Shown here piece by piece: positions 1-64,000 of a DNA stretch of 64,000 nucleotides; positions within the stretch are counted from its first letter, which is position 1; each line of letters starts with the position of its first letter. The stretch comes from a virus. The stretch covers positions 33,142-97,141 of the IMG/VR virus record IMGVR_UViG_3300024239_000013. One strand, given 5' to 3'. The notes beneath the pieces are model-generated. The model searched no databases and was not told the DNA's origin. It saw only the letters and a program-made list of their open reading frames with translations. A program made the position numbers and the translations under genes.

Positions 1-146
1 GTAGAATAATCCTTTGTTTGTCCTCTAGATTAATCTTACTTGAATCCAATTCTTTCTTAGCAGCCATAACTTGTAAATAAACTCCTCTTGCTAGTTTTTC
101 AACCTCCTTTCTGTAGGTGACTAGTAGTTCGCTTGTCTTAGCATCC
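1..146 (-). CDS. hypothetical protein, C-terminally truncated by window start (MDAKTSELLVTYRKEVEKLARGVYLQVMAAKKELDSS...)
   Basis: Hand translation of the reverse complement; ATG at 144-146; ORF stays open to position 1. Confidence 0.3.
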
Positions 147-174
147 ATGCTTAATTCTATAATATTTTTTTTTA

Positions 175-339
175 TTAGTGTTTTAATTTCCCGTTCGATA
201 GTTTGATAACACATTTCCAACACGTAACTGCTGTTGCTTGGTAATCAACCTTATCAACTGGTTCCCCACATAGTTTACAATTTAATCTCTTAAATGTTTT
301 TTGAATTCTGGATTTAATTTTATCCTTTAATTTAGCCAT
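175..339 (-). CDS. small zinc-ribbon protein (CKLCGEP...CWKC), 54 aa
   Basis: Hand-translated ORF below the track cutoff; two CxxC pairs. Confidence 0.3.
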   Translation of the reverse strand: MAKLKDKIKSRIQKTFKRLNCKLCGEPVDKVDYQATAVTCWKCVIKLSNGKLKH

Positions 340-341
340 GA

Positions 342-656
342 TTAGTATCCCATTTCAATTTTAACTGAAGGATCCGGTTTTATCTCGTGTCCGGGAATGT
401 TTCTTTTAACATAATCTGCTAGGAATTGACATCTCTCATACTCCTCATTGATTATGAAAAGACTTGTCATTCTATCTATAGCCTTACATACTGAATCCAG
501 ATCAACATCAACTATTGCTGAATCTCCTTTCGATACCAACATATCGTAAGCCATATAACATCCATCAACAAACTCTTTTCTTGATATCTCTTTTAGCTTC
601 TCCTGAATTTCTTTTGAGTGTGCTTCAAACTCTTCGTCGTCAAAGTCTTCGTGCAT
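342..656 (-). CDS. hypothetical acidic protein
   Basis: Intact 104-aa ORF tightly packed with neighbours. Confidence 0.5.
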   Translation of the reverse strand: MHEDFDDEEFEAHSKEIQEKLKEISRKEFVDGCYMAYDMLVSKGDSAIVDVDLDSVCKAIDRMTSLFIINEEYERCQFLADYVKRNIPGHEIKPDPSVKIEMGY

Positions 657-660
657 AACG

Positions 661-882
661 TTATTCTATTATATGTGCTGTTTTACTTAATCCTGTTTCT
701 TTAACCTCTCTGTATAAAGTACTGCCTTCTGAAATGATTTCCATTTCTCCCTCAAATTCGCTACTGGTGTCTCTTCTGATTTTCTCCCTAATGATAACAC
801 CGCCGGCGAGATATACCTTGTTCTGTATATCGTAATGCTTAGCCTTGTTATCCGTGGTACATATAAATTTTACCGCTGCCAT
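661..882 (-). CDS. hypothetical protein
   Basis: 73-aa ORF, same strand and spacing as neighbours. Confidence 0.4.
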   Translation of the reverse strand: MAAVKFICTTDNKAKHYDIQNKVYLAGGVIIREKIRRDTSSEFEGEMEIISEGSTLYREVKETGLSKTAHIIE

Positions 883-1191
883 TTTTATGGTTTTATTTTA
901 GATTTATATATTATAGTGAAAATCCAGACAAAGATTTCAGACAAATTGGTGGTAGGCTTTACTTCATATTAAGCTTTCACCCCGGGAGTTTTTCTTTTTT
1001 CATCCAGCCAATTTTTAAACATGGCTCTTTCCTCCTCGTTCATTTCATTGTGGAATTTTTCAAATTCTCCAGCTGCTTCCTTAAAATCTTGAATCAATTG
1101 TTCAATGCTTCTTGTTGTTCTCATAATCTTTTATTTTAAATTGTTAAATGTATTAATATTCTTTTTTTCCTTCCTTTCCTTCCCTTAATTA

Positions 1192-1824
1192 CTATACATA
1201 CTCGTATTTTTTTTCAGCGGTCCCATTGTACTTAAGCCCATTCTCATAGAATTCCATTTCGTTCTCAGAGATTCTAATTTCCATTTCAGCATCTGAAAAA
1301 TAATCACTATAAGATCTTTCTATTCTGTTTTTTATTTCTTCTACGTGGGTTTTGAATTTTTCCTCTGCGTTTTTAACTAGGACTTTAACGTAGTTGTACC
1401 TTGGATCAGATTCTAAAAATTCATTATCAATTGTAAGTGTCGTTGAAGTATAATGGCTTTCATGAAAACTAAAGCTAATGTACTTCTGGTATTTTTTCGG
1501 AAAGCCAAGCCATTCGAGAAACATTTCTTCGTTGGTTATCTCTAGGGCTTCCTTAATATTAATTGTTCCAAATTCTCCTTCATACTCCAGTCCCTTTCTG
1601 TGGTTTTTGAAAACGAAATTGTCATGGTTCTTTTCATAATAATCCTCTCCGAATAACTCCGCCATTTCTTTGTGTTGGGGTTCGAATAATGCGCAGTCAT
1701 CAATTGCCCAGTCATAAGCCTCGTCGGAATTTGTGTGCTTTAGTCTTTCCCTCATTTTTTCGATAGCAACTTTTTTTGCTTCTTCTGAAAGTTCGTTGAA
1801 TTGGTAAATGTTTATTGTTCTCAT
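1192..1824 (-). CDS. hypothetical protein with capsid-targeting-like N-terminus (MRTINIYQFNELSEE)
   Basis: 210-aa ORF; N-terminal I-Y-Q-F-N-E resembles T4 targeting sequence Y-Q-E-F-I-A-E. Confidence 0.5.
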   Translation of the reverse strand: MRTINIYQFNELSEEAKKVAIEKMRERLKHTNSDEAYDWAIDDCALFEPQHKEMAELFGEDYYEKNHDNFVFKNHRKGLEYEGEFGTINIKEALEITNEEMFLEWLGFPKKYQKYISFSFHESHYTSTTLTIDNEFLESDPRYNYVKVLVKNAEEKFKTHVEEIKNRIERSYSDYFSDAEMEIRISENEMEFYENGLKYNGTAEKKYEYV

Positions 1825-1908
1825 TGTTGTCCTATTTTTGATGAGGTAAAATTACAAAATCTTATTTAGATAAAAAAATAATTTACAAATTTTTTTAAGA
1901 AAAATAAT

Positions 1909-2388
1909 TTAATCTCGAATATTTTCCAACCTCACACTTTCGTTGATTCTTGTATTCAGCTCTCCAACCTTTAAATTAATCCAGTTGTCAACCCTGGCAG
2001 TTATTTCATTTTTAACCAATTCCAGGTCTATATCCACTTTCACATCAAACCCAAAGGAGATTTCAATGTTTTCCGAAAATATCCATGTTTTATTACTATT
2101 CGGTTTGTAGTTCAATTTTTCAGGTTCGTCAAAGTATTCTATGTAGATTGCGGTTTTCTCTGCCACTTGGTCGAGTATACTCATACCCAAAGAATTTTTC
2201 AAAAAAGCTTTTATTGTTTCAGTTCTACTTATCTCTGCGAGAAACTTGCACACAAAAAGCTTATCCCTCGACAACTTTTCGGAAGGGAATAAAAATGAAT
2301 ATCTAACATCAATTTCGACATTCTCTAAACCAAGAGATTCCACCTCGGAAATGAATTCTTCTATCAATCTATCTAACATTTTACACAC
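1909..2388 (-). CDS. hypothetical protein
   Basis: 159-aa ORF. Confidence 0.5.
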   Translation of the reverse strand: MCKMLDRLIEEFISEVESLGLENVEIDVRYSFLFPSEKLSRDKLFVCKFLAEISRTETIKAFLKNSLGMSILDQVAEKTAIYIEYFDEPEKLNYKPNSNKTWIFSENIEISFGFDVKVDIDLELVKNEITARVDNWINLKVGELNTRINESVRLENIRD

Positions 2389-2468
2389 ATATGAGACTAT
2401 TATAAACGTGGGTTAAAAAAATGCAATTTCCCAAAAAGCATTTGTGTCTAATGGGTAACACCTCGGAT

Positions 2469-2735
2469 CTATTGCTGTTCCTTGTCCTTAGCCTTTTTAC
2501 CGGACTCATTTCTTCCCTTTCTCTTAGCAGCTTCTGGATCGGGTCTAGTGACGTACAACGAAACCCCTGCAACAACGCAGGTTAGGATCAATAGCATTGG
2601 CTTCATGAATCCAGGCCACTCCACAGGATTAAAAGAATCCAATAAGAAACTGAGGTTGATATAAACCAGTAATAATGATATAAGGAAAACCTTTCCCTGA
2701 TACTCGAACGAATTGTTGTTTTTTTGATCAGCCAT
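2469..2735 (-). CDS. small membrane protein (one or two hydrophobic helices)
   Basis: 88 aa; hydrophobic stretches FLISLLLVYINLSFLL and MLLILTCVVAGVSLYV. Confidence 0.45.
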   Translation of the reverse strand: MADQKNNNSFEYQGKVFLISLLLVYINLSFLLDSFNPVEWPGFMKPMLLILTCVVAGVSLYVTRPDPEAAKRKGRNESGKKAKDKEQQ

Positions 2736-3019
2736 CTTCTATTCTATTTTATTATATTATATTTTTTTTATACAAATATAGAAAATCTTTGCGGAATAAA
2801 AAAATTAAATTGGGTTCTAAGAGTTTTTTTTAAACGCCCGGCCACATAGTATATTAGCACCTTACTATGTTTTTTTTTGCTGAATCATTTTTTTCCTTCG
2901 AGAAAATTTCATAAATTTACATTGGGGAATTGTGGTCAAAAAAATACACCGAGAAAATATTCCGCGGTGTAAAATAAAGAATAGGTTGTTTATTATTTAA
3001 GTTTATCTTATATTACGTA

Positions 3020-3850
3020 TTAGGGAGTGTAGTTGTCTAGGAAGTGAATAGCCCTTCTCGCCGAATTCCTATTAAATGTTTCTCTGCTCTTAGTGTGTTT
3101 TCTGTAGTATTCACCTCTTCCGAATTCTCTATCGTAGTCATATCCAGGAGAGAGGTAGGATTCCAATTCATCTATGAGTTCGCTCACTATTTCCTTAGTA
3201 TCTATGGGAGCGAGGTCTGTTTCTAGATCCAGCCAGTCCTGAGATGACTTAGGAACCAAAGGATCATTTAGTAGATCTGTGGCGTAGTTGATTGCAGAGT
3301 CTGCGTCGTTTTGTAGTTCGATCTCGGAGCTCGGGTAGGTTAGCTGTAAAGCATATTCCTCCGGGAGGTCCAGTGTTCTAACCACCCACTTATCAGCTTT
3401 GAGCTTATCCTGAGGTCTCTTAGGTGTAAGGATAGTGAATAGTGGGATCCCAATGAAAAGCTCGAACAACTGCTCGTCATCATCGTAGTCTATTTCTCTG
3501 TATAGATCGGGTTCGCCGTCGTAATAGCTTTCCTTCAGACCTTCACCCTCACCTTTATCCTTACTCATCTCCTTATAAAGAGAAAGAGCCGAGGGTTCGT
3601 CAACCAACCCAGCCTTTACGAGTTTGGTGTAGTATGCAGGATCTTCCCATAGGTGATCCAATGCTATCTCTTCTGCAATCCCTTTGTTGTCGGCGTGTTC
3701 AGATTCTACTGCCACCCCGAGTTCCAGTTGCTTATTTTTTAGACTAAGTAGCGTGGCTTCATCTGAGATGCCATGTCTTTTGGCTACCGCGGGTAGGGTT
3801 GGGGGTTTGGAGGCTCCGCCCTGTAAGAACGATTCGAACTTTTGTATCAT
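3020..3850 (-). CDS. hypothetical acidic protein
   Basis: 276-aa ORF; no recognisable motif. Confidence 0.55.
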   Translation of the reverse strand: MIQKFESFLQGGASKPPTLPAVAKRHGISDEATLLSLKNKQLELGVAVESEHADNKGIAEEIALDHLWEDPAYYTKLVKAGLVDEPSALSLYKEMSKDKGEGEGLKESYYDGEPDLYREIDYDDDEQLFELFIGIPLFTILTPKRPQDKLKADKWVVRTLDLPEEYALQLTYPSSEIELQNDADSAINYATDLLNDPLVPKSSQDWLDLETDLAPIDTKEIVSELIDELESYLSPGYDYDREFGRGEYYRKHTKSRETFNRNSARRAIHFLDNYTP

Positions 3851-3919
3851 GTTATGTTAGGTTATGTTATATTGTATTGTTCCTTGTATATATTTACATG
3901 CGTGTTAAAGAGGATGAGA

Positions 3920-5000
3920 GTTAAGACTAAGACTAAGACTAAGACTAAGGTTTCTCTGGGGAATTTTGGGGAGAATCCCAGAGAGGGCCCGGCCTCCAAA
4001 TAGATAATAGATATAGTAAAGCTAAGTATACTAAGACTAAGACTAAGTATAAAGCTAAAGCTAAAGCTAATTAGACTAAGGCTAAGACTAAGACTAAGTA
4101 TAGACATAGGTATACTAAGAAGACATCCACTATCCAGACTAAGACTAAGACTTGTTCCGTTCCTAGTTCAGCTAAGAGAACTAATCTGAGTGGTGGGCTC
4201 GCGTGCCTCTTGTGGAACCCGGGGCGAGGCGAAGGGTAAAGGGGTACAGAGGGGGTAAACGGGGCGATTATCGGGGCGGGGAAATCGGGGCGAGATTCGG
4301 GGTCGGACTACGGGGGAAGAAACCAAGTTTTTTTCCAGTTTTTTCCAGTTTTTTCCACTTCGTTACACTCTGCCAACTTGGTGGGGAAACCCCGGGGGTA
4401 AACGGGGATTTCTTAGAATCTCCCAGAAACACCCTGGGTGGTGGGCTCGGCCCTAAAGAGGGGCTTCCACAAGGGCCCTTTTTACGAGAAAACCCCCGGT
4501 TGGATATGGATAAGTACCTGGATACTCTCTGGTTGGGTACGACTAAGTGATAGGGATACTCTCTGGTTGGATATGGATAAGTACCTGGATACTCTCTGGT
4601 TACGTAACGATTGGGGAATGTGTCTACGTCTCTCTATGTACTAATGACTGAAGCGTCTTGAATTCCTTACGCGGGTATGCGTCCATGTAGTAACTTACTA
4701 TCATACTATGTTTCTTTAGATAGTGTGGTTATTGTACTTAGTCTTAGTCTTTCTTATCTCTTCTCACTCTACTTGACTACTGAGAATTGGTTTGTTATGC
4801 TACGTAACTTATCTAGTAGTATAATGAGATAGATGTGGATATTATGCTTACTGTGCATCACCCTGGGTAGTCTTAGTCTTAGTCTTAGTCTACCACCTAC
4901 ATTTATGCTTAGCTTTATACTTAGTCTTAGTGACGGAAAATGTATGAGCTATTTGGAGGCCGGGCCCTCTAGGAGAAAGGAGCCCGAAATCCCCCTCGAG
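3920..5000. repeat. GC-rich, G-run-rich non-coding island. It is flanked by perfect 21-bp inverted repeats (AGAGGGCCCGGCCTCCAAATA at 3982-4002; its reverse complement at 4950-4970) and by (TAAGAC)n on the left, (GTCTTA)n on the right. Internal direct repeats: CCAGTTTTTT x3 at 4327-4358, a roughly 32-bp unit duplicated at 4503-4534 and 4570-4601, and ATCGGGGCG-like units at 4260-4310
   Basis: Read directly in the sequence; composition contrasts sharply with the AT-rich surroundings; ORFs inside are low-complexity. Confidence 0.8.
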
Positions 5001-5260
5001 CTCTCATTTCACCCAATTGCCTGATCCATGTTAACCGACATGATATAGAATGGATCTTTTTAAAGTAATATACAGAAAATAAAAGAAACCCATTAAAATT
5101 TTTGAGAATTTCAACTCAAATAAATCTGTTGATATGATCTTGATGGTTTCCCCGAGATCAAAGCGGGGGTGATCGAAAGGACTGGTATGGGATCTTCCTA
5201 GAATTGCAGCACTAAAAAGAATCGGAATGCTTTAATGTCGCATTCAGCATTTAATTAAAA

Positions 5261-5284
5261 GGCAGGTTGATTCCTGCTTTTTTT
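5261..5284 (+). terminator. rho-independent terminator-like hairpin (GCAGG-TTGATT-CCTGC followed by a T-run)
   Basis: Stem-loop plus T-run read in the sequence. Confidence 0.4.
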
Positions 5285-5526
5285 GCGCAGATTCCATAGG
5301 TCTGAGAGTTTTTATTCAAATTCATATATCACAATAAAACAATCAGTATGGTATTTATTATACGCATTCTTAAATGCAGCAAAGTGATTTACAGAAACTC
5401 GCTAAAAAAAGATCTCTATGTCTTTATCCTAACAAAAACCGGACAATGTTTTAGAGATATATAAAACAGAACAAAATAAAAGGTGAATTGTATAAAAAGG
5501 CGGACAATAAAAAAATCCCAAAAAAT

Positions 5527-6354
5527 ATGAGCATTAAGAATTATAAAACATTCATAAGTGAAAGTTCGGATGCAAGTACACTGACAACTGAACAAATAGA
5601 TTTCCTTGACAAGTATGTTATCGGTAAATGGCATATGAATGATGATGGATTTGTTGATGTTGATGGCGTGTTTGATTGTTCTAATAAAGGGATATCTGAT
5701 TTTAAAGGAATAAAGTTTGGTAATGTTGATAGACATTTTAATTGTGCTGATAACAAATTAACCTCATTAGAAGGCGGTCCAAAAGAGGTTGGTGGTAGTT
5801 TTTATTGTAGTCATAACAAAATAACCTCATTAGAATTTGGTCCGAAAGAAGTTGGTGGTCATTTTTATTGTAATCATAACAACATAACCTCATTAGAAGG
5901 TTGTCCAAAAGAGGTCGGCGGTAGTTTTAATTGTTCGTATAACAACTTAATCTCATTAGAATTTGGTCCAAAAGAGGTGAAAGGATATTTTAATTGCTCA
6001 GATAACAACTTAATCTCATTAGAAGGAGCTCCGAAAGAAGTTGACGGTAGTTTTAATTGCTCAGATAACAACTTAATCTCATTAGAAGGAGCTCCAATAG
6101 AAATTGGGCGGGAATTTTATTTGGATCATAACGAAGGTGCATCAGCAGAAACTCTAAAATCGATATACAGTAAAATGAAAGAAGCCAAATCTGATTATAA
6201 AACAGTTTTAAAATCTTTATGGAAAGGAATATCAATAGGAGATAAAATACTTTTATACACACCAGATCTGGATTGGGTTGAAGAAGATGAAGCGGCTAAA
6301 TTATATAACCTAAAGAAGTACAATAGCATAAAGAAAATGCTCTATTTCATATAA
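5527..6354 (+). CDS. targeting-sequence/LRR-like tandem family member 1 (putative capsid-internal, injected protein). Probable start at the internal Met (MSIKNYKTFISESS); the track ORF begins at 5488
   Basis: N-terminal Y-K-T-F-I-S-E-S motif; 22-aa F-x-C-S-x-N-x-L-T/I-S-L-E-G-x-P-K-E-V-G-G repeats; conserved C-terminal domain (KTVLKSLW...LYTPDLDWVEEDE...LKKYNSIKKM). Confidence 0.75.
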   Translation: MSIKNYKTFISESSDASTLTTEQIDFLDKYVIGKWHMNDDGFVDVDGVFDCSNKGISDFKGIKFGNVDRHFNCADNKLTSLEGGPKEVGGSFYCSHNKITSLEFGPKEVGGHFYCNHNNITSLEGCPKEVGGSFNCSYNNLISLEFGPKEVKGYFNCSDNNLISLEGAPKEVDGSFNCSDNNLISLEGAPIEIGREFYLDHNEGASAETLKSIYSKMKEAKSDYKTVLKSLWKGISIGDKILLYTPDLDWVEEDEAAKLYNLKKYNSIKKMLYFI

Positions 6355-6368
6355 TATAAAGAAGCATA

Positions 6369-7064
6369 ATGAAAAGAATCTCAAATTATAAAACATTCAT
6401 AAATGAAAGTACAGGTGCAAGTACATTGACTGCAGAACAGATCGATTTCCTTGATAGATGTGTTAGAGGAACGTGGAAGCTGAATGATGAAGAATTTGTT
6501 GATGTTGATGGGAATTTTGATTGTTTCAATAAAGGAATATCTGACTTTAAAGGAATAAAGTTTGGTAAGGTTAATGGAGATTTTGATTGTTCATATAATA
6601 ATTTAAGTTCTTTGGAAGGATGTCCAAAAGAAGTTGTTGGACATTTTGATTGCTCACATAACAAATTATCTTCATTAGAATTTGCTCCGGAAAGGGTGAG
6701 AAGTAGTTTTTATTGCTCACACAACAACTTAACCTCATTAGAATTTGCTCCGGAAAGGGTGAAAAATAGTTTTTATTGTCAGAATAACAGCTTAACCTCA
6801 TTAGATGGGGTTCCTAAAAAAGTTGGAGGATTTTTTTATTTTGATCATAATGAAGGGATTTCTTCAGAAACCTTAAAAATGATATCCATCCAAATGAAAG
6901 TAATCAAATCTGATTATAAAACAGTTTTAAAATCTTTATGGAGTGAAATACCAGTAGAAGACAAAGTACTTTTATATTCATCAGATCTAGATTGGGTTGA
7001 AGAAGATGAAGGATCTAAATTATCTAATCTAAAGAAGTATAAAAACATAAAGAAAATGATCTAA
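6369..7064 (+). CDS. targeting-sequence/LRR-like tandem family member 2
   Basis: Same N-terminal motif, repeats and C-terminal domain; conserved upstream junction ...TAATATAATATAAAGAAGCATAATG. Confidence 0.8.
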   Translation: MKRISNYKTFINESTGASTLTAEQIDFLDRCVRGTWKLNDEEFVDVDGNFDCFNKGISDFKGIKFGKVNGDFDCSYNNLSSLEGCPKEVVGHFDCSHNKLSSLEFAPERVRSSFYCSHNNLTSLEFAPERVKNSFYCQNNSLTSLDGVPKKVGGFFYFDHNEGISSETLKMISIQMKVIKSDYKTVLKSLWSEIPVEDKVLLYSSDLDWVEEDEGSKLSNLKKYKNIKKMI

Positions 7065-7080
7065 TATAATATAAAGCAAC

Positions 7081-7965
7081 ATGATGAAAAGAATCTCGAA
7101 TTATAAAACATTCATAAACGAAAGCTCGAGTGAAAATAAGCTGACTCAGAAACAACTTGATTTTCTTAACAACCACGTTAAGGGATATTGGAAGTTGAAT
7201 GCTGGAGTTGTTGATGTTGATGGCGATTTTGATTGTTTTAGTAAAGGGATATCAGACTTTAAAGGAATAGTGTTTGGAAAGGTTAGCGGAGATTTTGATT
7301 GCTCACGTAATAATTTAAGTTCTTTAAAAGGTGCTCCTAAAGAGGTTGGTGGACATTTTGATTGTTCACATAACAACTTAAAATCATTAGAAGGAGCTCC
7401 AAAACAGGTTAGTGGAGATTTTGATTGCTCACGTAATAATTTAAGTTCTTTGGAAGGTGCTCCTAAAGAGGTTGGTGGACATTTCCATTGTTCATACAAC
7501 AAATTAACATCATTAGAAGGTTGTCCTAAAGAAGTTGGTGGACATTTTTATTGTTATGTTAACAAATTAACCTCATTAGAATTTGGTCCTAAAGAAGTTG
7601 GTGGAGATTTCGATTGCTCTGACAACAAATTAACCTCATTAGAATTTGGTCCCGAAGAGGTTGGGAGAAGCTTTAATTGCTCAAATAACAAATTAACATC
7701 ATTAGAAGGAGCTCCTAAAGAAGTTGGTGGAGATTTACGATTTTCTCATAATGAGGGAATATCAACCAAAACGATAGGTCTTATATTTGACAAAATGAAA
7801 AAGTCCAAATTGGACTATTCTGATGCTTTAAAATCTTTATGGAAAGAAATACCAGTAGAAGACAAAGTACTTTTATATTCATCAGATCTAGATTGGATTG
7901 AAGAAGATGAAGCGTCTAAATTAGTTAAGTTAAAGAAGTATAATAGCATAAAGAAAATGATCTAA
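7081..7965 (+). CDS. targeting-sequence/LRR-like tandem family member 3
   Basis: Paralog architecture; MMKRISNYKTFINESS start. Confidence 0.8.
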   Translation: MMKRISNYKTFINESSSENKLTQKQLDFLNNHVKGYWKLNAGVVDVDGDFDCFSKGISDFKGIVFGKVSGDFDCSRNNLSSLKGAPKEVGGHFDCSHNNLKSLEGAPKQVSGDFDCSRNNLSSLEGAPKEVGGHFHCSYNKLTSLEGCPKEVGGHFYCYVNKLTSLEFGPKEVGGDFDCSDNKLTSLEFGPEEVGRSFNCSNNKLTSLEGAPKEVGGDLRFSHNEGISTKTIGLIFDKMKKSKLDYSDALKSLWKEIPVEDKVLLYSSDLDWIEEDEASKLVKLKKYNSIKKMI

Positions 7966-7984
7966 TATAATATAAAGAAGCATA

Positions 7985-8869
7985 ATGAAAAGAATCTCAA
8001 ATTATAAAACATTCATAAACGAAAGCTCGAGTGAAAGTACGCTAACACCTGAACAAATTAATTTCCTTAACAATTATGTTAAGGGATATTGGAAGTTGAA
8101 TGCTGATGGAGTTGTTGATGTAGATGGCCATTTTAGTTGTTTCAATAAAGGGTTATCAGACTTTAAAGGAATAGTGTTTGGAAAGGTTAATAGAGATTTT
8201 GATTGTTCAAACAACAACTTAACCTCATTAGAAGGCTGTCCAAAAAAAGTTGGGGGAGATTTTTTTTGTTATGTTAACAAATTAACCTCTTTAAAAGGAT
8301 CGCCAAAAGAGGTTGGTGGTAGTTTTATTTGTTCAGGTAATAACATAATCACATTGGAAGATGCACCTAAAAAAACCAGAAGAAGCTTTGATTGCTCACA
8401 TAATAAATTAACATCATTAGAATTCGGTCCAAAAGAGGTTGGAGGCAATTTTAACTGCTCGCATAATAAATTAACATCATTAGAAGGTGCTCCTGAAGAA
8501 GTTGGTGTGGATTTTTATTGTTATTATAACGAATTGAATAATCTAAAGGGTTCCTCGTATGTAGTTGGAAGAGATTTTAACTGCTCGGATAATAAATTAA
8601 CATCATTAGAAGGAGCTCCAAAAGAAATTGGAGATGATTTCATATTAGAAGATAATGAAGGTGTTTCTTCAGAAATCTTAAAAGAGATATTTAGAAAAAT
8701 GTTAGAATCCAAATTGGACTATAAAACAGTTTTAAAATCTTTATGGAAAGAAATCTCAATAGAAGATAAAATACTTTTATACACACCAGATCTAGACTGG
8801 GTTGAAGAAGATGAAGGGTCCAAATTAGTTAAGCTAAAGAAGTATAGCAACATAAAGAAAATGATCTAG
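7985..8869 (+). CDS. targeting-sequence/LRR-like tandem family member 4
   Basis: Paralog architecture. Confidence 0.8.
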   Translation: MKRISNYKTFINESSSESTLTPEQINFLNNYVKGYWKLNADGVVDVDGHFSCFNKGLSDFKGIVFGKVNRDFDCSNNNLTSLEGCPKKVGGDFFCYVNKLTSLKGSPKEVGGSFICSGNNIITLEDAPKKTRRSFDCSHNKLTSLEFGPKEVGGNFNCSHNKLTSLEGAPEEVGVDFYCYYNELNNLKGSSYVVGRDFNCSDNKLTSLEGAPKEIGDDFILEDNEGVSSEILKEIFRKMLESKLDYKTVLKSLWKEISIEDKILLYTPDLDWVEEDEGSKLVKLKKYSNIKKMI

Positions 8870-8883
8870 TATAAATCAGCATA

Positions 8884-9828
8884 ATGAAAAGAATAATAAA
8901 TTATAAAACATTCGTAAATGAAAGTTCAGGTGCAAGTACACTGACAACTGAACAAATAGATTTCCTTAACAGGTATGTTAGGGGGAAATGGAAGTTGAAT
9001 GCTGGAGTTGTTGATGTTGATGGCGATTTTGATTGTTTTAGTAAAGGGATATCAGACTTTAAAGGAATAGTGTTTGGAAAGGTTAGCGGAGATTTTGATT
9101 GCTCACGTAATAATTTAAGTTCTTTAAAAGGTGCTCCTAAAGAGGTTGGTGGACATTTTGATTGTTCACATAACAACTTAAAATCATTAGAAGATGCACC
9201 TAAAAAAACTGGACGTAGTTTTTATTGTTCGTATAATAAATTAACCTCATTAGAATTTGCTCCGGAAAGGGTGAGAAGTAGTTTTCATTGTCAGAATAAC
9301 AGCTTAACCTCATTAGAAGGAGCTCCTAAAGAAGTTGGAGGGTATTTCGATTGCTCAAGCAACAACTTAACCTCATTAGAAGGAGCTCCAAAAGAGATTG
9401 GGTATGATTTCGATTGCTCACACAACAACTTAACCACATTAGAAGGCTGTCCAAAAGAAATTGTTGAAGATTTCGATTGCTCACACAACAACTTAACCAC
9501 ATTGGAATTCTCTCCAGAGAAAGTTGGTGTTAATTTTTATTGCTTCAATAACAACTTAATTTCATTAAAAGGAGCTCCAAAAGAGATTGGATATGATTTC
9601 ATATTAAAAAATAATGAAGGAGCATCATCAGAAATCTTAAAAGAGATATTTAGAAAAATGTTAGAATCCAAATTGGACTACTCTGATGTTTTAAAATCCC
9701 TTTGGGATGAAATACCAATAAAAGATAAAATAGTTCTATATACCCCTGATCTAGACTGGGTTGAAGAAGATGAAGCGTCTAAATTATCTAAGTTAAAGAA
9801 GTATAGCAACATAAAGAAAATGATCTAG
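8884..9828 (+). CDS. targeting-sequence/LRR-like tandem family member 5
   Basis: Paralog architecture; 9 repeat units. Confidence 0.8.
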   Translation: MKRIINYKTFVNESSGASTLTTEQIDFLNRYVRGKWKLNAGVVDVDGDFDCFSKGISDFKGIVFGKVSGDFDCSRNNLSSLKGAPKEVGGHFDCSHNNLKSLEDAPKKTGRSFYCSYNKLTSLEFAPERVRSSFHCQNNSLTSLEGAPKEVGGYFDCSSNNLTSLEGAPKEIGYDFDCSHNNLTTLEGCPKEIVEDFDCSHNNLTTLEFSPEKVGVNFYCFNNNLISLKGAPKEIGYDFILKNNEGASSEILKEIFRKMLESKLDYSDVLKSLWDEIPIKDKIVLYTPDLDWVEEDEASKLSKLKKYSNIKKMI

Positions 9829-9842
9829 TATAAATCAGCATA

Positions 9843-10727
9843 ATGAAAAGAATAATAAATTATAAAACATTCGTAAATGAAAGTTCAGGTGCAAGTACAC
9901 TGACAACTGAACAAATAGATTTCCTTAACAGGTATGTTAGGGGGAAATGGAAGTTGAATAATGATGGGGTTGTTGATGTAGATGGGGATTTTAATTGTTT
10001 TAATAAAGGGTTATCAGACTTTAAAGAAATAAAATTTGGAAAAGTTACAGGATATTTTGATTGCTCTAAGAACAACTTAACCTCATTAGAGGGTTCACCA
10101 AAAAAAGTTGGTGTAGATTTTTATTGTAGTCATAACAAATTAACCTCATTAGAAGGAGCGCCTATAGAAGTTTATAGAAGTTTCGATTGCAAGGGTAACA
10201 AATTAACCTCGTTAGAATTCGGTCCAAAAAAGGTGGAGGGAAATTTTATTTGTTCAATTAACAAATTAACCTCGTTAGAATTCGGTCCAAAAGGAGTTCC
10301 TGGAACTTTCAATTGTTCATTTAACAAATTAACCTCGTTAGAATTCGGTCCAAAAGAAGTCGGAAGTAGTTTTAATTGCTCATTTAACAACTTAACCTCA
10401 TTAGAATTCTCTCCAGAGAAAGTTGATGTTGATTTTTATTGCTCGAATAATAAATTAACATCATTAGAAGGTGTCCCAAAAGAAATTGGTGGATATTTCT
10501 GGTGTTCTTATAATGTTGGACTATCGACAGATATAATAAATCTTATATTCAGAAAAATGATAAAGTATAGATCTGATTATAAAACAGTTTTAAAATCTTT
10601 ATGGAAAGAAATCTCAATAGAAGACAAGATACTTTTATATTCATCAGATCTAGATTGGATTGAAGAAGATGAAGCGGCTAAATTAGCTAAGTTAAAGAAG
10701 TATAGCAACATAAAGAAAATGATCTAG
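9843..10727 (+). CDS. targeting-sequence/LRR-like tandem family member 6
   Basis: Paralog architecture; 5' region nearly identical to member 5 at the nucleotide level. Confidence 0.8.
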   Translation: MKRIINYKTFVNESSGASTLTTEQIDFLNRYVRGKWKLNNDGVVDVDGDFNCFNKGLSDFKEIKFGKVTGYFDCSKNNLTSLEGSPKKVGVDFYCSHNKLTSLEGAPIEVYRSFDCKGNKLTSLEFGPKKVEGNFICSINKLTSLEFGPKGVPGTFNCSFNKLTSLEFGPKEVGSSFNCSFNNLTSLEFSPEKVDVDFYCSNNKLTSLEGVPKEIGGYFWCSYNVGLSTDIINLIFRKMIKYRSDYKTVLKSLWKEISIEDKILLYSSDLDWIEEDEAAKLAKLKKYSNIKKMI

Positions 10728-10741
10728 TATAAATCAGCATA

Positions 10742-11689
10742 ATGAAAAGAATAATAAATTATAAAACATTCATAAACGAAAGCTCGAGTGAAAATAACTT
10801 GACACCTGAACAGATATATTTCCTGAACAAGCAGATTAAGGGGAAATGGAAGTTGAATGCTGATGGGGTTGTTGATGTTGTTGGAAATATCCATTGTTCA
10901 CATAGAGAAATATCGGACTTCAAGGGAATAAAATTCGGAAAAGTTACTGGGTATTTTGATTGCTCAAATAACAACTTAACATCATTAGAGGGTTGTCCAA
11001 AAGAGGTTGGTGGACATTTTTATTGTTCATATAACAGCTTAACATCATTAGAGGGTTGTCCAAAAGAGGTTGGGGGACATTTTTATTGTCAACGTAACAA
11101 CTTAACCTCATTAGAAGGTGGTCCAGAAAGAGTGAATGGAGATTTCATTTGTTATGGTAACAAATTAGCTTCATTAGAATTTGGACCCAAGGAGGTTAGA
11201 GGTACTTTCGATTGCTCAAATAACAAATTAACATCCTTAGAAGGATGCTCTAAAGAGGTGAATGGAGATTTCGATTGCACATATAACAAATTAACATCAT
11301 TAGAATTCTCTCCAGTTAAAGTTGGTGGTACTTTCGATTGTTCAGATAATAACTTAACCTCATTAGAATTTGGACCTGAAGATGTTGGGGGAGGCTTTAA
11401 TTGTTCCCGTAATAAATTAACCTCATTAGAAGGAGCTCCTAAAGAAGTTGGAGGTACTTTACGATGTTTTTATAATGAGGGTTTATCAAACGAAACAATA
11501 GGTCTTATATTTGAAAAAATGATAAAATCCAGATTGGATTATAAAACAGTTTTAAAATCTTTATGGGGAGAAATACCAATAAAAGATAAAATAGTTCTAT
11601 ATACCCCTGATCTGGATTGGGTTGAAGGAGATGAAGCGGCTAAATTATCTAATCTAAAGAAGTATAGCAACATAAAGAAAATGATCTAA
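10742..11689 (+). CDS. targeting-sequence/LRR-like tandem family member 7
   Basis: Paralog architecture. Confidence 0.8.
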   Translation: MKRIINYKTFINESSSENNLTPEQIYFLNKQIKGKWKLNADGVVDVVGNIHCSHREISDFKGIKFGKVTGYFDCSNNNLTSLEGCPKEVGGHFYCSYNSLTSLEGCPKEVGGHFYCQRNNLTSLEGGPERVNGDFICYGNKLASLEFGPKEVRGTFDCSNNKLTSLEGCSKEVNGDFDCTYNKLTSLEFSPVKVGGTFDCSDNNLTSLEFGPEDVGGGFNCSRNKLTSLEGAPKEVGGTLRCFYNEGLSNETIGLIFEKMIKSRLDYKTVLKSLWGEIPIKDKIVLYTPDLDWVEGDEAAKLSNLKKYSNIKKMI

Positions 11690-11705
11690 TATAATATAAA
11701 AAAAC

Positions 11706-12653
11706 ATGATGAAAAGAATAGTAAATTATAAAACATTCATAAACGAAAGCTCTGGTGAAAATAACCTGACCCCAGAACAAATTGATTTCCTTAACAACTA
11801 TGTTAAGGGGAAATGGAAGTTTAATGTTGGAGTTGTTGATATTGATGGCGATTTTAGTTGTTTCGATAGAGGAATATCTGACTTTAAAGGAATAGTGTTT
11901 GGAAGGGTTACCGGTCATTTTGACTGTTCGGATAACAACTTAACATCATTAGAAGGTTGTCCAAAAGAGGTTGGTGGAAATTTTTATTGTCATTATAACA
12001 ACTTAACCTCATTAGAAGGTTGTCCAAAAGAGGTTGGCGGACATTTTTATTGTCATTATAACAACTTAACATCATTAGAAGGTTGTCCAAAAAAAGTGAA
12101 TGGAGATTTCGATTGCACAGATAACAACTTAACCTCATTAGAATTCGGTCCAAAAGAGATTAATGGACATTTTTATTGTTATGATAACAGCTTAACCTCA
12201 TTAGAATTTGGTCCCGAAAGAGTGAATGGAGATTTTGATTGTTCGAATAACAACTTAACCTCATTAGAATTTGGACCCAAAGAGGTTGGTGGTACTTTCG
12301 ATTGCTCACGTAATAACTTAAGCTCGTTAGAAGGTGTTCCTGAAAAGCTGAACGGAGTTTTTTATTTCTCATGTAACAAATTAACCTCATTAGAAGGTGC
12401 TCCTAAAAAACTAGGATCACAATTTTTTTGTGAGAATAATGAAGGGATATCAACCAAAACGATAAATCTTATATTTGACAAAATGGAAACCTCCAAATCT
12501 GATTATAAAACAGTTTTAAAATCTTTATGGAAAGAAATACCAATAGAAGATAAAATACTTTTATACACCCCAGATCTTGATTGGGTTGAAGAAGATGAAG
12601 GGTCTAAATTAGCTAAGTTAAAGAAGTATAGCAACATAAAGAAAATGATCTAA
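11706..12653 (+). CDS. targeting-sequence/LRR-like tandem family member 8
   Basis: Paralog architecture. Confidence 0.8.
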   Translation: MMKRIVNYKTFINESSGENNLTPEQIDFLNNYVKGKWKFNVGVVDIDGDFSCFDRGISDFKGIVFGRVTGHFDCSDNNLTSLEGCPKEVGGNFYCHYNNLTSLEGCPKEVGGHFYCHYNNLTSLEGCPKKVNGDFDCTDNNLTSLEFGPKEINGHFYCYDNSLTSLEFGPERVNGDFDCSNNNLTSLEFGPKEVGGTFDCSRNNLSSLEGVPEKLNGVFYFSCNKLTSLEGAPKKLGSQFFCENNEGISTKTINLIFDKMETSKSDYKTVLKSLWKEIPIEDKILLYTPDLDWVEEDEGSKLAKLKKYSNIKKMI

Positions 12654-12671
12654 TATAATATAAAGAGCACA

Positions 12672-13367
12672 ATGAAAAGAATAGTAAATTATAAAACTTT
12701 CATAAATGAAAGTGCAGGTGCAAGTACACTGACTTCAGAACAGATAGATTTCCTTAACAACTATGTTAAGGGGAAATGGAAGCTGAATGGTGAAGGATTT
12801 ATTGATATAGATGGTGATTTTAGTTGTTTCGATAAAGGGTTATCAGACTTTAGATGGATAAAATTTGGAAAAGTTACAGGGTATTTTTATTGTTCATATA
12901 ATGGATTGACATCATTAGAGGGAGCACCAAAAAAAGTTGGTTTGAGTTTTTATTGTCATAATAACAAATTAACATCATTGGATGGCTCTCCTAAAGAGAT
13001 TGGTGGAAATTTCGATTGCTCTGACAACAAATTAACCTCATTAGAATTCTCACCCGAAAGTGTAAAGGGGAGCTTTGATTGCTCATATAACAACTTAACA
13101 TCATTAGAATTTGGTCCTAAAGAAGTTGGCGGAGATTTACGATTTTCTCATAATGAGGGATTGTCAACCAAAACGATAGGTCTTATATTTGACAAAATGG
13201 AAAAGTCCAAATTGGACTATAAAACAGTTTTAAAATCTTTATGGAAAGAAATACCAATAGAAGATAAAATACTTTTATACAATGCGGATCTAGATTGGAT
13301 TGAAGGAGATGAAGCGGCTAAATTAGCTAAGTTGAATAAATATAGCAACATAAAGAAAATGATCTAA
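12672..13367 (+). CDS. targeting-sequence/LRR-like tandem family member 9 (short, fewer repeats)
   Basis: Paralog architecture. Confidence 0.8.
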   Translation: MKRIVNYKTFINESAGASTLTSEQIDFLNNYVKGKWKLNGEGFIDIDGDFSCFDKGLSDFRWIKFGKVTGYFYCSYNGLTSLEGAPKKVGLSFYCHNNKLTSLDGSPKEIGGNFDCSDNKLTSLEFSPESVKGSFDCSYNNLTSLEFGPKEVGGDLRFSHNEGLSTKTIGLIFDKMEKSKLDYKTVLKSLWKEIPIEDKILLYNADLDWIEGDEAAKLAKLNKYSNIKKMI

Positions 13368-13386
13368 TATAATATAAAGAAACATA

Positions 13387-14271
13387 ATGAAAAGAATAGT
13401 AAATTATAAAGCATTCATAAACGAAATCTCGAGTGAAAATAACTTGACACCAGAACAGATAGATTTCCTTAACAGGTATGTTGAGGGGAAATGGAAGTTG
13501 AATGCTGATGGAGCTGTTGATGTAGATGGCGATTTTAGTTGTTTCGATAAAGGGTTATCAGACTTTAAAGGAATAGTGTTTGAGAAGATTAGTGGAGATT
13601 TTGACTGTTCGGCTAACAGCTTAATATCATTAGAAGGTTGTCCAAAAGAGGTTAATGGATATTTTTATTGTCATTATAACAAACTAACCTCATTAGAATT
13701 TGGTCCTGAAAGTGTAGATGGAGATTTCGATTGTTCGAATAACAATTTAACTTCATTAGAATTTGGACCCAAAGAGGTTGGTGGAAATTTTGACTGTTCA
13801 TACAACAAATTAACCTCATTAGAAGTCTGTCCAAAAAAAGTTGGGGGAACTTTCAATTGTTCATTTAATAAATTAACATCATTAGAATTCAGTCCAAAAG
13901 AGGTTGGTGGTAGTTTCAATTGCTCATTTAACAACTTAACATCGTTGCAATTCTCTCCAGAGAAAGTTGATGCTTATTTTCATTGTTCAAATAACAACTT
14001 AACCTCATTAGAAGGGGTATCAAAAGAAGTTGGAGGGAATTTAAGATGTTTTTATAATGAAGGGCTATCAACCGAAACAATAAATCTTATATTTGACAAA
14101 ATGATAAAGTCCAAATTGGACTATTCTGATGCTTTAAAATCTTTATGGAAAGAAATACCAGTAGAAGACAAAGTACTTTTATACACACCCGATCTAGATT
14201 GGGTTGAAGAAGACGAAGCGTCTAAATTAGCTAAGCTAAAGAAGTATAGCAGCATAAAGAAAATGATCTAG
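13387..14271 (+). CDS. targeting-sequence/LRR-like tandem family member 10
   Basis: Paralog architecture. Confidence 0.8.
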   Translation: MKRIVNYKAFINEISSENNLTPEQIDFLNRYVEGKWKLNADGAVDVDGDFSCFDKGLSDFKGIVFEKISGDFDCSANSLISLEGCPKEVNGYFYCHYNKLTSLEFGPESVDGDFDCSNNNLTSLEFGPKEVGGNFDCSYNKLTSLEVCPKKVGGTFNCSFNKLTSLEFSPKEVGGSFNCSFNNLTSLQFSPEKVDAYFHCSNNNLTSLEGVSKEVGGNLRCFYNEGLSTETINLIFDKMIKSKLDYSDALKSLWKEIPVEDKVLLYTPDLDWVEEDEASKLAKLKKYSSIKKMI

Positions 14272-14285
14272 TATAAAGAAGAATA

Positions 14286-15233
14286 ATGAAAAGAATAGTA
14301 AATTATAAAACTTTTATAAACGAAAGTTCAGGTGCAAGTACACTGACAACTGAACAGATAGATTTCCTTAACAGGTATGTTAAGGGGAAATGGAAGTTGA
14401 ATGATAATGGAGTTGTTGATGTTGATGGTGATTTTAGTTGTTCCGATAAAGAAATATCAGACTTTAAAGGAATAATATTTGGAAAAGTTACCGGTCATTT
14501 CTATTGCTCAAGTAACAACTTAAGATCATTAGAAGGTTGTCCCAAAGAGGTTGGAGGGGGTTTCAATTGCTCACGTAATGAATTAACATCATTGGAAGGT
14601 TGTCCAGAAAGGGTGAATGGAGATTTCATTTGTTATGGTAACAACTTAACCTCATTAGAAGGTTGTACAGAAAGAGTGAATGGAGATTTCATTTGTTCGG
14701 CTAACAACTTAACCTCATTAGAAGGCTGCCCTAAGGAAGTTGAGGGATTTTTCAATTGTTCATTTAATAAATTAGCTTCTTTAGAAGGATGTCCTGGAGA
14801 AATTGGAAGTAGTTTTTATTGTTCGTATAACAAATTAACCTCATTAGAATTTGGCCCAGAAATGGTGAATGGAGATTTCGTTTGTTCAGATAACAAATTA
14901 ACCTCGTTAGAATTCAGTCCAAAAGAAGTTGGTGGTAATTTTATTTGTTCAGATAACAACTTAACATCATTAGAGGGAATATCAAAAAAAGTTGGGGGAT
15001 CTTTATGGTGTTCTTCTAATGAAGGACTATCAACCGAAACGATAGATCTTATATTTGATAAAATCATAAAGTTCAAATTGGACTATTTGGATGCTTTAAA
15101 TTTTTTATGGGAGGATATCCCAATAGAAGATAAAGTACTTTTATACACACCCGATTTAGATTGGATTGAAGGAGAGGAAGCGGTTAAATTATCTAATCTA
15201 AAGAAGTATAGTAAAATAAAGAAAATGATATAA
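14286..15233 (+). CDS. targeting-sequence/LRR-like tandem family member 11
   Basis: Paralog architecture. Confidence 0.8.
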   Translation: MKRIVNYKTFINESSGASTLTTEQIDFLNRYVKGKWKLNDNGVVDVDGDFSCSDKEISDFKGIIFGKVTGHFYCSSNNLRSLEGCPKEVGGGFNCSRNELTSLEGCPERVNGDFICYGNNLTSLEGCTERVNGDFICSANNLTSLEGCPKEVEGFFNCSFNKLASLEGCPGEIGSSFYCSYNKLTSLEFGPEMVNGDFVCSDNKLTSLEFSPKEVGGNFICSDNNLTSLEGISKKVGGSLWCSSNEGLSTETIDLIFDKIIKFKLDYLDALNFLWEDIPIEDKVLLYTPDLDWIEGEEAVKLSNLKKYSKIKKMI

Positions 15234-15277
15234 TACGGGGATTATAGAATACATAATAGAAAAAAATAATAAACGAT

Positions 15278-15736
15278 ATGAGATATATTCAACTTTACGA
15301 GAACTTCTCGGTATTAAATGAGACTACCATTGATAGATTTAGTCCTGATGTTATTAGAGGTCAAGATGCAATCGATTCTCAATTTTTTAATAAATTGATG
15401 CCAAAAACAGCAAAAACAACATCAGAAGCTCAGAACAGGATATTATCATTTTCTGGCGGTACTATGTTTGTACATTATCAATACTTCATTGTTACACCAA
15501 AGGGAAATACCCCCGATAGACCTATTTATAGAATACATAATAGCCAATATTGGTTAAATGACTACCAATTAATTAGGCAGGGTAAAAATGGACAGGATGT
15601 AAACGTAACCGAGATTTACATAACCGACATTACAGATCCCAAAAACGAGATTAGACTCGGATCGGTTTATGTTGATACTAGAATTTATTTAGATGAACAA
15701 AAAATTGTTTTTGATGTACTCAAGAGTCATTCATAA
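15278..15736 (+). CDS. hypothetical protein with targeting-like N-terminus (MRYIQLYENFSVLNE)
   Basis: 152-aa ORF; L-Y-E-N-F motif. Confidence 0.55.
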   Translation: MRYIQLYENFSVLNETTIDRFSPDVIRGQDAIDSQFFNKLMPKTAKTTSEAQNRILSFSGGTMFVHYQYFIVTPKGNTPDRPIYRIHNSQYWLNDYQLIRQGKNGQDVNVTEIYITDITDPKNEIRLGSVYVDTRIYLDEQKIVFDVLKSHS

Positions 15737-15750
15737 AAAGATAATAAAAA

Positions 15751-16335
15751 TTGAATGAATTAAATTTAAGTATTCAGACAATATTTAAAGAAGATCTTAA
15801 GTGTTTATATTTTAATGATATATATAAAATGAATAAAATATTAACATTAAGCGCATTGATAGCTCCGGTTATTTATGAAGCTCAGATCACAGTGATGAAC
15901 CAGAGTTCCATAGAATCGGGACTAAAGATAGTAAAAGGATTAATCAAAAGAGGGTTTACTCCTAAAGCTGCAGCTGCAATAGCAGGAAATATGTGGCAGG
16001 AATCTAGGTTTAATCCAAAGATTAGCCACAAAAACTCTCAGCACGTTGGTATAGTACAATGGGGTGGTAAGAGAAAGCAAAACCTAATGAAAAGATCTGG
16101 ATGGAGCAGATTAGAAACACAATTAGATTTTGTTAAACATGAATTTGATACAAACGATCAGTTTAAAAAGCTACTAAAGAACATCGAAAAGGTGTCATTG
16201 AAAAAAGCAACCGAAGCAGTTGCAAGAACCTATGAGGGATGCAGAGATCCTCATCACCCAAATAGGAATTCGGCTGCACAAAAACTGTTTGAAGCATATA
16301 AAAAAGAAAAACAGACAGTAGATATAATAGAATAA
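15751..16335 (+). CDS. putative peptidoglycan hydrolase (phage tail lysozyme-like motif A-I-A-G-N-M-W-Q-E-S-R-F-N-P ... G-I-V-Q-W)
   Basis: Motif resembles the G-N-x-x-x-E-S-x-F-N-P / Q-W signature of phage tail-lysozyme-type muramidases; this family assignment is from memory. Confidence 0.45.
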   Translation: MNELNLSIQTIFKEDLKCLYFNDIYKMNKILTLSALIAPVIYEAQITVMNQSSIESGLKIVKGLIKRGFTPKAAAAIAGNMWQESRFNPKISHKNSQHVGIVQWGGKRKQNLMKRSGWSRLETQLDFVKHEFDTNDQFKKLLKNIEKVSLKKATEAVARTYEGCRDPHHPNRNSAAQKLFEAYKKEKQTVDIIE

Positions 16336-16354
16336 AAATTAAAAATATAAGGAT

Positions 16355-16630
16355 ATGAAAAACATAAAACTATATGAAAATTTCATTAACGAAAAAATTT
16401 CATCCGAAGCTGTTTATATTCACAATATAACCGGTGCTGGACAACAATCTATTCAAAACTTTATTGACGACAATAATATAGACGCTGATAAATTAGCGGA
16501 ATATGTGAAAGTAAATAAGGATCATAAAGAAAAGTATGATGTAAGAGATATGATTTCAGGAACTGGACTAGGATCAGATAAAAATAGAAGAGAAAATTTT
16601 ATTAAAAAATTCAAGAGAGGTAAAAAATAG
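16355..16630 (+). CDS. small protein with targeting-like N-terminus (MKNIKLYENFINEK)
   Basis: 91 aa; Y-E-N-F-I-N-E motif. Confidence 0.55.
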   Translation: MKNIKLYENFINEKISSEAVYIHNITGAGQQSIQNFIDDNNIDADKLAEYVKVNKDHKEKYDVRDMISGTGLGSDKNRRENFIKKFKRGKK

Positions 16631-16658
16631 AACTATTTAATTCGAAACACATTAAAAA

Positions 16659-16690
16659 ATCATATCTATAATTTAGATATGATTTTTTTT
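16659..16690 (+). terminator. rho-independent terminator-like hairpin (ATCATATCTA ... TAGATATGAT followed by T8)
   Basis: 9-10 bp stem plus T-run immediately after the 16630 stop. Confidence 0.5.
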
Positions 16691-16698
16691 AGGATATT

Positions 16699-17661
16699 AT
16701 GACAGAAGAAAAACTTTTTAGATGGACTAATTATTCAGTAAAGTCACTAGAAAATTTAATTGAAGGGATGGAAAAACATCATCCGGAAGATTATAAAAAG
16801 ATAAAGGAAATAAGTGATCGTTTACTATTGTATTATAGGGGAGATAATATATTAACAGAAAAACAAAAAAATACTCTAGATTCTTTATCTAAAGATTGGT
16901 ACATATCACCAGAAAACGGAGGGGTTAATATTGGATATATGTATGCTTCGGATTGGGGATTATCCATTAAAAATTATTGGGAAGAGGATACGGAATCTGC
17001 GAGAAAAAAAAGACTAAAGCTTTTTGAGGATCTTAAAAAAATAAAATTTAATGAGGTTTATTCTCTTTCTTTGAGATCGTGTGGATTAGAAGAATTTTGG
17101 CCAAATATGCCAAAAAGAACTTCTAGATTTGATTGTTCCTATAATAAGATAGAAAGTCTAGTTGGAGGTCCAGAATATGCTAGTGAATACGATTTCTGTG
17201 GGAATAATATTAAAAGCTTTGATGGGTTACCTGACAATGTTAAAGAATTAGATTGCAGTCATAACCCAATAGAGGATTTTTCAACCCTAAAAGTTAAAGA
17301 ATTATTAAGGTTTAGATGTCGGGATACACATATAAAAAATCTAATAGGTTGTCCTAAAGTTACAACCTTTTTAGACGTATCAGGATGTAAGTTAACCTCA
17401 GTTGAAGGAGCCCCGTTAAATTTAACCTTAAGAGAGGTTAATTTTGGGGAAAATGTGGTTAGTGAAAAAACATTAAAACTTGCTTTCAATGCAATGAAAA
17501 AAGCTAAAGGAGATTATGGTAAAGGATTGGATAAAATATGGAAAAAAATACCTATAGAAGACCAAATACAAATGTATAAGGACAATCCAAATCTTACTAA
17601 TGATGAGGTAAAAAAATATTACAATTTAAAAAAATATTTTGATATAAAAACTTTTATATAA
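16699..17661 (+). CDS. divergent member of the LRR-like family; lacks the targeting-like start but keeps F-D-C-S-x-N repeats and the conserved C-terminal domain
   Basis: FDCSYNKIESLVGGP and LDCSHNPIEDF repeats; C-terminal GDYGKGLDKIWKKIPIEDQIQMY...NLKKYFDIKTFI parallels the family C-terminus. Confidence 0.6.
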   Translation: MTEEKLFRWTNYSVKSLENLIEGMEKHHPEDYKKIKEISDRLLLYYRGDNILTEKQKNTLDSLSKDWYISPENGGVNIGYMYASDWGLSIKNYWEEDTESARKKRLKLFEDLKKIKFNEVYSLSLRSCGLEEFWPNMPKRTSRFDCSYNKIESLVGGPEYASEYDFCGNNIKSFDGLPDNVKELDCSHNPIEDFSTLKVKELLRFRCRDTHIKNLIGCPKVTTFLDVSGCKLTSVEGAPLNLTLREVNFGENVVSEKTLKLAFNAMKKAKGDYGKGLDKIWKKIPIEDQIQMYKDNPNLTNDEVKKYYNLKKYFDIKTFI

Positions 17662-17699
17662 GGATTGGATATATATGTTTTAAATATAAATAAAAACGT

Positions 17700-18056
17700 A
17701 TGAAAAACCTAAAAGTTTATGAAAACTTCCTAATCAAATCTCCCGGATTAGATATCGATACAAATAAAAAAGAAATTAATCCAGGTTTTAATGACTATAC
17801 AAAAAAACCAAATGTGACCCCTGAACAAGAAGCCATCAGAAATAAACTAGAATCTGATGTAAAGAGAATGTACCCAAAAATAGTTATAAAACATTCACCA
17901 GACGGACAATCAGGTGCATCTGTAGATAATATAGTTATTTACGCTACTGATCATTACGACTCATTTAACGCATTCTTATTTGGTTTGGTGATGGGTAAGA
18001 TTCATGGAAGCGAAATGCCAGCTAAAATGGCATCTAGAATAGGCGAAGATTTATAA
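17700..18056 (+). CDS. small protein with targeting-like N-terminus (MKNLKVYENFLIKS)
   Basis: 118 aa. Confidence 0.55.
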   Translation: MKNLKVYENFLIKSPGLDIDTNKKEINPGFNDYTKKPNVTPEQEAIRNKLESDVKRMYPKIVIKHSPDGQSGASVDNIVIYATDHYDSFNAFLFGLVMGKIHGSEMPAKMASRIGEDL

Positions 18057-18124
18057 CAAATATTTTATCCGGCGGGCTCAGTGCCCCATTTTAGGACCGG
18101 AATAGTTACGACTATTTAAAAAAG

Positions 18125-18155
18125 GGTGGAATTTCGTTACTTCCACCTTTTATTT
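18125..18155 (+). terminator. rho-independent terminator-like hairpin (GGTGGAA-loop-TTCCACC followed by TTTTATTT)
   Basis: Read in the sequence. Confidence 0.5.
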
Positions 18156-18186
18156 GATATATAATGAATAAATTAATTTTTCTAAT

Positions 18187-18990
18187 ATGAAAAAAATAGC
18201 ATCATTTAATGAGTTTGTAAATGAGGATAACGGGCTTCTAGGACACATAGCTCCATTATTGGGTAGCATTGAAATAGATGGTAAAAAAAAAGCAGAGGAA
18301 ATTAGAAGCCAGGATACAGGTTCTGAGATTGATCAAGGTGATCTTTTACCGTCCGATTTTAATCCATTTCCAGGTAATGATGATTTCACTCTTTATATGC
18401 AACATCAGCAAGGAGTAGCTGGAGCAAAGGGATTAATAGAAGCATCTTTAGGAACTGGTAAATTAGCATCAGATACGATCAAAACCAAGAATGGTAAAAA
18501 ATATGCAAATTTAATTTCAAATGTTCCTAGCGACAAACCTCAAATTAAAAATTCCATAATAAAAGCATTAGACTCGGGTGATCAAAAAACTGCATCGGTT
18601 TTATTCCTAAATATGTGGAAGGAAAAATGGAACCGAGCATATAAAGATGCAAAGATCGAAATAGAAAAGCCACAAAACTCTACTGCTAAATCAGCTATAA
18701 AAAAATACAGTTCAGCATATGGGGTTCCTTTTGATTTTGCTATAACCGTAGCAAAATTGGAATCCGGATTTAAGCCTAATGTAGGAAACAATACCTATAA
18801 AGGATTATTTGCTCTAAGTCAAAATGGATTTAATAAATATGTTCCTGGAGGAAATATTTTTAACCCAGATGATAATGCTAAAGCAGGAATTCAAAGTCTA
18901 AGAGATAATATAAAAGAATTCAAAAAACAACTAGGTGATAAAACTCTAGCCTCTCTTAATATTGCTCAATGGGCAAAAAATATAGCTTAA
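18187..18990 (+). CDS. targeting-sequence-tagged lytic transglycosylase (SLT domain)
   Basis: N-terminal MKKIASFNEFVNEDNG; SLT-type motif AITVAKLESGFKPNV...YKGLFALSQ. Confidence 0.6.
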   Translation: MKKIASFNEFVNEDNGLLGHIAPLLGSIEIDGKKKAEEIRSQDTGSEIDQGDLLPSDFNPFPGNDDFTLYMQHQQGVAGAKGLIEASLGTGKLASDTIKTKNGKKYANLISNVPSDKPQIKNSIIKALDSGDQKTASVLFLNMWKEKWNRAYKDAKIEIEKPQNSTAKSAIKKYSSAYGVPFDFAITVAKLESGFKPNVGNNTYKGLFALSQNGFNKYVPGGNIFNPDDNAKAGIQSLRDNIKEFKKQLGDKTLASLNIAQWAKNIA

Positions 18991-19014
18991 TAAATTAAAT
19001 CAAATTAAATAAAT

Positions 19015-19305
19015 ATGTTACAAGGAAATAATAGTTATAGATTAGTCGCAGACAAGGATTACCGACCAGGTTCTTTAGATTCTAGTAATGGACCAACCTC
19101 TCTAGAAGGACCAATAACTCTAGTTTATGTTGCTCCAGGAGCTGCAGTATTAGATTTTTATGATGCTAAAAATAACAGAAGCATAATAGAGATTGGACCT
19201 AATAATACCGGAATTCTTTTACCGATAACAGTAATGGCAACTGGTAGTAATTTATCCGGTGAAATCTTTGGATTCTCGCAAGGAGGAATCTATGCAAATA
19301 GATAA
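19015..19305 (+). CDS. hypothetical protein
   Basis: 96-aa ORF followed by a terminator. Confidence 0.45.
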   Translation: MLQGNNSYRLVADKDYRPGSLDSSNGPTSLEGPITLVYVAPGAAVLDFYDAKNNRSIIEIGPNNTGILLPITVMATGSNLSGEIFGFSQGGIYANR

Positions 19306-19328
19306 AAATAAAATATAATAAGATAGCA

Positions 19329-19361
19329 AAAAAACTCTAGTGAAAACTAGAGTTTTTTTTT
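19329..19361 (+). terminator. rho-independent terminator-like hairpin (AACTCTAGT-GAAA-ACTAGAGTT followed by T9); A-run upstream makes it potentially bidirectional
   Basis: Read in the sequence. Confidence 0.55.
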
Positions 19362-19379
19362 ATTGATTGACAATATTTA

Positions 19380-19961
19380 TTATTCCAGAGTAATGGTAAT
19401 TTTGGATCCCGTCGATTTAACTAATTTTTGTAAATTAGAGAAAAATTCAACTAGTTCTAAAGATTTGTCTAATGTTTTTTCCGGCCCTAAATTTACCTGT
19501 ACCTTTCTATTTTCCATCAATTTTTTTCTAAGAATGATTGATGTTTTTGTTCTGTTTAGAGATTTGGCCATATCACCAACCGACATTTTATTTGACATCA
19601 TTTGTTCTAAAGCTAAAATTTCACTGTCTGTCCATCTTCTTCTTCTTATAGACTGATCATTTTTTAAAGGCGTTCCGTTTTCATTAGAATCCCTATCCTG
19701 AAATTTTCTCAAGTTTTTTGCAAACTTCATAGCAGAAACTGCAGCAAAACTTCTACCTAATTTCTTTGAAATTTCATTAACCGTCATTTTTTCATCTACC
19801 ATTTTTTTCAATTCTGCTAACTCGCTATCTGACCATCTTCTCGATTTAGCCCTTTTTGAAATCTTTTTTGTTTTAGCAGATTTTACTTTAGCATTTCCGT
19901 GATTCAAAACTGAATGGTAGTTTTTTACTGATGAAGGTTTTGATGATTTTCTTGTTCTCAT
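19380..19961 (-). CDS. basic DNA-binding protein with two tandem Myb/SANT-like helix-turn-helix repeats (RRWSDSELAELKKMV...MTVNEISKKLGRS and RRRWTDSEILALEQMM...MSVGDMAKSLNRT)
   Basis: Internal duplication with W...E...L and helix-turn-helix-like segments; lysine/arginine-rich. Confidence 0.5.
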   Translation of the reverse strand: MRTRKSSKPSSVKNYHSVLNHGNAKVKSAKTKKISKRAKSRRWSDSELAELKKMVDEKMTVNEISKKLGRSFAAVSAMKFAKNLRKFQDRDSNENGTPLKNDQSIRRRRWTDSEILALEQMMSNKMSVGDMAKSLNRTKTSIILRKKLMENRKVQVNLGPEKTLDKSLELVEFFSNLQKLVKSTGSKITITLE

Positions 19962-20058
19962 TTTTTAATGTATTTAAAATTTATGTTGCAAATATATTAA
20001 AATAAATCGGATAAAAAAAATAAATCGGATAAAAAAAATTTATTTTGATATATAAAAC

Positions 20059-20415
20059 ATGGAAAAAATGATAAAAAATTACAATAATTTTATTAATGAG
20101 TCCAAAAAAGAATCTTTTGAAGAGTTTTCTTTAATTAGATTAAACGGGGCTAAAAAAATAGCAGAAAATGCTAAAGAAAAAGGTGGTGATGCTCTACTTA
20201 CTTACCATCATTTTAAAGTTAAGATACCAACTTATAAAAAAGCTAAAGATGGTGAATTTGATATGATAAATTCTAAAAAAGAATATGAAACCCTTTTAGA
20301 AAAATTATATAAATCAACCAAGGATAATATGAAAATAAGCCAAGTTGAATTTCAGGAATTGGTTGGTAGAATAGAAGTATTAGGAGAACTTATTATCAGA
20401 AAGGAGATAGAATAA
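20059..20415 (+). CDS. small protein with targeting-like N-terminus (MEKMIKNYNNFINESKK)
   Basis: 118 aa. Confidence 0.55.
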   Translation: MEKMIKNYNNFINESKKESFEEFSLIRLNGAKKIAENAKEKGGDALLTYHHFKVKIPTYKKAKDGEFDMINSKKEYETLLEKLYKSTKDNMKISQVEFQELVGRIEVLGELIIRKEIE

Positions 20416-20416
20416 A

Positions 20417-20713
20417 CTATTCGCCCTCCTTTCTTATTGTTACCCAATTTGGATTGTTTAATATATCTCTTAATTTTTCTGCAACTGTTAATTTAGTTCC
20501 AATTTTTTCTGGGTGCATCTCATCCAGAAGTTTATGCATCTGCTCAATTTCTCTATTTAACTTTCTAAGAATTTCTTCGTTATCCTCTGCTTTGGATTTT
20601 GATGTAGTAGTTGTATTAAAATCAGGTAATGAGAATAATTCATATGGACGGGTTATAGAAGAATCTGACCTTCCGTACATTGGAATATGCATGTTAAAAA
20701 TATCGTCTTCCAT
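20417..20713 (-). CDS. hypothetical protein
   Basis: 98-aa ORF. Confidence 0.45.
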   Translation of the reverse strand: MEDDIFNMHIPMYGRSDSSITRPYELFSLPDFNTTTTSKSKAEDNEEILRKLNREIEQMHKLLDEMHPEKIGTKLTVAEKLRDILNNPNWVTIRKEGE

Positions 20714-20714
20714 A

Positions 20715-20969
20715 TTAATAGATTTTAGAATTATCGATTAATTTATCATTTCTTAAAACTTGTATGACTGAAACTATTTCCTCGACTGTATTTTGATCTT
20801 TGACCTCATTTCCACTAAAGTCAATTATAGTCCAAGATTCCTTCCCTAAATTAAAGTCGTTTACCACAGTGACGTTATATGATGAATCTTCTTTTTTAAC
20901 CGTATAAAAGGTTTTTTTGGATTCTACCATATAAGTATTTTTCTCTACTATTTTTTCTATCTTTATCAT
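20715..20969 (-). CDS. hypothetical protein
   Basis: 84-aa ORF. Confidence 0.45.
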   Translation of the reverse strand: MIKIEKIVEKNTYMVESKKTFYTVKKEDSSYNVTVVNDFNLGKESWTIIDFSGNEVKDQNTVEEIVSVIQVLRNDKLIDNSKIY

Positions 20970-21438
20970 ATTTGGAATTTTAAATTATTTTTTCATTTAC
21001 CTCGTATAAGTAATTAGAATCCATCCAATTACTTGTTCTCTAAAACCAATATCATTCATTCCCTACTCATCTGCCAAATGTTTTAAATGAAGAGGAAGTT
21101 TTTGTGAAAGATTTTCTAGCTGAAGCCTAGTTGGTATCCCCCGGGAGAGAGCGTATAAAGATTGTAAGTCATCTAATAAAAATGATCAAGATTATTAAGG
21201 ACATGGACCATCTGGATCTATAATTTCCATATTATCATATTCTTCCTCCGTAATTATTACATATCCTTTATTCATAATCCACAAATGTACAGATTGCCAA
21301 TCTAAATCATTTTCTTCGAGAATTCTCTCCATTTTTTCGTTTAATTCTTCTTTTGACATTTTCTAAAAATTCACTTACATCAAGTGATAAGCTTTTAATT
21401 AATAATATTTTTTCTAATAGTTTATGTTGTTATAAAAT

Positions 21439-21834
21439 CTATTTTTCGTAATAAAAAATCGTATAACCCTCTCCTTCAAAAGCACCTTTGCTTGTTATTG
21501 AAACTATTTCTATTCTATCCTCTTGTTCATTAACCCAATTGACTAGTGTTCCTGCATATTTAAAAGAATCAACCCTTAATTTTCTTATAATTATTAATTC
21601 CCCACTCCCATTTCCCTCTTCAGATTTCGTAAAATGCCTTCTTGTTAATTCAGTTAAAATTAAATTACGCAAACCCATTACTCCAGTAATAAAATCATTT
21701 GTTGAGATTTTATAATGACTCACTAAGAATCTAATATGAGAATCATCAGGAAAGTTTGAAGAATCGCTTTCCCTTGATAATTCTATTAAGGAATCAGTAT
21801 CCAATTTTGATAGATATTCGAAAATATTTTCCAT
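21439..21834 (-). CDS. hypothetical protein
   Basis: 131-aa ORF. Confidence 0.5.
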   Translation of the reverse strand: MENIFEYLSKLDTDSLIELSRESDSSNFPDDSHIRFLVSHYKISTNDFITGVMGLRNLILTELTRRHFTKSEEGNGSGELIIIRKLRVDSFKYAGTLVNWVNEQEDRIEIVSITSKGAFEGEGYTIFYYEK

Positions 21835-21849
21835 TTTTTTTAATTTTTG

Positions 21850-22011
21850 TAATCAGGACAGGGTTCGAACCTGTACGATTAAGTTTTTCCTAGTGAATAT
21901 CTAAATTAACTTTTGGTTTTGCTAATCTCTGAATTCACCTTGGTTACGTCTGCCTACCCACTTAATCTAAAAACCATATTAAATAGCGTCTACCAATTCC
22001 GCCACCTGATC
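21850..22011 (-). tRNA. tRNA-like gene of about 162 nt. 5' end GAUCAGG-UG-GCG-GAAUUGGUAGA-CGC (type-II Leu/Tyr/Ser-like acceptor and D-arm); 3' end ACAGG-UUCGAAC-CCUGU-CCUGAUU-A (T-arm and acceptor). They are separated by about 110 nt instead of about 30, so it carries insertion(s) or intron(s). The insert holds a candidate anticodon hairpin GGUGA-AU-UCA-G...UCACU (anticodon UCA, which would read UGA)
   Basis: Hand folding of the reverse complement; the 7-bp acceptor pairs, including one G-U. Confidence 0.5.
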
Positions 22012-22081
22012 TTATTTTATTATTGTTAATTCTTTTTATAATAAAATCCTAGAAATTTTTATTTAATTTATTTTTATTATT

Positions 22082-22330
22082 CTATGATTCGAATTTTAAA
22101 TAATCGCCATCTCTCTGATCTAGGATAAGATTAACTTTACTCCATCCGGCTTTTATGTATCTGTCTCTAAGAACATAAAAATGAGTATGATCTAGACCAG
22201 ATGGGATTCGTATGTATATGCTCTGACCTTTTGATATTGATTTTTTAGATAATCTGGAATCTATCTCTTTTTCGTATAGATCTACATCTTCTTGAAATTT
22301 TTCTATTAATTTTATTGGTGATATTGCCAT
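22082..22330 (-). CDS. hypothetical protein
   Basis: 82-aa ORF. Confidence 0.45.
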   Translation of the reverse strand: MAISPIKLIEKFQEDVDLYEKEIDSRLSKKSISKGQSIYIRIPSGLDHTHFYVLRDRYIKAGWSKVNLILDQRDGDYLKFES

Positions 22331-22453
22331 TTTTTATCTATTTTTTTATATTTTATTAAGAAACCCATATTCGATTTCTTACATATATTAATACATTTCT
22401 AACTTAGCCAAAACAAAATTATGTATTATGATAAATGTGACTTATATTTTTAA

Positions 22454-22753
22454 TTATAATTCACTGTTAAATCTACTTAAATCCTGAGAATAGTCTATTT
22501 CTGTGTGGGGATAAATAGGAAATTCTGGTACATTGTATTCTAAATCCAATTCAGAAAGATAAGCGATCCCTCCGTTTGTCAAACTACCTCCTTTGATGTA
22601 AACATAATGTCACCTTTCGTCATTGTAGACATGTTCGTCTGAGATAAAAATAATAGGTTCACACGCCAAATATTGGTCTGATAAGCTTTTGATTGTAAAT
22701 TTTGAATTTAATCTGACTCTAACCCCTCTTGCAATTTGATTAGATTTTATCAT
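22454..22753 (-). CDS. hypothetical protein (100 codons) interrupted by a single in-frame TGA at 22610-22612: MIKSNQIARGVRV...HVYNDER-[TGA]-HYVYIKGGSLTNGGIAYLSELDLEYNVPEFPIY...
   Basis: Both halves are open in the same frame (47 and 52 codons) in an AT-rich context where random ORFs of that length are unlikely; not in the supplied track. Confidence 0.5.
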
Positions 22754-22771
22754 AAATGTTTTTTTTTTATA

Positions 22772-22900
22772 TTACCAGGACAGGATTCGAACCTGCATCT
22801 CCTTATCAATGGCACCTGGAACTTTCACACATCAATGTGACTGATAAATTCACACTCTGAAGCTACTCCTTCTTGCGTCTTCCGATTCCGCCACCTGGAT
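22772..22900 (-). tRNA. second tRNA-like gene of about 129 nt. 5' end AUCCAGG-UG-GCG-GAAUCGGAAGA-CGC; 3' end GCAGG-UUCGAAU-CCUGU-CCUGGUA-A; about 80-nt middle section (contains CUUCAGA). Two acceptor pairs are mismatched as read
   Basis: Hand folding; 5' and 3' portions are paralogous to the 21850-22011 element. Confidence 0.4.
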
Positions 22901-22916
22901 ATTTTATAATTAACTA

Positions 22917-23264
22917 TTAATCCCTACTTAAAAATTTGATATAATAGCCTTCTCTGTTTATGTGCAATTTTTCTAAAAGCCCCAAGTCCATTAATTTATT
23001 AATCTGGTCCTGATTTGGTTCTTTTTCCATAACAGCTCCCCCATAGACCCTGCTACCTATCTTAATCCACCCTAGATCCTCTACATGTTTTTCTGGGTTT
23101 GATTTTTCTGGAAATATCTCTTCTACTATCTCGTAATGAAAGGATACATATTCGGAATCCATGTCTCCTTTAAATCTGTGAATTTTCCCGTACGTATCAA
23201 TCCAGAATTCTCTTTCTACTCTTTTAAGATTACTTTTCCTTATCATAACAATTTCCTCTTCCAT
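22917..23264 (-). CDS. hypothetical protein
   Basis: 115-aa ORF. Confidence 0.5.
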   Translation of the reverse strand: MEEEIVMIRKSNLKRVEREFWIDTYGKIHRFKGDMDSEYVSFHYEIVEEIFPEKSNPEKHVEDLGWIKIGSRVYGGAVMEKEPNQDQINKLMDLGLLEKLHINREGYYIKFLSRD

Positions 23265-23358
23265 ATAATTCCATTTTAACTTAATTGCATTTATAATTTT
23301 TTCTCTAGCAAATATATGTCAATAAATCGTTTTAAAAAAATAATAACAATAGAAAAAT

Positions 23359-23583
23359 TTATTTATTTTCTATTATTTCGCCTTTCCAGTCCACCATATC
23401 GAAATTCTCCCAGTCAATTTCCTTTAGATTTTTAATCATTTCATCAACTTTCTTTTTCAACTCGAGTATAGATTCTTCTAGATTAGCACCATATCCTGAT
23501 AAATCTGAATATTCTTCGATTAGTCTGGCTTCAAATGATTGATACCTTTCCTTTCCGTCGTTATGTATTTGTAATTTGTACAT
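23359..23583 (-). CDS. hypothetical protein
   Basis: 74-aa ORF. Confidence 0.4.
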   Translation of the reverse strand: MYKLQIHNDGKERYQSFEARLIEEYSDLSGYGANLEESILELKKKVDEMIKNLKEIDWENFDMVDWKGEIIENK

Positions 23584-23685
23584 TCCTATAGATATTTTTG
23601 CTTATTTTAAATATTTCTTTGGGTTCATATTCATATTATCGTGTCAATTCCTCGTTTCTATATAGTTTTAAGAATCCTTTACCTG

Positions 23686-23871
23686 TTAAATGAAAGTTAA
23701 TTTTAGATCAGAAGCAGGGTATTTTATCCTCGTTGTGCTACTTGATTTTATCTCTCCTACAACTATAATATAATTTCCTTGTCTGTATGCCCCCTTGGCC
23801 TCGTAATTTTTACCGTAGGGTATCGGGTATTTTGGAGATTCGTTAATAATCTCTACTATTACTTTTTCCAT
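23686..23871 (-). CDS. hypothetical protein
   Basis: 61-aa ORF. Confidence 0.35.
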   Translation of the reverse strand: MEKVIVEIINESPKYPIPYGKNYEAKGAYRQGNYIIVVGEIKSSSTTRIKYPASDLKLTFI

Positions 23872-23993
23872 AATGAATTATTTACAAGAAGGAAAGTTTT
23901 GATGTATATGCAATAGAATAACCAATGCACAAATTATTGAAAATGTCATAGAGAAAACCATAGCTAACATCATGGCTTTAAATGGGCTTAATT

Positions 23994-24266
23994 TCATAAT
24001 TTAATTTTTTTATGTAATTTATTAAATCCTTTTTTTATGTCTGAAAGTATTTTACTAGGAGTTGATAGTTCCAAATCCCATCTTTTTACTTTTTCCTCAC
24101 TTTCTAGAACAATTTTATCGTGGAGATAATCAGTAATTAAAGAATCTAGTTCTTTTCTAATTAATTCTTTGCAATCTTCACATGATAAAATAAAAAGAGG
24201 TTTATCTTGATCAGTTGTAAATTTATATTTGGCCTTATTTCCACATTTACATTTATGTTCATCCAT
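23994..24266 (-). CDS. small zinc-ribbon protein (CKCGN...CEDCK)
   Basis: 90 aa with two Cys pairs. Confidence 0.45.
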   Translation of the reverse strand: MDEHKCKCGNKAKYKFTTDQDKPLFILSCEDCKELIRKELDSLITDYLHDKIVLESEEKVKRWDLELSTPSKILSDIKKGFNKLHKKIKL

Positions 24267-24289
24267 GATAACTCTATTTAAGGTTGTTT

Positions 24290-24601
24290 TTAAACTAATC
24301 TATAGGGTTTTGCTATAGCATTAATCTTAGTTATAACTTCATTTGGAAGTTGGTAATATGATCCTTCTAGAGCCTTTAGTGAATCTATAAAGACAGAATG
24401 ATCTAACGAGAGGTTTCCTGGAATTTTTAATTCTTCTTCAATAAACTCCTCCTCTATCAAAGATTTCAGATGATCCCTTAATTTTTCGTTAGATGAGCAT
24501 TCATAGACTAGTGTTGATAAAAGCTCTTTCTTTTCCTTTTGTGTACACTCATAGACGAATTCGTCAATGTCAATACTAACAGATGTTTCAAAATCCGGCA
24601 T
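24290..24601 (-). CDS. hypothetical acidic protein
   Basis: 103-aa ORF. Confidence 0.45.
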   Translation of the reverse strand: MPDFETSVSIDIDEFVYECTQKEKKELLSTLVYECSSNEKLRDHLKSLIEEEFIEEELKIPGNLSLDHSVFIDSLKALEGSYYQLPNEVITKINAIAKPYRLV

Positions 24602-24777
24602 AATTTATTTTTTTTAATTAATTAAATGTAATTTTTATATAAATGTAATATTTATATTCGAAAATAAAAAAAAATTCCAAATATATAGATTGGATAACTC
24701 GAATCCCTTTAAATTTTTAAATTCATAAGAATTTAAAGAAAAAAATTCCATTATGGACACGAATAGCAATAAACAAA

Positions 24778-25008
24778 ATGCAAAAAAAGAATATCCAGAC
24801 GATTCTGTTGGTATTGGCTACGTTTTTCAATCCACTTGGATTCGATGCTCTCTTCGCTATTGTGATGAAGTGGACCGGATCTTATTGGATAACAGATGGA
24901 ATTTTCTATTGCCTATCAGCACTATTTTTTGGTCTATATTACTGGGTCTCTAAAAAATCCCCAAGATTTATAATATTTGGACCAAAAAAGAAAAAGATTA
25001 GCCAATAA
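24778..25008 (+). CDS. small two-helix membrane protein
   Basis: 76 aa; hydrophobic helices ILLVLATFFNPLGF and IFYCLSALFFGLYYWV. Confidence 0.45.
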   Translation: MQKKNIQTILLVLATFFNPLGFDALFAIVMKWTGSYWITDGIFYCLSALFFGLYYWVSKKSPRFIIFGPKKKKISQ

Positions 25009-25189
25009 CATTGGCTTTTTCTTTTTCTTTTGTTTTATTGATTTTTTTAAAAGCCATTTCGTATGATTCGACCAAGGAATTTCCGTCTTTGATATATTCC
25101 ATAGCTAGATCCATAACCTCTTTTTGTATACCCAACTTATAACATTCATAGAGGATTTCTTCTATTATTTCTGAACCAGTTAAACTCAT
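24998..25189 (-). CDS. hypothetical protein
   Basis: 63-aa ORF. Confidence 0.4.
   Translation of the reverse strand: MSLTGSEIIEEILYECYKLGIQKEVMDLAMEYIKDGNSLVESYEMAFKKINKTKEKEKANVIG
25000..25021 (+). terminator. terminator-like hairpin (AGCCAAT-AAC-ATTGGCT followed by TTTTT) overlapping the convergent gene ends
   Basis: Read in the sequence. Confidence 0.4.
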
Positions 25190-25397
25190 TTTATTAATTT
25201 TTTTTAATATCGATTTTTCATTATGATTAAAAAAACATTCTCTTTTTTCTACATCCAGTTCATTTAATAAGATGTCTGGATGCTAACCTTTCATTTTTTT
25301 TCAAATATAACATCAACAATTTTCTTACCGTACTTATTCATTGCCTCTTCTATGAATTCTTTTTTTATTACTATTGCTCCTATCATAATAGTCTTTT

Positions 25398-26267
25398 TTA
25401 ATATCTAACTATAGGAACTAAAACCTCAGATACAAATTCCTCCATGTCATTTATTGATATTTTATCTAGTGTATCATCATCACTATGACAAAGCCACCAT
25501 GAAGAGTTATCTAGATAACCCTCGCTCGTTTTTATACTAGATTCACCCTCTAATAAAATAGGAAGAGGATTTATAACATTCGTGTCTATACCATATCTTG
25601 ATAAAATATAACAATCACTACCCGGTGTTGGGTGGATTGGAGGATCAAATAAGTTTTTTATGTGTTCTGTTAGTTTTCCTTGATGTGAACCTATCATAAA
25701 ATTTTTACCTCCCTTACCAGAAAGCTCTAGATTAAGAACCCATTCAATTTCACCAAATTCTCCTTCCGTTATTTGTTCTGCCAATCTTTTTGCACCTCTA
25801 AAACCAACTTCTTCCGCATCGGTTATTACTACATTTATCTCAGGGACTAAGTATTTAAGATATATTGCATTTATGACTGAAGCTGAATTATCGTTGGCAT
25901 TCTGTGAATTTGGATTAATTATATCATGATGTGCTATCACCATTCTTTTACTTTCTCCCTTCATAACTATATTATAAAGCTTTGTACCAAGATCGTCAAA
26001 CTCATCTATTACGTATTCTATCCCATATCTTTCCAAAAGATCTGAGATGAATTTTACTCTTGGTGTAGGTTCTAAAGTATTATAAAATGCATTGCCAACA
26101 TTTTTAACCTGACAAAATTCATTTATTGATTGGAGTATTGGATGCATATAAAAATTATTTTCTGTAAATGTATGATATGAATGCGAAATTAAAAAATATA
26201 TATATAGAAAAATTAATTTTTTTATATAATATGTTAAATTTAAAAACTTTCGCTCTTTTTGAATCAA
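25398..26267 (-). CDS. Zn-dependent peptidase-like protein (M28/M20-family signature HHDII...NANDNSASV...DAEEVGFRGA)
   Basis: His / Asp / Glu-Glu metal-ligand pattern typical of co-catalytic zinc exopeptidases. Confidence 0.45.
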   Translation of the reverse strand: MIQKERKFLNLTYYIKKLIFLYIYFLISHSYHTFTENNFYMHPILQSINEFCQVKNVGNAFYNTLEPTPRVKFISDLLERYGIEYVIDEFDDLGTKLYNIVMKGESKRMVIAHHDIINPNSQNANDNSASVINAIYLKYLVPEINVVITDAEEVGFRGAKRLAEQITEGEFGEIEWVLNLELSGKGGKNFMIGSHQGKLTEHIKNLFDPPIHPTPGSDCYILSRYGIDTNVINPLPILLEGESSIKTSEGYLDNSSWWLCHSDDDTLDKISINDMEEFVSEVLVPIVRY

Positions 26268-26803
26268 ATAATTATAACTTTACTCTAGAAGATGTAAGAA
26301 AACTACCACTATATTCACGTTTAGTTAAAATGGGATTTGAAGACACCACCACTGATAGAATATGGAATAATGGGAATATGAGATTTTATAATTATCAACT
26401 AAGAATGACTAATCCTGAATATTCACTAACCATATATGGTAATGGACCGATCAGAAAAACGACTATGGGCAATCCTTATATTCTTAAAAGATTTCCTGAA
26501 ATAAAAAGTTTGGAAGATTTTAATCTAAGATTCTATTATGTGATGAAATGGGGTAAAAAACTTTATAAAAAAATTCATAAAAAAGAAATTGATTTTCAAT
26601 TATCACCAGACGAGAAAAAATCAATTACCAAGGTTCTAGTAGATATATATAAAGAAATAGGAGCTATTCCATTTTTACCCACTTATAATTCTTTATCTGA
26701 TGATGAAAAGGATGATTTTTTAAAGGAAATAAATCAAACAAAAGAAAGATTTGAAAAAAATATAAAAAGTTATTTAAGAATTAGAAAAATAGCTTTTCTA
26801 TAA
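26231..26803 (+). CDS. hypothetical protein; probable start at the internal Met giving a targeting-like N-terminus (MLNLKTFALFESNNY)
   Basis: Track ORF 26168..26803 overlaps the upstream gene by 100 nt; the internal ATG at 26231 is in frame. Confidence 0.45.
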   Translation: MLNLKTFALFESNNYNFTLEDVRKLPLYSRLVKMGFEDTTTDRIWNNGNMRFYNYQLRMTNPEYSLTIYGNGPIRKTTMGNPYILKRFPEIKSLEDFNLRFYYVMKWGKKLYKKIHKKEIDFQLSPDEKKSITKVLVDIYKEIGAIPFLPTYNSLSDDEKDDFLKEINQTKERFEKNIKSYLRIRKIAFL

Positions 26804-26825
26804 AATAATATAATTGAATAAAAAA

Positions 26826-26855
26826 ATAGCCATAATTTACTGTGGCTATTTTTTT
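26826..26855. terminator. bidirectional terminator-like hairpin (ATAGCCA-loop-TGGCTAT flanked by an A-run and a T-run)
   Basis: Lies between convergent genes. Confidence 0.5.
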
Positions 26856-26868
26856 AATAATTTTTATA

Positions 26869-28056
26869 TTATCTTCTTTTTCCGAAAATTGGATCATTAT
26901 TTCCTTCTATGTCATTATATATTGCCCAATAACAAATTCCCACTGTTATCACCAGGGTGAAAAAGAAAGTAACCCAAATTGCCCAATTTGGTGGGTCTAC
27001 AGTGATGTAAGAAAATTCCTTAAAATCCCTTCTAGTGTAAGATTTTTCTACGTTATTCTTAATAGATTTTCCAATAATATCGACATTGAATCTAGGATTT
27101 TTCATTAAATCTTCTCTTATATCAGGTATAATCTTACTTGTTTTTGACCAAGAAAATGGCTTAACCCATTGAATATCCTTAGTTTTACTACTAAGACCTA
27201 TACAAACAATAACTTCGTTATCATTCCCTCCTTTCCAATAAGCTTCCTGCATATTGGCAGATAGAATAGACCTATCGACAAAGAATAGAACATATATTCT
27301 GGCGTGCTTATTAACCCCAAGATAACCATTTAGGAATTTATTCCACTGTTTAAGTTTTTCTATTTCAGAATTATGTATCCATTTAATTTTTTCTGCACCT
27401 AAAACAGTTTCCTGCATAATACCTTCTATCTTAGGATAGTTATAAAGGTCATAATTCTTAACATCTTCATCGGTTACTTTTATGAAATCAAATGATGAAT
27501 GTGCTGCCTGTACTCTGTTTTCGTACCAGTGGTCTGTTGTAGTAGATTCAGCAGACATAGGATCACCGTCCCATTTTATACTGTACATGTCTCCATCTTT
27601 ACCACAGCTATATGTATAATCTATATCTCTATTTAGCTCAACAAACTTTGGTTTATCTTTCCATTTTTCCATTAAAAAATTGTAAAATTCTCTAGAGATT
27701 TCAAATTCCTGACCCAAAGAATTTAGAACCGTCCATCTTTCTCTATTATAGTCACAATATGAACAATCGTATGTAACTGTGGTCGTACAATTTTTTCCGC
27801 AGCTAACTGTTCGAGTACATGTTCTATGAACGTAAGTCTCCCATGGTTCATAATATCTAGCCTCTATTATGATTGCCCCGTGATATTCGGTGTCATTTAC
27901 CTGTATCTTCTCGACCATTAATTTAAAGCCTAAAATGAAAATTGAACAAATAATAGCTGGTATTACAACTTCCCACCAAACTAAATTTCTTCTAAACCAT
28001 TTTAACATTACGAAAGCCCCCAATAAAGGTATTAATAAAGATAACCAAATTGACAT
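26869..28056 (-). CDS. Cys-rich membrane protein (N- and C-terminal transmembrane helices)
   Basis: 395 aa; hydrophobic termini; CGKNC...CSYCDY cluster. Confidence 0.55.
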   Translation of the reverse strand: MSIWLSLLIPLLGAFVMLKWFRRNLVWWEVVIPAIICSIFILGFKLMVEKIQVNDTEYHGAIIIEARYYEPWETYVHRTCTRTVSCGKNCTTTVTYDCSYCDYNRERWTVLNSLGQEFEISREFYNFLMEKWKDKPKFVELNRDIDYTYSCGKDGDMYSIKWDGDPMSAESTTTDHWYENRVQAAHSSFDFIKVTDEDVKNYDLYNYPKIEGIMQETVLGAEKIKWIHNSEIEKLKQWNKFLNGYLGVNKHARIYVLFFVDRSILSANMQEAYWKGGNDNEVIVCIGLSSKTKDIQWVKPFSWSKTSKIIPDIREDLMKNPRFNVDIIGKSIKNNVEKSYTRRDFKEFSYITVDPPNWAIWVTFFFTLVITVGICYWAIYNDIEGNNDPIFGKRR

Positions 28057-28080
28057 ATTTGTAATTTTTGAAGTTTATAG

Positions 28081-28106
28081 AAAAAGCCAGCTTTATAACT
28101 GGCTTT
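28081..28106 (-). terminator. terminator-like hairpin (AAGCCAG-loop-CTGGCTT) with a T-run on the minus strand
   Basis: Follows the LemA-like gene on the minus strand. Confidence 0.4.
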
Positions 28107-28128
28107 ATTTTATTATTTTATTATTATT

Positions 28129-28686
28129 TTAGAATACGTTTACTTCGTTATCCTTTCCTGTTTTGATCACGCCGTCCGTTCTATCTGAGGTAATTGGTTT
28201 ATATTCTAATTTTTTTCTACCCATCATTGTAGATAATATAAAACCAGACGGAAACTTATCTAATAAATTGTCATGTTCATAAACAATGCCCTGTATCATT
28301 TTTTCCTCCATGAAAAAATCGTTTCTCTGTCCTTCGATGGCTCTACTCAAATCTCCATATAAAGCGGATACTGATTCGAAGTTTGCGTTAGGATTGCTCT
28401 CCTGAACCCATTTCATAAATAACTGGTCGGAGTCCTTACGTCCTGCCATAATCATATCAACGTTTCTTGCGAAAGAACTGTCATTTTTAACAGCAACCTG
28501 AGATTTCTGACTAATTGTTTTCCACATCTTGTCATAGAATGCAGTTCTTTCGTCCATTTTTTGCTTGAATCTATTCCTTAAGTCGACTTCTTGGTTTGAT
28601 GTTGAGATAAGCCCTGAAATTAACCAGATTAAGATAAATCCTCCAAGTGCTAGACTTGCATAGCGAATAATTTGTTTAGTGTCCAT
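28129..28686 (-). CDS. LemA-family membrane protein
   Basis: N-terminal transmembrane helix plus roughly 160-aa domain; C-terminal FPSGFILSTMMGRKKLEYKP resembles the LemA FPTNLIAGILGFKPRPYF motif. Confidence 0.55.
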   Translation of the reverse strand: MDTKQIIRYASLALGGFILIWLISGLISTSNQEVDLRNRFKQKMDERTAFYDKMWKTISQKSQVAVKNDSSFARNVDMIMAGRKDSDQLFMKWVQESNPNANFESVSALYGDLSRAIEGQRNDFFMEEKMIQGIVYEHDNLLDKFPSGFILSTMMGRKKLEYKPITSDRTDGVIKTGKDNEVNVF

Positions 28687-28814
28687 TCTTTAAAAATTTT
28701 TATTTTATATTTATAAAGGCAAATTTATATTAAAATAACGAAAGAAAAAAATAATTCATCGAAATTATTTTAAAAAATTGCAATATAATTAACATCACTT
28801 TAAATTTATAAAGA

Positions 28815-29384
28815 ATGTCAAAGTTAGTTTCAGTAATGGGTGCTCCAAGTTCAGGTAAGAGTACTTTAGCAACCTCAGTTCATCACGGACTAAAGATAAG
28901 AAAAAAGAATTCTGTTTTTGTAGGAGAGGCTGCAACGGACTATATAGCGGAATGGGGAGTTCCTGACAGTCCAACAGATCAGATAGTTATTTTTTATAAG
29001 CAGCTCAGTAGAGAAAATATGTACAAAGATTCCAAGGAATGGGTTATTTGTGACTCTAGCTCTATATTAAATTATTTCTATTTTAGATCTTTGTTTAATT
29101 CTAAATTAAGTTTAAAGGATATTGCGACAATTAATCATATACAGAAGGAAATTCTAAAATCCATAAACCAATGGCACAAAATTTATTACGTTCCCCCTTT
29201 TTTAGATGACGAAGATCCTGTAGATGGTATAAGATTCCATGATAGAGAGGATATAATTAAGATAGACGGAATGATTCGAAATTATTTAGATCTGGAAAAT
29301 ATAGAATATACTGATTTGACAAATATACCCATAGATGAAAGGGACCAGTGGGTAATAAATGATCTATTAAAATCTAGAAAATAG
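28815..29384 (+). CDS. P-loop NTPase (putative nucleoside/nucleotide kinase)
   Basis: Walker A motif VMGAPSSGKSTLA at the N-terminus. Confidence 0.5.
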   Translation: MSKLVSVMGAPSSGKSTLATSVHHGLKIRKKNSVFVGEAATDYIAEWGVPDSPTDQIVIFYKQLSRENMYKDSKEWVICDSSSILNYFYFRSLFNSKLSLKDIATINHIQKEILKSINQWHKIYYVPPFLDDEDPVDGIRFHDREDIIKIDGMIRNYLDLENIEYTDLTNIPIDERDQWVINDLLKSRK

Positions 29385-29828
29385 TTATCTTACTGGTATT
29401 ACAATGTCTGGCGAATTCTTTAAAAAGTATTCGCTATTTTTTATGGCTTTATTTAACGAAGTTTCTTTTATAGTTTCTCTCCAATTGATTGTTTTATTCT
29501 TATTTAAACCAATCTTAAGATTCTTTATACTGGTCCATTTTTCTATATAAGTTGGATCATATGGAAGTTTTTTAGATTTCATATTTCCTTCCTCGTCTTT
29601 AACTATACCATAAAATTCTGGATATAATGTAGCCATATTAACCGGAATCCCTTCTTTACCTCCAACCTTATATCGGGAAAGCTCATTTACACTTTTTACC
29701 TGAGCAGCAAAAATGTTACATTTGCCCTCCTTGTTTTTCTTACCTTTTATTAAAAGCCATCCACCAAGAGACCATTTTATCCCTTGGTTGTTCCATTGGT
29801 TATATTCTAATATATTCTCCATATCCAT
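29385..29828 (-). CDS. hypothetical protein
   Basis: 147-aa ORF. Confidence 0.5.
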   Translation of the reverse strand: MDMENILEYNQWNNQGIKWSLGGWLLIKGKKNKEGKCNIFAAQVKSVNELSRYKVGGKEGIPVNMATLYPEFYGIVKDEEGNMKSKKLPYDPTYIEKWTSIKNLKIGLNKNKTINWRETIKETSLNKAIKNSEYFLKNSPDIVIPVR

Positions 29829-29877
29829 ATATATTTAATAAAATATTGGATATATAAATAAAATAAGTGAATATGAA

Positions 29878-30141
29878 ATGAAAAAGTTTTTTATAGATTT
29901 GTTATCAGGGCAAACTGAGGTGTCAAGTAAGAGATTTGCTGCTCTTTTTGCATTAGTAAATTTGGTGATTCTAACTTGGATTGCCACTTTAAATGATGAT
30001 AATTTAATTACACCTGAATTTATGTTTGATGCATTACTAATGATCGCGGGAGGTGGTTTCGGTCTAAGCGTTGTGGAAAAAGTTCTGACTACAAAAAATT
30101 CTAAAAAAACTGATTCAAACGAACAAAACCCTACAATATGA
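29878..30141 (+). CDS. small two-helix membrane protein (holin-like topology)
   Basis: 87 aa; helices FAALFALVNLVILTWIATL and LLMIAGGGFGLSVV. Confidence 0.4.
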   Translation: MKKFFIDLLSGQTEVSSKRFAALFALVNLVILTWIATLNDDNLITPEFMFDALLMIAGGGFGLSVVEKVLTTKNSKKTDSNEQNPTI

Positions 30142-30404
30142 AAAATTTAAAACCGTTTGAAGATTATAACATTTCGAATTTAGACGAGGCTCTAGAAGAG
30201 TCTTCATGTTTAAGCGAGAATGCTAAGAATGAATTGAAAAGAATCTGTGAAGAGTATTTAGTTAAAGAAGCTATCGATTATGATGAAGATGATTATGATG
30301 AGCATACATACGATGGGTATGTAGAAGAGACCGCTAATTATATTAAAGAATGTTTAGGTAGACCCGGATATTCATCTTTAGATAAACCATACACAACACA
30401 ATAA
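30138..30404 (+). CDS. hypothetical acidic protein
   Basis: 88 aa; start overlaps the upstream stop (ATGA). Confidence 0.45.
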   Translation: MKNLKPFEDYNISNLDEALEESSCLSENAKNELKRICEEYLVKEAIDYDEDDYDEHTYDGYVEETANYIKECLGRPGYSSLDKPYTTQ

Positions 30405-30405
30405 T

Positions 30406-30975
30406 ATGAGTAGATTGGTAAAATTTGATAAATATAAATCAGAAATCAAAGAATCTGAGGAGGAAGAATTTACATATAGCCTTGATGAAATTTCGGATGC
30501 TCTTGATTCAGTGGAAGATGATCTAATTAATTACATAGAAATTCATAATATAGAAATTTTAGATGTTGACCACGACGAAACTCGCGACGGAGAGGTGGTA
30601 TTAAAGCCGATAATTGGTGAACATTCTGACCTTGTCTATGACTATAATACAGACCTAAATGATTTAATTTTAAAAGAGCTTTCAAAATCAGGTAATGACG
30701 GACTTAAACCCCGATTTAATTCTGACGTTATATTTAATGCTATAGATTTAGTTTCTTCTTACATTGGAAAATATGTAAATGATGTATCGATGGATGATAT
30801 AGAAATAGAATATGAAACAAGGTCCGGAAATTTTAATGAGATAACTGTAACATTCCTGATAAATCAGAAAAGTTTAAAAAATGTTGAGATTTTATCTATT
30901 AATTTCAAAGAATGGAAAAAAGAAGTTCTCGGACAAATAGTTAAAAGTATAACCAGAAAGTTTAAATACATATAA
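30406..30975 (+). CDS. hypothetical acidic protein
   Basis: 189-aa ORF. Confidence 0.5.
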   Translation: MSRLVKFDKYKSEIKESEEEEFTYSLDEISDALDSVEDDLINYIEIHNIEILDVDHDETRDGEVVLKPIIGEHSDLVYDYNTDLNDLILKELSKSGNDGLKPRFNSDVIFNAIDLVSSYIGKYVNDVSMDDIEIEYETRSGNFNEITVTFLINQKSLKNVEILSINFKEWKKEVLGQIVKSITRKFKYI

Positions 30976-31008
30976 AAAAAATCCCAATCAAGATTGGGAT
31001 TTTTTTTA
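30975..31008. terminator. bidirectional terminator hairpin (ATCCCAATC-AAG-ATTGGGAT flanked by A8 and T8)
   Basis: Perfect 8-9 bp stem between convergent genes. Confidence 0.6.
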
Positions 31009-31027
31009 TAATGATATTAGTTAAAGA

Positions 31028-32923
31028 TTATTTTTTGTCTTTCTTTTCTGATTTATCATCTTCTGACGAATCTTTCATAATATCTTTCTTTTGTGATTTT
31101 TCTTGAATTTGTTTTAAAAGCTCCATTCCGAGTAATCCTGAAATTGGTCCATTTCCAACATCGTTACCAGAGATTAAAATTTCTGGGATAATTTTAATTC
31201 CATTTGTACCAATCATTTCAGTAACTTTTAATTTTCCGAAATTATCTTCTCCCATAGCTTTAACCTGTTTCTCATAAGCTTCAGCAGTTGCTTTACCGAT
31301 AGCTGAGATTTTAGATGCCTCAGCATCGCCGGTTAATTTAATCTGGGCAGCTTCAGCTTCAGCCATTAGTTTCTTAGCTTTGGATTCAGCTCCAGCTTTT
31401 AACTCAAGAGCTTTAGCTTCTCCTTCTGATTTTTTAACAGCAGCTTCAGCTTCACGTTGTGAGATTTCTACCGATTGCTGAGCTGATACCATTTGACCTT
31501 GCATATTTGCTAATGCTTTTGCTGATTCTAGTGTCTTACGTTGGTCTTGTGCTTTTCTCTGGGTTTCGAATGTAATCTCCTCTTCCTGAGCAATCTTACG
31601 ATCTGTTAAGGTTTTCATTAAAGATTCTGGCGGAACAATATCACCGATCAAGGTATCTACTGCATGAACGTTATATTCTTCTAGTACTTTAGAAATACTT
31701 ACTTTAGCTGCGTCTTGACGTTGTTGTCTTGTAGATAAAAATGAAATAACATCTGAATCTTGAGCGGAGTTTCTGAAATAGTTCCCGATTGTAGGTTCAA
31801 GAACCTGAGATACTAAATTTGACATAGATCCAAATCTTGCAATAACTTTAGGTGCTTCGTTAGAAGGAATGTGAATAATCTGAGATACGTCTAGATTGAA
31901 TGGAAATCCATCTTTAGATCTAACCGTAATTGTGCTCAGGTTTTTATCCAGATCATGAGATTCCGAACGAGCTGTAGCCCAATTGAGTACTAGGTTTGTT
32001 GTAGGAACTATTTCAATTTTCTGAGTATATGGATTGATAGCGTATTTACCTGGATCTAGTGGAGTTATCCATACGCCCCTTTGCCCTTTCTTAACTATAT
32101 TTCCGTGTTTAAATCCATCACCAGTTGTGTCTTCTCCTTCCTCCCCTACATAAGAAATAACTACACCGACGTGACCGATTGGAATCTGAGTCATTTCTCT
32201 CTTTTCAATTTCTACTGCCCAGGGGTTTAGTGAATATGATCCTGCTTGAATAACCTGTACCTGTAAACCTCTCTGACCTCCGTTTTCTAAGAATTTATCA
32301 AAATTTTGAAAGTTGTTGTGTCCTTCAATAGGTGAACCTGCAATAGATCCAGGAGATAGCGGGATACCGTCTAATGCTGTTACCACTCCGACCATTCCAT
32401 CTTCAATGTAAGTAATGTCTGCGATAAGAACATCAAATAAAAATTTATTGATACGATACACCCCGTTATTAAGATATCCTACTTGTTTACCCCTTTGCCC
32501 CCCTTTTGTCAAGAAAGCCCTACTGTCTTGGAAATTATCACAGTCTATATTTCTTGCTAAAATTGACCCAGTTGGAAGAGGTAACCCGTCTTTAGCAGAA
32601 AGTAATCCAATTTTACCTCTAGGTATTTCTGTTAAATCTGCCATTTCAACTGAGTATTGCCAAATCCAATATCCCCAATATAAACCGGGTGCTAAAGTGT
32701 CTGCCTGAAACCCTGCTTCTCCATTAAGAGCGATGATTTTTCCGTCGGGTAATGATTTATTTTCACCAAAAAGAACAAATTTCTTGGTAACGAGACCAAT
32801 TTTATCTTCTGGGATTATAACCATACCAAAGAAAACCCTCAGTGTAAATTTATAAAATACAATCAATAATAATGGAACTAATACCCATCCGAATTTTAAT
32901 AATAAGCTTAATGCTAAATCCAT
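31028..32923 (-). CDS. flotillin-like SPFH/band-7 membrane protein
   Basis: N-terminal transmembrane helix; SPFH-like core; long Ala/Glu/Lys-rich coiled-coil (AEAEAAQIKLTGDAEASKISAIGKATAEAYEKQ) as in bacterial flotillins such as YqiK. Confidence 0.65.
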   Translation of the reverse strand: MDLALSLLLKFGWVLVPLLLIVFYKFTLRVFFGMVIIPEDKIGLVTKKFVLFGENKSLPDGKIIALNGEAGFQADTLAPGLYWGYWIWQYSVEMADLTEIPRGKIGLLSAKDGLPLPTGSILARNIDCDNFQDSRAFLTKGGQRGKQVGYLNNGVYRINKFLFDVLIADITYIEDGMVGVVTALDGIPLSPGSIAGSPIEGHNNFQNFDKFLENGGQRGLQVQVIQAGSYSLNPWAVEIEKREMTQIPIGHVGVVISYVGEEGEDTTGDGFKHGNIVKKGQRGVWITPLDPGKYAINPYTQKIEIVPTTNLVLNWATARSESHDLDKNLSTITVRSKDGFPFNLDVSQIIHIPSNEAPKVIARFGSMSNLVSQVLEPTIGNYFRNSAQDSDVISFLSTRQQRQDAAKVSISKVLEEYNVHAVDTLIGDIVPPESLMKTLTDRKIAQEEEITFETQRKAQDQRKTLESAKALANMQGQMVSAQQSVEISQREAEAAVKKSEGEAKALELKAGAESKAKKLMAEAEAAQIKLTGDAEASKISAIGKATAEAYEKQVKAMGEDNFGKLKVTEMIGTNGIKIIPEILISGNDVGNGPISGLLGMELLKQIQEKSQKKDIMKDSSEDDKSEKKDKK

Positions 32924-32998
32924 TTTTTCTTTTTTTTTAAAATTTATAATTATTTTTTTAGATATCCAAATTTAAATAATAAAATCGGATAAAAAAAA

Positions 32999-33427
32999 TT
33001 ATTTTATTTTTTTCCAAGAAATTTCAAAGTTTTTTATGTGTGGATCGATTGGAACTAAATCTATACTACACAATTTAACGATTTTGATCATATTTTCCAT
33101 AGAAATCTCGCCGAAAATAGTCGGCCTAAATATGGCTTTACCGCTTTCGAGTAAATATTTTGTGATATTAAAGTTTTCCTTATTTGCAAATTCAATATCT
33201 GCAACCCAAAACCCATCTTCCAGATACATATCTCTGGTAAAGTGGTTAACCTTATCGCTTCCTTTAATTTTGATGCCTTCAGTGCTCTTAATATGTACAA
33301 CCAAACCTTCTAAACATCTTTTTGATTTTTTAAAATCTTGAATTATAGAATCGATTTCGGAATCAGTATAATAATATCCATATTGATTTTTTTTACCAAC
33401 TTCTGCTATAGGATATTTTATTTTCAT
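32999..33427 (-). CDS. hypothetical protein
   Basis: 142-aa ORF. Confidence 0.5.
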   Translation of the reverse strand: MKIKYPIAEVGKKNQYGYYYTDSEIDSIIQDFKKSKRCLEGLVVHIKSTEGIKIKGSDKVNHFTRDMYLEDGFWVADIEFANKENFNITKYLLESGKAIFRPTIFGEISMENMIKIVKLCSIDLVPIDPHIKNFEISWKKIK

Positions 33428-33445
33428 AATATTTTTTCAAAATTT

Positions 33446-33787
33446 TTATTTATGTCTAATTCTTATCCAATCTACCTCTTCGTAATCCCTAGCATTATTT
33501 TTTTCCAATTTTATGTGAAGCATAAGAATGTTTGTTCCTTGAATGGGTAAAATTTTATAAGTTAATTTATTCTGACCTCTATTTAAATCGCCATTAGTAC
33601 TATAATTATAAAGATCTCTGATCTTATTATAGAGTAGCATGAGAGTCTCTTGTTTCCCGATTCCTCTTCCTGTCGCATATTCTAAGAAAACGTGATCTGT
33701 AACTATAGATTCTCCAATCTCTAATAACTGAGAAACTGCAAAGCTTGCAATTCTGGTGGTTTTTCCATTATTTCTATTTGTTATCAT
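33446..33787 (-). CDS. hypothetical protein
   Basis: 113-aa ORF. Confidence 0.45.
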   Translation of the reverse strand: MITNRNNGKTTRIASFAVSQLLEIGESIVTDHVFLEYATGRGIGKQETLMLLYNKIRDLYNYSTNGDLNRGQNKLTYKILPIQGTNILMLHIKLEKNNARDYEEVDWIRIRHK

Positions 33788-34505
33788 GTCTATTTTTAAT
33801 TTCTAATAATTTCTTATATTTTTTCCGATATAACGTTATTATAATAAGATAAGATATTCTCATATACAATCTACTGTCATTGTCTCTGGTCTTTTTATTA
33901 AAATAATAATCTAACTCGTGGGTATATAAATTGAATTTATTTGATTTTTGATTAGTCACAATCCGATACTGCTCATTAAAAGATCTTAAATTAAATAAAA
34001 TCATAGTATGAATCGGTATAACCCTTTCCTGATATACCATATCAGAACCGTCTGTAAATTTCTTGTATATTTTAAAATCCCATCTAAACCAACTTGGCAT
34101 ATATCTATTTTTAACACATTCGGATTTTAACTTCATTTTAGGTTCAAACATCACGGAATATCTTTTAAGATTAAATTTTATGGTTCTTTTTTTAATCTCA
34201 TTTAGACCTAATTCGTAATAATGATACCAAGAATTTAGTGCATATAACATCCCACTAGTACTCATTTTTTCTAATCTACCAACTAAAGATCCTGATAGAT
34301 AAGAATCTCTGAAGTAATATTTACCAGACTCTATCCAAGATAATCCATTTAAAGCAGCTTCACACCACCCAAAATTTGTACATTGATACCCATTCTTAAA
34401 TGAAGGTTTAATATGATAAATTCTTTCCTCTATATCTTCATATCTTCCTCTATGAGTTAATATTAGCTCGCTCTTACAAATAGGACAAAATATCTTATCT
34501 GACAT
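33774..34505 (-). CDS. hypothetical protein with N-terminal zinc-ribbon (CPICKSE...)
   Basis: 243-aa ORF. Confidence 0.5.
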   Translation of the reverse strand: MSDKIFCPICKSELILTHRGRYEDIEERIYHIKPSFKNGYQCTNFGWCEAALNGLSWIESGKYYFRDSYLSGSLVGRLEKMSTSGMLYALNSWYHYYELGLNEIKKRTIKFNLKRYSVMFEPKMKLKSECVKNRYMPSWFRWDFKIYKKFTDGSDMVYQERVIPIHTMILFNLRSFNEQYRIVTNQKSNKFNLYTHELDYYFNKKTRDNDSRLYMRISYLIIITLYRKKYKKLLEIKNRHDNK

Positions 34506-34831
34506 TACTTAAATCTTTTTATAACTTTAAGTTTATCTATTTCAAATGCCATTTCTTCTAGTGACTTAGTTTCAAATATTATTTCATTTTTATCAACATC
34601 CATCATTACTCTATCATACTCACCAGTTTCTTTATTTCTTACTACGAAACAAGCCACTTTTAAAGAATCGTTCTGCTCACCAGATCCCCATAATACTGAT
34701 TTATCGACTGCGTGTCTTGTGCTTATTTTGTCATGAAACCACTCGTGTGTTTCTGACTCCCAATACAAACCATCTCTTTCTAAAAATTCGTTTCTTTCCA
34801 TACTTATTTTTCTGTTGTTGGTTTTAGCCAC
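34505..34831 (-). CDS. hypothetical protein
   Basis: 108-aa ORF. Confidence 0.45.
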   Translation of the reverse strand: MAKTNNRKISMERNEFLERDGLYWESETHEWFHDKISTRHAVDKSVLWGSGEQNDSLKVACFVVRNKETGEYDRVMMDVDKNEIIFETKSLEEMAFEIDKLKVIKRFK

Positions 34832-35547
34832 ATTCCATTACTAAAAATGATCTGAATTATTCTTGGATTAATTTTCTTTATATTTTCTAATAGCTCAAGT
34901 GTTTTGATAGTGTCTTCTTTGAACATCTTAAATATCTCCTCCCTTATTCTTTCCTGAGAAACAACCTTTTCTAATTTATCGATAACTTCTTCGTTTGAAC
35001 AAACTTTCATAATCTCTTCCGAAATAGTAAATCCTTTTGTTACTGAAAATCTAAAAGCTCGTATAAGTCTTAATGGATCATCTAGCATGGTCTTTTCGGT
35101 TTCTAATGGTGTTATTAGGATTTTATTTTTCAAGTGCTCTAGACCACCAAAATGATCTATAATTCGACCATATTCATCTTTTGCTAAAGCATTCAAAGTA
35201 AAATCTCTTCTTTTTAAGTCGTCGTTAAGATTACCTGGTTTTATTATAGGTTGTCTAGTTCCTGGAAAATAACCAACCTCTTTTCTTGACATTACAAAAT
35301 CTGCAACCCCCTGATATTTGTGATTTGCTGGGAATTGTGCTCTTATTGTAAAACAATCGGGATGTGTTACAAATATTCTGAAACCCTCATTATTCAAATA
35401 GGTTTCCAGAATAGTAAACATTTCATAAGCTGTATAGTCTCTTGACAATAAACTTTCATACGGAACTGCTACATAATCAACATCCTTTGAAACCAAACCT
35501 AAAATTTCATCTCGGACCTTTCCTCCGACTTCGTAAAATGTAAACAT
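34804..35547 (-). CDS. minimal tRNA nucleotidyltransferase (CCA- or A-adding enzyme head domain; polymerase beta superfamily)
   Basis: GGKVRDEILG...DVDYV motif, RRDFTLNALA motif and DPLRLIRAFRF motif are the class-II CCA-adding head-domain signatures. Confidence 0.7.
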   Translation of the reverse strand: MFTFYEVGGKVRDEILGLVSKDVDYVAVPYESLLSRDYTAYEMFTILETYLNNEGFRIFVTHPDCFTIRAQFPANHKYQGVADFVMSRKEVGYFPGTRQPIIKPGNLNDDLKRRDFTLNALAKDEYGRIIDHFGGLEHLKNKILITPLETEKTMLDDPLRLIRAFRFSVTKGFTISEEIMKVCSNEEVIDKLEKVVSQERIREEIFKMFKEDTIKTLELLENIKKINPRIIQIIFSNGMWLKPTTEK

Positions 35548-35573
35548 TTTCTTTATTTTTTTAGCAAGATTAA

Positions 35574-35616
35574 TAAAAAAACACGAGGTATAAAAATTAT
35601 CCTCGTGTTTTTTTAA
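35574..35616. terminator. bidirectional terminator hairpin (CACGAGG-loop-CCTCGTG flanked by an A-run and a T-run)
   Basis: Read in the sequence. Confidence 0.55.
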
Positions 35617-35637
35617 AATTTTATTTAATCTAAATCA

Positions 35638-36114
35638 CTATTCCACCTTAAGAAACTTTAAAACCGAATCCCATCCAGGAAACTCCGATTGTCCAAAATG
35701 TATATGGGTTCCTTTGAAATCAGCAACCCCATTTGCTATTCTGTCATCTATTAAATAGTCACCCATTACTAGTCCTTTATTATGGCACAGAATTAATTTT
35801 TTCTTTGAAGTATTACCAAGATATTTTTGTACCCAATTTCTTTTCTCTGCCCAAGCATTAGGATTACTCCATGGTGGTGTGCTTAATATATAGGTTTCGT
35901 ATTTTTCCTGTAGTTTGTTCCATGCTTCAATAGCACCTTCAACAGGCTCTAGATCTTTGTAAGCATTTTCGTGCTTAAATAGGCTGTTACCCTTAATTCC
36001 TTGATTCTCTAGTTCTCTAGCTCTTTTATCGAAATCACAAATAACCCCATCCATATCTATGAGAACTATCGGTTTTGTGATTGGTATAGTTGCCCTTAAC
36101 CAGGATTTTTCCAT
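35638..36114 (-). CDS. 5'(3')-deoxyribonucleotidase (NT5C-type HAD phosphatase)
   Basis: HAD motif I LIDMDGVICDF and overall similarity to the 5'(3')-deoxyribonucleotidase family. Confidence 0.6.
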   Translation of the reverse strand: MEKSWLRATIPITKPIVLIDMDGVICDFDKRARELENQGIKGNSLFKHENAYKDLEPVEGAIEAWNKLQEKYETYILSTPPWSNPNAWAEKRNWVQKYLGNTSKKKLILCHNKGLVMGDYLIDDRIANGVADFKGTHIHFGQSEFPGWDSVLKFLKVE

Positions 36115-36489
36115 TTATTTAAAGTATTTAATTTTTATTTTTTCTGAGGCTAATCTATAAACATCCATAAAATCAGATAATTCAGAATCACTAAGATTCA
36201 GAATTCTTGACCCGACGCTTTCTAAATCAACATCAGATTCTGATTTATTTAATCTTAAAAAAGCTACAACAAAACAAGATTCATTAGATTGAAAGAAAGA
36301 TTTAGATATTTTGTGTCCATTTTTTTCTAAGAAATCTCCACCAAAACTATCGACATAGCCATCTTCTCTATATTCGTCCTCTTTTTCGAAAAGTTCGTTA
36401 ACTCCCCATTTAATAATTTCATAGAAAGGCTGCTCTGATTTAGTTGAGTTGTACTTTCTAGCCTCTATGTTGTTTATTCTAATTTTCAT
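36115..36489 (-). CDS. hypothetical protein
   Basis: 124-aa ORF. Confidence 0.45.
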   Translation of the reverse strand: MKIRINNIEARKYNSTKSEQPFYEIIKWGVNELFEKEDEYREDGYVDSFGGDFLEKNGHKISKSFFQSNESCFVVAFLRLNKSESDVDLESVGSRILNLSDSELSDFMDVYRLASEKIKIKYFK

Positions 36490-36494
36490 ATTCT

Positions 36495-36926
36495 TCAGCT
36501 TCTATAAATACATTCTTTATTTTTATAAATACTTAATACAGAACCCTGCCCGTGGGTAATCCCTATTTGGTAATTGTAATATTCGTAAACAGAAGATGGA
36601 AAATTCTCAGTAAATTCGTCTATTGGATCTATAACAGTTCCATATCTTGATGCAAATTCAAATATAAATGATGTGAGATTTAAAGGTTTATCCTGGTATG
36701 TTTGATAATGCTTAGCATCGTATCTATTCTGTTTAGACATAACCCTATCCATTATCGAATTGAATGAAGTTTCGTCTTTTATTTTTTCTCTAAATACTTG
36801 TATTCTTTCGTCTAAGATTGCTTCTTTAGCTTTAAGATTACTGATATATTCGGCAGTAGATTTTTTTCCTTCTGGACTGTCCAGATATTTTTTTAATCTT
36901 TCTGATAAGCTTTCAGTGTCTATCAT
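36495..36926 (-). CDS. hypothetical protein
   Basis: 143-aa ORF. Confidence 0.5.
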   Translation of the reverse strand: MIDTESLSERLKKYLDSPEGKKSTAEYISNLKAKEAILDERIQVFREKIKDETSFNSIMDRVMSKQNRYDAKHYQTYQDKPLNLTSFIFEFASRYGTVIDPIDEFTENFPSSVYEYYNYQIGITHGQGSVLSIYKNKECIYRS

Positions 36927-36938
36927 ATCCTATTTTTT

Positions 36939-37685
36939 TTATTTAATTCTTTCCCAAAATTCTCCTTTTTTCATCTTATTTTCAATTACATATTCAGCAG
37001 AAACAAAATCAAGTGCATCTTTAAGAACCTCTTCTGTGCATCCTCTTTCTGCATACGGATCATTAAATCTTGAAATGATGTCGATATCTCTAGGTTGATC
37101 TAATAATTCTTTAGGCTTATATGCTCTAACCTTACCTTTTTTAATCTCGAATTCAATAACTGGGATTTTTTCGCAATCCTCAGATATTTCCGAATTGATA
37201 AGTTGACATTTCAAATTAAGAAACGGAAACTCTTTAGCAATAATTATCCACTCATCATAGATCTCTCTAACATCTGGCCATTTTCCTATATTATAATTAT
37301 TACATCCTATATTTCCGTCCCATGAACACCATCCATGAGGACCACCTATCCAAGAAGATGCTATCCTATGATTATTCAAATAATATAAACCCGAAATTCT
37401 CCTGTATTTTTTAGCATAAAGTTCTTCTTTAAAGTCGTAAAGTTCCGAAAAATTGTTTAAATTAAATTCTTTCTTTAGCTCTACATAAAGATCGTTAGTG
37501 TCTAAATGATGTCCGAATATTAACTTATTGATTGTTTTTTCCCATTCTCTATCATTACAACAGAAGCTGAAACTATCTGTCCTAACTAGGATTTCCTTAG
37601 CCTGATCTTTCGTTACACTTTTACCTTTTACAATTAATCCCGGCCATTTGGGTAAATTAACTTCTAAAATGTTTTCCTTATTCAT
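36939..37685 (-). CDS. hypothetical protein
   Basis: 248-aa ORF. Confidence 0.5.
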   Translation of the reverse strand: MNKENILEVNLPKWPGLIVKGKSVTKDQAKEILVRTDSFSFCCNDREWEKTINKLIFGHHLDTNDLYVELKKEFNLNNFSELYDFKEELYAKKYRRISGLYYLNNHRIASSWIGGPHGWCSWDGNIGCNNYNIGKWPDVREIYDEWIIIAKEFPFLNLKCQLINSEISEDCEKIPVIEFEIKKGKVRAYKPKELLDQPRDIDIISRFNDPYAERGCTEEVLKDALDFVSAEYVIENKMKKGEFWERIK

Positions 37686-37749
37686 TTTATTTTTTTAGCA
37701 AATTTAACTCAAATGTACGGGAATTAAAAAAAATCTACGTGATATTTAA

Positions 37750-38160
37750 CTAGTCTTTTATTATAACCTTGAATTTTTTACCAGACTCCGAAATAATTTC
37801 ATCTATCCAAGCTTGTGCTTCTTCATTACTATTGAATTGCCTATATACTATATCTTTGTGAGCTAGATTAATTTCTACAGTAGCTTTATTCCAAATCTTT
37901 TTATTTTTCTCATCGACTCTAAGCCAACTATATCTTTCAAAATAAGAAGAGTCCATTCTGATTCTTTCATCATCATCCGTTAAATATCCAAAATTTCCAC
38001 TAGTCCATCCCTCAGGAATCTCTGGATGCTTTCCTACTACAAATCCCAGAAATTTTTTATCTCTTTCTGGTATTCTTTCCTTCCATCTATATTCAGATTC
38101 TCTTTCAGTTGTGAATTGGATTGAAATTATGTTATCTAATTGGAAATATTTCTTTGTCAT
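37750..38160 (-). CDS. hypothetical protein
   Basis: 136-aa ORF. Confidence 0.5.
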   Translation of the reverse strand: MTKKYFQLDNIISIQFTTERESEYRWKERIPERDKKFLGFVVGKHPEIPEGWTSGNFGYLTDDDERIRMDSSYFERYSWLRVDEKNKKIWNKATVEINLAHKDIVYRQFNSNEEAQAWIDEIISESGKKFKVIIKD

Positions 38161-38166
38161 TTCTTT

Positions 38167-38625
38167 TTAATTTTCTGATATTTGACTTGAAATCTTTTTA
38201 ACTTTACCAATATCCGCTCTTCCTTGATATTTTTTATTAAACTCACCGATGGTTTTACCTATTAGCGCCTGCTTATTGGTAATCACGTTTTTAAAGCTTT
38301 TCATAATTTCTGAAAGTGCCTCTTCAACCTCTTTATCCGACATTTGTGCTGGCATATAATTTCTAAGAACTGAAGCTTCTGCAGATTCCTTTATAGCCAA
38401 ATCATGTCTTCCGTTTTTTTCAAAGATTTCAATTGACTCTTCCCTTTGCTTGATTGCCTTGTTAATTATTTTAAGAAAATCAGCATCTGTCATTTCCACA
38501 TTTGGATTTGATTTTTCTGCAAGTGTAATTGCTGATTTTACACTACTCAAAGCTGCCTTAGCATCATTGTCCTTATTCTTCATTGCAGATAAAAAATCTG
38601 CATTTACCCTTTCTTTAATTGTCAT
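38167..38625 (-). CDS. YqeY/GatB-domain protein
   Basis: Full-length similarity to the YqeY family (MKxxDxxAKxALSSxK..., KQREESIEIFEKNGRHDLAxKE, YMPxQMSDxE, GRADIGKV). Confidence 0.65.
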   Translation of the reverse strand: MTIKERVNADFLSAMKNKDNDAKAALSSVKSAITLAEKSNPNVEMTDADFLKIINKAIKQREESIEIFEKNGRHDLAIKESAEASVLRNYMPAQMSDKEVEEALSEIMKSFKNVITNKQALIGKTIGEFNKKYQGRADIGKVKKISSQISEN

Positions 38626-39457
38626 CTATCTTTGTTTTTAAAGTATTTCTAATAAAATCTCTTTCCTGTGTAAATATTGGGGTTTCTACAACAGACCATT
38701 TATTCCTTTTGTATGTTTCTCCATTTTCTATGTTATTCATAGTAACCTGAATTTTTTTAATTACCGCCCCCCTTTTTTTTCGGAAATCATAATCATTCCA
38801 GTTGATCCCCTTCTGAAAAATCATTTCTTGCAACTGGTCAGTTTTTACCCCATTTAATTGATTGTGACTATAAAGACTTTGTGCCACCGAAGAGATGCTA
38901 TTCCTTACTGCATCTTGTTGTCTCCAGATAAAGTAGTTTTCGACCTCATCTATAAAAGGGATTTGAAATGCTCTGGCATCGAACGTAGCAAGTTTGAAAT
39001 TTTCAATTTCAGATTCTTTTAAAAGATTTCCATCGTAATTCATCGAATGATTAGCAATTCCAAATTCATTACAAAACCTTTTCATTCTAAGTTGATTAAA
39101 TTTTGCTGTAGCCATAGATGATGCAACAGAAACCATTTTTTGCAAGTTATTATCAAACCATGCATGTGTTCCAAGATCGTCGAAATCTGTTAGTAAAAGA
39201 CTTATCTCATCTGACTGAACGTAACCTAACTTGGTTCCTTGTATGTTTTTGCAGAGATAAACTGTTGTCTCATTCATGTCTTCAATTAGACCTTCGTCAA
39301 ATGGACGTTCTAAACCTTTAGTGTAGGTGTGAAATGCTTTCCCGTCGATCCTGATGATCGTGTAAGTTCTTCTTGGGAGCTTGATCCTTGTTCTATCTTC
39401 GTAGAACTCTTTCATTCTGTCGCCTAATGCGTCTTTCATAATATTTGCTTTATGCAA
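38615..39457 (-). CDS. Thg1-like protein (tRNA-His guanylyltransferase family 3'-5' nucleotidyltransferase)
   Basis: GDRMKEFYE, IIRIDGKAFHTYTKGLERPFDE and YVQSDEISLL match the catalytic core of Thg1 and bacterial Thg1-like proteins. Confidence 0.75.
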   Translation of the reverse strand: MHKANIMKDALGDRMKEFYEDRTRIKLPRRTYTIIRIDGKAFHTYTKGLERPFDEGLIEDMNETTVYLCKNIQGTKLGYVQSDEISLLLTDFDDLGTHAWFDNNLQKMVSVASSMATAKFNQLRMKRFCNEFGIANHSMNYDGNLLKESEIENFKLATFDARAFQIPFIDEVENYFIWRQQDAVRNSISSVAQSLYSHNQLNGVKTDQLQEMIFQKGINWNDYDFRKKRGAVIKKIQVTMNNIENGETYKRNKWSVVETPIFTQERDFIRNTLKTKIDDN

Positions 39458-39538
39458 CCTTCAATAGTCGGATGCTGATTAATATTTATTTATAGATTAT
39501 TTTTTATAAAAGTTCCTTTAGTAGTTTAATTTTTTTCA

Positions 39539-40066
39539 TTATGTATGAATTTTTTTTCCAACCAACCCACATAAAAATTCTGAAACCAATTCTGCCTCTG
39601 GATTCCTCCAAGCATGATTTAAGTAAACGTCGGCCTTATCGTGATAATGGTAATAATTTGAATCTAAATGTCTCTGTGCAGCCTTTGCTGTTAAGAATGA
39701 GTTGATATAAACTGGTTCCATTGAATATGTACATTTTTCTAATTCCGGAACATTTTCTTCAATCCATTCATCTAGTTCAAATCCAAAATCATCGTCCCAC
39801 ATTTCTTTTAGATTATCTGGCTCGTCTACTCCTTTTTCTATAAGATATTCTCTAAATTCCTCAAATTCTTCTATTACTTGGAAATCACCATCTCTGTCTA
39901 TCCAACAGCGGGTATCCCCATTTAAGTCCCAATCATATACTCTTCGCCAGTCTCTTATTTGAAAAATATGAGGCATCCGTGTACATCTTGGATCCTGTGT
40001 TGTCATTTCAGTAGCAAGTTCTATTAGCTTATCGTACATTTCGTCACTAATCTCTATATTTTTCAT
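39539..40066 (-). CDS. hypothetical protein
   Basis: 175-aa ORF. Confidence 0.5.
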   Translation of the reverse strand: MKNIEISDEMYDKLIELATEMTTQDPRCTRMPHIFQIRDWRRVYDWDLNGDTRCWIDRDGDFQVIEEFEEFREYLIEKGVDEPDNLKEMWDDDFGFELDEWIEENVPELEKCTYSMEPVYINSFLTAKAAQRHLDSNYYHYHDKADVYLNHAWRNPEAELVSEFLCGLVGKKIHT

Positions 40067-40652
40067 TATTTAATTCTTGATTTTCAATAAATTCTAATGT
40101 TGCTGCATAAGCAGATCCTTTAAAAACATCGTCTTTCGTCTCTTTTATTGCTCCTTTAAAAAGTCTCTTGAACTCATCAAATCCCTTGTTTTTTAAAATG
40201 ATAAGTCCAACCCCCATTACAGTTTTTGGTCTATCCACTCCGGTTTCTCTGACTATTTCGTCAGCTATATTTTTTATCTCCTCCTGATAACTTGGTTTTA
40301 TGTTATCTAGAGCATTTTCAAGAGCACTATAGAAGCAATTCTCTTCATTTATCAATCTACCTTTGAATGATAAGGATCCGTTGGAGTTTCTAGATATATC
40401 CATATAATAATCCCTATCATCTCTTTCTTCGTGGTCGATTACTCTATATAGAGAATCCTTATAAACAAAATACTCTTCAGTAACATATCCCTTTGAAAAA
40501 TTAGAATGATTAAATTTTTCCGCAAATTCAAAAATCCAATTTTCGCTCAATTCATAACCGAATCTTTTTGCTATGTATTTACAGGTCTCTTCTAGAGTTC
40601 CTTCTAGTTTAACCGGATATAATTTTCCAGTATGAAATTCAATTTTTTCCAT
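40047..40652 (-). CDS. hypothetical protein
   Basis: 201-aa ORF. Confidence 0.5.
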   Translation of the reverse strand: MEKIEFHTGKLYPVKLEGTLEETCKYIAKRFGYELSENWIFEFAEKFNHSNFSKGYVTEEYFVYKDSLYRVIDHEERDDRDYYMDISRNSNGSLSFKGRLINEENCFYSALENALDNIKPSYQEEIKNIADEIVRETGVDRPKTVMGVGLIILKNKGFDEFKRLFKGAIKETKDDVFKGSAYAATLEFIENQELNNEKYRD

Positions 40653-40655
40653 TTT

Positions 40656-41174
40656 TTATCTGTTATAAATCACAACTGTTACTTTGCAATCTGTTATATT
40701 ATTGTGTATAATTTCCTTTATTCTTTCCCAATTTCCTCCAGCTAAACCTGAGCCTATTTTTGGCATCCCTATATGTTTCCCTTTAAAAACCATATTTAAT
40801 TTTCTCATGCATATGGTAAATGCTTCATAATCAAAAGGTATTCTAACCCCATCTTTATGATTCATCCCATATCTAAATTGTGTATACGCATTAACAACGG
40901 TTAGCTCTGGTTCGTTCCTATTGTTTTTGGCATCTTCCAAAGACCATATTGATCTTTCACCCAATACGAATGTCTGGTAATCTATATTACCTAATTTTTC
41001 TATGGAAGGACCGATTCTTTCCATATTGAATTTATCAGCTCCAAATGCCTTTGCCATCTGTGGAGCAATTCCAGCTCCCATTGTCGATTGACAATTACAA
41101 CCATGAACTATAACATCAAAATTTCCTTTTTTGGCCAGATCTATTAAATCCCCATATATTTCTTTGTATTCCAT
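40656..41174 (-). CDS. macro-domain protein (ADP-ribose binding/processing)
   Basis: VIVHGCNCQSTMGAGIAPQMAKAFG resembles the macro-domain N-x-x-N-x-x-L-G-G-G-G-V-x-G-A-I nucleotide-binding loop; about 170 aa as expected. Confidence 0.5.
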   Translation of the reverse strand: MEYKEIYGDLIDLAKKGNFDVIVHGCNCQSTMGAGIAPQMAKAFGADKFNMERIGPSIEKLGNIDYQTFVLGERSIWSLEDAKNNRNEPELTVVNAYTQFRYGMNHKDGVRIPFDYEAFTICMRKLNMVFKGKHIGMPKIGSGLAGGNWERIKEIIHNNITDCKVTVVIYNR

Positions 41175-41335
41175 GGTTATTATTTTCTCCTGTTAAAACC
41201 AGATATTTTAGCTATCACAAAAAAAGGAACTATTATTGCATAAAATTCCCAATTTAAGAAACTAATTCCACCAAAAAAAGAAAGAGCAGCTCCTAGATAA
41301 ATTGGGCCGGATAATTCTAATAATTTTTTCATAAC

Positions 41336-42013
41336 TTATTTTATTTCGTCTATTAATGTTATTTCTGCTGTTTCGTAATCTATTCTGTAAATACCCTTAG
41401 GAACATCCTGATTTTTCCAGTTATATCTATTCTCTATTACAATGCAACTATTTCCTTTGATGATTGAAGAACTATTTTCGAATATTCTCTCTCCTCTTCT
41501 TAGGTCATATATTCCTCCATTAACACTGGCTAAATTTCCGCCCAAATGATATATTGTTTCTAAGCCTCCTGCATCTAGACAAACATCACCTAATCGATTA
41601 ACTACTACGTGATCTCCAAAGCCTTCGAATTTTAATGTTTTTTTACTTTTGTCTTGTATTCTGTTTCCGTATCTTAATAGCGTGCAATAGCCATCCACAA
41701 ATCCGTTTGTTCCGATTCCACCTTTTCTGAAAACTTCACTTGAAATTTTCAACCCGTTGTGGTATAGATACGAGTACCCTAATTTATTTTCCAAAGGTTC
41801 TCCTTTATCGTTTAATTCCTCAATAGGTCTTAGTTCATATCCTTCTTTCAGATCTTGATATTTAGATTCAATCTTCGATGGTTTAATTCCTTCCAATAAA
41901 TTTGATATCAGATGTAAATTAAGAGACTCACTTTTAACAAGTCCAATAATATCTGGATTCATATCAAAATAATTAAATTTTGGATTTTTATTATTATTTT
42001 TCGACATATTCAT
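41336..42013 (-). CDS. hypothetical protein
   Basis: 225-aa ORF. Confidence 0.5.
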   Translation of the reverse strand: MNMSKNNNKNPKFNYFDMNPDIIGLVKSESLNLHLISNLLEGIKPSKIESKYQDLKEGYELRPIEELNDKGEPLENKLGYSYLYHNGLKISSEVFRKGGIGTNGFVDGYCTLLRYGNRIQDKSKKTLKFEGFGDHVVVNRLGDVCLDAGGLETIYHLGGNLASVNGGIYDLRRGERIFENSSSIIKGNSCIVIENRYNWKNQDVPKGIYRIDYETAEITLIDEIK

Positions 42014-42392
42014 ATTTGATTTTCAGAATTCTGTATATAAAATTAGCTTTTTCTATATCTTCTCTGGATTTTGCTAAATCTAATAGATCCTGGAATTCTT
42101 TATCGTATATTTTTACTAGATCTTCTCTAGATTCAGCATCTTCAATCATTTTTTCTACTTTCTCGAAAAAGTTTAAGAATTTAATTCTATCACGAGAAAT
42201 CGAAATTATAGAGATTGACAAAATGCTTATAAAAATTCCCAAGGATAATCCAATCTTTAGGTTTACTAACATTGAAAATTTGGAATCCATTATCGAAAAT
42301 AAAGCAAAAGAATAAATAGATGAGATGAGCCACATAACAATAAAAATTTTAAATAAGCTTGATTCCATCAAGAATGCTGAGAATTTTTTCAT
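41994..42392 (-). CDS. membrane protein (three or four hydrophobic helices)
   Basis: 132 aa, strongly hydrophobic. Confidence 0.45.
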   Translation of the reverse strand: MKKFSAFLMESSLFKIFIVMWLISSIYSFALFSIMDSKFSMLVNLKIGLSLGIFISILSISIISISRDRIKFLNFFEKVEKMIEDAESREDLVKIYDKEFQDLLDLAKSREDIEKANFIYRILKIKYEYVEK

Positions 42393-42403
42393 AATGATTG
42401 TAT

Positions 42404-42847
42404 TTATATTTTGATCTCTCTATTAATATCTCTTTCTATATCTCTATTTTTAATAACTTCCCTTTTATCATAGTTCTTTTTACCCCTAGATAAAGATATC
42501 TCTAATTTAAATAAGGACCTATCATTTTCATAAATTCTGCAAGGAACTATACTCATACCTTTTATTAGATCCTTTTGGAGTTTATTAAGCTCCTTTCTTT
42601 TTAATAAAAGTTTTCTATCTCTTTTTGGATTGTGTGAATAGTTTGGGTTCGTCGATGATATGTGTAGGTTTCTTATGAAAAGTTCATTATTTATAAAATA
42701 GCAATAAGAATCTGTAAAATCAATTCTATTTTCTCTAATAGATTTTACCTCAGATCCAACCAATTGAATCCCTGCATCTAATTTTTTTATAAATTCAAAT
42801 TCAAATTTTGCTTTTTTGTTAATGATATTTATTTTTGATGGTTTCAT
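42404..42847 (-). CDS. smpB: SmpB (SsrA/tmRNA-binding ribosome-rescue protein) homolog
   Basis: End-to-end collinearity with bacterial SmpB: KFEFEFIKKLDAGIQLVGSEVKSIRENRIDFTDSYCYF..., RKLLLKRKELNKL, GMSIVPCRIYENDRSLFKLEISLSRGKKNYDKRE. Confidence 0.75.
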   Translation of the reverse strand: MKPSKINIINKKAKFEFEFIKKLDAGIQLVGSEVKSIRENRIDFTDSYCYFINNELFIRNLHISSTNPNYSHNPKRDRKLLLKRKELNKLQKDLIKGMSIVPCRIYENDRSLFKLEISLSRGKKNYDKREVIKNRDIERDINREIKI

Positions 42848-43158
42848 ATTAGTCCTGAGAGTTTAAATTCGAGTCCATTTTTTTTAGCTTTAATCTCAGC
42901 TTTTACCTCTATAACAGCATCTCCTAGATAATCACGATCGGTTTTTTCTACTGTGATGTCTATGTATCCTTCGTCTAAAAGTTGATTCGTTAATTTATTT
43001 AATACCTCACTTTTCACTTTTTCGATGATAAGTTGTTCAACTGATGATCCTCGATAAGCAAAAGCTCCGAATCTATAAGATGCTGATGCTTTAAAAATCT
43101 TAGTTTCCGGTTCATCAAAAAGCTTTCTTATGGTTTTTAATGATTTATCATGATCCAT
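42844..43158 (-). CDS. hypothetical protein
   Basis: 104 aa; overlaps the smpB start (ATGA). Confidence 0.5.
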   Translation of the reverse strand: MDHDKSLKTIRKLFDEPETKIFKASASYRFGAFAYRGSSVEQLIIEKVKSEVLNKLTNQLLDEGYIDITVEKTDRDYLGDAVIEVKAEIKAKKNGLEFKLSGLI

Positions 43159-43207
43159 TTTTTTTTATATCTTTTTTACGATTGCAAATTTAATAACTAT
43201 ATACGAT

Positions 43208-43243
43208 CAAAAAAAATAAATCCTGGTTATTTAACCAGGATTT
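43208..43243 (-). terminator. terminator hairpin (AAATCCTGGTT-loop-AACCAGGATTT) followed by T8 on the minus strand
   Basis: 11-bp stem. Confidence 0.55.
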
Positions 43244-43625
43244 ATATCATCTTTAAAATATTTTTAACCTTCGTTGTTTTTTTCAATTTTTTCAATATTT
43301 CATCACTAATTTCTTCTTCTAGTGTAAATTCTAATCTTTGAGAATTCCCATTGGGAGAAAAGTTCCAATCAAATCCTATCCCAATAATCTTTTTTAGATT
43401 TTCCACCAATTCGTCCATATAATAGGATATCCTTTTGGGTATTCTACCGTCGAATAACATTGACCAATATTCTATTACAAATTGTTCTGAGTTGATGATT
43501 AAATAATCACATTCCATCATACGGTCCTTAAAAAATTCAGTAATATATGGCTTATAGAAATCTATTAAAAATTCCAGATTCTCTTTCTCATCATCGAAAT
43601 TCTCATAAATCTTAATGTTATTCAT
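43242..43625 (-). CDS. protein with targeting-like N-terminus (MNNIKIYENFDDEK)
   Basis: 127 aa. Confidence 0.55.
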   Translation of the reverse strand: MNNIKIYENFDDEKENLEFLIDFYKPYITEFFKDRMMECDYLIINSEQFVIEYWSMLFDGRIPKRISYYMDELVENLKKIIGIGFDWNFSPNGNSQRLEFTLEEEISDEILKKLKKTTKVKNILKMI

Positions 43626-43626
43626 A

Positions 43627-44424
43627 TTATATCATTTTCCAAATTTTCCTGGTTTTTAAAACATTCTTGATTGTTTTTAGATTTTTTTCATTAATCTCGA
43701 TATTATCTTCATTAAAAATTTTAATGAATCCATGGAATATTCTTTTTTTAGCTGATATAGGTAGTTTATCTACTGATTCTATATACTGTGGATTTTCTAA
43801 AAGTGTCTTTGTGAATATTTCACTTAAAATATCTTTATCGACTATTTCACTTAGGGTTGATGGATTATTATAAAATTCATCTATTAAATTATCGTAAAGA
43901 TCTTTTACATTTTGTATTATTTTAGAGGATAAACCTTCAATTTTTTTTATATTAGAAGGAGCTATCAATCTAACATCCTTTAATTTCTCGATAAGATAAT
44001 CTAATGCTTCCTCTATTATAGACTTTAATTGATTATAGTCTCTTGGATTTGCTATGACATTTATTCTATGCCTTTCATCCCATTCATAGGTCTTTTTTAT
44101 TTCATATTCACCTATATTTAAACTTTCATCTATTGATATTTTAATACTTAGAAAATTCCCGATTAAATCCGGAACTGTGTCAAATCCGGTTAGATCTAGA
44201 AGCTTCTCTATCTCAGTTTTTATTTCACCAACATATGTTTTAATGGTTATTAAATAGTATGGAACTTTAGCTTCTAGTTTTCTGTCTATCTCTACGTATT
44301 TTCTACGATTATTTTTTGTGAAATCTAGATCTGCATAAAGTTTTTCTGAGAAATCTTGATCTAAGAAATTTCTAGGCTTATCCGATGATTCATTTATCCA
44401 ATTATTAAAATTCTTAACTTCCAT
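43627..44424 (-). CDS. protein with targeting-like N-terminus (MEVKNFNNWINESSDKP)
   Basis: 265 aa. Confidence 0.55.
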   Translation of the reverse strand: MEVKNFNNWINESSDKPRNFLDQDFSEKLYADLDFTKNNRRKYVEIDRKLEAKVPYYLITIKTYVGEIKTEIEKLLDLTGFDTVPDLIGNFLSIKISIDESLNIGEYEIKKTYEWDERHRINVIANPRDYNQLKSIIEEALDYLIEKLKDVRLIAPSNIKKIEGLSSKIIQNVKDLYDNLIDEFYNNPSTLSEIVDKDILSEIFTKTLLENPQYIESVDKLPISAKKRIFHGFIKIFNEDNIEINEKNLKTIKNVLKTRKIWKMI

Positions 44425-44459
44425 GGATTATATATCAAAATTTAAAACTTGATCTGCAA

Positions 44460-44846
44460 TTAAACCTCAGCTACTTTTTCGATACTTTCATTTTTGTGTC
44501 TTGCTACTAGTTTATTATAAAGGCATTCAATCTCATCCAAGGAAAGATTACTTTTTTTCCCGTTTATATCAACTGTACATGCAACTACATTTCCTTCAAT
44601 ATAACCCTTAGCTGAATCTACCCTATCGAAGCTTCTGGAATAAATTCCTTCCTCTTCGAAAATCCTATTTGTATAGTAACATGTTGGATAAGATAGCAAT
44701 TTTTTAACAGATTCAAAATTTAGATCAAAATCAAGTTTCCTGTCCTGTGCACTCTGATAGATTTTTAACATTTTCTTAGCTACCTCTAGGTCACTGATTT
44801 CTTCTTTTTTTGTAATGGGTAAAGATTTTTTTTTAATTTTAGTCAT
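44460..44846 (-). mobile_element. small HNH endonuclease (HNH_3-like: CYYTN...FDRVDSAKGYIEGNVVAC...N)
   Basis: D-R-V-D-S-x-K-G-Y-x-x-G-N-V motif typical of phage HNH_3 endonucleases. Confidence 0.5.
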
Positions 44847-44865
44847 TTTTTCAATTTTTTAGCGA

Positions 44866-45558
44866 TTAATTATGACCGAAATCTATTTCGGCTATATCGT
44901 CTATTGTGTATCCTTCATCATCATTCCCTGATGCATTAACCTCAACAACATATTTATTATTATCTGAGGTTTTTGTGCTGTTATAGATAAAATAGTAATA
45001 AGCTAGTTCACCAGGATTATACATTTTCATGATTTCTACTTTTTCAAATTCTCCAGATACTAATCCAGTCTTATTCCAAAATAACATTTCTATTACATCA
45101 TCATCTATAGATTTAATATAAACATCCTTCATTACCCTAGGATATAAAGAAGAGATTTCCATCGTAGAAGATGTGCAGTTTATATTAACATAGACTTCTG
45201 ATTCTTTGTATTTTAATTTAAGTACCACATCAAAGCCATATTCCAATTCATCTATGGTACGTCTAGCTCTCATCTTACCTATAACTGAGAGTTTTTTTAA
45301 TATATCTTCGGAAAGCTTTGGGTATGTAGATATTATATTTTTATTATCTTTAATAAAATTGTAAAAATCTTCAAAGGATAAATTCTCGAATGGTTCTTCT
45401 ATTCTAATATCATAGAATCTCAAACCAGATCTCCAATATTTTAATTTTATAGGTTTGCCTGTTAAGTTTGAAATCTCGTCTATTAATGATTCCAAGCTAT
45501 CTGTGGGTTGGGTAAAATCTTCAAATATTTTAATTCTTCTCATGATATATTTATCCAA
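44866..45558 (-). CDS. hypothetical protein
   Basis: 230-aa ORF. Confidence 0.5.
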   Translation of the reverse strand: MDKYIMRRIKIFEDFTQPTDSLESLIDEISNLTGKPIKLKYWRSGLRFYDIRIEEPFENLSFEDFYNFIKDNKNIISTYPKLSEDILKKLSVIGKMRARRTIDELEYGFDVVLKLKYKESEVYVNINCTSSTMEISSLYPRVMKDVYIKSIDDDVIEMLFWNKTGLVSGEFEKVEIMKMYNPGELAYYYFIYNSTKTSDNNKYVVEVNASGNDDEGYTIDDIAEIDFGHN

Positions 45559-45716
45559 TTCCTATGATCTTTTTTCCACGTACAAGAACTTTTTAGAATA
45601 TCTATATTGTCCAATTCTGATTCCCGAGTATTCTTTGTGTCTTTGTGTGATCTGGTGACCCAATGTACTCCCTCCTGTAATAATTATTTTCACAATTTTA
45701 TTTTAAATAAGATAAC

Positions 45717-46454
45717 TTATTTCTCCTTTAGCAAGAATGAATTAGAAATGGATTTGAAAGATATTGTTTTATCCTTGTTTCTAATAACCACTCCTTCTCT
45801 CTCCGCTCCATTGTATAGTTTTGATTTACCCTCTGCGTAAAGAAGAATTTCATCGACAGTTTCTGGTAGGCTATAATTTTCCTCGAGCACAGGAACAAGT
45901 TCAAGTGGTTTATCGTCATTATTAACTTTAGATAGGAATTCCCTCATTTCATCTAATCCTAGATATTCTTGAGTGTCAATATTGAAAATATTGAAAACTC
46001 TAAGAGTATGCCCTTTTATTTTATATGGATTCCCTTGAATTCCTTCACCGATAAGTTCACCCTGGATTGCGTAATTTTGATTAAGAGATCCTAGTTTTTC
46101 TGCTATCTTTAGCTCTCTAGCAACCTTCCAGAATGTATTTTCTTTTTTGGTTCTTTCGACACCATCTTCACCAATGATAGTACCAGGTACAAATTCTCCA
46201 GGATCCGCTAACTCAAGGTTTCTTGAACAGACTCCGAAAACTCCGTCTTTTAAATAGAAGGTTGCGGAACTTCCGTCTAGTTTTTCAGTCACATAAAACC
46301 TTTCAGTCTTCCAGCCCTCGTACTCTTTGGTTAGATTTTGACAGTTATGTACTAAAATATCGTTTGCATAGAAGTTATGAACTTTATCTACTTCAATGTC
46401 ATAACGTTTTGATTCATGATTTATCTTCTTAATAGATTTAATTTTATCTAACAT
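45717..46454 (-). CDS. C-terminal half of a fractured polynucleotide ligase. The C-half of a split intein (residues 1-37, ...KVHNFYANDILVHN; about 46344-46454) is fused to an Rnl2-like nucleotidyltransferase domain starting at Cys+1 (CQNL...VTEKLDGSSATFYLKDG)
   Basis: Split-intein C-half-like terminal HN followed by Cys; KxDG adenylyltransferase motif I, motif IV GEGIQG and motif V REGVVIR in the extein. Confidence 0.7.
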   Translation of the reverse strand: MLDKIKSIKKINHESKRYDIEVDKVHNFYANDILVHNCQNLTKEYEGWKTERFYVTEKLDGSSATFYLKDGVFGVCSRNLELADPGEFVPGTIIGEDGVERTKKENTFWKVARELKIAEKLGSLNQNYAIQGELIGEGIQGNPYKIKGHTLRVFNIFNIDTQEYLGLDEMREFLSKVNNDDKPLELVPVLEENYSLPETVDEILLYAEGKSKLYNGAEREGVVIRNKDKTISFKSISNSFLLKEK

Positions 46455-47416
46455 AGTATTTCTTTTAAAAGGTTATAGATTTCTTCGTTTGTCATATTAT
46501 TAATATCACTCTCCCAAAAATAGTGAACTGTATATCCTTTAGATTCTATAAGCTTACGTTTCCGATTGTCTTTCTTCCAAACATCCTTTGCTAAAAGACC
46601 ATCTAAAAGAACGTCAGACTCTTTATAGAACTTAGGATTAGCATGCCAAAAGTCACCTTGAACTTCTATGATAACTTTATTCTTAAATATCAGATCCCAG
46701 TTATATGCATATAGAAATCCGTTTGCCGTATATTCTACATCTAATTGATTTAGTATTGTCTGAATTCTGATCTCTTGACTACTTACATAATTTATATTAG
46801 CTCTTGCTTTTTCTGTCATCCGCCTGCGTTCATCCGCCGTCATTTTAGATATTCTTTTCTTCTGTGACTCTCCAATCTTCACCGAAACACCTGGGATTTG
46901 AGAAGGATTATAAACGCTATCTCCGTATTTTTTGATAAGAGTATCTCTTATAGATTCTTGGGCCTTTTCATAGTCTATATGTGACTGTGCAACCTTCCGT
47001 ATCTTTGGGTTGCAGAAGTTGTTCTCATATCCAAAGTTCTTTAGGAACGTCTCTTTCTTTTTTTTCTTGATGGCTTTAGCCTGTGATGGATTCTTAACCC
47101 CAAACCGTTTCATATTAGTAGACTCAATCTTATCTTTATAAACCTTGGTCTTTTTGCTTTCGCTATTAGTTCGTTTAATCCCAAGTAATTCGATATAATT
47201 TGCAAATGAAACCCCATACATTTCTTTAAGATCAGAGACATTATAACCTTCAAGATATAGATCCTTTACCGTATCGAAGGTTCTATCTTCTATTTCTATT
47301 TGAGATTTAATGTAGTTTACCTCATTTGTTAATTTATTAATGTTGTGATGTCTATTAATGTGTATTTTTAATATGTTCGTTTGATTGAATTCTTTATTGC
47401 AGATAATACACCTCAT
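46448..47416 (-). mobile_element. free-standing homing-endonuclease-like gene located between the two ligase halves; N-terminal C2H2 zinc finger (CIICNKEF...HINRHH) plus C-terminal Vsr-like/DUF559 PD-(D/E)xK nuclease domain (IIEVQGDFWHANP...KDNRKRKLIESKGYTVHYFWESD)
   Basis: Motifs read in the translation; genomic position matches the fractured-gene arrangement. Confidence 0.6.
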
Positions 47417-47490
47417 AATAAGTTTCCTTTTATTTATATATCTCTTATTTATATAAAAAACAATAAATAATCAGTCTTTTTAATAACTTT

Positions 47491-48300
47491 TTAGGTTATT
47501 TTAACGGTTTCATTACCTAAAAGATCTCTAACTTCTCTGAAGCATTTTAATTCAGGAAGCCAAATACGATGATTTCCAGTAGCTTTAATAGTCTTACCAG
47601 ACTCTAGTTCAATCATGTACCAATCGTTATTATTCTTTTGAATAGAATGACTGTTAATGGAGTTCATTTCATTTTCATCAGTTATAGTATTGTATGATAG
47701 AACCTTACCTGTATACTTTGACTCACAGATTTCCTTGATAGTCATTGGACCGTCTTCTGTGTTAACAATAACATCTTCAGACAAGCATCTTTCTTCATCA
47801 GTCTTTCTGATAAATGACGGGAAGTATCCCTTAACCTTTCCTGCTAGCTGTGCTGGAATAGGAGGTTCGTATTTTATGATTCCGAGAAGATCTGTTACAT
47901 CTAGACCCTCTTCTATAACAATAGAACCACCAGTCCCCAATTGTAATTTGTCTCCTTGTGGTTGTTTGCTAATTCCAACGACCATTTCTTTTTCACTTCT
48001 CAAAGTAGATAAAGGCAATAAAAGCCCTTGACTTAATTCTTGTCTAAGTCTAATAGTCTTTAATCTAAATCCTTCAATGTCCCCCATTTTTTTATATGAG
48101 GATTTTCTTAGAAATTCGAATTTTTCATCAATTGGTAAGAATGAATCAACTTCACAATAAATAGCCAATTCTCCCTCCTTATATTCTCCAATTCTAGTTA
48201 TAACTTTCCATCCACCAATATGACAAATCTCAAGTGAGTCTGCATTGGGATGTTTAGTTATTTTATCAATTCTCTTTACTGATGCTAATTTTCTTTCCAT
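47491..48300 (-). CDS. N-terminal half of the fractured polynucleotide ligase. N-extein (residues 1-171, with a tRNA-binding-domain-like OB N-terminus KHPNADSLEICHIGGWKV) is fused to the N-half of a split intein (residues 172-269, CLSEDVIVNTEDGPMTIKEI...IKATGNHRIW...; about 47494-47787)
   Basis: The intein N-half is collinear with DnaE split-intein N-halves (CLSYETEILTVEYGLLPIGKI...IRATKDHKF...); the ORF terminates right after the intein block. Confidence 0.7.
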   Translation of the reverse strand: MERKLASVKRIDKITKHPNADSLEICHIGGWKVITRIGEYKEGELAIYCEVDSFLPIDEKFEFLRKSSYKKMGDIEGFRLKTIRLRQELSQGLLLPLSTLRSEKEMVVGISKQPQGDKLQLGTGGSIVIEEGLDVTDLLGIIKYEPPIPAQLAGKVKGYFPSFIRKTDEERCLSEDVIVNTEDGPMTIKEICESKYTGKVLSYNTITDENEMNSINSHSIQKNNNDWYMIELESGKTIKATGNHRIWLPELKCFREVRDLLGNETVKIT

Positions 48301-48303
48301 CTT

Positions 48304-48765
48304 TTAATCTTTTTTATTTAATATTGTATGGATTGTTTCCTTTATTATTTCATTATATGGAAGCCAGGCTTCTGACAATTTTGCTTTGGTGTAATTTTTA
48401 GATCCCCTACAATCTCCATCTTTAGAAGGTTTAAGATCTCTGCACTGAGCAGGTCTTTCTTCAAATGACATCGTGCATCCTTTATCTGTTAAAAATATAC
48501 ACTCTCCTCCCCAAGAAGGATCAAGTACTTTACCTAAGGATTTTTTAGTCTGTGGACGTAGAAAGTAAAATGTTATATCATCATATTCGGGATTTTCTGT
48601 AGGATTACCTTCCCAGTAATCAAATTGATATCCCTTCTCGTACATTTTCTCCAGAGAATCGACAGTAATTTCTTTCATATCGTCAGGAGAAAGTATACCA
48701 GGAAGACTTTTACAACAACTTCCACACGATGAACAAATTGATATGTTTTCGTTATTTTCTATCAT
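48304..48765 (-). CDS. YkgJ-like cysteine-cluster protein (CSSCGSCCKSLPG)
   Basis: CxxCGxCC signature of the YkgJ/UPF0153 family. Confidence 0.45.
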   Translation of the reverse strand: MIENNENISICSSCGSCCKSLPGILSPDDMKEITVDSLEKMYEKGYQFDYWEGNPTENPEYDDITFYFLRPQTKKSLGKVLDPSWGGECIFLTDKGCTMSFEERPAQCRDLKPSKDGDCRGSKNYTKAKLSEAWLPYNEIIKETIHTILNKKD

Positions 48766-49019
48766 ATTTTTTAATTTATTAGATGTGACAGTTCTATATA
48801 GATATTAAAGTATCAACTATATTCTATTCAAAAAATAGGTTTAAAGAATCAATATCAGATTCATTTATTATTATAAAATACTCTCATATATTAATTTTAT
48901 ACCCAAATTTACATTCAAATTACGGGATAAAAAAATATAGATATATAATTATTTTTTTAATGGATCTTTTTAATTTGTCTAGATTACATTCTTTCGATGG
49001 ACTGAAAGAAATAAATTAA

Positions 49020-49049
49020 TTTGTAAAATATTATATGTCTAGTATAATT
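49020..49049 (+). promoter_or_regulatory. sigma70-like promoter candidate (TTTGTA-N17-TATAAT) upstream of 49093..49671, in a 327-bp divergent AT-rich intergenic region
   Basis: Hexamers read in the sequence; spacing is 17 nt. Confidence 0.3.
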
Positions 49050-49092
49050 CTTATTTTTCGATATATAAAAAAATCATATATTTTTAGCAATA

Positions 49093-49671
49093 ATGAAATA
49101 TCCAAAGAAGTATCTCACAGCAAATCCAAATGTAATGAAAAGAGAGATTAAAAAACACGGGGGAAAGGAAGACGACGATTCTTCCGCATACGGACCCTGG
49201 GATGCTGATTATAAAAGTAGAAAAGCTGGAAAGGGTAAACCGATTCCAACTAAACAGTCTAAATACACAAAAAAATACAAGGAACTCTTTGGAGAAAAAG
49301 AAAATTTTGAATCTAAAAACATACTAGATTTTGATGTGTTTAATCTACCAGACAATCTATTTGAGGATATAATTATAGAAAATACTGAAATTACCGAAAA
49401 GGTTATTATGGAATCTTCGATGGAGAAAGATGGTCCTATATATAAGGCTTTAAAAAAGAAATCTGATAAAACTGGATTTCCTCTAAATATATTAAAAAAA
49501 GTTTGGTCTAGAGGGTATTCAGCCTGGAAAACCGGTCATATTCCTGGGACTACACCCCAGCAATGGGCTATGGCTAGAGTTAATTCTTTTGTTACTGGTG
49601 GTAAAACAACTAAAATGTCCGATAAGGCACTATATGACCAGGCAAAGAAAAACAAGAAACAAAAAAGGTAG
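49093..49671 (+). CDS. hypothetical basic protein
   Basis: 192-aa ORF. Confidence 0.55.
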   Translation: MKYPKKYLTANPNVMKREIKKHGGKEDDDSSAYGPWDADYKSRKAGKGKPIPTKQSKYTKKYKELFGEKENFESKNILDFDVFNLPDNLFEDIIIENTEITEKVIMESSMEKDGPIYKALKKKSDKTGFPLNILKKVWSRGYSAWKTGHIPGTTPQQWAMARVNSFVTGGKTTKMSDKALYDQAKKNKKQKR

Positions 49672-49676
49672 TTCTT

Positions 49677-50426
49677 TTAAACTACCATATTTTTTTCAAA
49701 TTGTTCATATGTCCATTTAAGATAATCGTTACCAGCTTGGGTATTTTTAAAGGGATCTATTGGAATTTCGCCCCTATATTTATCAGGGCTTATCTTTTTC
49801 AGCTGTTCCCAAGCAGAAGGACCTATTTGAAATAGTCCTTTATAAGTTCTGTTTGTGTCTGGATCTGGATCAAATCTAGATTCTTTGTAAGCAACGGTCG
49901 TCAGAAATTCTTTTGGGAAATTAGGATTTGGTAGCTTTTCTATAGCATTCTTAACAACTTTATGTTGTGGAAGATTTATTTTATTTAAAGCTTCTTTTTT
50001 ATATTTATCCCAAGTGTTCTTCTGATAATTCAGAAAAGCCAATACAGCTTCCTTATCGTTTCCTTTTAAAACTTTAGCGTATCCTGGATCAGAGGAAGGC
50101 ATATTTTTAAGCATATTGTTTCTATCAGAACTGTTCAGTTTTTCCTTTCCTAGATAAACGTTAACCAATTTAACTGCTCCAGAAGGACCCTGCTGATGAG
50201 GTAAATATAACATATGTTGTCCTTCTATAGGAGAAGGTTGTTTAGCAACCTGTTGTTTTTTAACCTGTGTTGGTTGGAGGGTTTTCTGTGCTTCTTTCTG
50301 AAAAATTCTAGATAATAGCTTTTTAAAACTATCCCACAAATTCTTAACTCCATCTGAAAATCCCTCGTTAATTTCCAATTCGGGGTGAAATTCAAATTCT
50401 CTATATTCTTTAATGTGTTTTAGCAT
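49677..50426 (-). CDS. second lytic transglycosylase (SLT domain) with targeting-like N-terminus (MLKHIKEYREFEFHPELEINEG)
   Basis: SLT-type motif TVAYKESRFDPDPD...YKGLFQIGPSAWEQ. Confidence 0.6.
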   Translation of the reverse strand: MLKHIKEYREFEFHPELEINEGFSDGVKNLWDSFKKLLSRIFQKEAQKTLQPTQVKKQQVAKQPSPIEGQHMLYLPHQQGPSGAVKLVNVYLGKEKLNSSDRNNMLKNMPSSDPGYAKVLKGNDKEAVLAFLNYQKNTWDKYKKEALNKINLPQHKVVKNAIEKLPNPNFPKEFLTTVAYKESRFDPDPDTNRTYKGLFQIGPSAWEQLKKISPDKYRGEIPIDPFKNTQAGNDYLKWTYEQFEKNMVV

Positions 50427-50459
50427 AGTATTATATATCTATGAATCCCGTGGATAAAT

Positions 50460-50714
50460 TTAAAGTTTGGAATCTGCGGGCCAAAGATGTTCGTATCCCG
50501 TAATTTCACACCAATATTCAATATCAGAAAGCTCAAAATCCCGATCATCATAGAAATCTATAAAGTGTGATCCGTCCATATAGCCTTCATAAACGACGGC
50601 TATATGGAATTTACCATTCTTGTCCATGGCTACCACTGGATCACTCATTGAACCGTCCCAGTGACCTTTTTTATATGCGTTTGGGGTTTCATTCTTTACG
50701 TTTTTCCACTTCAT
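50460..50714 (-). CDS. hypothetical protein
   Basis: 84-aa ORF. Confidence 0.45.
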   Translation of the reverse strand: MKWKNVKNETPNAYKKGHWDGSMSDPVVAMDKNGKFHIAVVYEGYMDGSHFIDFYDDRDFELSDIEYWCEITGYEHLWPADSKL

Positions 50715-50721
50715 ATTTTTT

Positions 50722-51773
50722 CTATTTTTTAAATCTATTAAAAGAATTGACGGTGATCAAATTCCATTTAACTTTACCTATAAAATAATTAAGACTCCTT
50801 GAATTTGTGTAACTCATTGCAGAACTTAAATAGCTTTTTAAGTTATCAACCCATCCGTTGATTGTATATTCAACCGGCTGCATTCTAGTAACACCCTCGC
50901 TAGTTTTAAGTACAGTTTTACCCATTGCTAACTGTGCCTCCTTGGTACTCATTCCTCTGAACTTCTTAAACATTTTGGTTCCGAAGTTAAATAGCTGTTC
51001 AGTTTCCTTGGAGTATTGATCTACTCTTTCTCCAGGCTCTGTCCACCCTTCTTTTTTATTGTTTGCAAGATATGTTTCCCCGCACTCTCTAGAGCTTTAT
51101 TTAATATAGACCCAAGCATAATATAATCTGCTCCTAAAGCCAATCCTTTAATAATATCAGAATAACTTTTAAATCCACCATCAGCAACTATTTTTGAAGG
51201 ATTCGTTAGAGATTTTTTAATTCGATAACACTCATCAATTAGTGATGCCATAGGATAACCGATACCTGTCTGAACTGTAGTAAGACATCCTCCCCCATTA
51301 CCAATACCAATTCTAATATAATCTGCTCCGGCATCTGAAAAAATCTTATATGTTTCAGGATAAGCAACATTCCCGACCATTAATACTAAATCTTCTCCGT
51401 ACATATCTTTGCCTTTTTTGACTAGATCTAGTAATTTAGTCATATGGCCGTTAGCTATATCGATAAGAATATAATACTTTCCCTCTCTCTTATTTTTAAT
51501 AAAGAGTTCTTCGAATTGGTCCATTCCAATAGCTCTAAAAAAATCGAAAGATGTATTTTCTAAATTGGAATCAGAATATTCGGTCCTTGGCATTATTACT
51601 TTGATTCCTGCTTTAAGGAAGAAATCTTTATTTTCTTCACAAATTACAGTATCCATAGGTGCTGTAAAAAGGGGAAGATATCCATCCTCATATAAAACAT
51701 TAACTTCTTTTCTTGAAGTAATTTCGCTAATCGTAGCGGGAGTAATTAAAATATCATCAAAATCAAATTTCAT
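50722..51773 (-). pseudogene. GMP reductase / IMPDH-family (beta/alpha)8 enzyme interrupted by a -1 frameshift at a GGGGAAA tract (about 51085-51095). N-part is track ORF 51021..51773; C-part continues in the -1 frame through KMFKKFRGMSTKEAQ...EGVTRMQPVEY to 50722
   Basis: N-part carries the conserved GIGNGGGCLTTVQTGIGYP and ADGGFKSYSDIIKGLALGADYIMLGS blocks; hand translation of the other frame restores the canonical ...ESxGE-x-Y...RGMSS...EGKTV C-terminus. Confidence 0.6.
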
Positions 51774-52085
51774 TTATTTAGTTTTTTTTAAGTAATTAAC
51801 AACTGATTGTAATTTATCCGCATCCTTTTCGTTAAAGATGAATTCATCAAAAGCACCATAATTACATTTTCTCCCGAAAATATACATTAAGCCGTATTTT
51901 AATCTTTCAAAGAAAGGTCTTTTGTTTAGATGTATATGAAAATAACACATTGGATGTTTTACCCCATTAATATCATCATCGCTATATAAAATAATCATTT
52001 GATGTTCAGTCGAATAGCAACTACACAAAAGAATGTCTTTTTTATCGGTCATTTCCGATTCTTTTAAAAAATCTGTTTCCTCCAT
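51774..52085 (-). CDS. hypothetical protein
   Basis: 103-aa ORF. Confidence 0.45.
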   Translation of the reverse strand: MEETDFLKESEMTDKKDILLCSCYSTEHQMIILYSDDDINGVKHPMCYFHIHLNKRPFFERLKYGLMYIFGRKCNYGAFDEFIFNEKDADKLQSVVNYLKKTK

Positions 52086-52116
52086 TTTCTTTTATATTTT
52101 TATTTATTTTTTTTTA

Positions 52117-52452
52117 TTAATTCTCCTCGTACACATCAAACCCATCTTGATCATAATGATATTCGCAACAAGGATACGGTCTTCCTTTTTCGTCTATCTT
52201 TTGCCAAGCTTTTTTCTCATAGCTAACCCATATCCAATCAACACCTTCAATTCCAATTGGATGATCCTCAGATTCCAATGGGGGATCGTATGAATATGGG
52301 TCGATGTATCTATGACCACATTCACATTCTCTATTTACACAATCGTCGCATACATATGGACTGCTTCCGTCTCTGTATCCTGGAACGTAACACCATACGG
52401 CTAATTTTCCGCAATCACACAATATTTTTTCTTTATTACCAACTGTCAACAT
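52117..52452 (-). CDS. Cys-rich (zinc-binding?) hypothetical protein
   Basis: CDCGK...CDDCVNRECECGH clusters. Confidence 0.45.
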   Translation of the reverse strand: MLTVGNKEKILCDCGKLAVWCYVPGYRDGSSPYVCDDCVNRECECGHRYIDPYSYDPPLESEDHPIGIEGVDWIWVSYEKKAWQKIDEKGRPYPCCEYHYDQDGFDVYEEN

Positions 52453-52639
52453 CTGTTAAATCTAATTCTGTTTTTGTTAAATGACTATATACCGATATTT
52501 CCAAACCTATAGAATTGGGTGTTATTTTCCAAGTAAATGTTCCATATTCACCATAAATAGCCTTAATGTGACTAATCCATTCCTGATATAAAGAATTCTG
52601 CTTATCGGATAATTCTGCATGAATTACCTTATTATTCAT
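52436..52639 (-). CDS. hypothetical protein
   Basis: 67-aa ORF. Confidence 0.4.
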   Translation of the reverse strand: MNNKVIHAELSDKQNSLYQEWISHIKAIYGEYGTFTWKITPNSIGLEISVYSHLTKTELDLTDVDSW

Positions 52640-52653
52640 CTTGATTAATTTTT

Positions 52654-53328
52654 TTATTTCAACTTTTTAGATTTGATAACTTCATCAATTATACCATATT
52701 CAACTGCATCTTCTGAGCTTAACCAGAAATCTCTGGTTGCATCATTTTTTACCTGTTCGGCAGTTTTTCCACAATATTCGCCAAGAAGCTCAAATAAAAT
52801 CTCATTGTATTTTTTCCACTCTAACATATCAATTTCTGCGTCTTGTATGTTTCCGCTAAATCCACCGCTGGATTGGTGAAGCATAACCTTACTAAATCTT
52901 AGTGAGGCTCTTTTACCCTTAGTTCCTGCTCCCAATAAAACAGATCCCATTGAAGCTGCCATTCCTGTATTCACTGTTACTATGTCGGATTTAATGTAAC
53001 CCATAACGTCAACCATACTAAGTCCAGATTTAACAGATCCTCCTGGTGTGTCAATATGCATTGTAATGTCTCTATCATCAACAGAATCTAGAAACATAAG
53101 TTGTGCTTGTACAACGGTAGACATGTCGTCGTTAACAACTCCCGCAACCCAAAGAATTCTATCCATCATTAACCTATCAAAGACTGTCATCTGAGTAACT
53201 CTAAGCTGTCTCTCCTCGAGAATCATAGGAGTCATTGATGACTGGATTTTTTTGTCATAATAATCCAATTTCATAGAACTTATTCCGCTGCTCAGAGCAT
53301 ATTTTTTAAATTCCGCTGATGTATTCAT
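52654..53328 (-). CDS. clpP: ClpP-family serine protease. Probable start at the internal Met (MNTSAEFKK...); the track ORF extends to 53403
   Basis: Full-length ClpP similarity: DRILWVAGVVND, IDTPGGSVKSGLSMVDVM, GMAASMGSVLLGAGTKGKR, MLHQSSGGFSGNIQDAEI. Confidence 0.7.
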   Translation of the reverse strand: MNTSAEFKKYALSSGISSMKLDYYDKKIQSSMTPMILEERQLRVTQMTVFDRLMMDRILWVAGVVNDDMSTVVQAQLMFLDSVDDRDITMHIDTPGGSVKSGLSMVDVMGYIKSDIVTVNTGMAASMGSVLLGAGTKGKRASLRFSKVMLHQSSGGFSGNIQDAEIDMLEWKKYNEILFELLGEYCGKTAEQVKNDATRDFWLSSEDAVEYGIIDEVIKSKKLK

Positions 53329-53350
53329 ATTTAATCTATATTTTGTTTTT

Positions 53351-53755
53351 TTAATAATGTAAATCAATAAATAAAAAATCCTGATCGTCTTTATAGCTAA
53401 CACAACTCCAAGCAGGATGATATTGTTCTTTCAGCTCATCCCCAATCTCAATAATATTCGATAATGGATCCTCGATATCATATTCAGGTTCAAGACCACA
53501 TTCTCTTCTTTTAGATTCTTTTAAAAGATTTTCATTCATTTTTTTTGCTGAATGATAGGTAACACCTTCCTTTAGATAAACCCCCCAATCATTTCTTTCG
53601 AAATAAAAGTCCTCAACCCTCTGTATCATTATTTTTGCGTCATCTGGGATTCCATTTTTCTTTACGAATTCCTTTAGCCCACCAACAGTCAAATGCTGTT
53701 TATAATTCTTAATATCTTCTTTTGTGAGTTTTTTAATATTATTTTTATTCCTCAT
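53351..53755 (-). CDS. hypothetical protein
   Basis: 134-aa ORF. Confidence 0.45.
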   Translation of the reverse strand: MRNKNNIKKLTKEDIKNYKQHLTVGGLKEFVKKNGIPDDAKIMIQRVEDFYFERNDWGVYLKEGVTYHSAKKMNENLLKESKRRECGLEPEYDIEDPLSNIIEIGDELKEQYHPAWSCVSYKDDQDFLFIDLHY

Positions 53756-54150
53756 TTTTTTCTAAATTTAACATAGTTTTCTAAATATGAGGAGATGTTT
53801 TTTCCTCCTGCAGGATTCATAGAATGAACCAAATATTCAGGAAGATCCAAATCATTATCTATACAATAATCAACCAACCACTTTGCACAATCTAACCCAG
53901 TTTTTTCTTTAAATCTTTTGTACAATTTATTATAAGAACCCCCGTACATTTTTGGAGAGTAATGCTCATCAGCGAGGTCATGATCAAAAGAAATTATCTT
54001 AGGAAGACCTTTTTTGATGATGTAATCAACAAACTCGTCATAGTTTCTAACGATTACCCATTCCAATTTAGAATATATTGGGAGCTTCATATACTTTATA
54101 CAGTCATAAGGATGTCTAAAATCATCCAGAAATAAATTGTAATTCATCAT
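53752..54150 (-). CDS. hypothetical protein
   Basis: 132-aa ORF. Confidence 0.45.
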   Translation of the reverse strand: MMNYNLFLDDFRHPYDCIKYMKLPIYSKLEWVIVRNYDEFVDYIIKKGLPKIISFDHDLADEHYSPKMYGGSYNKLYKRFKEKTGLDCAKWLVDYCIDNDLDLPEYLVHSMNPAGGKNISSYLENYVKFRKK

Positions 54151-54161
54151 TATTTTTCCGT

Positions 54162-54542
54162 TTATTTTATTTTAATAAATAAATTTCCTGATTCTATAGA
54201 GGAAATACACAATAAATATTCAACCAATGTGATTTTTTTATTGTTTATTTCCATGTAAATTGAGTTTAGAAGAACTCTATCACTAAATGTTCCACCAAAT
54301 TCGTCACACTTTAGAATTATCTTAGTGTTCTTACCAAAAATCTCTGTTCCGAGGTCAGTTAAAAGATCCCTTGAAATATTAAAACTTATAGTTTTATGTG
54401 CATATCTAGCAAATACCCTTAGAATAGATCCACGAAGTTTTGTTTTAAAGATTTCCAGAATTGGGGATTCTCCTAGCTCTTCATAGCTCATATTATAATT
54501 TTCGAGATCCTCTTTTTTTATATTGAAATCTATGGTAGGCAT
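54162..54542 (-). CDS. hypothetical protein
   Basis: 126-aa ORF. Confidence 0.45.
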   Translation of the reverse strand: MPTIDFNIKKEDLENYNMSYEELGESPILEIFKTKLRGSILRVFARYAHKTISFNISRDLLTDLGTEIFGKNTKIILKCDEFGGTFSDRVLLNSIYMEINNKKITLVEYLLCISSIESGNLFIKIK

Positions 54543-54543
54543 A

Positions 54544-55284
54544 TTATCTGAACCAGTTTATCATACCATCCCACATTGCATCTCCGTGATTTATAGCCCC
54601 AAAATCGTAAAATTCCTCAATTCCAGATTCATCAAAATCCCTATCTTCTTCTGTGTAATATTCGGATTTTTCTAGAGTTTCTATTGGATTTTTTCTTTCC
54701 TTGTAATATTTCCACCATTCTTCTTTAGAGATATTCTCATAATCTGGATATATTGAAATTTCACCGGGATTATATAGACTAGGTTTAACCTTAGCAGGAA
54801 GACCATAGTACCATATCTTTCTGTCAGTCTCATTTTCAGGGTTTATGAAATTGTAAGGATGTTCTAATAGTTCTATAGTTAAAGCTTGAGCTTTCGACAT
54901 TGCATAACCAAGATCTCTAGAAGCAAATGAATATATCAATTTACCATTTGCATAGATTTCACATTTACCATTAGCCCTTAAATCATATTCATCCCACTTA
55001 TGTTTCAGATAATTATTTTGTTTATATCTGATTTCCCAACAAATTCTATTATTGCCTTTATTTATATAAGGAGTAAGTTCTCTTTCGAAATTAATCTCAC
55101 CTCTTACAGGTTCTTCTGTGTGATCTAGCCACCAAGTTGTTGGTGAATCATTCATTTCTCCTAATACATGGTGATATCCGTCTATGTCGTAAACCGTACA
55201 TAGTCTATCGTCCAAATATACGTCAAAAGCTTTTCTTACTTTATATTTTTCCCTTGCTTTGCTTATAGTTAAATATTTCCCCAT
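54544..55284 (-). CDS. hypothetical protein
   Basis: 246-aa ORF. Confidence 0.5.
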   Translation of the reverse strand: MGKYLTISKAREKYKVRKAFDVYLDDRLCTVYDIDGYHHVLGEMNDSPTTWWLDHTEEPVRGEINFERELTPYINKGNNRICWEIRYKQNNYLKHKWDEYDLRANGKCEIYANGKLIYSFASRDLGYAMSKAQALTIELLEHPYNFINPENETDRKIWYYGLPAKVKPSLYNPGEISIYPDYENISKEEWWKYYKERKNPIETLEKSEYYTEEDRDFDESGIEEFYDFGAINHGDAMWDGMINWFR

Positions 55285-55288
55285 ATTT

Positions 55289-55708
55289 TTATAATTCTAT
55301 TTCAAATCTATCTTTCATTTTTCTTATAGATTCTTCAGGAACCTCGTGAACATTAGTTCCCCCGTGTCTGTTCTCTATAATTATACTAGTTACCATATAA
55401 CCATATTCCTTTGCCAATTTGAAATATGGTTCCATTTCCCATTCTTGTGTAAATGTATTGGAAACTACTATTTCTGGATAATATCGAGAGTTTTGTTTAT
55501 TCTCTTTCATTCTATTCTCAACCTCATTTCTACACCATTCATGTGCAGCTTTTAATTTAGAAGGATTGAAATTATATTCCCCAGTTTCTTTATCGTAGAA
55601 ATATTTGTCAGCCTCGCATATTTCACAATCATTCCAAAGATGTCTTGCGAATGTAGATTTACCAGAGCCAGGTACACCTCTAATTAAAAATAGTGTAGGA
55701 TTCAACAT
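55289..55708 (-). CDS. polynucleotide 5'-kinase (T4 Pnk kinase-domain-like P-loop protein)
   Basis: LIRGVPGSGKSTFARHL versus T4 Pnk TIGCPGSGKSTWAREF; LAKEYGYMV versus T4 FAKEYGWKV. Confidence 0.65.
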   Translation of the reverse strand: MLNPTLFLIRGVPGSGKSTFARHLWNDCEICEADKYFYDKETGEYNFNPSKLKAAHEWCRNEVENRMKENKQNSRYYPEIVVSNTFTQEWEMEPYFKLAKEYGYMVTSIIIENRHGGTNVHEVPEESIRKMKDRFEIEL

Positions 55709-55741
55709 TTTTGTGGATTTTTTTAGATTTAATTTATTAAA

Positions 55742-56386
55742 TTAATTTTCCATGTGATGGTCTTTAGGTAGGACAAGAGTCTTTATTGGTCTGCCTTTTA
55801 AAATACCTAAGATCTCGTCTAGACTATATGGCTTTAAATCGTTACCATCAACTCCTACATCCATTGCTCTCCCCGAATTTACCTTTAAATTAGGTGGAAG
55901 ATGAACGTGTCCATGCAGATGTGGAACTCCCCTCCCCATATCTTCCCAGCTAGCAACAGGGAAGTGACTGCAGAAAAATTTGTATTTTTCAGTTTCTTTA
56001 TCCCGAGGTCTTCTTATTTCTAAGATATCATAGAATGCAACTTCTTTGAATATCTCTTGAATACCTTCTCTATTATTTTTTATGTGATGATCGTGATTTC
56101 CAAGAAATATGATAATATTCTTACATTTTATTTGAGATCTAAATTGTTCTATGGATTCAAATCCACCAAAACTCCAATCCCCTAAGTGGACTAAATAATC
56201 ATTCTCGTCAACATATAAATTTATTCCGTTAACAAGAGCGGAATTCATTTCCCCTAAGCTGTGGAAATCCCTAGTTCTGCTGGATTTATCACTCCAAGTT
56301 GAAACTCCTCGACAAATATTCTGGTGTGAATAGTGAGTATCGCTAGTAAACCAAATTTTCTGGTTCTTTTCTAATGTTATTTTCAT
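55742..56386 (-). CDS. calcineurin-like metallophosphoesterase (candidate 2',3'-cyclic/3'-phosphate end-healing phosphatase)
   Basis: WFTSDTHYSH, GDWSFGG, GNHDHH and HGHVH metallophosphoesterase motifs; sits between the kinase and Rnl1 genes, as in bacterial Pnkp. Confidence 0.6.
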   Translation of the reverse strand: MKITLEKNQKIWFTSDTHYSHQNICRGVSTWSDKSSRTRDFHSLGEMNSALVNGINLYVDENDYLVHLGDWSFGGFESIEQFRSQIKCKNIIIFLGNHDHHIKNNREGIQEIFKEVAFYDILEIRRPRDKETEKYKFFCSHFPVASWEDMGRGVPHLHGHVHLPPNLKVNSGRAMDVGVDGNDLKPYSLDEILGILKGRPIKTLVLPKDHHMEN

Positions 56387-56392
56387 AATTAT

Positions 56393-57490
56393 CTAATCTT
56401 CTGTTTTATTCCAAAATGGTTTTTGATATTTGGGTCTTATCATTTTCCAGATTTTTTCTGAATAGTCATTCCCATCATAGAACATAAATAAAATACTTGT
56501 TATATCTCTATCTTGTTCTTTTGCCCATTCTGCAAATTCCTTCCTTCCTTTATCTTTTTCAAAATCTGGTCTTTTTTCAAAGAAGCTCTTGTAAATATCG
56601 TTTACTCTTTCCTCTATTGATGAATAGTTATATTTCAATTCTTTTATTATTTTCTTCACCCAAAGATCAAATTCATCAGGAACCCTATCCAAAAAATTAC
56701 CAAGATCCTGTTTATTTTTTAAGAGCTCCCAGATATCCACATTCGAGAAGTTTGTCAATAGTCTATGTAATCTAACATATTCCTCGCCTTTTATTTTCAT
56801 TCTGAATCCGGAAGAAAATCTAATAACGAAACCCTCGGAATTTGAAGATATTATTTTTTTAAGCTCTTTGTAATTATTAAGACCGTCATATTTTTTAACT
56901 ACTTTAAACCCTATAGTTCCTAGAATACCCTGGTTTTTTAAGTTCATTAAGCTTTTTTCGTCAGAGTGAATATCATATTCATATCCATCTAAATTATCAA
57001 TAACTGAAAGTAAAATGATATCCTCAAAATCATAGCTAACAACTATTCGATTTTCTGGGTAGATAATCTCGAATAAATAAGTGCAATCTTTCAACAAATC
57101 CTTATAATGATATTTCTCCAATATAGATCTTCCCCTTATCGCTTGCTCTGAAGTGAATGATCCTTTTGTAGCAAAATGCCATTCCCCTTCGTAATTGAAA
57201 AGTATACCCAAGGATCCGTCCATCTTCTCGAAAACATCAAAATTTTCGTTCGGAATATCGCTAGAATCCAATTCTTCTAAATTAAAGAATTTAGGAAATG
57301 TCCTTGCAACGACATTTCCTTCCCTATCAAGAACCGTCCCTCTCATATTAAGAGTGATTTCATCCCACTCTTTAGAGAATTGGCACTCTCTTGAATAGTT
57401 ATAAATATCCAAAGGTAATGATGGATGAGAATTTTTTTCTAAAAGACCTCTTTCAATATAGGAATTGAGAATATTTATATCGTATTTCAT
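56393..57490 (-). CDS. RNA ligase 1 (T4 gene 63 / Rnl1-like tRNA repair ligase)
   Basis: Collinear with T4 Rnl1: MRGTVL (CRGIMF), FPKFFNL (PMEKFFNL), motif I EKMDGSL (KEDGSL), ATKGSFTSEQA (FKSKGSIKSEQA), EIIYPENRIVVSY. Confidence 0.75.
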   Translation of the reverse strand: MKYDINILNSYIERGLLEKNSHPSLPLDIYNYSRECQFSKEWDEITLNMRGTVLDREGNVVARTFPKFFNLEELDSSDIPNENFDVFEKMDGSLGILFNYEGEWHFATKGSFTSEQAIRGRSILEKYHYKDLLKDCTYLFEIIYPENRIVVSYDFEDIILLSVIDNLDGYEYDIHSDEKSLMNLKNQGILGTIGFKVVKKYDGLNNYKELKKIISSNSEGFVIRFSSGFRMKIKGEEYVRLHRLLTNFSNVDIWELLKNKQDLGNFLDRVPDEFDLWVKKIIKELKYNYSSIEERVNDIYKSFFEKRPDFEKDKGRKEFAEWAKEQDRDITSILFMFYDGNDYSEKIWKMIRPKYQKPFWNKTED

Positions 57491-57789
57491 TTCATATTAT
57501 TATAGTCGCAAATGTATGATATTATTTCGGGATTAAAAAAAATTAAAGATAAAGTTTTACTTTTTTAATGATTATTTATATAAGAATGAATGCAGGTAAC
57601 TTTCAATTTATATTTTATCCACATAACAATAACCATTTCAATTAAGGTCGTTTGTAATTTTAAATTTCAGAAAAGGAACGACACATACATCTATCAATTA
57701 AAAGTAATTCTAAAAAAAATTAATAGAATTTAAGATAGATATATTTTTTAAAAATACGCGTGAACAACTTCTATTTTCATATTCACGTT

Positions 57790-58095
57790 TTATCTGTAAT
57801 ATTTTTTCTTTAGATTAATTTCAAGCGTATCTGTAAATGTTTTATCGCAAACATTTACATCATAATAACCAATATGCCATTCGTGTTTACCGTTCACGAA
57901 GTTATATCCATAGTGGTACCCAAATTTATTTTCAACGTGAGAATCGACACATTTTCCAATAATCCTATATTCTCTACCGTTTTTAATGAAATTCGGTTTA
58001 CGTGTAATTTCACATCCAACCAATAACGATAATGTCATTACATAGAAAAGTAATCTCGTATTTAATACTTTATTATTGTTCAATAGTATTTTCAT
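57790..58095 (-). CDS. putative lipoprotein (signal peptide with LVGC lipobox)
   Basis: N-terminal LLFYVMTLSLLVGCEI. Confidence 0.5.
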   Translation of the reverse strand: MKILLNNNKVLNTRLLFYVMTLSLLVGCEITRKPNFIKNGREYRIIGKCVDSHVENKFGYHYGYNFVNGKHEWHIGYYDVNVCDKTFTDTLEINLKKKYYR

Positions 58096-58097
58096 AT

Positions 58098-58535
58098 TTA
58101 TTTGATTGTATTTTCGTTTATAAAAAAACCAAAATCAACTAAATCTTCAATATTTTTCATGTTATCCCTAAATAAAAATTCAACACCTTCTTCATAGGAA
58201 ATAAATCTTCCTATTGATATGTCATTATTGTGTACTAGATACCCATTTTTGTCTATTTTAAATCCTTTAAACAAAACTTTTTCTTTTGCTCTTAAATAAT
58301 TATAAATTTCATCATTGTAGGCATCATCATAACCTTCAATATAATTTTCAGGTTTTTCTAAAACATTACCATCCTCGTCACAAGGAACAAACATTTCTAG
58401 TTTTAAAGATTGTTTTAGAAATTCCACATATCTTTTCACTGTATTAATATGTCTTATGGCTTCTTCCTGCGTTGGAATATTTTCTAATAATTCAAAATGA
58501 TCTAAAACAAAATCAGAAATTGATATTAGTTTCAT
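58098..58535 (-). CDS. hypothetical protein, paralog of 59687..60067. ATG start at 58535; the track used an upstream GTG
   Basis: Shared LIS(I/M)(S/T)DFVL...FLKQ(S/P)LKLEMF(V/F)PCDEDGN(V/I)L; preceded by the conserved hairpin motif. Confidence 0.5.
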   Translation of the reverse strand: MKLISISDFVLDHFELLENIPTQEEAIRHINTVKRYVEFLKQSLKLEMFVPCDEDGNVLEKPENYIEGYDDAYNDEIYNYLRAKEKVLFKGFKIDKNGYLVHNNDISIGRFISYEEGVEFLFRDNMKNIEDLVDFGFFINENTIK

Positions 58536-58543
58536 AATTATCA

Positions 58544-58568
58544 CCACTTACTACAAGTGGGAAGTTTT
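58544..58568 (-). repeat. conserved hairpin motif copy 1 (CCACTT-ACTAC-AAGTGG-GAAGTTTT), 8 nt upstream of the 58535 start codon
   Basis: One of 6 copies (also 59387-59410, 60575-60598, 60969-60995, 61316-61344, 61735-61763). Confidence 0.6.
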
Positions 58569-58572
58569 AAGG

Positions 58573-58758
58573 TTAAAAAGGACAATATTCTTTTTTAGGT
58601 TTGTCCTGTAATTCTACATAATCTCTTTTTATTTTCTCTGAGATTGCTTTTCTTACAAAATCTGAAACCTTTATATTTCTGGATTTCAATTTCTCTAAAG
58701 TTCTTTTTTGGGTAGCTGAAATTTTAAGCGTAAAAACTTCGGTATATAAAGGTCTCAT
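58573..58758 (-). CDS. small ribbon-helix-helix-like DNA-binding protein
   Basis: VFTLKISATQKRTLEKL...VSDFVRKAISEKI resembles Arc/CopG-type folds. Confidence 0.35.
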   Translation of the reverse strand: MRPLYTEVFTLKISATQKRTLEKLKSRNIKVSDFVRKAISEKIKRDYVELQDKPKKEYCPF

Positions 58759-58803
58759 AATGATTTTGTATTACTTTTTATTCGTCTATATAGATGTTAT
58801 ACG

Positions 58804-59265
58804 CTATATTATTTTTCCCATCCTCTTTTCAAGTAATTGCGGATTTTCATAAATATTTCCTATTTTTTTATAAAGTCTATTTTCAAGTGGAAAAGTCCAG
58901 AACATACTTTCATCCAGTTCTTTTATATCCCCATCTTTATATTTCTCAAACTCATAATCTAACAAAGCTCCGAACATTCCCCATTCTTTAATCCAAACTA
59001 CAACAGTAATATTTCCTTCTTTATCCTCAAGAATATCACTTTCCCATATAAATTTAAATTCAGTGTCTTCAAATCCTGTCTTTTCCATTGCTATTATTTC
59101 AGCAAGATTTGCCCACTTATATTCTCCTGTTCCGTCTGGAATATAAAGAGCTTTTCCGTTTCCTACGATGGCATTGTATCTCATTTTTTTGCCATCCCAT
59201 AATCTGTAATTAGGTCTTTTCATTTTATAATTTTTTAGTATTAATATTACACGCTTCAACAGCAT
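58804..59265 (-). CDS. hypothetical protein
   Basis: 153-aa ORF. Confidence 0.5.
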   Translation of the reverse strand: MLLKRVILILKNYKMKRPNYRLWDGKKMRYNAIVGNGKALYIPDGTGEYKWANLAEIIAMEKTGFEDTEFKFIWESDILEDKEGNITVVVWIKEWGMFGALLDYEFEKYKDGDIKELDESMFWTFPLENRLYKKIGNIYENPQLLEKRMGKII

Positions 59266-59378
59266 CTGTTAATCCTTGTGAATAACAACTATAACAAAGA
59301 GTTTTTAAATCAAATTCAGGCGTTTCTGGTTTAAAATCTTTAAACTTTGATTGAAATCTTTGTTCATCCAAATACATA
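59226..59378 (-). CDS. small hypothetical protein (about 50 aa, MYLDEQRFQSKFKDFKPETPEF...) preceded by the conserved hairpin motif
   Basis: Hand-translated; below the track cutoff; the motif sits 8 nt upstream of its ATG. Confidence 0.3.
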
Positions 59379-59444
59379 TTAATAAACACTTACTACAAGT
59401 GGGAAGTTTTAATATTAATTGTTTTTATTTCGTCTATTTTTGTG

Positions 59445-59690
59445 TTATAAGCAATTATTACCAGACATTCGGTTAATTCTAATCTGTAGGTTTTCTCGCT
59501 CTTCATATAATTCCGACAAACGTTTATTGTAGTCAAAATCTTTGTTGGTTTCCATCGAAACTTCAAATCTGTGAATACCATTTAAAACAATCGTTTCACC
59601 CTTTTTAATGCGAAAAATAACATTTATAGCACCATTTATTATTTCAACCTTGTTTTGCATGTTGATTAATAATCTGTTTTTTTTTTTCAT
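59445..59690 (-). CDS. hypothetical protein
   Basis: 81-aa ORF. Confidence 0.4.
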   Translation of the reverse strand: MKKKNRLLINMQNKVEIINGAINVIFRIKKGETIVLNGIHRFEVSMETNKDFDYNKRLSELYEERENLQIRINRMSGNNCL

Positions 59691-60067
59691 AGTCCTATTT
59701 GTTTAATTGCTGATTCGGTTAAATAAATTGGTGTTATTGTATTAATAATATCTGATAAAGATTCTATTGTTGAGAATGTATTCACTAACCATTTAGCTTG
59801 AGCAATAGGTATATTTTCAAATAAAACTTTTTCTTTAGAATTATTGTATTGTATTTGTTTAAATTCTTTTTCACTTCCTGCATCTTTATCAGAAGCAAAT
59901 GGATTATTTAAAATATTTCCATCTTCGTCACAAGGAAAAAACATTTCTAGTTTTAAAGGCTGTTTTAGAAAGTTAGCATATTTTACAATTGAATCTCTTT
60001 GTTTTATATCTGTAATATCTTGATTAAGAACAAAATCTGTCATTGATATTAATCTAAATGTTTCCAC
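59687..60067 (-). CDS. hypothetical protein, paralog of 58098..58535
   Basis: Shared motifs (see 58098..58535). Confidence 0.5.
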   Translation of the reverse strand: METFRLISMTDFVLNQDITDIKQRDSIVKYANFLKQPLKLEMFFPCDEDGNILNNPFASDKDAGSEKEFKQIQYNNSKEKVLFENIPIAQAKWLVNTFSTIESLSDIINTITPIYLTESAIKQIGL

Positions 60068-60567
60068 GTTTTTCGGTTAATTATATTATATATATTACGA
60101 TATGTTACTTTGTATTTTAGTGCAAGTTCAGTTGGTTTTAATGTTGAATTTCTAATTTCAATTATATCTTTTTCTGTTAATTTGCTTTGATGGTGTTTTT
60201 CACCTGTCATAGTATTTGAAATTGACTTTTTATGCTTATCTGTTATAGAAGTCCCTTTTCTAGCATTTATAAATTTTTCTGATACACCTTTATTAGATAT
60301 ACGTTTTTTAGACTCTAATCCTATTTTGTTTTTAGATTCTATTGTATGTTTATAGCCTTCTGGATGGTCATAATTATAATGACATTTTCTACAAAGCTTT
60401 ATATAGTTTTCAACATTCTTTTCATGAAACTTGCCATTTATTAATGCATTATCCAATATAGATTCTGTATCTCCACATCTTTCACAGGCTTTTATGTGTT
60501 TCATTCTTCTTCTAATCCAATCATGAATATTTCTATAATCTTTTGAGTTCGTTGATATTAGTTTCAT
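60049..60567 (-). mobile_element. free-standing HNH homing endonuclease with a NUMOD-like DNA-binding C-terminus
   Basis: CERCG...H...N...LCRKCH HNH core; C-terminal basic helix-turn-helix-like repeats. Confidence 0.55.
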
Positions 60568-60569
60568 AA

Positions 60570-60959
60570 TTATATCCTCTTATAACAAGTGGGGTTTTTA
60601 ACAAGTTCTATGTTTGATTGTTTGTAGTATCTAAGGGATTTTAATTTTTCTTGGATACGAGATTCTACATCAGAAAAATCAATTTCTTTAAATAGATCAT
60701 GAATTATGTCAGTATCGTCCCCTGTTATCTCATTCCACAATTCCCAAGTTGAATCTGCTAATAAATCTCGAATTTGATTTTCGTCTATTCCATTAAAAAT
60801 AATAGGAGTTTTTTCAGTTGCCATTGGAGATTTATCGAAATTAATAGCATCAATATCATCAGAAATATTTTTTAGTCTTTGGTGACCTTCATCAGGATAT
60901 ACATAATATTTATATCCATTATTTATTGCTTCTTGTAATGTCATTTTTATATTTTTCAT
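60570..60959 (-). CDS. hypothetical acidic protein
   Basis: 129 aa; hairpin motif upstream. Confidence 0.5.
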   Translation of the reverse strand: MKNIKMTLQEAINNGYKYYVYPDEGHQRLKNISDDIDAINFDKSPMATEKTPIIFNGIDENQIRDLLADSTWELWNEITGDDTDIIHDLFKEIDFSDVESRIQEKLKSLRYYKQSNIELVKNPTCYKRI

Positions 60960-60975
60960 TTTATGCTTCCACTTA

Positions 60976-61305
60976 CTACAAGTGGGAAGTTTTTGATTCG
61001 TGTAATAATCTATCTATTTCAGCTACTATTAGTGCTCCTGCTTTTTGTAAATCTCTAATTCGTAAATTAGTATTATCTGTATAATCTCTTTTTAACCATT
61101 CTAAATCAAATGGCCAGAAATGTAAAAACATATCATTTCCCCATTCATTATCAATAAAACTAATCATATCATTAGTCATAGCATATGCACAGGCCGCATT
61201 TGCCAATTCTCCTTCTTTATGTTCTGCATCATGTTCATAAGTCCATCCTTCTATTTCAATTTGTCTTTGCCTTTCTTCAGCAATTAATTGTATTTCTGTT
61301 TTCAT
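60976..61305 (-). CDS. hypothetical protein
   Basis: 109 aa; hairpin motif upstream. Confidence 0.5.
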   Translation of the reverse strand: MKTEIQLIAEERQRQIEIEGWTYEHDAEHKEGELANAACAYAMTNDMISFIDNEWGNDMFLHFWPFDLEWLKRDYTDNTNLRIRDLQKAGALIVAEIDRLLHESKTSHL

Positions 61306-61351
61306 TTTATTAAATCCACTTACAAATTCTAGTGGGAAGTTTTAGTTTTGT

Positions 61352-61726
61352 TTATCCATCTAGCCAATCAGACCTATCATAACATAAATAAGAGTGGTCT
61401 TCTGGTTCTTCATATTTACAATTATTACAAAAAGCCTCAGAAAATTCTTCGTGAGTTGCTAATTCACCACAACCGCAGTAAAGTCTTTCTATTGAACCTT
61501 TTTTTATTTTTAACCTAATATTTCTATATTTAAAACAATCATCTATATTTTCAGGATAACCATTTTTATCAATATCTCCTTCAACATAGTCTTTGTTATC
61601 GTACATTTCTTCAACGTTCATAAAATCTTGACCATAAGACCTAACATTTCCCCAAACTTCATCTCCAATTTCTATATGAACATAATCTCCTATTACTTCT
61701 TGTTCTGATATTGCTTTTACAAACAT
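61352..61726 (-). CDS. hypothetical Cys-containing protein
   Basis: 124 aa; hairpin motif variant upstream. Confidence 0.5.
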   Translation of the reverse strand: MFVKAISEQEVIGDYVHIEIGDEVWGNVRSYGQDFMNVEEMYDNKDYVEGDIDKNGYPENIDDCFKYRNIRLKIKKGSIERLYCGCGELATHEEFSEAFCNNCKYEEPEDHSYLCYDRSDWLDG

Positions 61727-61780
61727 ATTTTAATCCACTTCGCTATGCCTAGTTGGAAGTTTTAAATTTTTCTAACTCAA

Positions 61781-62032
61781 CTAAGGAATCCATGTACAAA
61801 TAGCAACTTTGTCCCAATTTTTATTTTCAAGTAAAGTCTTATCATCAGACCATTGACCTAAATGATTTCGTTCGCCACTCTCTTTATCCCACATCCAATC
61901 ACAAAATTCATCCTCAAAACCAGTACCATTACCAGCATTAACAGTAACTCCATGAAATCTTGACAAGTCACCATCTACCAATAAAAATTGTAATGGGCTT
62001 TCAATGTCATTGTAAATAATTAAAGTTTTCAT
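61781..62032 (-). CDS. hypothetical protein
   Basis: 83-aa ORF. Confidence 0.45.
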   Translation of the reverse strand: MKTLIIYNDIESPLQFLLVDGDLSRFHGVTVNAGNGTGFEDEFCDWMWDKESGERNHLGQWSDDKTLLENKNWDKVAICTWIP

Positions 62033-62214
62033 TTATTAATTCTTTTGTCTTTTTCTAAAATTTCTTTTTTGTGTTCGAGGACTTTTCTAGCTTCTGTAGA
62101 AATTCCTTTATTTTTCTTTAAAGCATCAACAATTTTTCCCCATTCATATACATTTGAATGACTTAATGATGCTGTTCTTACTTGCCCTTTAAACCAATAA
62201 TTAATTGCTAACAT
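62029..62214 (-). CDS. hypothetical protein
   Basis: 61-aa ORF. Confidence 0.35.
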   Translation of the reverse strand: MLAINYWFKGQVRTASLSHSNVYEWGKIVDALKKNKGISTEARKVLEHKKEILEKDKRINK

Positions 62215-62253
62215 AATTTTTCAATATTTAAAATTGTATAAAATTCTTTTGAT

Positions 62254-62436
62254 TTAGTGGCATTTCATTAACTTTCTATTGAATTCTTGAGTATGGTTTA
62301 TTAATGGGTGGTTAAATTCAATTTCGTTAAACTTATTTTTATCAATATCAATTCGGATACAACACTTCATCACATCAACATTACTGAATACACGTTCTTC
62401 TATTTCGTCATTTTTTTGGAATAAATTTAACGTCAT
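62254..62436 (-). CDS. hypothetical protein
   Basis: 60-aa ORF. Confidence 0.3.
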   Translation of the reverse strand: MTLNLFQKNDEIEERVFSNVDVMKCCIRIDIDKNKFNEIEFNHPLINHTQEFNRKLMKCH

Positions 62437-62656
62437 TTAATTCATTGTACTCCTTTAAAGAAAAAGGTTTCACCTTATAATTTTGTCTTAATTTACCATA
62501 ATCAAAAACCATTCTTATACCTCTATGGGCCAAATAATTATAATCTCTTGTCATATAAACACAGGGATATAATATCCTCTGATCCATATAAATAAAACCA
62601 GTATCTAAAATTGATTTTAATCTTTTTAAGTTTAGTATATTATGATATAGTTCCAT
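62408..62656 (-). CDS. hypothetical protein
   Basis: 82-aa ORF. Confidence 0.4.
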   Translation of the reverse strand: MELYHNILNLKRLKSILDTGFIYMDQRILYPCVYMTRDYNYLAHRGIRMVFDYGKLRQNYKVKPFSLKEYNELNDVKFIPKK

Positions 62657-62707
62657 AAATTAAATGTTAAAATACTACACACAGATCCAAAATTTTTACT
62701 AGAAATA

Positions 62708-62989
62708 CTAAACAATATTTGCCACACCATTGGTAATTATATAATGAGTTTTACACCCAAACCTATGAAGTATTGACGGACTTATGGTCGCTTTACCGTT
62801 ATTAATGGTTAAGTTCCATTCACCTTCTTTAATAGGTATTGGTGTTTGCTTTCCACAACCACAAGGACAAAGGTGATTTGCTATTTTATATTCTTTTGAA
62901 TAATATAGTTTACCTGATTCCATTTCATTGAATCCTGGAATAAATTCTACTTCAATAAGTTCTAAAGGAACTTTCTGTAATGTTTTCAT
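62708..62989 (-). CDS. hypothetical zinc-ribbon protein (CPCGCGK...)
   Basis: 93-aa ORF. Confidence 0.45.
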   Translation of the reverse strand: MKTLQKVPLELIEVEFIPGFNEMESGKLYYSKEYKIANHLCPCGCGKQTPIPIKEGEWNLTINNGKATISPSILHRFGCKTHYIITNGVANIV

Positions 62990-63012
62990 TTTAATATTTT
63001 TTTAAATAAAAA

Positions 63013-63297
63013 TTAACCCCATATAGAATCTTCCAATTTTTCAACATCTTCTAGACTTCTAATATCAACATATTTAATCCTAATCCCATTATGAAAAACT
63101 GACACATGAAAGGATTTATTGTCGGTAACCATTCTAAAAGAAATGTCATGACCATAGAGCCCATTTTTAGAATATTGTAAATCAAATAATGATGTTGCAA
63201 CTTTTCTTAGTTCGTTATGATTTAGTTCGTTATGATTCATACTTTTCTTGTATATGTTAATATCGATATTTTTTCTAAAAATAATTTGACTATCCAA
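63013..63297 (-). CDS. hypothetical protein
   Basis: 94-aa ORF. Confidence 0.45.
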   Translation of the reverse strand: MDSQIIFRKNIDINIYKKSMNHNELNHNELRKVATSLFDLQYSKNGLYGHDISFRMVTDNKSFHVSVFHNGIRIKYVDIRSLEDVEKLEDSIWG

Positions 63298-64000
63298 TAA
63301 GTTTTACCCGAGAGGCTATCTTGAATCCAGCAATTGTATGAACTTCATGTTCACTAGTTCCAAAGTAATTAGTCACAAGATAATTGCCGGGTTTTGGAGA
63401 AATCTTGACAACTGATCCGGATGGTTCTTTTACATCACTGACATTTCCAAACATGTATCTCCACATATCACATGAAATTGAACCGCAATAAATCCAACCC
63501 AATTTTGGAAGTTCTTCACTGGCCTCGAACTCCATTCCAGAATTATCTCCTTGACCTTCAGCCCAACGATAAGTCTCTTCTATGATTATGAATTCTTGTT
63601 TATCACTAGACAAATAGATATCAATTGACGTATTTCCCAGTTGTTGGTAGCCAATATTGTCATTGGCATGAAACTCAGCAATACGTCTTCTTCCAACTAT
63701 AGTATTCAAAGAAAAGTAATTATAAGAAAAGTCTTTTTCAGCTTCGTCTAGTTTAGCAATGTGATCTTTAAAGAAGTTAGCAAAGACGATTTCTCCATTT
63801 ACTTTAAATTCAAATGACTGGGGTAAGTTATGTTCTAATTCGCAACGATCTTCCTGGTATTCATAAAACCATTTACTTGCTGGAGATTCTTTGGTATTGA
63901 GTTCAGCAACAAAACAAATAATCTTAGACTCTAGTGGATCATACCTCCAACCGAGTGATCGATTACAATTTGCACATGGTGAATCCAGTTCTATTTCCCT
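63290..64000 (-). CDS. hypothetical protein, N-terminally truncated by the window end (the frame stays open to 64000). The track 63290..63709 ORF uses an internal TTG
   Basis: Hand translation upstream of 63709 continues without a stop (...CANCNRSLGWRYDPLESKIICF...NTIVGRRR...). Confidence 0.45.
   Translation of the reverse strand, partial: REIELDSPCANCNRSLGWRYDPLESKIICFVAELNTKESPASKWFYEYQEDRCELEHNLPQSFEFKVNGEIVFANFFKDHIAKLDEAEKDFSYNYFSLNTIVGRRRIAEFHANDNIGYQQLGNTSIDIYLSSDKQEFIIIEETYRWAEGQGDNSGMEFEASEELPKLGWIYCGSISCDMWRYMFGNVSDVKEPSGSVVKISPKPGNYLVTNYFGTSEHEVHTIAGFKIASRVKLIG

What the first reader, a model, noticed from the sequence alone, without database searches (positions are those of the whole stretch)
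55289..57490. Pnkp-like end-healing split into separate kinase and metallophosphoesterase genes, directly followed by Rnl1
Gene order on the minus strand is Rnl1 (56393..57490), then calcineurin-type phosphoesterase (55742..56386), then Pnk-type P-loop kinase (55289..55708). T4 fuses the kinase to a HAD phosphatase; here the phosphatase is replaced by a metallophosphoesterase, as in bacterial Pnkp. In T4 this enzyme set exists to reverse host anticodon-nuclease (PrrC) cleavage of tRNA-Lys. Its presence predicts the host carries an anticodon-nuclease defence.
Basis: established knowledge. Interest (0 to 1): 0.6.

Follow-up and report, generated by a model that had tools for sequence, protein, structure and literature searches.

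The report
Phage RNA heal-and-seal gene module
A jumbo phage carries three adjacent genes (an RNA ligase, a metal-dependent phosphoesterase and a small RNA-end kinase) that together look like a kit for mending RNA cut by host defences; the kit is real, but it is common in phages and was already predicted by comparative genomics.

Summary
Three tightly packed minus-strand ORFs sit at exactly the stated coordinates. They are a T4-type RNA ligase 1 (56393-57490), a calcineurin-superfamily metallophosphoesterase (55742-56386) and a 139-aa P-loop kinase (55289-55708).

The three genes are linked, always on the same strand but in shuffled orders, in most related viral contigs and in cultured Aeromonas and Pseudomonas phages. 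A cREC (predicted cyclic-phosphate-processing) gene lies three genes downstream.

- The phosphoesterase belongs to the uncharacterised aq_1665/COG4186 clade, not the lambda-phosphatase/Pnkp clade.
- Stand-alone kinases are the rule, so "split Pnkp" is a misnomer.
- The inference of a host anticodon nuclease is plausible but untestable here, and too narrow.

The gene neighbourhood is already described by Iyer et al. (2021, 2022), so this is a new member of a known kind.

The trio heads a roughly 27-kb block that also holds Thg1-like, CCA-adding-like, SmpB, Macro-like and Band-7 genes. The block also carries a second ligase of DraRnl type, broken by a split intein.

The parts
56393..57490 (-). 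Rnl1-family ATP-dependent RNA ligase (365 aa), the sealing enzyme
   Evidence: PF09511 3.6e-18 and phrog_562 7.8e-67 over the full length. T4 Rnl1 structures 2c5u/5tt6 match at E 2e-12. hhalign of the family profile against T4 Rnl1 gives 99.2% probability, columns 49-354 against residues 50-366 of 374. Motif I is K89 (EKMDGS), motif III E141 (FEIIYPENRIV), motif IV E219-G220 (EGFVIR), motif V K232/K234 (KIKGEEY). R50, K67, K89, E141, E219, G220, K232, K234 and Y238 are invariant in 29 homologues.
55742..56386 (-). Calcineurin-superfamily metallophosphoesterase of the aq_1665/COG4186 clade (214 aa); predicted 2',3'-cyclic phosphodiesterase / 3'-phosphatase for RNA 3' ends
55289..55708 (-). Stand-alone Pnk-type P-loop kinase (139 aa); predicted 5'-OH polynucleotide kinase
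53752..54150 (-). cREC (cyclic-phosphate-processing receiver-like) protein, 132 aa; frequent accessory of the module
   Evidence: PF20274 cREC_REC 1e-21 over the full profile (77.9 bits, cutoff 27) and phrog_1479 1.1e-27. It lies within 3 kb of the ligase in 12 of 35 non-redundant ligase-anchored loci, always on the same strand. The literature predicts, without experimental test, that it opens 2',3'-cyclic phosphates (PMC7824862, PMC9503650).
54544..55284 (-). Unknown 246-aa protein between kinase and cREC; a clade-specific passenger or accessory
   Evidence: No Pfam, PHROG, NCBIfam, PADLOC or PDB match. It holds the same position only in the three closest contigs. Weak hits occur in three Bacillus phages.
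54162..54542 (-). Unknown 126-aa protein between kinase and cREC
   Evidence: No family match. A homologue was found in one related contig only (L005/L084, 29% identity).
53351..53755 (-). Unknown 134-aa protein directly downstream of cREC (4-nt overlap); recurs inside related modules
   Evidence: No family match. Homologues lie between MPE and kinase in L139, directly after cREC in L005 and L006, and near the kinase in L007/L008.
57491..57789 (-). AT-rich 299-nt intergenic region upstream of the ligase; probable start of the transcription unit (not shown)
   Evidence: Sequence. The sigma-70 consensus scan found no more sites than shuffled sequence (35 found, 42 expected), so the promoter is inferred only from the gap followed by tight packing of downstream genes.

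Best explanation
This is a phage-encoded RNA 'heal-and-seal' module made of separate enzymes. When a host or competitor RNase cuts a tRNA or other RNA, it leaves a 2',3'-cyclic phosphate and a 5'-OH. The 139-aa Pnk-type kinase would phosphorylate the 5'-OH. The metallophosphoesterase would convert the cyclic or 3'-phosphate end to a 3'-OH; in loci such as this one, the downstream cREC protein may help or do this step instead. The Rnl1-family ligase would then adenylate the 5'-phosphate and seal the break.

Shown here: the gene identities, intact catalytic motifs, the Pnk-like fold of the kinase, conserved same-strand linkage in shuffled orders, and gene fusions of the kinase family to Rnl1 and to HD phosphoesterases.

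Inferred: the substrates (RNA ends, tRNA in particular), the division of labour between MPE and cREC, and the counter-defence role.
For: The kinase fold is closest to the T4 Pnk and CthPnkp kinase domains, with profile matches to T4 PseT and bacter_Pnkp.

Linkage, in non-redundant IMG/VR loci with at least 5 kb on both sides:
- Of 41 kinase-anchored loci, 31 have the MPE and 22 have Rnl1 within 3 kb.
- Of 35 ligase-anchored loci, 28 have the kinase, 25 the MPE and 12 cREC.
- All are on the same strand.
- Gene orders vary: MPE-KIN-RNL1, RNL1-MPE-KIN, KIN-RNL1-cREC. That pattern argues for selection on linkage rather than inherited synteny.

Fusions: KIN-Rnl1 (P0131, P0189), Rnl1-KIN (P0218, P0229) and HD-KIN (P0139, P0149, P0209, P0227, P0241, P0265). 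One PHROG profile of 737 positions (phrog_8238) is hit by the kinase at positions 4-119, the MPE at 179-252 and the ligase at 439-713.

The same trio occurs in cultured Aeromonas phage vB_AceP_PAc, contiguous as MPE-Rnl1-kinase, and in Pseudomonas phage EM, a Pakpunavirus.

The surrounding 27 kb holds further tRNA/RNA-repair genes: Thg1-like, CCA-adding-type NTase, SmpB, Macro-like, Band-7 and a DraRnl-type ligase.

Published comparative genomics describes the same neighbourhood (T4-like tRNA ligase + cREC + nucleotide kinase +/- calcineurin-like phosphoesterase) as RNA repair (PMC9503650 section 3.7.3; PMC7824862 section 3.4.9).

Metallophosphoesterases can heal RNA 2',3'-cyclic phosphate ends, as shown for CthPnkp and lambda phosphatase (PMC2190708, PMC3675462).
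Against: - No member of this MPE clade or of this stand-alone kinase family has been assayed, as far as I could find. The only related solved structure (aq_1665) has no known function.
- The MPE lacks the phosphate-binding Arg of GDxxDR that is essential in CthPnkp (PMC3675462).
- The kinase has F37 where T4 Pnk has the acceptor-contacting Arg38 (and the T4 sequence; residue roles are from my own knowledge).
- The wider MPE family occurs in many phages whose genera are absent from the ten commonest in the kinase hit list (Staphylococcus, Listeria, Bacillus). Its closest cultured homologue (60% identity, Flavobacterium phage immuto) has no annotated ligase or kinase in the 12.6 kb examined.
- Kinase homologues in 80 bacterial genome loci show no Rnl1 and, but for one locus, no MPE within the ~5 kb flanks; the two loci whose neighbours were scanned (Vibrio harveyi, a Bacteroidetes MAG) sit among unrelated genes.
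- No tRNA gene lies in the window, and the host and its defences are unknown.
Confidence: 0.7

Rival explanations
1. The ligase and kinase do repair RNA, but the metallophosphoesterase is not the 3'-end healing enzyme. cREC or another phosphoesterase does that step. The MPE instead hydrolyses a small molecule, such as a cyclic or oligonucleotide defence signal, Ap4A, or an ADP-ribose derivative.
For: The MPE belongs to the uncharacterised aq_1665/COG4186 clade. Its next structural neighbours are LpxH, the MJ0936 phosphodiesterase and ApaH-like enzymes, which act on small molecules. It lacks the GDxxDR Arg. The family is broader than the kinase/ligase distribution. Some modules have KIN-RNL1-cREC without the MPE. 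Related phage neighbourhoods carry NAD/ADPr enzymes (PMC9503650).
Against: The MPE is the most tightly linked partner of the kinase (31 of 41 loci within 3 kb). Most trios lack cREC (28 of 37 non-redundant trios), so without the MPE they would have no 3'-healing activity. phrog_8238 indicates kinase-MPE-ligase fusions. The MPE-versus-cREC complementarity is not significant (Fisher p = 0.058).
Confidence: 0.17
2. The module serves the phage's own RNA metabolism rather than counter-defence. Examples would be maturation or quality control of RNAs cut by phage-encoded RNases. Alternatively, the ligase acts mainly in tail-fibre attachment, as T4 gp63 also does.
For: T4 Rnl1 (gp63) is annotated with a second role as tail-fibre attachment catalyst. 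The neighbourhood contains general translation-maintenance genes (SmpB, CCA-adding-type NTase, Thg1-like, YqeY). No host nuclease can be named.
Against: Tail-fibre attachment would not explain conserved linkage and fusion with end-healing enzymes. In T4, the only case tested experimentally, the Pnk and Rnl1 pair is needed only on prr hosts (annotation; established knowledge).
Confidence: 0.08
3. The 139-aa P-loop protein is a nucleotide, nucleoside or other small-molecule kinase, and its adjacency to the ligase is incidental.
For: The Pfam match is to the generic AAA_33 family. The best sequence match in the PDB is AvrRxo1, an NAD kinase-like toxin (E 1e-3). Sources name it only 'predicted kinase', and Iyer et al. 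call it a 'nucleotide kinase' (PMC9503650). Bacterial homologues are orphans.
Confidence: 0.05

Closest known systems
Bacteriophage T4 Pnkp (PseT) + Rnl1 (gp63) tRNA repair pathway
   Different: T4 fuses its kinase to a HAD (DxDxT) phosphatase. Here the kinase stands alone (139 aa) and a separate binuclear metallophosphoesterase plus a cREC gene take the phosphatase slot. The ligase is only about 31% identical to T4 Rnl1 over the catalytic domain and scores below NCBI's equivalog cutoff (69 against 242 bits).
Phage neighbourhood 'T4-like tRNA ligase + cREC + nucleotide kinase (+ MazG, sirtuin, occasionally calcineurin-like phosphoesterase)' of Escherichia phage V5 / Proteus phage Mydo, and the jumbo-phage RNA repair complements (Iyer et al. 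2021, 2022; PMC7824862, PMC9503650)
   Same: The component families match: Rnl1, cREC, small kinase, calcineurin-like phosphoesterase. The RNA-repair interpretation is the same, and so is the jumbo-phage setting (the MPE is 100% identical to a protein on a 319-kb contig).
   Different: No sirtuin or MazG was found among the roughly 65 window ORFs scanned. Here the MPE is a constant member rather than an occasional one: 76% of kinase-anchored relatives have it within 3 kb.
Bacterial Pnkp (Clostridium thermocellum Pnkp/Hen1 system)
HD-Pnk (Runella slithyformis; Munir & Shuman 2017, cited in PMC6097658)
   Same: Close homologues of this kinase (42-49% identical) carry an N-terminal HD domain, the same HD-kinase architecture. 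HD-Pnk is also encoded next to a ligase (PMC6097658).
   Different: The window kinase has no HD domain. I could not show that the Runella enzyme itself belongs to this kinase subfamily: the genome scan did not retrieve it and the paper is not held.
aq_1665 (PDB 1xm7) / COG4186 'predicted phosphoesterase'
   Different: aq_1665 is a structural-genomics protein with no known function, so it gives no biochemical anchor.

Membership tests
Rnl1 (T4 RnlA-type ATP-dependent RNA ligase) | Covalent nucleotidyltransferase motifs I (KxDG lysine), III, IV and V | tested here: met
   K89 in EKMDGS, E141 in FEIIYPENRIV, E219-G220 in EGFVIR, K232/K234 in KIKGEEY. They align to T4 K99, E159, E227-G228 and K240/K242 and are invariant in 29 homologues.
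Rnl1 (T4 RnlA-type ATP-dependent RNA ligase) | Family profile match above the curated threshold | tested here: met
   PF09511 scores 66.7 bits against a cutoff of 28.3, covering positions 2-227 of 227.
Rnl1 (T4 RnlA-type ATP-dependent RNA ligase) | Full-length architecture, including the Rnl1-specific C-terminal domain (implicated in tRNA specificity in T4) | tested here: inconclusive
   The protein is colinear with T4 Rnl1 to residue 366 of 374 in hhalign (99.2% probability), to phrog_562 positions 21-367 of 377 and to TIGR02308 positions 67-363 of 373. C-terminal similarity is weak: BLASTP aligns only residues 46-250. No structure was predicted for the ligase.
Rnl1 (T4 RnlA-type ATP-dependent RNA ligase) | NCBI equivalog score for T4 RnlA (same function as T4 enzyme) | tested here: not met
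   TIGR02308 scores 69 bits against a cutoff of 242.25. It is a family member, not a close ortholog.
Rnl1 (T4 RnlA-type ATP-dependent RNA ligase) | Seals 3'-OH/5'-PO4 RNA ends in tRNA anticodon loops | not testable with these tools
   Requires biochemistry.
Pnk-type 5'-OH polynucleotide kinase (T4 Pnk / CthPnkp kinase clade) | P-loop GxxxxGK[ST] plus a downstream catalytic Asp (T4 D35) and a lid Arg (T4 R126) | tested here: inconclusive
   The P-loop G11-K17-S18 is present, and D34 (EAD) and R114 (ENRH) are invariant. Their equivalence to T4 D35 and R126 rests on position only, because hhalign gaps the D34 region. F37 stands where T4 has R38.
Pnk-type 5'-OH polynucleotide kinase (T4 Pnk / CthPnkp kinase clade) | Fold closer to polynucleotide kinases than to other P-loop kinases | tested here: met
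Pnk-type 5'-OH polynucleotide kinase (T4 Pnk / CthPnkp kinase clade) | Phosphorylates 5'-OH polynucleotide ends | not testable with these tools
   Requires biochemistry. Indirect support comes from fusions to Rnl1 and HD domains.
T4-type Pnkp (kinase fused to HAD/DxDxT 3'-phosphatase) | C-terminal HAD phosphatase domain in the same polypeptide | tested here: not met
   The protein is 139 aa and consists of the kinase domain only. It aligns only to T4 PseT residues 4-141.
Bacterial Pnkp (kinase-phosphatase-ligase, Pnkp/Hen1) | Single trifunctional polypeptide in the order kinase-phosphatase-ligase | tested here: not met
   There are three separate ORFs in the order ligase-phosphatase-kinase. 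TIGR04075 matches only the kinase, at 21 bits against a cutoff of 750.
Bacterial Pnkp (kinase-phosphatase-ligase, Pnkp/Hen1) | Phosphatase of the lambda-phosphatase-like clade with GDxxDR (CthPnkp Arg237 essential) | tested here: not met
Bacterial Pnkp (kinase-phosphatase-ligase, Pnkp/Hen1) | Partner Hen1 2'-O-methyltransferase | tested here: not met
   No methyltransferase hit appears among the roughly 65 window ORFs scanned. Not every small ORF was scanned.
Calcineurin-like binuclear metallophosphoesterase superfamily | Metal-binding motifs DxH, GD, GNH[DE], H, GHxH | tested here: met
   D16xH18, G69D70, G96N97H98D99, H141 and G159H160xH162 are all invariant in 41 sequences. PF00149 scores above its cutoff. 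The model has the MPE fold.
cREC (PF20274, cyclic-phosphate-processing receiver-like domain) | Profile match above threshold, with receiver-type acidic residues | tested here: met
   53752-54150 scores 77.9 bits against a cutoff of 27 over profile positions 1-88 of 88. The sequence shows LFLDDF and SFDHDL acidic motifs. The catalytic role is a published prediction only.
HD-Pnk | N-terminal HD phosphoesterase fused to the kinase | tested here: not met
   The window kinase has no HD domain. Only its homologues P0139, P0149, P0209, P0227, P0241 and P0265 do.

The most novel reading that the evidence does not exclude
The aq_1665/COG4186-type metallophosphoesterase, alone or with cREC, may be a distinct and biochemically uncharacterised class of RNA 3'-end healing enzyme. 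Together with a minimal stand-alone Pnk and Rnl1, it would form the commonest phage RNA repair kit. In this jumbo phage the kit would be one arm of a co-oriented ~27-kb 'translation-apparatus repair island'. That island also holds a Thg1-like 5'-end repair enzyme, a CCA-adding-type 3'-end repair enzyme, SmpB, a Macro-like phosphatase, a Band-7 scaffold candidate and a trans-spliced DraRnl-type ligase. If so, the phage is equipped against several different kinds of tRNA damage, not only a PrrC-like cut.
Probability: 0.3. Interest if true: 0.5.

Novelty: new member of a known kind. Interest (0 to 1): 0.3.

Why it matters
tRNA-cleaving and other RNase-based defences are now recognised as widespread, and phage countermeasures are of practical interest for phage therapy and host-range prediction. 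This module shows that the T4 heal-and-seal strategy is implemented in many phages with different parts: a minimal stand-alone kinase and a metallophosphoesterase clade that nobody has assayed.

The three families occur in many cultured phage genomes (kinase 626 records, MPE 952, Rnl1 1776). These include Pseudomonas Pakpunavirus and Escherichia/Klebsiella phages, so the function could be tested in tractable systems. For this window itself the result is ordinary: a correct annotation of a known kind of module.

Tried and rejected
- **Sequence searches of the PDB with single proteins.** The kinase gave only AvrRxo1 (1e-3) and the MPE only aq_1665. A profile of close kinase homologues gave marginal hits (CthPnkp 0.015, T4 Pnk 0.023). 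Fold comparison was needed to settle the question.
- **Promoter/terminator scan.** It found no more sites than shuffled sequence, so the operon boundaries remain inferred.
- **Rfam at gathering threshold and ARAGORN.** No RNA genes were found in the whole window. No tmRNA, tRNA-like or Y-RNA partner was found for SmpB or Band-7.
- **Genome scan with an HD-kinase alignment.** It was meant to link the family to Runella HD-Pnk. It returned only orphan kinase domains in Vibrio, Halomonas and Bacteroidota MAGs and did not retrieve Runella.
- **Papers not held.** Burroughs & Aravind 2016 and Munir & Shuman 2017 could not be read.
- **afdb50 fold library.** It was unavailable.
- **PADLOC.** It gave nothing meaningful.
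- **The 246-aa, 126-aa and 134-aa ORFs inside the block.** They have no informative homologues.
- **The idea that cREC replaces the MPE.** It was tested on non-redundant loci and gave only a non-significant trend (p = 0.058).
- **The idea that the IMPDH-like gene is also intein-fractured.** Rejected: its two pieces show no intein motifs.
Full report
**Observation**

The three ORFs exist exactly as described. The ORF listing gives minus-strand ORFs at 56393-57490 (365 aa), 55742-56386 (214 aa) and 55289-55708 (139 aa). They are separated by 6 and 33 nt. A 299-nt AT-rich gap lies upstream of the ligase. Tightly packed or overlapping co-oriented genes follow downstream as far as about 51.8 kb.

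- Ligase: PF09511 RNA_lig_T4_1 at 3.6e-18, and phrog_562 ('RNA ligase and tail fiber protein attachment catalyst') at 7.8e-67 over the full length.
- Phosphoesterase: PF00149 Metallophos at 5e-8, and phrog_547 at 4.6e-42.
- Kinase: PF13671 AAA_33 at 1.4e-12, phrog_2071 at 1.4e-44, and phrog_505 'polynucleotide kinase' at 1e-7.

**The source is a jumbo phage**

The window has about 30% G+C. It has no close cultured relative; the only DNA-level hits are short stretches in Flavobacterium phages and huge uncultured phages. The MPE is 100% identical to a protein found on a 319,334-bp contig.

**Ligase**

It matches the T4 Rnl1 crystal structures at E 2e-12 and is about 31% identical to T4 Rnl1 across the catalytic domain. 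All nucleotidyltransferase motifs are present and invariant in 29 homologues:
- Motif I: K89.
- Motif III: E141.
- Motif IV: E219-G220.
- Motif V: K232/K234.
- Also R50, K67 and Y238.

A family profile aligns to T4 Rnl1 from residue 50 to 366 of 374 at 99.2% probability. The architecture is therefore colinear with T4 Rnl1, including the C-terminal domain, although similarity there is weak. The protein scores below NCBI's T4-RnlA equivalog cutoff (69 against 242 bits). It is a family member, not a close ortholog. The nearest cultured full-length homologues are in Streptomyces and Arthrobacter phages (32-37% identity).

**Kinase**

Sequence alone was ambiguous. The best PDB hit was AvrRxo1 at 1e-3, and a profile of close homologues gave only marginal hits to CthPnkp, T4 Pnk and PSTK.

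All of these rank ahead of gluconate, shikimate and adenylate kinases. hhalign of the family profile against T4 PseT gives 94.5% probability over T4 residues 4-141. The best NCBIfam hit is the kinase end of bacter_Pnkp.

Invariant residues include the P-loop (G11...G16-K17-S18), D34, R114-H115 and H121. D34 and R114 are in the positions expected for the T4 Pnk general base and lid arginine. That mapping is positional only. F37 replaces T4 R38.

The family is very large. It has 8,836 50%-identity cluster representatives at E up to 1e-3, and these are mostly stand-alone proteins of 130-150 aa.

The multidomain members are the informative ones:
- Kinase-Rnl1: P0131, P0189.
- Rnl1-kinase: P0218, P0229.
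- HD-kinase: P0139, P0149, P0209, P0227, P0241, P0265. This is the architecture of the biochemically characterised Runella HD-Pnk end-healing enzyme (described in PMC6097658).

I could not show that the Runella enzyme itself belongs to this subfamily.

**Phosphoesterase**

All five binuclear-metal motifs are intact and invariant: D16xH18, G69D70, G96N97H98D99, H141 and G159H160xH162. A family-specific C-terminal LPxDHH motif is also conserved.

- The only significant PDB sequence relative is the uncharacterised Aquifex protein aq_1665 (profile E 3.6e-8).
- Motif II is GDWSFGG. It lacks the Arg of GDxxDR, which contacts the scissile phosphate and is essential in CthPnkp (PMC3675462).
- Viral structural neighbours are all 'putative phosphoesterase / COG4186'.

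I found no biochemical anchor for this clade.

**Linkage**

I fetched 159 IMG/VR loci anchored on homologues of the kinase or the ligase and mapped the window's proteins onto them.

| Anchor (non-redundant, at least 5 kb on both sides) | Loci | MPE within 3 kb | Rnl1 within 3 kb | Kinase within 3 kb | cREC within 3 kb |
|---|---|---|---|---|---|
| Kinase | 41 | 31 | 22 | n/a | 5 |
| Ligase | 35 | 25 | n/a | 28 | 12 |

Partners are always on the same strand. The order varies: MPE-KIN-RNL1 is the commonest, RNL1-MPE-KIN occurs as here, and KIN-RNL1-cREC also occurs. Shuffled order with preserved linkage argues for functional coupling.

One PHROG profile of 737 positions is hit by the kinase (4-119), the MPE (179-252) and the ligase (439-713). 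This indicates fused kinase-MPE-ligase proteins in some phages.

Cultured phages carry the same set:
- Aeromonas phage vB_AceP_PAc has MPE-Rnl1-kinase as contiguous genes.
- Pseudomonas phage EM (Pakpunavirus) has the MPE four small genes upstream of overlapping rnlA and kinase genes, next to NAD and Macro genes.
- Streptomyces phage Battuta pairs a related Rnl1 with a gene annotated 'polynucleotide kinase' (about 297 aa) next to tRNA genes.

Across the phage collection, the kinase hits 626 records, the MPE 952 and Rnl1 1776.

**Additional members and neighbours**

A cREC gene (PF20274, 1e-21) lies three genes downstream of the kinase at 53752-54150. The literature predicts that cREC opens 2',3'-cyclic phosphates and reports its linkage to RNA ligases. 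It is experimentally uncharacterised (PMC7824862, PMC9503650).

Most trios lack cREC. A few KIN-RNL1-cREC loci lack the MPE, but the complementarity is not significant (counts 9/28/4/2, Fisher p = 0.058).

The two ORFs between the kinase and cREC (246 and 126 aa) and the 134-aa ORF after cREC have no detectable family. The 246-aa ORF is conserved in place only in the three closest contigs. The 134-aa ORF recurs inside other modules.

**The wider block**

The trio heads a roughly 27-kb run of minus-strand genes enriched in RNA-repair and translation-rescue functions:
- a DraRnl/Rnl5-type RNA ligase (TIGR02306),
- SmpB,
- a Macro-like 'phosphatase',
- a Thg1-like 3'-5' nucleotidyltransferase,
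- a YqeY-like protein,
- a PolyA_pol/CCA-adding-type nucleotidyltransferase,
- a 631-aa Band-7/SPFH protein.

No tRNA, tmRNA or Rfam family was detected in the 64 kb.

**Mechanism**

The best-supported reading is a multi-protein heal-and-seal pathway for RNA cut by metal-independent RNases:
1. The kinase phosphorylates the 5'-OH.
2. The MPE, and/or cREC, removes the 2',3'-cyclic or 3'-phosphate.
3. Rnl1 seals the break.

Shown here are the gene identities, intact active sites, the Pnk-like fold, and the linkage and fusions. Substrates and biological role are inferred. The inference rests on T4 (the annotation and established knowledge) and on the demonstrated 2',3'-cyclic phosphodiesterase activity of other metallophosphoesterases (PMC2190708).

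Caveats:
- The MPE clade is untested and lacks the CthPnkp phosphate-binding Arg.
- The wider MPE family occurs in many phages whose genera are absent from the ten commonest in the kinase hit list.
- Bacterial kinase homologues are orphans with no ligase detected nearby.

**Novelty**

[quoted passage not shown] This includes jumbo phages (PMC9503650 section 3.7.3; PMC7824862 section 3.4.9).

This locus is therefore a new member of a known kind. It is correctly spotted but ordinary. The open question is biochemical: what the aq_1665-type MPE and cREC actually do at RNA ends.

Noticed in passing
window 45717-48300 (minus strand): A second RNA ligase, of DraRnl/Rnl5 type (TIGR02306), is 'fractured' by a split intein with a free-standing endonuclease gene between the halves. 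The N piece (47491-48300) is an OB-fold followed by the junction ...KTDEER|CLSEDV..., an intein N-half with a TGNHRIW block. The middle ORF (46448-47416) has a zinc finger plus a Vsr/DUF559-like endonuclease. The C piece (45717-46454) is an intein C-half ending ...ILVHN|CQNL, followed by motif I TEKLDGSS. The arrangement resembles the 'fractured genes' of Dassa et al. 2009 (my own knowledge).
   Followed up: partly
window 31028-44000 (minus strand): This stretch is a cluster of tRNA-repair and translation-rescue genes in a phage. It holds Band_7/SPFH (31028-32923), a PolyA_pol/CCA-adding-type NTase (34804-35547), NT5C (35638-36114), a YqeY-like protein (38167-38625), a Thg1-like 3'-5' NTase (38615-39457), a Macro-like 'phosphatase' phrog_335 (40656-41174) and SmpB (42404-42847). 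SmpB is present, but no tmRNA, tRNA or Rfam RNA was found anywhere in the 64 kb.
   Followed up: partly
window 5488-15233 and 16699-17661 (plus strand): There is a tandem array of 11 paralogous genes (231, 288, 294, 314 or 315 aa; 63-75% identical), with a twelfth weak LRR hit at 16699-17661. They encode leucine-rich-repeat proteins. Members differ in the number of ~21-aa 'FxCSxNxLTSLEGxPKEVGG' repeats, between conserved N- and C-terminal regions.
   Followed up: partly
window 50722-51773 (minus strand): An IMPDH/GMP-reductase-like gene appears as two consecutive ORFs: 51021-51773 (250 aa, with the GIGNGGGC catalytic loop) and 50722-50973 (83 aa, resembling the C-terminal part). No intein motifs are present. 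It could be a frameshift, a pseudogene or a sequencing error.
   Followed up: partly
window 52654-53403 (minus strand): A ClpP-like serine protease (PF00574, 5.5e-55) lies just downstream of cREC. It is the most conserved gene of the block in the closest relatives (78-87% identity). Its role (prohead protease or ATP-dependent protease subunit) was not examined.
   Followed up: no
L002 (Flavobacterium phage vB_FspM_immuto_2-6A) 4880-6651: The closest cultured homologue of the MPE (60% identity) lies immediately after four tRNA genes (Cys, Ser, Glu, Gln). No ligase or kinase is annotated in the 12.6 kb examined.
   Followed up: no
L164-L243 (bacterial genome contigs), e.g. L213 Vibrio harveyi 4992-5381: Stand-alone homologues of the kinase (33-52% identical to an HD-kinase fusion of the same family over the kinase domain) occur in Vibrio, Halomonas-group and Bacteroidota chromosomes. 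No Rnl1 and, but for one locus, no MPE lies within the ~5 kb flanks. In the two loci scanned the neighbours are unrelated genes (glycosyltransferases, a cyclophilin, secreted proteins). Their function is unknown.
   Followed up: partly
L139 10661-11014; L006 9226-9603; L005 9969-10373; L007/L008 12513-12878: Homologues of the unknown 134-aa ORF (window 53351-53755) recur inside or next to RNA-repair modules of other viral contigs. One lies between the MPE and the kinase in L139. This suggests an uncharacterised accessory component.
   Followed up: no
L003 (Klebsiella phage KP13-16) and L245 (Pseudomonas phage EM): In cultured phages the kinase/MPE genes sit among NAD-related genes: NadR, PnuC, a CobB-type sirtuin, nicotinate phosphoribosyltransferase and a Macro domain protein. 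This echoes the published link between phage RNA repair and NAD/ADP-ribose metabolism.
   Followed up: no

Follow-up and report, generated by a model that had tools for sequence, protein, structure and literature searches.

The 64,000-nt window analysed here is part of a 276-kb jumbo phage contig. Its region 57790-61726 contains a block of eleven genes, several of which open just downstream of a copy of the same short hairpin element (copies w1 to w6). The features of this block, and one outlying candidate copy, are:

21371..21396, minus strand: possible seventh copy of the element, diverged and weak, AAAAGCTTATCACTTGATGTAAGTGA; E=0.11; the ATG of a 54-aa gene (21195-21359) follows after 11 nt
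58098..58535, minus strand: 145-aa gene, paralogue A of a three-member family, behind w1
58544..58569, minus strand: w1, canonical, TAAAACTTCCCACTTGTAGTAAGTGG; 46.2 bits, E=3.4e-10; spacer 8 nt (58536-58543), ATG 58535
58573..58758, minus strand: 61-aa ribbon-helix-helix-like (RHH) gene with weak DUF6290/RelB-like matches, immediately upstream of w1
58747..58811, minus strand: second repeat, D6, with palindrome TCTATATAGA, upstream of the RHH gene
58804-59226: YopX-family gene, following the 50-aa ORF
59225..59377, minus strand: 50-aa ORF behind w2
59386..59411, minus strand: w2, last stem base G to T; 42.3 bits; spacer 8 nt, ATG 59377
59687..60043, minus strand: paralogue B, 118 aa from its ATG, not preceded by an element; follows the endonuclease-like gene directly
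60049..60567, minus strand: 172-aa zinc-ribbon, endonuclease-like gene behind w3
60570..60959, minus strand: 129-aa ORFan behind w4
60576..60601, minus strand: w3, degenerate, AAAACCCCACTTGTTATAAGAGG / TTAAAAACCCCACTTGTTATAAGAGG; 28.2 bits, E=5e-5; spacer 8 nt, ATG 60567
60969..60994, minus strand: w4, canonical; 44 bits; spacer 9 nt, ATG 60959
60976..61305, minus strand: 109-aa gene behind w5
61316..61344, minus strand: w5, long-loop class CCCACT-AGAATTTGT-AAGTGG, loop insert 9 nt; 28.7 bits, E=3.4e-5; spacer 10 nt, ATG 61305
61352..61726, minus strand: 124-aa ORFan behind w6
61735..61764, minus strand: w6, most diverged, CCAACT-AGGCATAGCG-AAGTGG, arm CCAACT, loop insert 10 nt; 16.5 bits, E=0.1; spacer 8 nt, ATG 61726

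The original prediction that a conserved unit of hairpin and box accompanies gene starts in a plastic block of small genes was borne out: all six copies are present where predicted, on the minus strand, which is the gene-sense strand, each with an ATG 8-10 nt downstream. The uniform distance of 8 nt that it gave holds for w1, w2, w3 and w6, but becomes 9 nt for w4 and 10 nt for w5. The genes concerned are also not six consecutive ones; the element is carried by 6 of the 11 genes of the block, so that each "cassette" comprises one to three genes. The stem of w4 is lengthened by pairing of GGAAG with CTTCC, and the ORF upstream of it stops at the loop TAG; w6 has a sister copy of the same loop class at L160:5394. 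Five further copies lie just past the window end, and 11 copies occur within 12 kb of the jumbo phage. A 25-mer search with up to 3 mismatches gave 3 matches against 0.00 expected, and a search with AAAACTTCC gave 8 against 1.46 expected (highest shuffle 5).

The gene duplication noted in the block was confirmed (paralogues A and B, 42% identity, E=5e-18), and a third paralogue was found immediately beyond the window. The gene predicted to encode an HNH homing endonuclease has a product with a CxxC...CxxCH zinc-ribbon pattern. Among protein families it matched one alone, a PHROG "endonuclease", and this match is confined to the C-terminal half (E=3.5e-4). No Pfam HNH match was found, and the assignment as an HNH homing endonuclease is only weakly supported. 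This gene appears to have entered immediately behind the element and the initiation codon that had belonged to paralogue B, whose codons MKLIS it took over. Paralogue A has its first 16 nt (ATGAAACTAATATCAA), together with the element, in common with two other element-following genes. The unit formed by the RHH gene and the element recurs in four other contigs, with a different downstream gene each time. The phage has D6 three times; two of these copies have lost the RHH ORF, so that D6 adjoins the element. Homologues of the 109-aa gene (37-70% aa identity) stand behind the same element in unrelated prophage and viral contigs.

Along the mRNA, the element consists of the box UAAAACUUC, 9 bases long and near-invariant, and a 6-bp stem, usually CCACUU/AAGUGG, closing a loop of 5-10 nt that falls into a few recurring classes; an A/U-rich spacer of 8-10 nt then leads to the AUG. 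Box and short hairpin make up a core of 26 nt, which has no match to any Rfam family, GenBank phage or searched literature. A covariance model of this core contained no information on start codons, although its seeds had been drawn from copies with a recognised ATG behind them. At E<=0.01 it detected 57 different copies, distributed over 31 phage or prophage loci, and an ATG lies 8-10 nt downstream in 57 of the 57 (background 5%). With three weaker copies included, the spacer measures 9 nt in 39 of 60 cases, 8 nt in 17 and 10 nt in 4; every copy is in gene-sense orientation, and in 58 of the 60 cases the ORF that follows has 38 codons or more. Spacers are fixed in length and variable in sequence, with A at -3 in 73% and A at -6 in 75%, two positions at which A was measured as a positive determinant in Flavobacterium johnsoniae (PMC6847099). 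Upstream reading frames end at the element UAA in 11 cases and at the loop UAG in 13 (two as an ACUAG variant), and most of the remaining upstream stops lie within 25 nt 5' of the element. Some copies have 56-174 nt of non-coding sequence upstream, and for these coupling is no explanation.

Selection on the stem is evident from the alignment, in which 93.5% of cells are paired and both sides have changed in 4 of the 6 pairs (20 cells), a level of covariation reached by none of 500 shuffles; slid controls collapse. A scan with the three central positions of each arm left free, and C10-G26 and two U-A pairs fixed, found the fully complementary variants CGA/TCG and CTA/TAG as well as U.G and G.U wobbles, the strand-specific wobble evidence being thin (2-3 G.U pairs against one C.A). 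The 3' arm varies freely provided that the 5' arm compensates (AAUCGG, AAUAGG, AAGUGA). Canonical and variant stems occur together in one phage (L003, L007, L011, L064, L129) and loop length differs between copies of a single genome, which argues against a dimeric double-stranded DNA operator or a two-box promoter. Folded in context, the hairpin has a mean predicted probability of 0.82, with box and spacer predicted open, and predicted pairing at -10 to -15 is about 0.9 at the element, whereas the remaining gene starts of this phage reach about 0.35 there. Part of the box conservation reflects ascertainment, since the first family members were gathered with patterns fixing parts of the sequence; the picture was, however, the same in the model-based scan and in the free-stem scan.

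The element has neither a host-type promoter nor a terminator tail. Of the 60 copies, only 2 have a -7 box of Bacteroidota type in the 100 nt before them, against a background of 7%. Host-type promoters (TAnnTTTG) of the jumbo phage are located elsewhere, with leaders of about 25 nt, and the hairpin has no U-tract, unlike a genuine terminator of the same genome. The 3' half of the stem does overlie the Shine-Dalgarno position, as had been proposed, but only geometrically: Flavobacteriia ribosomes disregard Shine-Dalgarno sequences and the 3' arm changes freely. The element is without Shine-Dalgarno function, nor do box and loop show significant complementarity to a Flavobacteriia-like rRNA operon. 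As a general rule in these hosts, mRNA is unstructured from -20 to +20 (PMC6847099). A stable hairpin at -10 to -26 opposes this rule, and the element could therefore be inhibitory.

Besides the jumbo phage, prophages unrelated to it carry the element, in Flavobacterium, Myroides and Paenimyroides; they include ordinary HNH/TerS/TerL prophages. Identical 25-mers adjoin unrelated genes, and the protein identity of shared cassette genes ranges from 37 to 98%. No protein family is common to all element loci, which favours a host factor. Breakpoints of homology between otherwise unrelated phages coincide with the element: similarity to L005 and L010 extends as far as the element or the ATG, and it is from this point that L001 becomes homologous. 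Close relatives differ by a 4.5-kb indel carrying four element copies, whose crossover lies outside the element, in paralogous 96-aa genes. In L008, a vestigial ORF of 2 codons stands behind a perfect copy. Homologous genes occur with and without the element (e.g. the 96-aa gene L160:3319 versus that of L010), indicating that it is dispensable for expression. It is partly shown that the element also marks junctions of gene-cassette swapping.

Its closest analogues are the start-associated sequences (SAS) of mycobacteriophages and the promoter-early stem-loop cassettes (PeSLs) of T4-type phages, and it belongs to neither. Like the element, SAS are short, asymmetric, many-copy repeats in a single orientation a few bases before gene starts (PMC3203893); in both, the start codon is nearly always ATG, the genes are variable, non-structural and from unrelated families, the upstream stop codon is sometimes inside the repeat, and the host chromosome proper has no copies. 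However, the SAS sequence GGGATAGGAGCCC is unrelated to UAAAACUUC and the hairpin, and contains the Shine-Dalgarno core AGGAG at a spacing of 3-7 nt, whereas the element has none, is used in a Shine-Dalgarno-blind host and stands at 8-10 nt. The arms of ESAS are 17 bp long and do not covary as RNA pairs, for which reason a DNA-binding protein has been proposed for them, in contrast to the 6-bp stem with compensatory changes seen here. SAS are limited to one phage cluster; the element, by contrast, is present both in a 276-kb jumbo phage and in small temperate phages from several genera of Flavobacteriaceae. Described in 2011 (PMC3203893), SAS were still untested as to function in 2025 (PMC12699233).

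PeSLs (Arbiol et al. 2010, PMC2839356; Comeau et al. 2014, PMC4122927), to which the original prediction had likened the element, are also conserved intergenic stem-loop units directly before ORFans in hyperplastic regions, present as direct repeats at which insertions, deletions and replacements occur, and inter-unit recombination is their proposed vehicle of modular shuffling. The breakpoints at the element and the four-copy indel make a similar shuffling role reasonable. The likeness ends with the machinery: PeSLs are about 100 bp long and comprise a strong host sigma-70-type promoter, an upstream AT-rich tract, a terminating G/C-rich stem-loop and a Shine-Dalgarno sequence, whereas the element has 26 nt with no host-type promoter, terminator tail or Shine-Dalgarno sequence, and keeps a strict distance to the ATG that is missing from PeSLs.

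More distant parallels are found among RNA and recombination signals. Phage translational operators recognised in trans at the ribosome-binding region include the coat-protein hairpins of MS2 and PP7 and the RegA sites of T4, RegA acting on many early messages simultaneously. These operators overlap the Shine-Dalgarno sequence or AUG, and each is recognised specifically by a protein of its own phage; the hairpin of the element ends 9 nt before the AUG, and the same sequence serves unrelated phages. The nut sites of lambda-type phages, boxA plus boxB in early operon RNA, share with it a single-stranded box, a few bases and a short hairpin (5-6 bp stem, loop of about 5 nt), and one unit, with a promoter-like palindrome, a small DNA-binding gene and the element in that order, resembles pR-cro-nutR. 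Nut sites number one or two per phage without fixed relation to start codons, whereas the element occurs 11 times in 12 kb, always 8-10 nt from an ATG. In integrons, too, promoterless small ORFs arrayed in one orientation are separated by inverted repeats, the attC sites, which are imperfect, conserved in their arms and variable between them, and cassettes are common to unrelated genomes. The attC sites measure 57-141 bp, lie at the 3' end of the cassette without fixed spacing to the next start, and need an adjacent IntI integrase and attI; no IntI-type integrase was seen near the element array.

Several other explanations may be considered. There is some, albeit small, likelihood that the element is an RNA processing or stability site, at which a host or phage endoribonuclease would cut in or near the single-stranded box and the hairpin, now 5'-proximal, would protect the downstream cistron, converting an operon into separately stable messages. 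An A/U-rich single strand followed by a stem-loop between cistrons inside operons, with the box conserved in sequence and the stem in structure only, agrees with this, and phage precedents exist in the RNase III sites of T7 and the RegB and RNase E sites of T4. Known processing sites, however, need no fixed distance to a start codon, RNase III would require a longer stem, and no nuclease is common to the loci. We consider it unlikely that the 26-mer is purely a recombination linker, devoid of any role in expression and kept for cassette transfer by homologous recombination, as proposed earlier for PeSLs and "boundary sequences". The coincidence of homology breakpoints with the element, the five different genes preceded by the RHH-plus-element unit, the clustering of copies as direct repeats in a plastic region, the vestigial ORF of L008 and the cassettes common to the jumbo phage and small prophages would all be expected of a linker. 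But identity alone would suffice for recombination, which leaves the fixed 8-10 nt over non-conserved spacers, the compensatory stem changes and the strict sense orientation unexplained, and the sole indel between close relatives used the 96-aa paralogues.

A promoter for a non-standard polymerase or sigma factor, with the element at about -35 to -10 from the A of the ATG and nearly leaderless mRNAs, is improbable. Transcription starting a few bases before the AUG would give the fixed distance, many copies precede small early-type genes as T4 early promoters do, and no host sigma-A promoter is attached; AAAC-N16-GT resembles ECF-type promoters, and a hairpin with a 3-nt loop is reminiscent of N4 virion-RNAP promoters. 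On the other hand, loop variation of 5-10 nt within one genome shifts the box spacing, stems covary with wobble pairs included, and a special polymerase is unlikely to be common to the jumbo phage and ordinary HNH/TerS/TerL prophages. An end of the stem 11-13 nt before the U-G of AUG matches the geometry of class I pause hairpins. A hairpin-stabilised pause at the start codon, at which RNA polymerase waits for a ribosome to load or arrive, would fit in that the 8-10 nt spacer plus AUG puts the RNA 3' end at this distance, and in that upstream ORFs end in or near the hairpin, whence an arriving ribosome could release the pause. This purely geometric idea explains neither the invariant 5' box nor the conserved loop classes, such hairpins are not known to have been studied in Bacteroidota, and we regard it as very improbable. 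Least probable by our estimate is a double-stranded DNA operator for a dimeric repressor such as the neighbouring RHH protein, as has been suggested for the inverted-repeat ESAS found in Cluster K mycobacteriophages. It would account for an inverted repeat with sequence-conserved arms and for the RHH gene directly upstream of w1 and four related copies, but the half-site spacing varies from 5 to 10 nt, one phage holds different arm sequences, the element is asymmetric, with a one-sided box, and always in gene sense, and the RHH gene is missing from most loci and has its own palindrome in D6. Transcripts of F. johnsoniae are mostly leadered (PMC6847099), which speaks against the nearly leaderless mRNAs of the promoter explanation.

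Of the alternatives originally offered, a translational operator or an RNase site, we prefer the translational one. There is, in our judgement, an even chance that the element is a cis-acting mRNA signal governing translation initiation of portable accessory genes, through a putative factor or the ribosome, and at the same time a recombination linker. The hairpin would end at about -10, just beyond the mRNA portion held in the 30S channel, and box and hairpin would be read by a putative trans-acting factor available to all these phages. Most simply, this factor would come from the host and be the ribosome platform or bS1, or else an RNA-binding protein; a phage protein of wide distribution is less likely. 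Termination of an upstream ORF inside the element, at the 5'-end UAA or the loop UAG, may melt the hairpin and possibly couple the two cistrons. Downstream starts could be switched on or off as a group, independent of genomic context, and the near-identity of 26 nt in many phages suggests that the element also offers a homology patch for the exchange, deletion and invasion of cassettes.

The start-linked element is a 26-nt repeat made of a 9-base box and a 6-bp hairpin. As had been predicted, six copies stand at gene starts on the minus strand of 57500-64000, with the sequence AAAACTTCCCACTT-GTAGT-AAGTGG or near variants of it. These copies, a diverged candidate elsewhere in the window and the annotated neighbours of the block are as follows.

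58544-58569 (-), element copy w1
59386-59411 (-), element copy w2
60576-60601 (-), element copy w3
60969-60994 (-), element copy w4
61316-61344 (-), element copy w5
61735-61764 (-), element copy w6
21371-21396 (-), weak, diverged element-like sequence AAAAGCTTATCACTTGATGTAAGTGA, with the ATG of a 54-aa gene 11 nt downstream
62708-62989 (-), block neighbour, BubE-family protein
56393-57490 (-), block neighbour, T4-type RNA ligase 1
55742-56386 (-), block neighbour, metallophosphatase
55289-55708 (-), block neighbour, AAA_33 kinase-like protein

The original prediction had placed the element 8 nt upstream of six consecutive genes. The ATG of a minus-strand ORF does follow all six copies, but the spacers measure 8, 8, 8, 9, 10 and 8 nt, and the genes concerned, 6 of the 11 between 57790 and 61726, do not form an unbroken series. 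The duplication reported for the block is confirmed (42% identity, E=5e-18). The proposed HNH homing endonuclease is treated here as an endonuclease-like gene, the signs of such a function being limited to a CxxC...CxxCH motif and, in the C-terminal half, a weak match to a PHROG endonuclease family. With up to three mismatches the element 25-mer occurs 3 times in the window against 0.00 expected, and the 9-mer AAAACTTCC 8 times against 1.46 expected. The remaining 58 kb of the window contain no copy besides the weak candidate at 21371-21396 (-), which belongs to a second small-gene block at about 20.4-24.6 kb. The four annotated neighbours of the main block may represent an RNA-repair set.

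The window sits on a metagenomic contig of 276,364 bp (ENA ERZ27245855 k141_97055), on which the locus L160 runs 9 kb beyond the window end and adds five copies, giving 11 copies in 12.3 kb. The source is a jumbo phage of a Bacteroidota host. Its DNA has about 30% G+C, no tRNA genes were found in it, and TAnnTTTG sequences, the host-type -7 boxes of Bacteroidota, precede some of its operons, with leaders of about 25 nt. No near relative of the window was found among GenBank phages (INPHARED); one protein has 64% identity to a counterpart in an uncultured 642-kb phage. With contig position = 286183 minus window position, window positions 1-9819 have no counterpart on the 276,364-bp contig, beyond whose end they fall, which probably reflects a circular or circularly permuted phage genome, or else a longer assembly as the source of the window. 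The window also holds ten tandem paralogous genes at 6369-15233 (+), of 231, 294 or 315 aa and 64-69% identical to the first, with conserved N- and C-terminal parts and a differing number of leucine-rich-type repeats (CSxNxLTSLEGxPKEVGGxF). They form a diversifying tandem family adjoining lysozyme/SLT genes.

The element is shared by phages with little else in common. The exact 25-mer was found on 11 IMG/VR contigs with unrelated flanks, always with an ATG 8-9 nt downstream, and looser patterns together with a genome scan gave more copies, which among the matches listed lie in prophage regions of Paenimyroides ummariense, P. baculatum, Myroides pelagicus, M. odoratimimus, two other Myroides strains, and several Flavobacterium isolates and MAGs. 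These prophage loci encode HNH proteins, small and large terminase subunits and replication-type genes, and therefore represent ordinary tailed temperate phages. Prophages with several copies each include those of Myroides sp. 1354 (contig NZ_JACAGN010000015) and Flavobacterium sp. JP2137 (NZ_CP191647, near 1.90 Mb). Over 354 kb of sequence, a covariance model built on the 26-nt core alone, without spacer and without ATG, returned 57 distinct matches at E<=0.01 and three weaker ones built alike. Each of these 60 copies is oriented in gene sense and has an ATG at 8-10 nt; the spacing is 8 nt in 17 copies, 9 nt in 39 and 10 nt in 4, against a background of 5% at those offsets. The seeds of the model had themselves been chosen among copies known to have an ATG downstream. 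Of the 60, 58 open an ORF of 38 codons or more, and the genes so led are small accessory ORFs. The canonical, CCGATT and long-loop forms were absent from GenBank phages (INPHARED) at the sensitivity used, where only chance 17-nt matches appeared; Rfam covariance models gave 0 matches at E<=1 against 57500-64000, and no mention of the element sequence or of stem-loops of Flavobacterium phages was found in the literature searched. Most matches of a variable-gap scan across genomes were noise, among them a second repeat, ACTTAAACTTCCCACTTRCAAAAGTGGGCTTGTACCTTGAAAA, which among the matches listed is multi-copy in Lactobacillus, Faecalicatena, Butyrivibrio and Lachnospiraceae genomes (loci including L045, L047, L056, L058, L062, L068, L072 and L076; genome_contigs). 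It is unrelated to the element, which its core AAACTTCCCACTT..AAGTGG matches by chance, and is probably the end of an insertion sequence.

The box occupies element positions 1-9, TAAAACTTC, with a conservation of 85-100%. It is followed by the stem, positions 10-15 and 21-26, which mostly reads CCACTT/AAGTGG and is replaced by the compensated form CCGATT/AATCGG at seven loci; TCACTT/AAGTGA and CCTATT/AATAGG are further compensated stems, next to U.G and G.U wobble forms, and single phages carry canonical and variant stems side by side. In the model alignment, itself fitted to the covariance model, 93.5% of cells are paired and changes on both sides occur in 4 of the 6 pairs (20 cells). Pairing together with double changes was matched by none of 500 shuffles, and controls slid along the alignment fell to 28-65% paired. 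A scan with three central stem positions per arm left free, whose pattern still fixed C10-G26 and two U-A pairs, recovered the same variants amid random noise. Judged by compensatory base-pair changes across independent copies, the element would thus count among structured cis-regulatory RNAs on sequence evidence. The loops fall into recurring classes, GUAGN (37 of 60 copies), GRAUUUGU, GGAUUAG and GGCAUAGMG. When folded in a 100-nt context, the 6-bp stem (-5 to -8 kcal/mol) forms with a mean probability of 0.82 and leaves box and spacer open. The paired fraction at positions -10 to -15 is about 0.9, versus about 0.35 where other genes of this phage start. In the A/U-rich spacer, 73% of copies have A at -3 and 75% have A at -6; A at these two positions is a positive initiation determinant as measured in F. 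johnsoniae (PMC6847099). The element is structured, strand-specific and in register with the start codon.

The gene before the element often ends within it. Among the 46 cases that could be scored, the upstream ORF stops at a TAA made by the first bases of the element in 11, and at the TAG of the loop in 13, so that those upstream proteins finish in ...KTSHL. Most other upstream ORFs stop at most 25 nt upstream of the element, and a few copies are preceded by 56-174 nt of non-coding sequence.

Comparison of gene content at element copies across phages, as suggested in the original prediction, identified three inter-phage homology boundaries that coincide with the element. A 61-aa ribbon-helix-helix-like (RHH) gene at 58573-58758 (-), directly upstream of w1, is together with the element (58530-58800) 95% identical to the phage locus L005 and 90% identical to L010; beyond the ATG, or already beyond the 3' end of the element, this homology is lost and the downstream genes differ. 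Conversely, the 109-aa gene behind w5 shows 75% DNA identity to locus L001, with homology starting at the element. The element is used across unrelated phages of one bacterial family and coincides with homology boundaries. It is under much stronger purifying selection than its neighbours: cassette proteins common to the jumbo phage and to Myroides/Flavobacterium prophages are 37-98% identical, with the element essentially identical. Within the phage itself three genes, the endonuclease-like gene and two paralogous ones, have in common the element and the first 16 nt, ATGAAACTAATATCAA. The endonuclease-like gene (60049-60567, -), whose element w3 is the most degenerate short-loop copy, overlaps the start of the paralogue 59687-60067 (-), which retains RLISMTDFVL; from this arrangement it appears to have been inserted just behind an element and start codon, in the manner of a homing gene. 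At locus L008 a perfect element copy is followed by a 2-codon ORF and then a terminator, which looks like a cassette remnant. A 4.5-kb segment with four copies is missing in two close relatives from other metagenomes (L162 and L163; flanks 96-97% identical). This indel is flanked by paralogous 96-aa genes (L160 3610-3900 and 8415-8700, 78% DNA identity), and on its sequence we attribute it to recombination between these paralogues, not at the element.

A further repeat of about 65 nt, D6, lies upstream of the RHH gene at 58747-58811 (-) and recurs at L160 3899-3963 and 5325-5389. It contains the perfect palindrome TCTATATAGA and is probably an operator or promoter of the RHH protein. Both L160 copies, which lie outside the window, have lost the RHH ORF by deletion, and D6 is there fused to the start-linked element.

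Several familiar signals could be imagined to stand directly before a gene. A host promoter is opposed by the occurrence of TAnnTTTG within 100 nt upstream of only 2 of 60 copies, against a background of 7%, and by sigma-70-like sites that are not enriched (47 versus 43.8 expected); the host-type boxes of the phage lie elsewhere. As to an intrinsic terminator, the hairpin has no U-tract on the sense strand, and the scan passes only w4 in antisense, 1 site against 1.8 expected. A terminator of the same genome has a U8 tail and looks quite unlike the element:

30978-31007, perfect bidirectional intrinsic terminator, A8-TCCCAATC-AAG-GATTGGGA-T8

It separates the convergent genes 30406-30975 (+) and 31028-32923 (-). 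The 3' half of the stem overlaps the Shine-Dalgarno (SD) position, as the original prediction says, but an SD function of this arm is rejected, as the arm changes with compensation (AAGUGG, AAUCGG, AAUAGG, AAGUGA) and the ribosomes of Flavobacteriia ignore SD sequences. Pairing of the box, the loop or the whole element with the 16S or 23S rRNA of a Flavobacteriia-like operon gave duplex energies no better than those of shuffles. In Flavobacteriia-like operons, the 3' strand of 16S helix 44 is identical to the element at 17 of 26 positions, a likeness due to chance because 352 of 2000 shuffles equalled it. The RHH protein is an unlikely ligand of the element, being missing at most loci and having a palindrome of its own, and no protein family common to all loci was found in the flanks examined that could serve as element reader.

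The resemblance to the promoter-early stem-loops (PeSLs) of T4-type phages (PMC2839356; PMC4122927) put forward in the original prediction holds in part. Like PeSLs, the element lies in a hyperplastic region upstream of ORFans, and it may share their shuffling role: three homology boundaries fall at it, though the one indel between close relatives does not. However, PeSLs are defined by a host promoter and a stable, G/C-rich stem-loop that serves as terminator or attenuator; both were looked for at the element and neither was found. Closest in behaviour, and in behaviour only, are the start-associated sequences (SAS) of Cluster K mycobacteriophages (PMC3203893; PMC12699233), likewise repeats in one orientation, which precede non-structural genes at 3-7 bp from a start codon that is mostly ATG, with upstream stops at times inside the repeat; half of them are preceded by inverted repeats with variable spacers. 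Unlike the element, whose sequence is unrelated and whose host phylum makes no use of SD, the SAS has a 13-bp consensus, GGGATAGGAGCCC, that holds the SD core, and the extended form (ESAS) has imperfect inverted repeats of 17 bp, whose spacer varies and whose arms show no RNA-type covariation, whereas the element arms are 6 bp with compensatory changes. Integron attC arrays have an adjacent IntI-type integrase and attI, and attC sites of 57-141 bp with R/L boxes; no recombinase was found in the Pfam annotation of 40 kb of the parent contig. From these differences in sequence, SD core, covariation, promoter and terminator, we class the element as a start-associated or junction repeat in kind and as a member of neither the SAS nor the PeSL family. 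The observation of the original prediction is therefore confirmed and extended to a family, and its interpretation is partly supported.

What the element does can be approached from its geometry. Mainly because the spacer is fixed at 8-10 nt, we infer that it would act on translation initiation, within the mRNA. The helix has its 3' edge at about -10, just beyond the mRNA stretch held in the 30S channel. No such register is needed by promoters whose internal spacing varies, or by nut-type, processing or recombination sites. A reader that recognises sequence is suggested by the invariant box together with the conserved loop classes, and a host component is its simplest candidate, since the phages are very diverse and have no protein in common. 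A hairpin at -10 to -26 is atypical of well-translated host genes (PMC6847099), and the frequent termination of upstream ORFs inside the element would melt it; for both reasons regulated or coupled initiation may be just as likely as enhancement. Where recombination-proficient phages carry a conserved 26-mer, a linker role in cassette exchange follows naturally, and it is supported by the few cases of junction evidence. Translational control with this secondary linker role is an interpretation to which we give about even chances. A more far-reaching possibility, which we consider rather unlikely, is that the element is a portable, SD-independent ribosome-recruitment or control module of Flavobacteriaceae, with a pre-formed hairpin in the place of the SD helix and a box read by the host (candidate readers being the ribosome platform, bS1 or an RNA-binding protein), which widely differing phages attach to new genes. 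Newly acquired genes would then be translated or co-regulated in any genomic context.

The element is far better conserved than the genes it precedes, and as a short, sharply defined RNA signal in exact AUG register on dozens of unrelated genes it touches the open question of how start codons are chosen without Shine-Dalgarno pairing in Bacteroidota. Next to the mycobacteriophage SAS, to which no function has been assigned since 2011, it provides a second, independent case of start-associated repeats. It is also a non-T4 case of a conserved junction sequence tied to cassette exchange, here linking a jumbo phage to ordinary temperate ones. In practice the 26-mer marks accessory-gene cassettes in phages of Flavobacteriaceae, and it is a candidate component of expression tools for these bacteria. 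Should the recruitment module prove true, an SD-blind phylum would have its first defined signal for start-site selection, and the element would be a "plug-and-play" translation cassette of natural origin.
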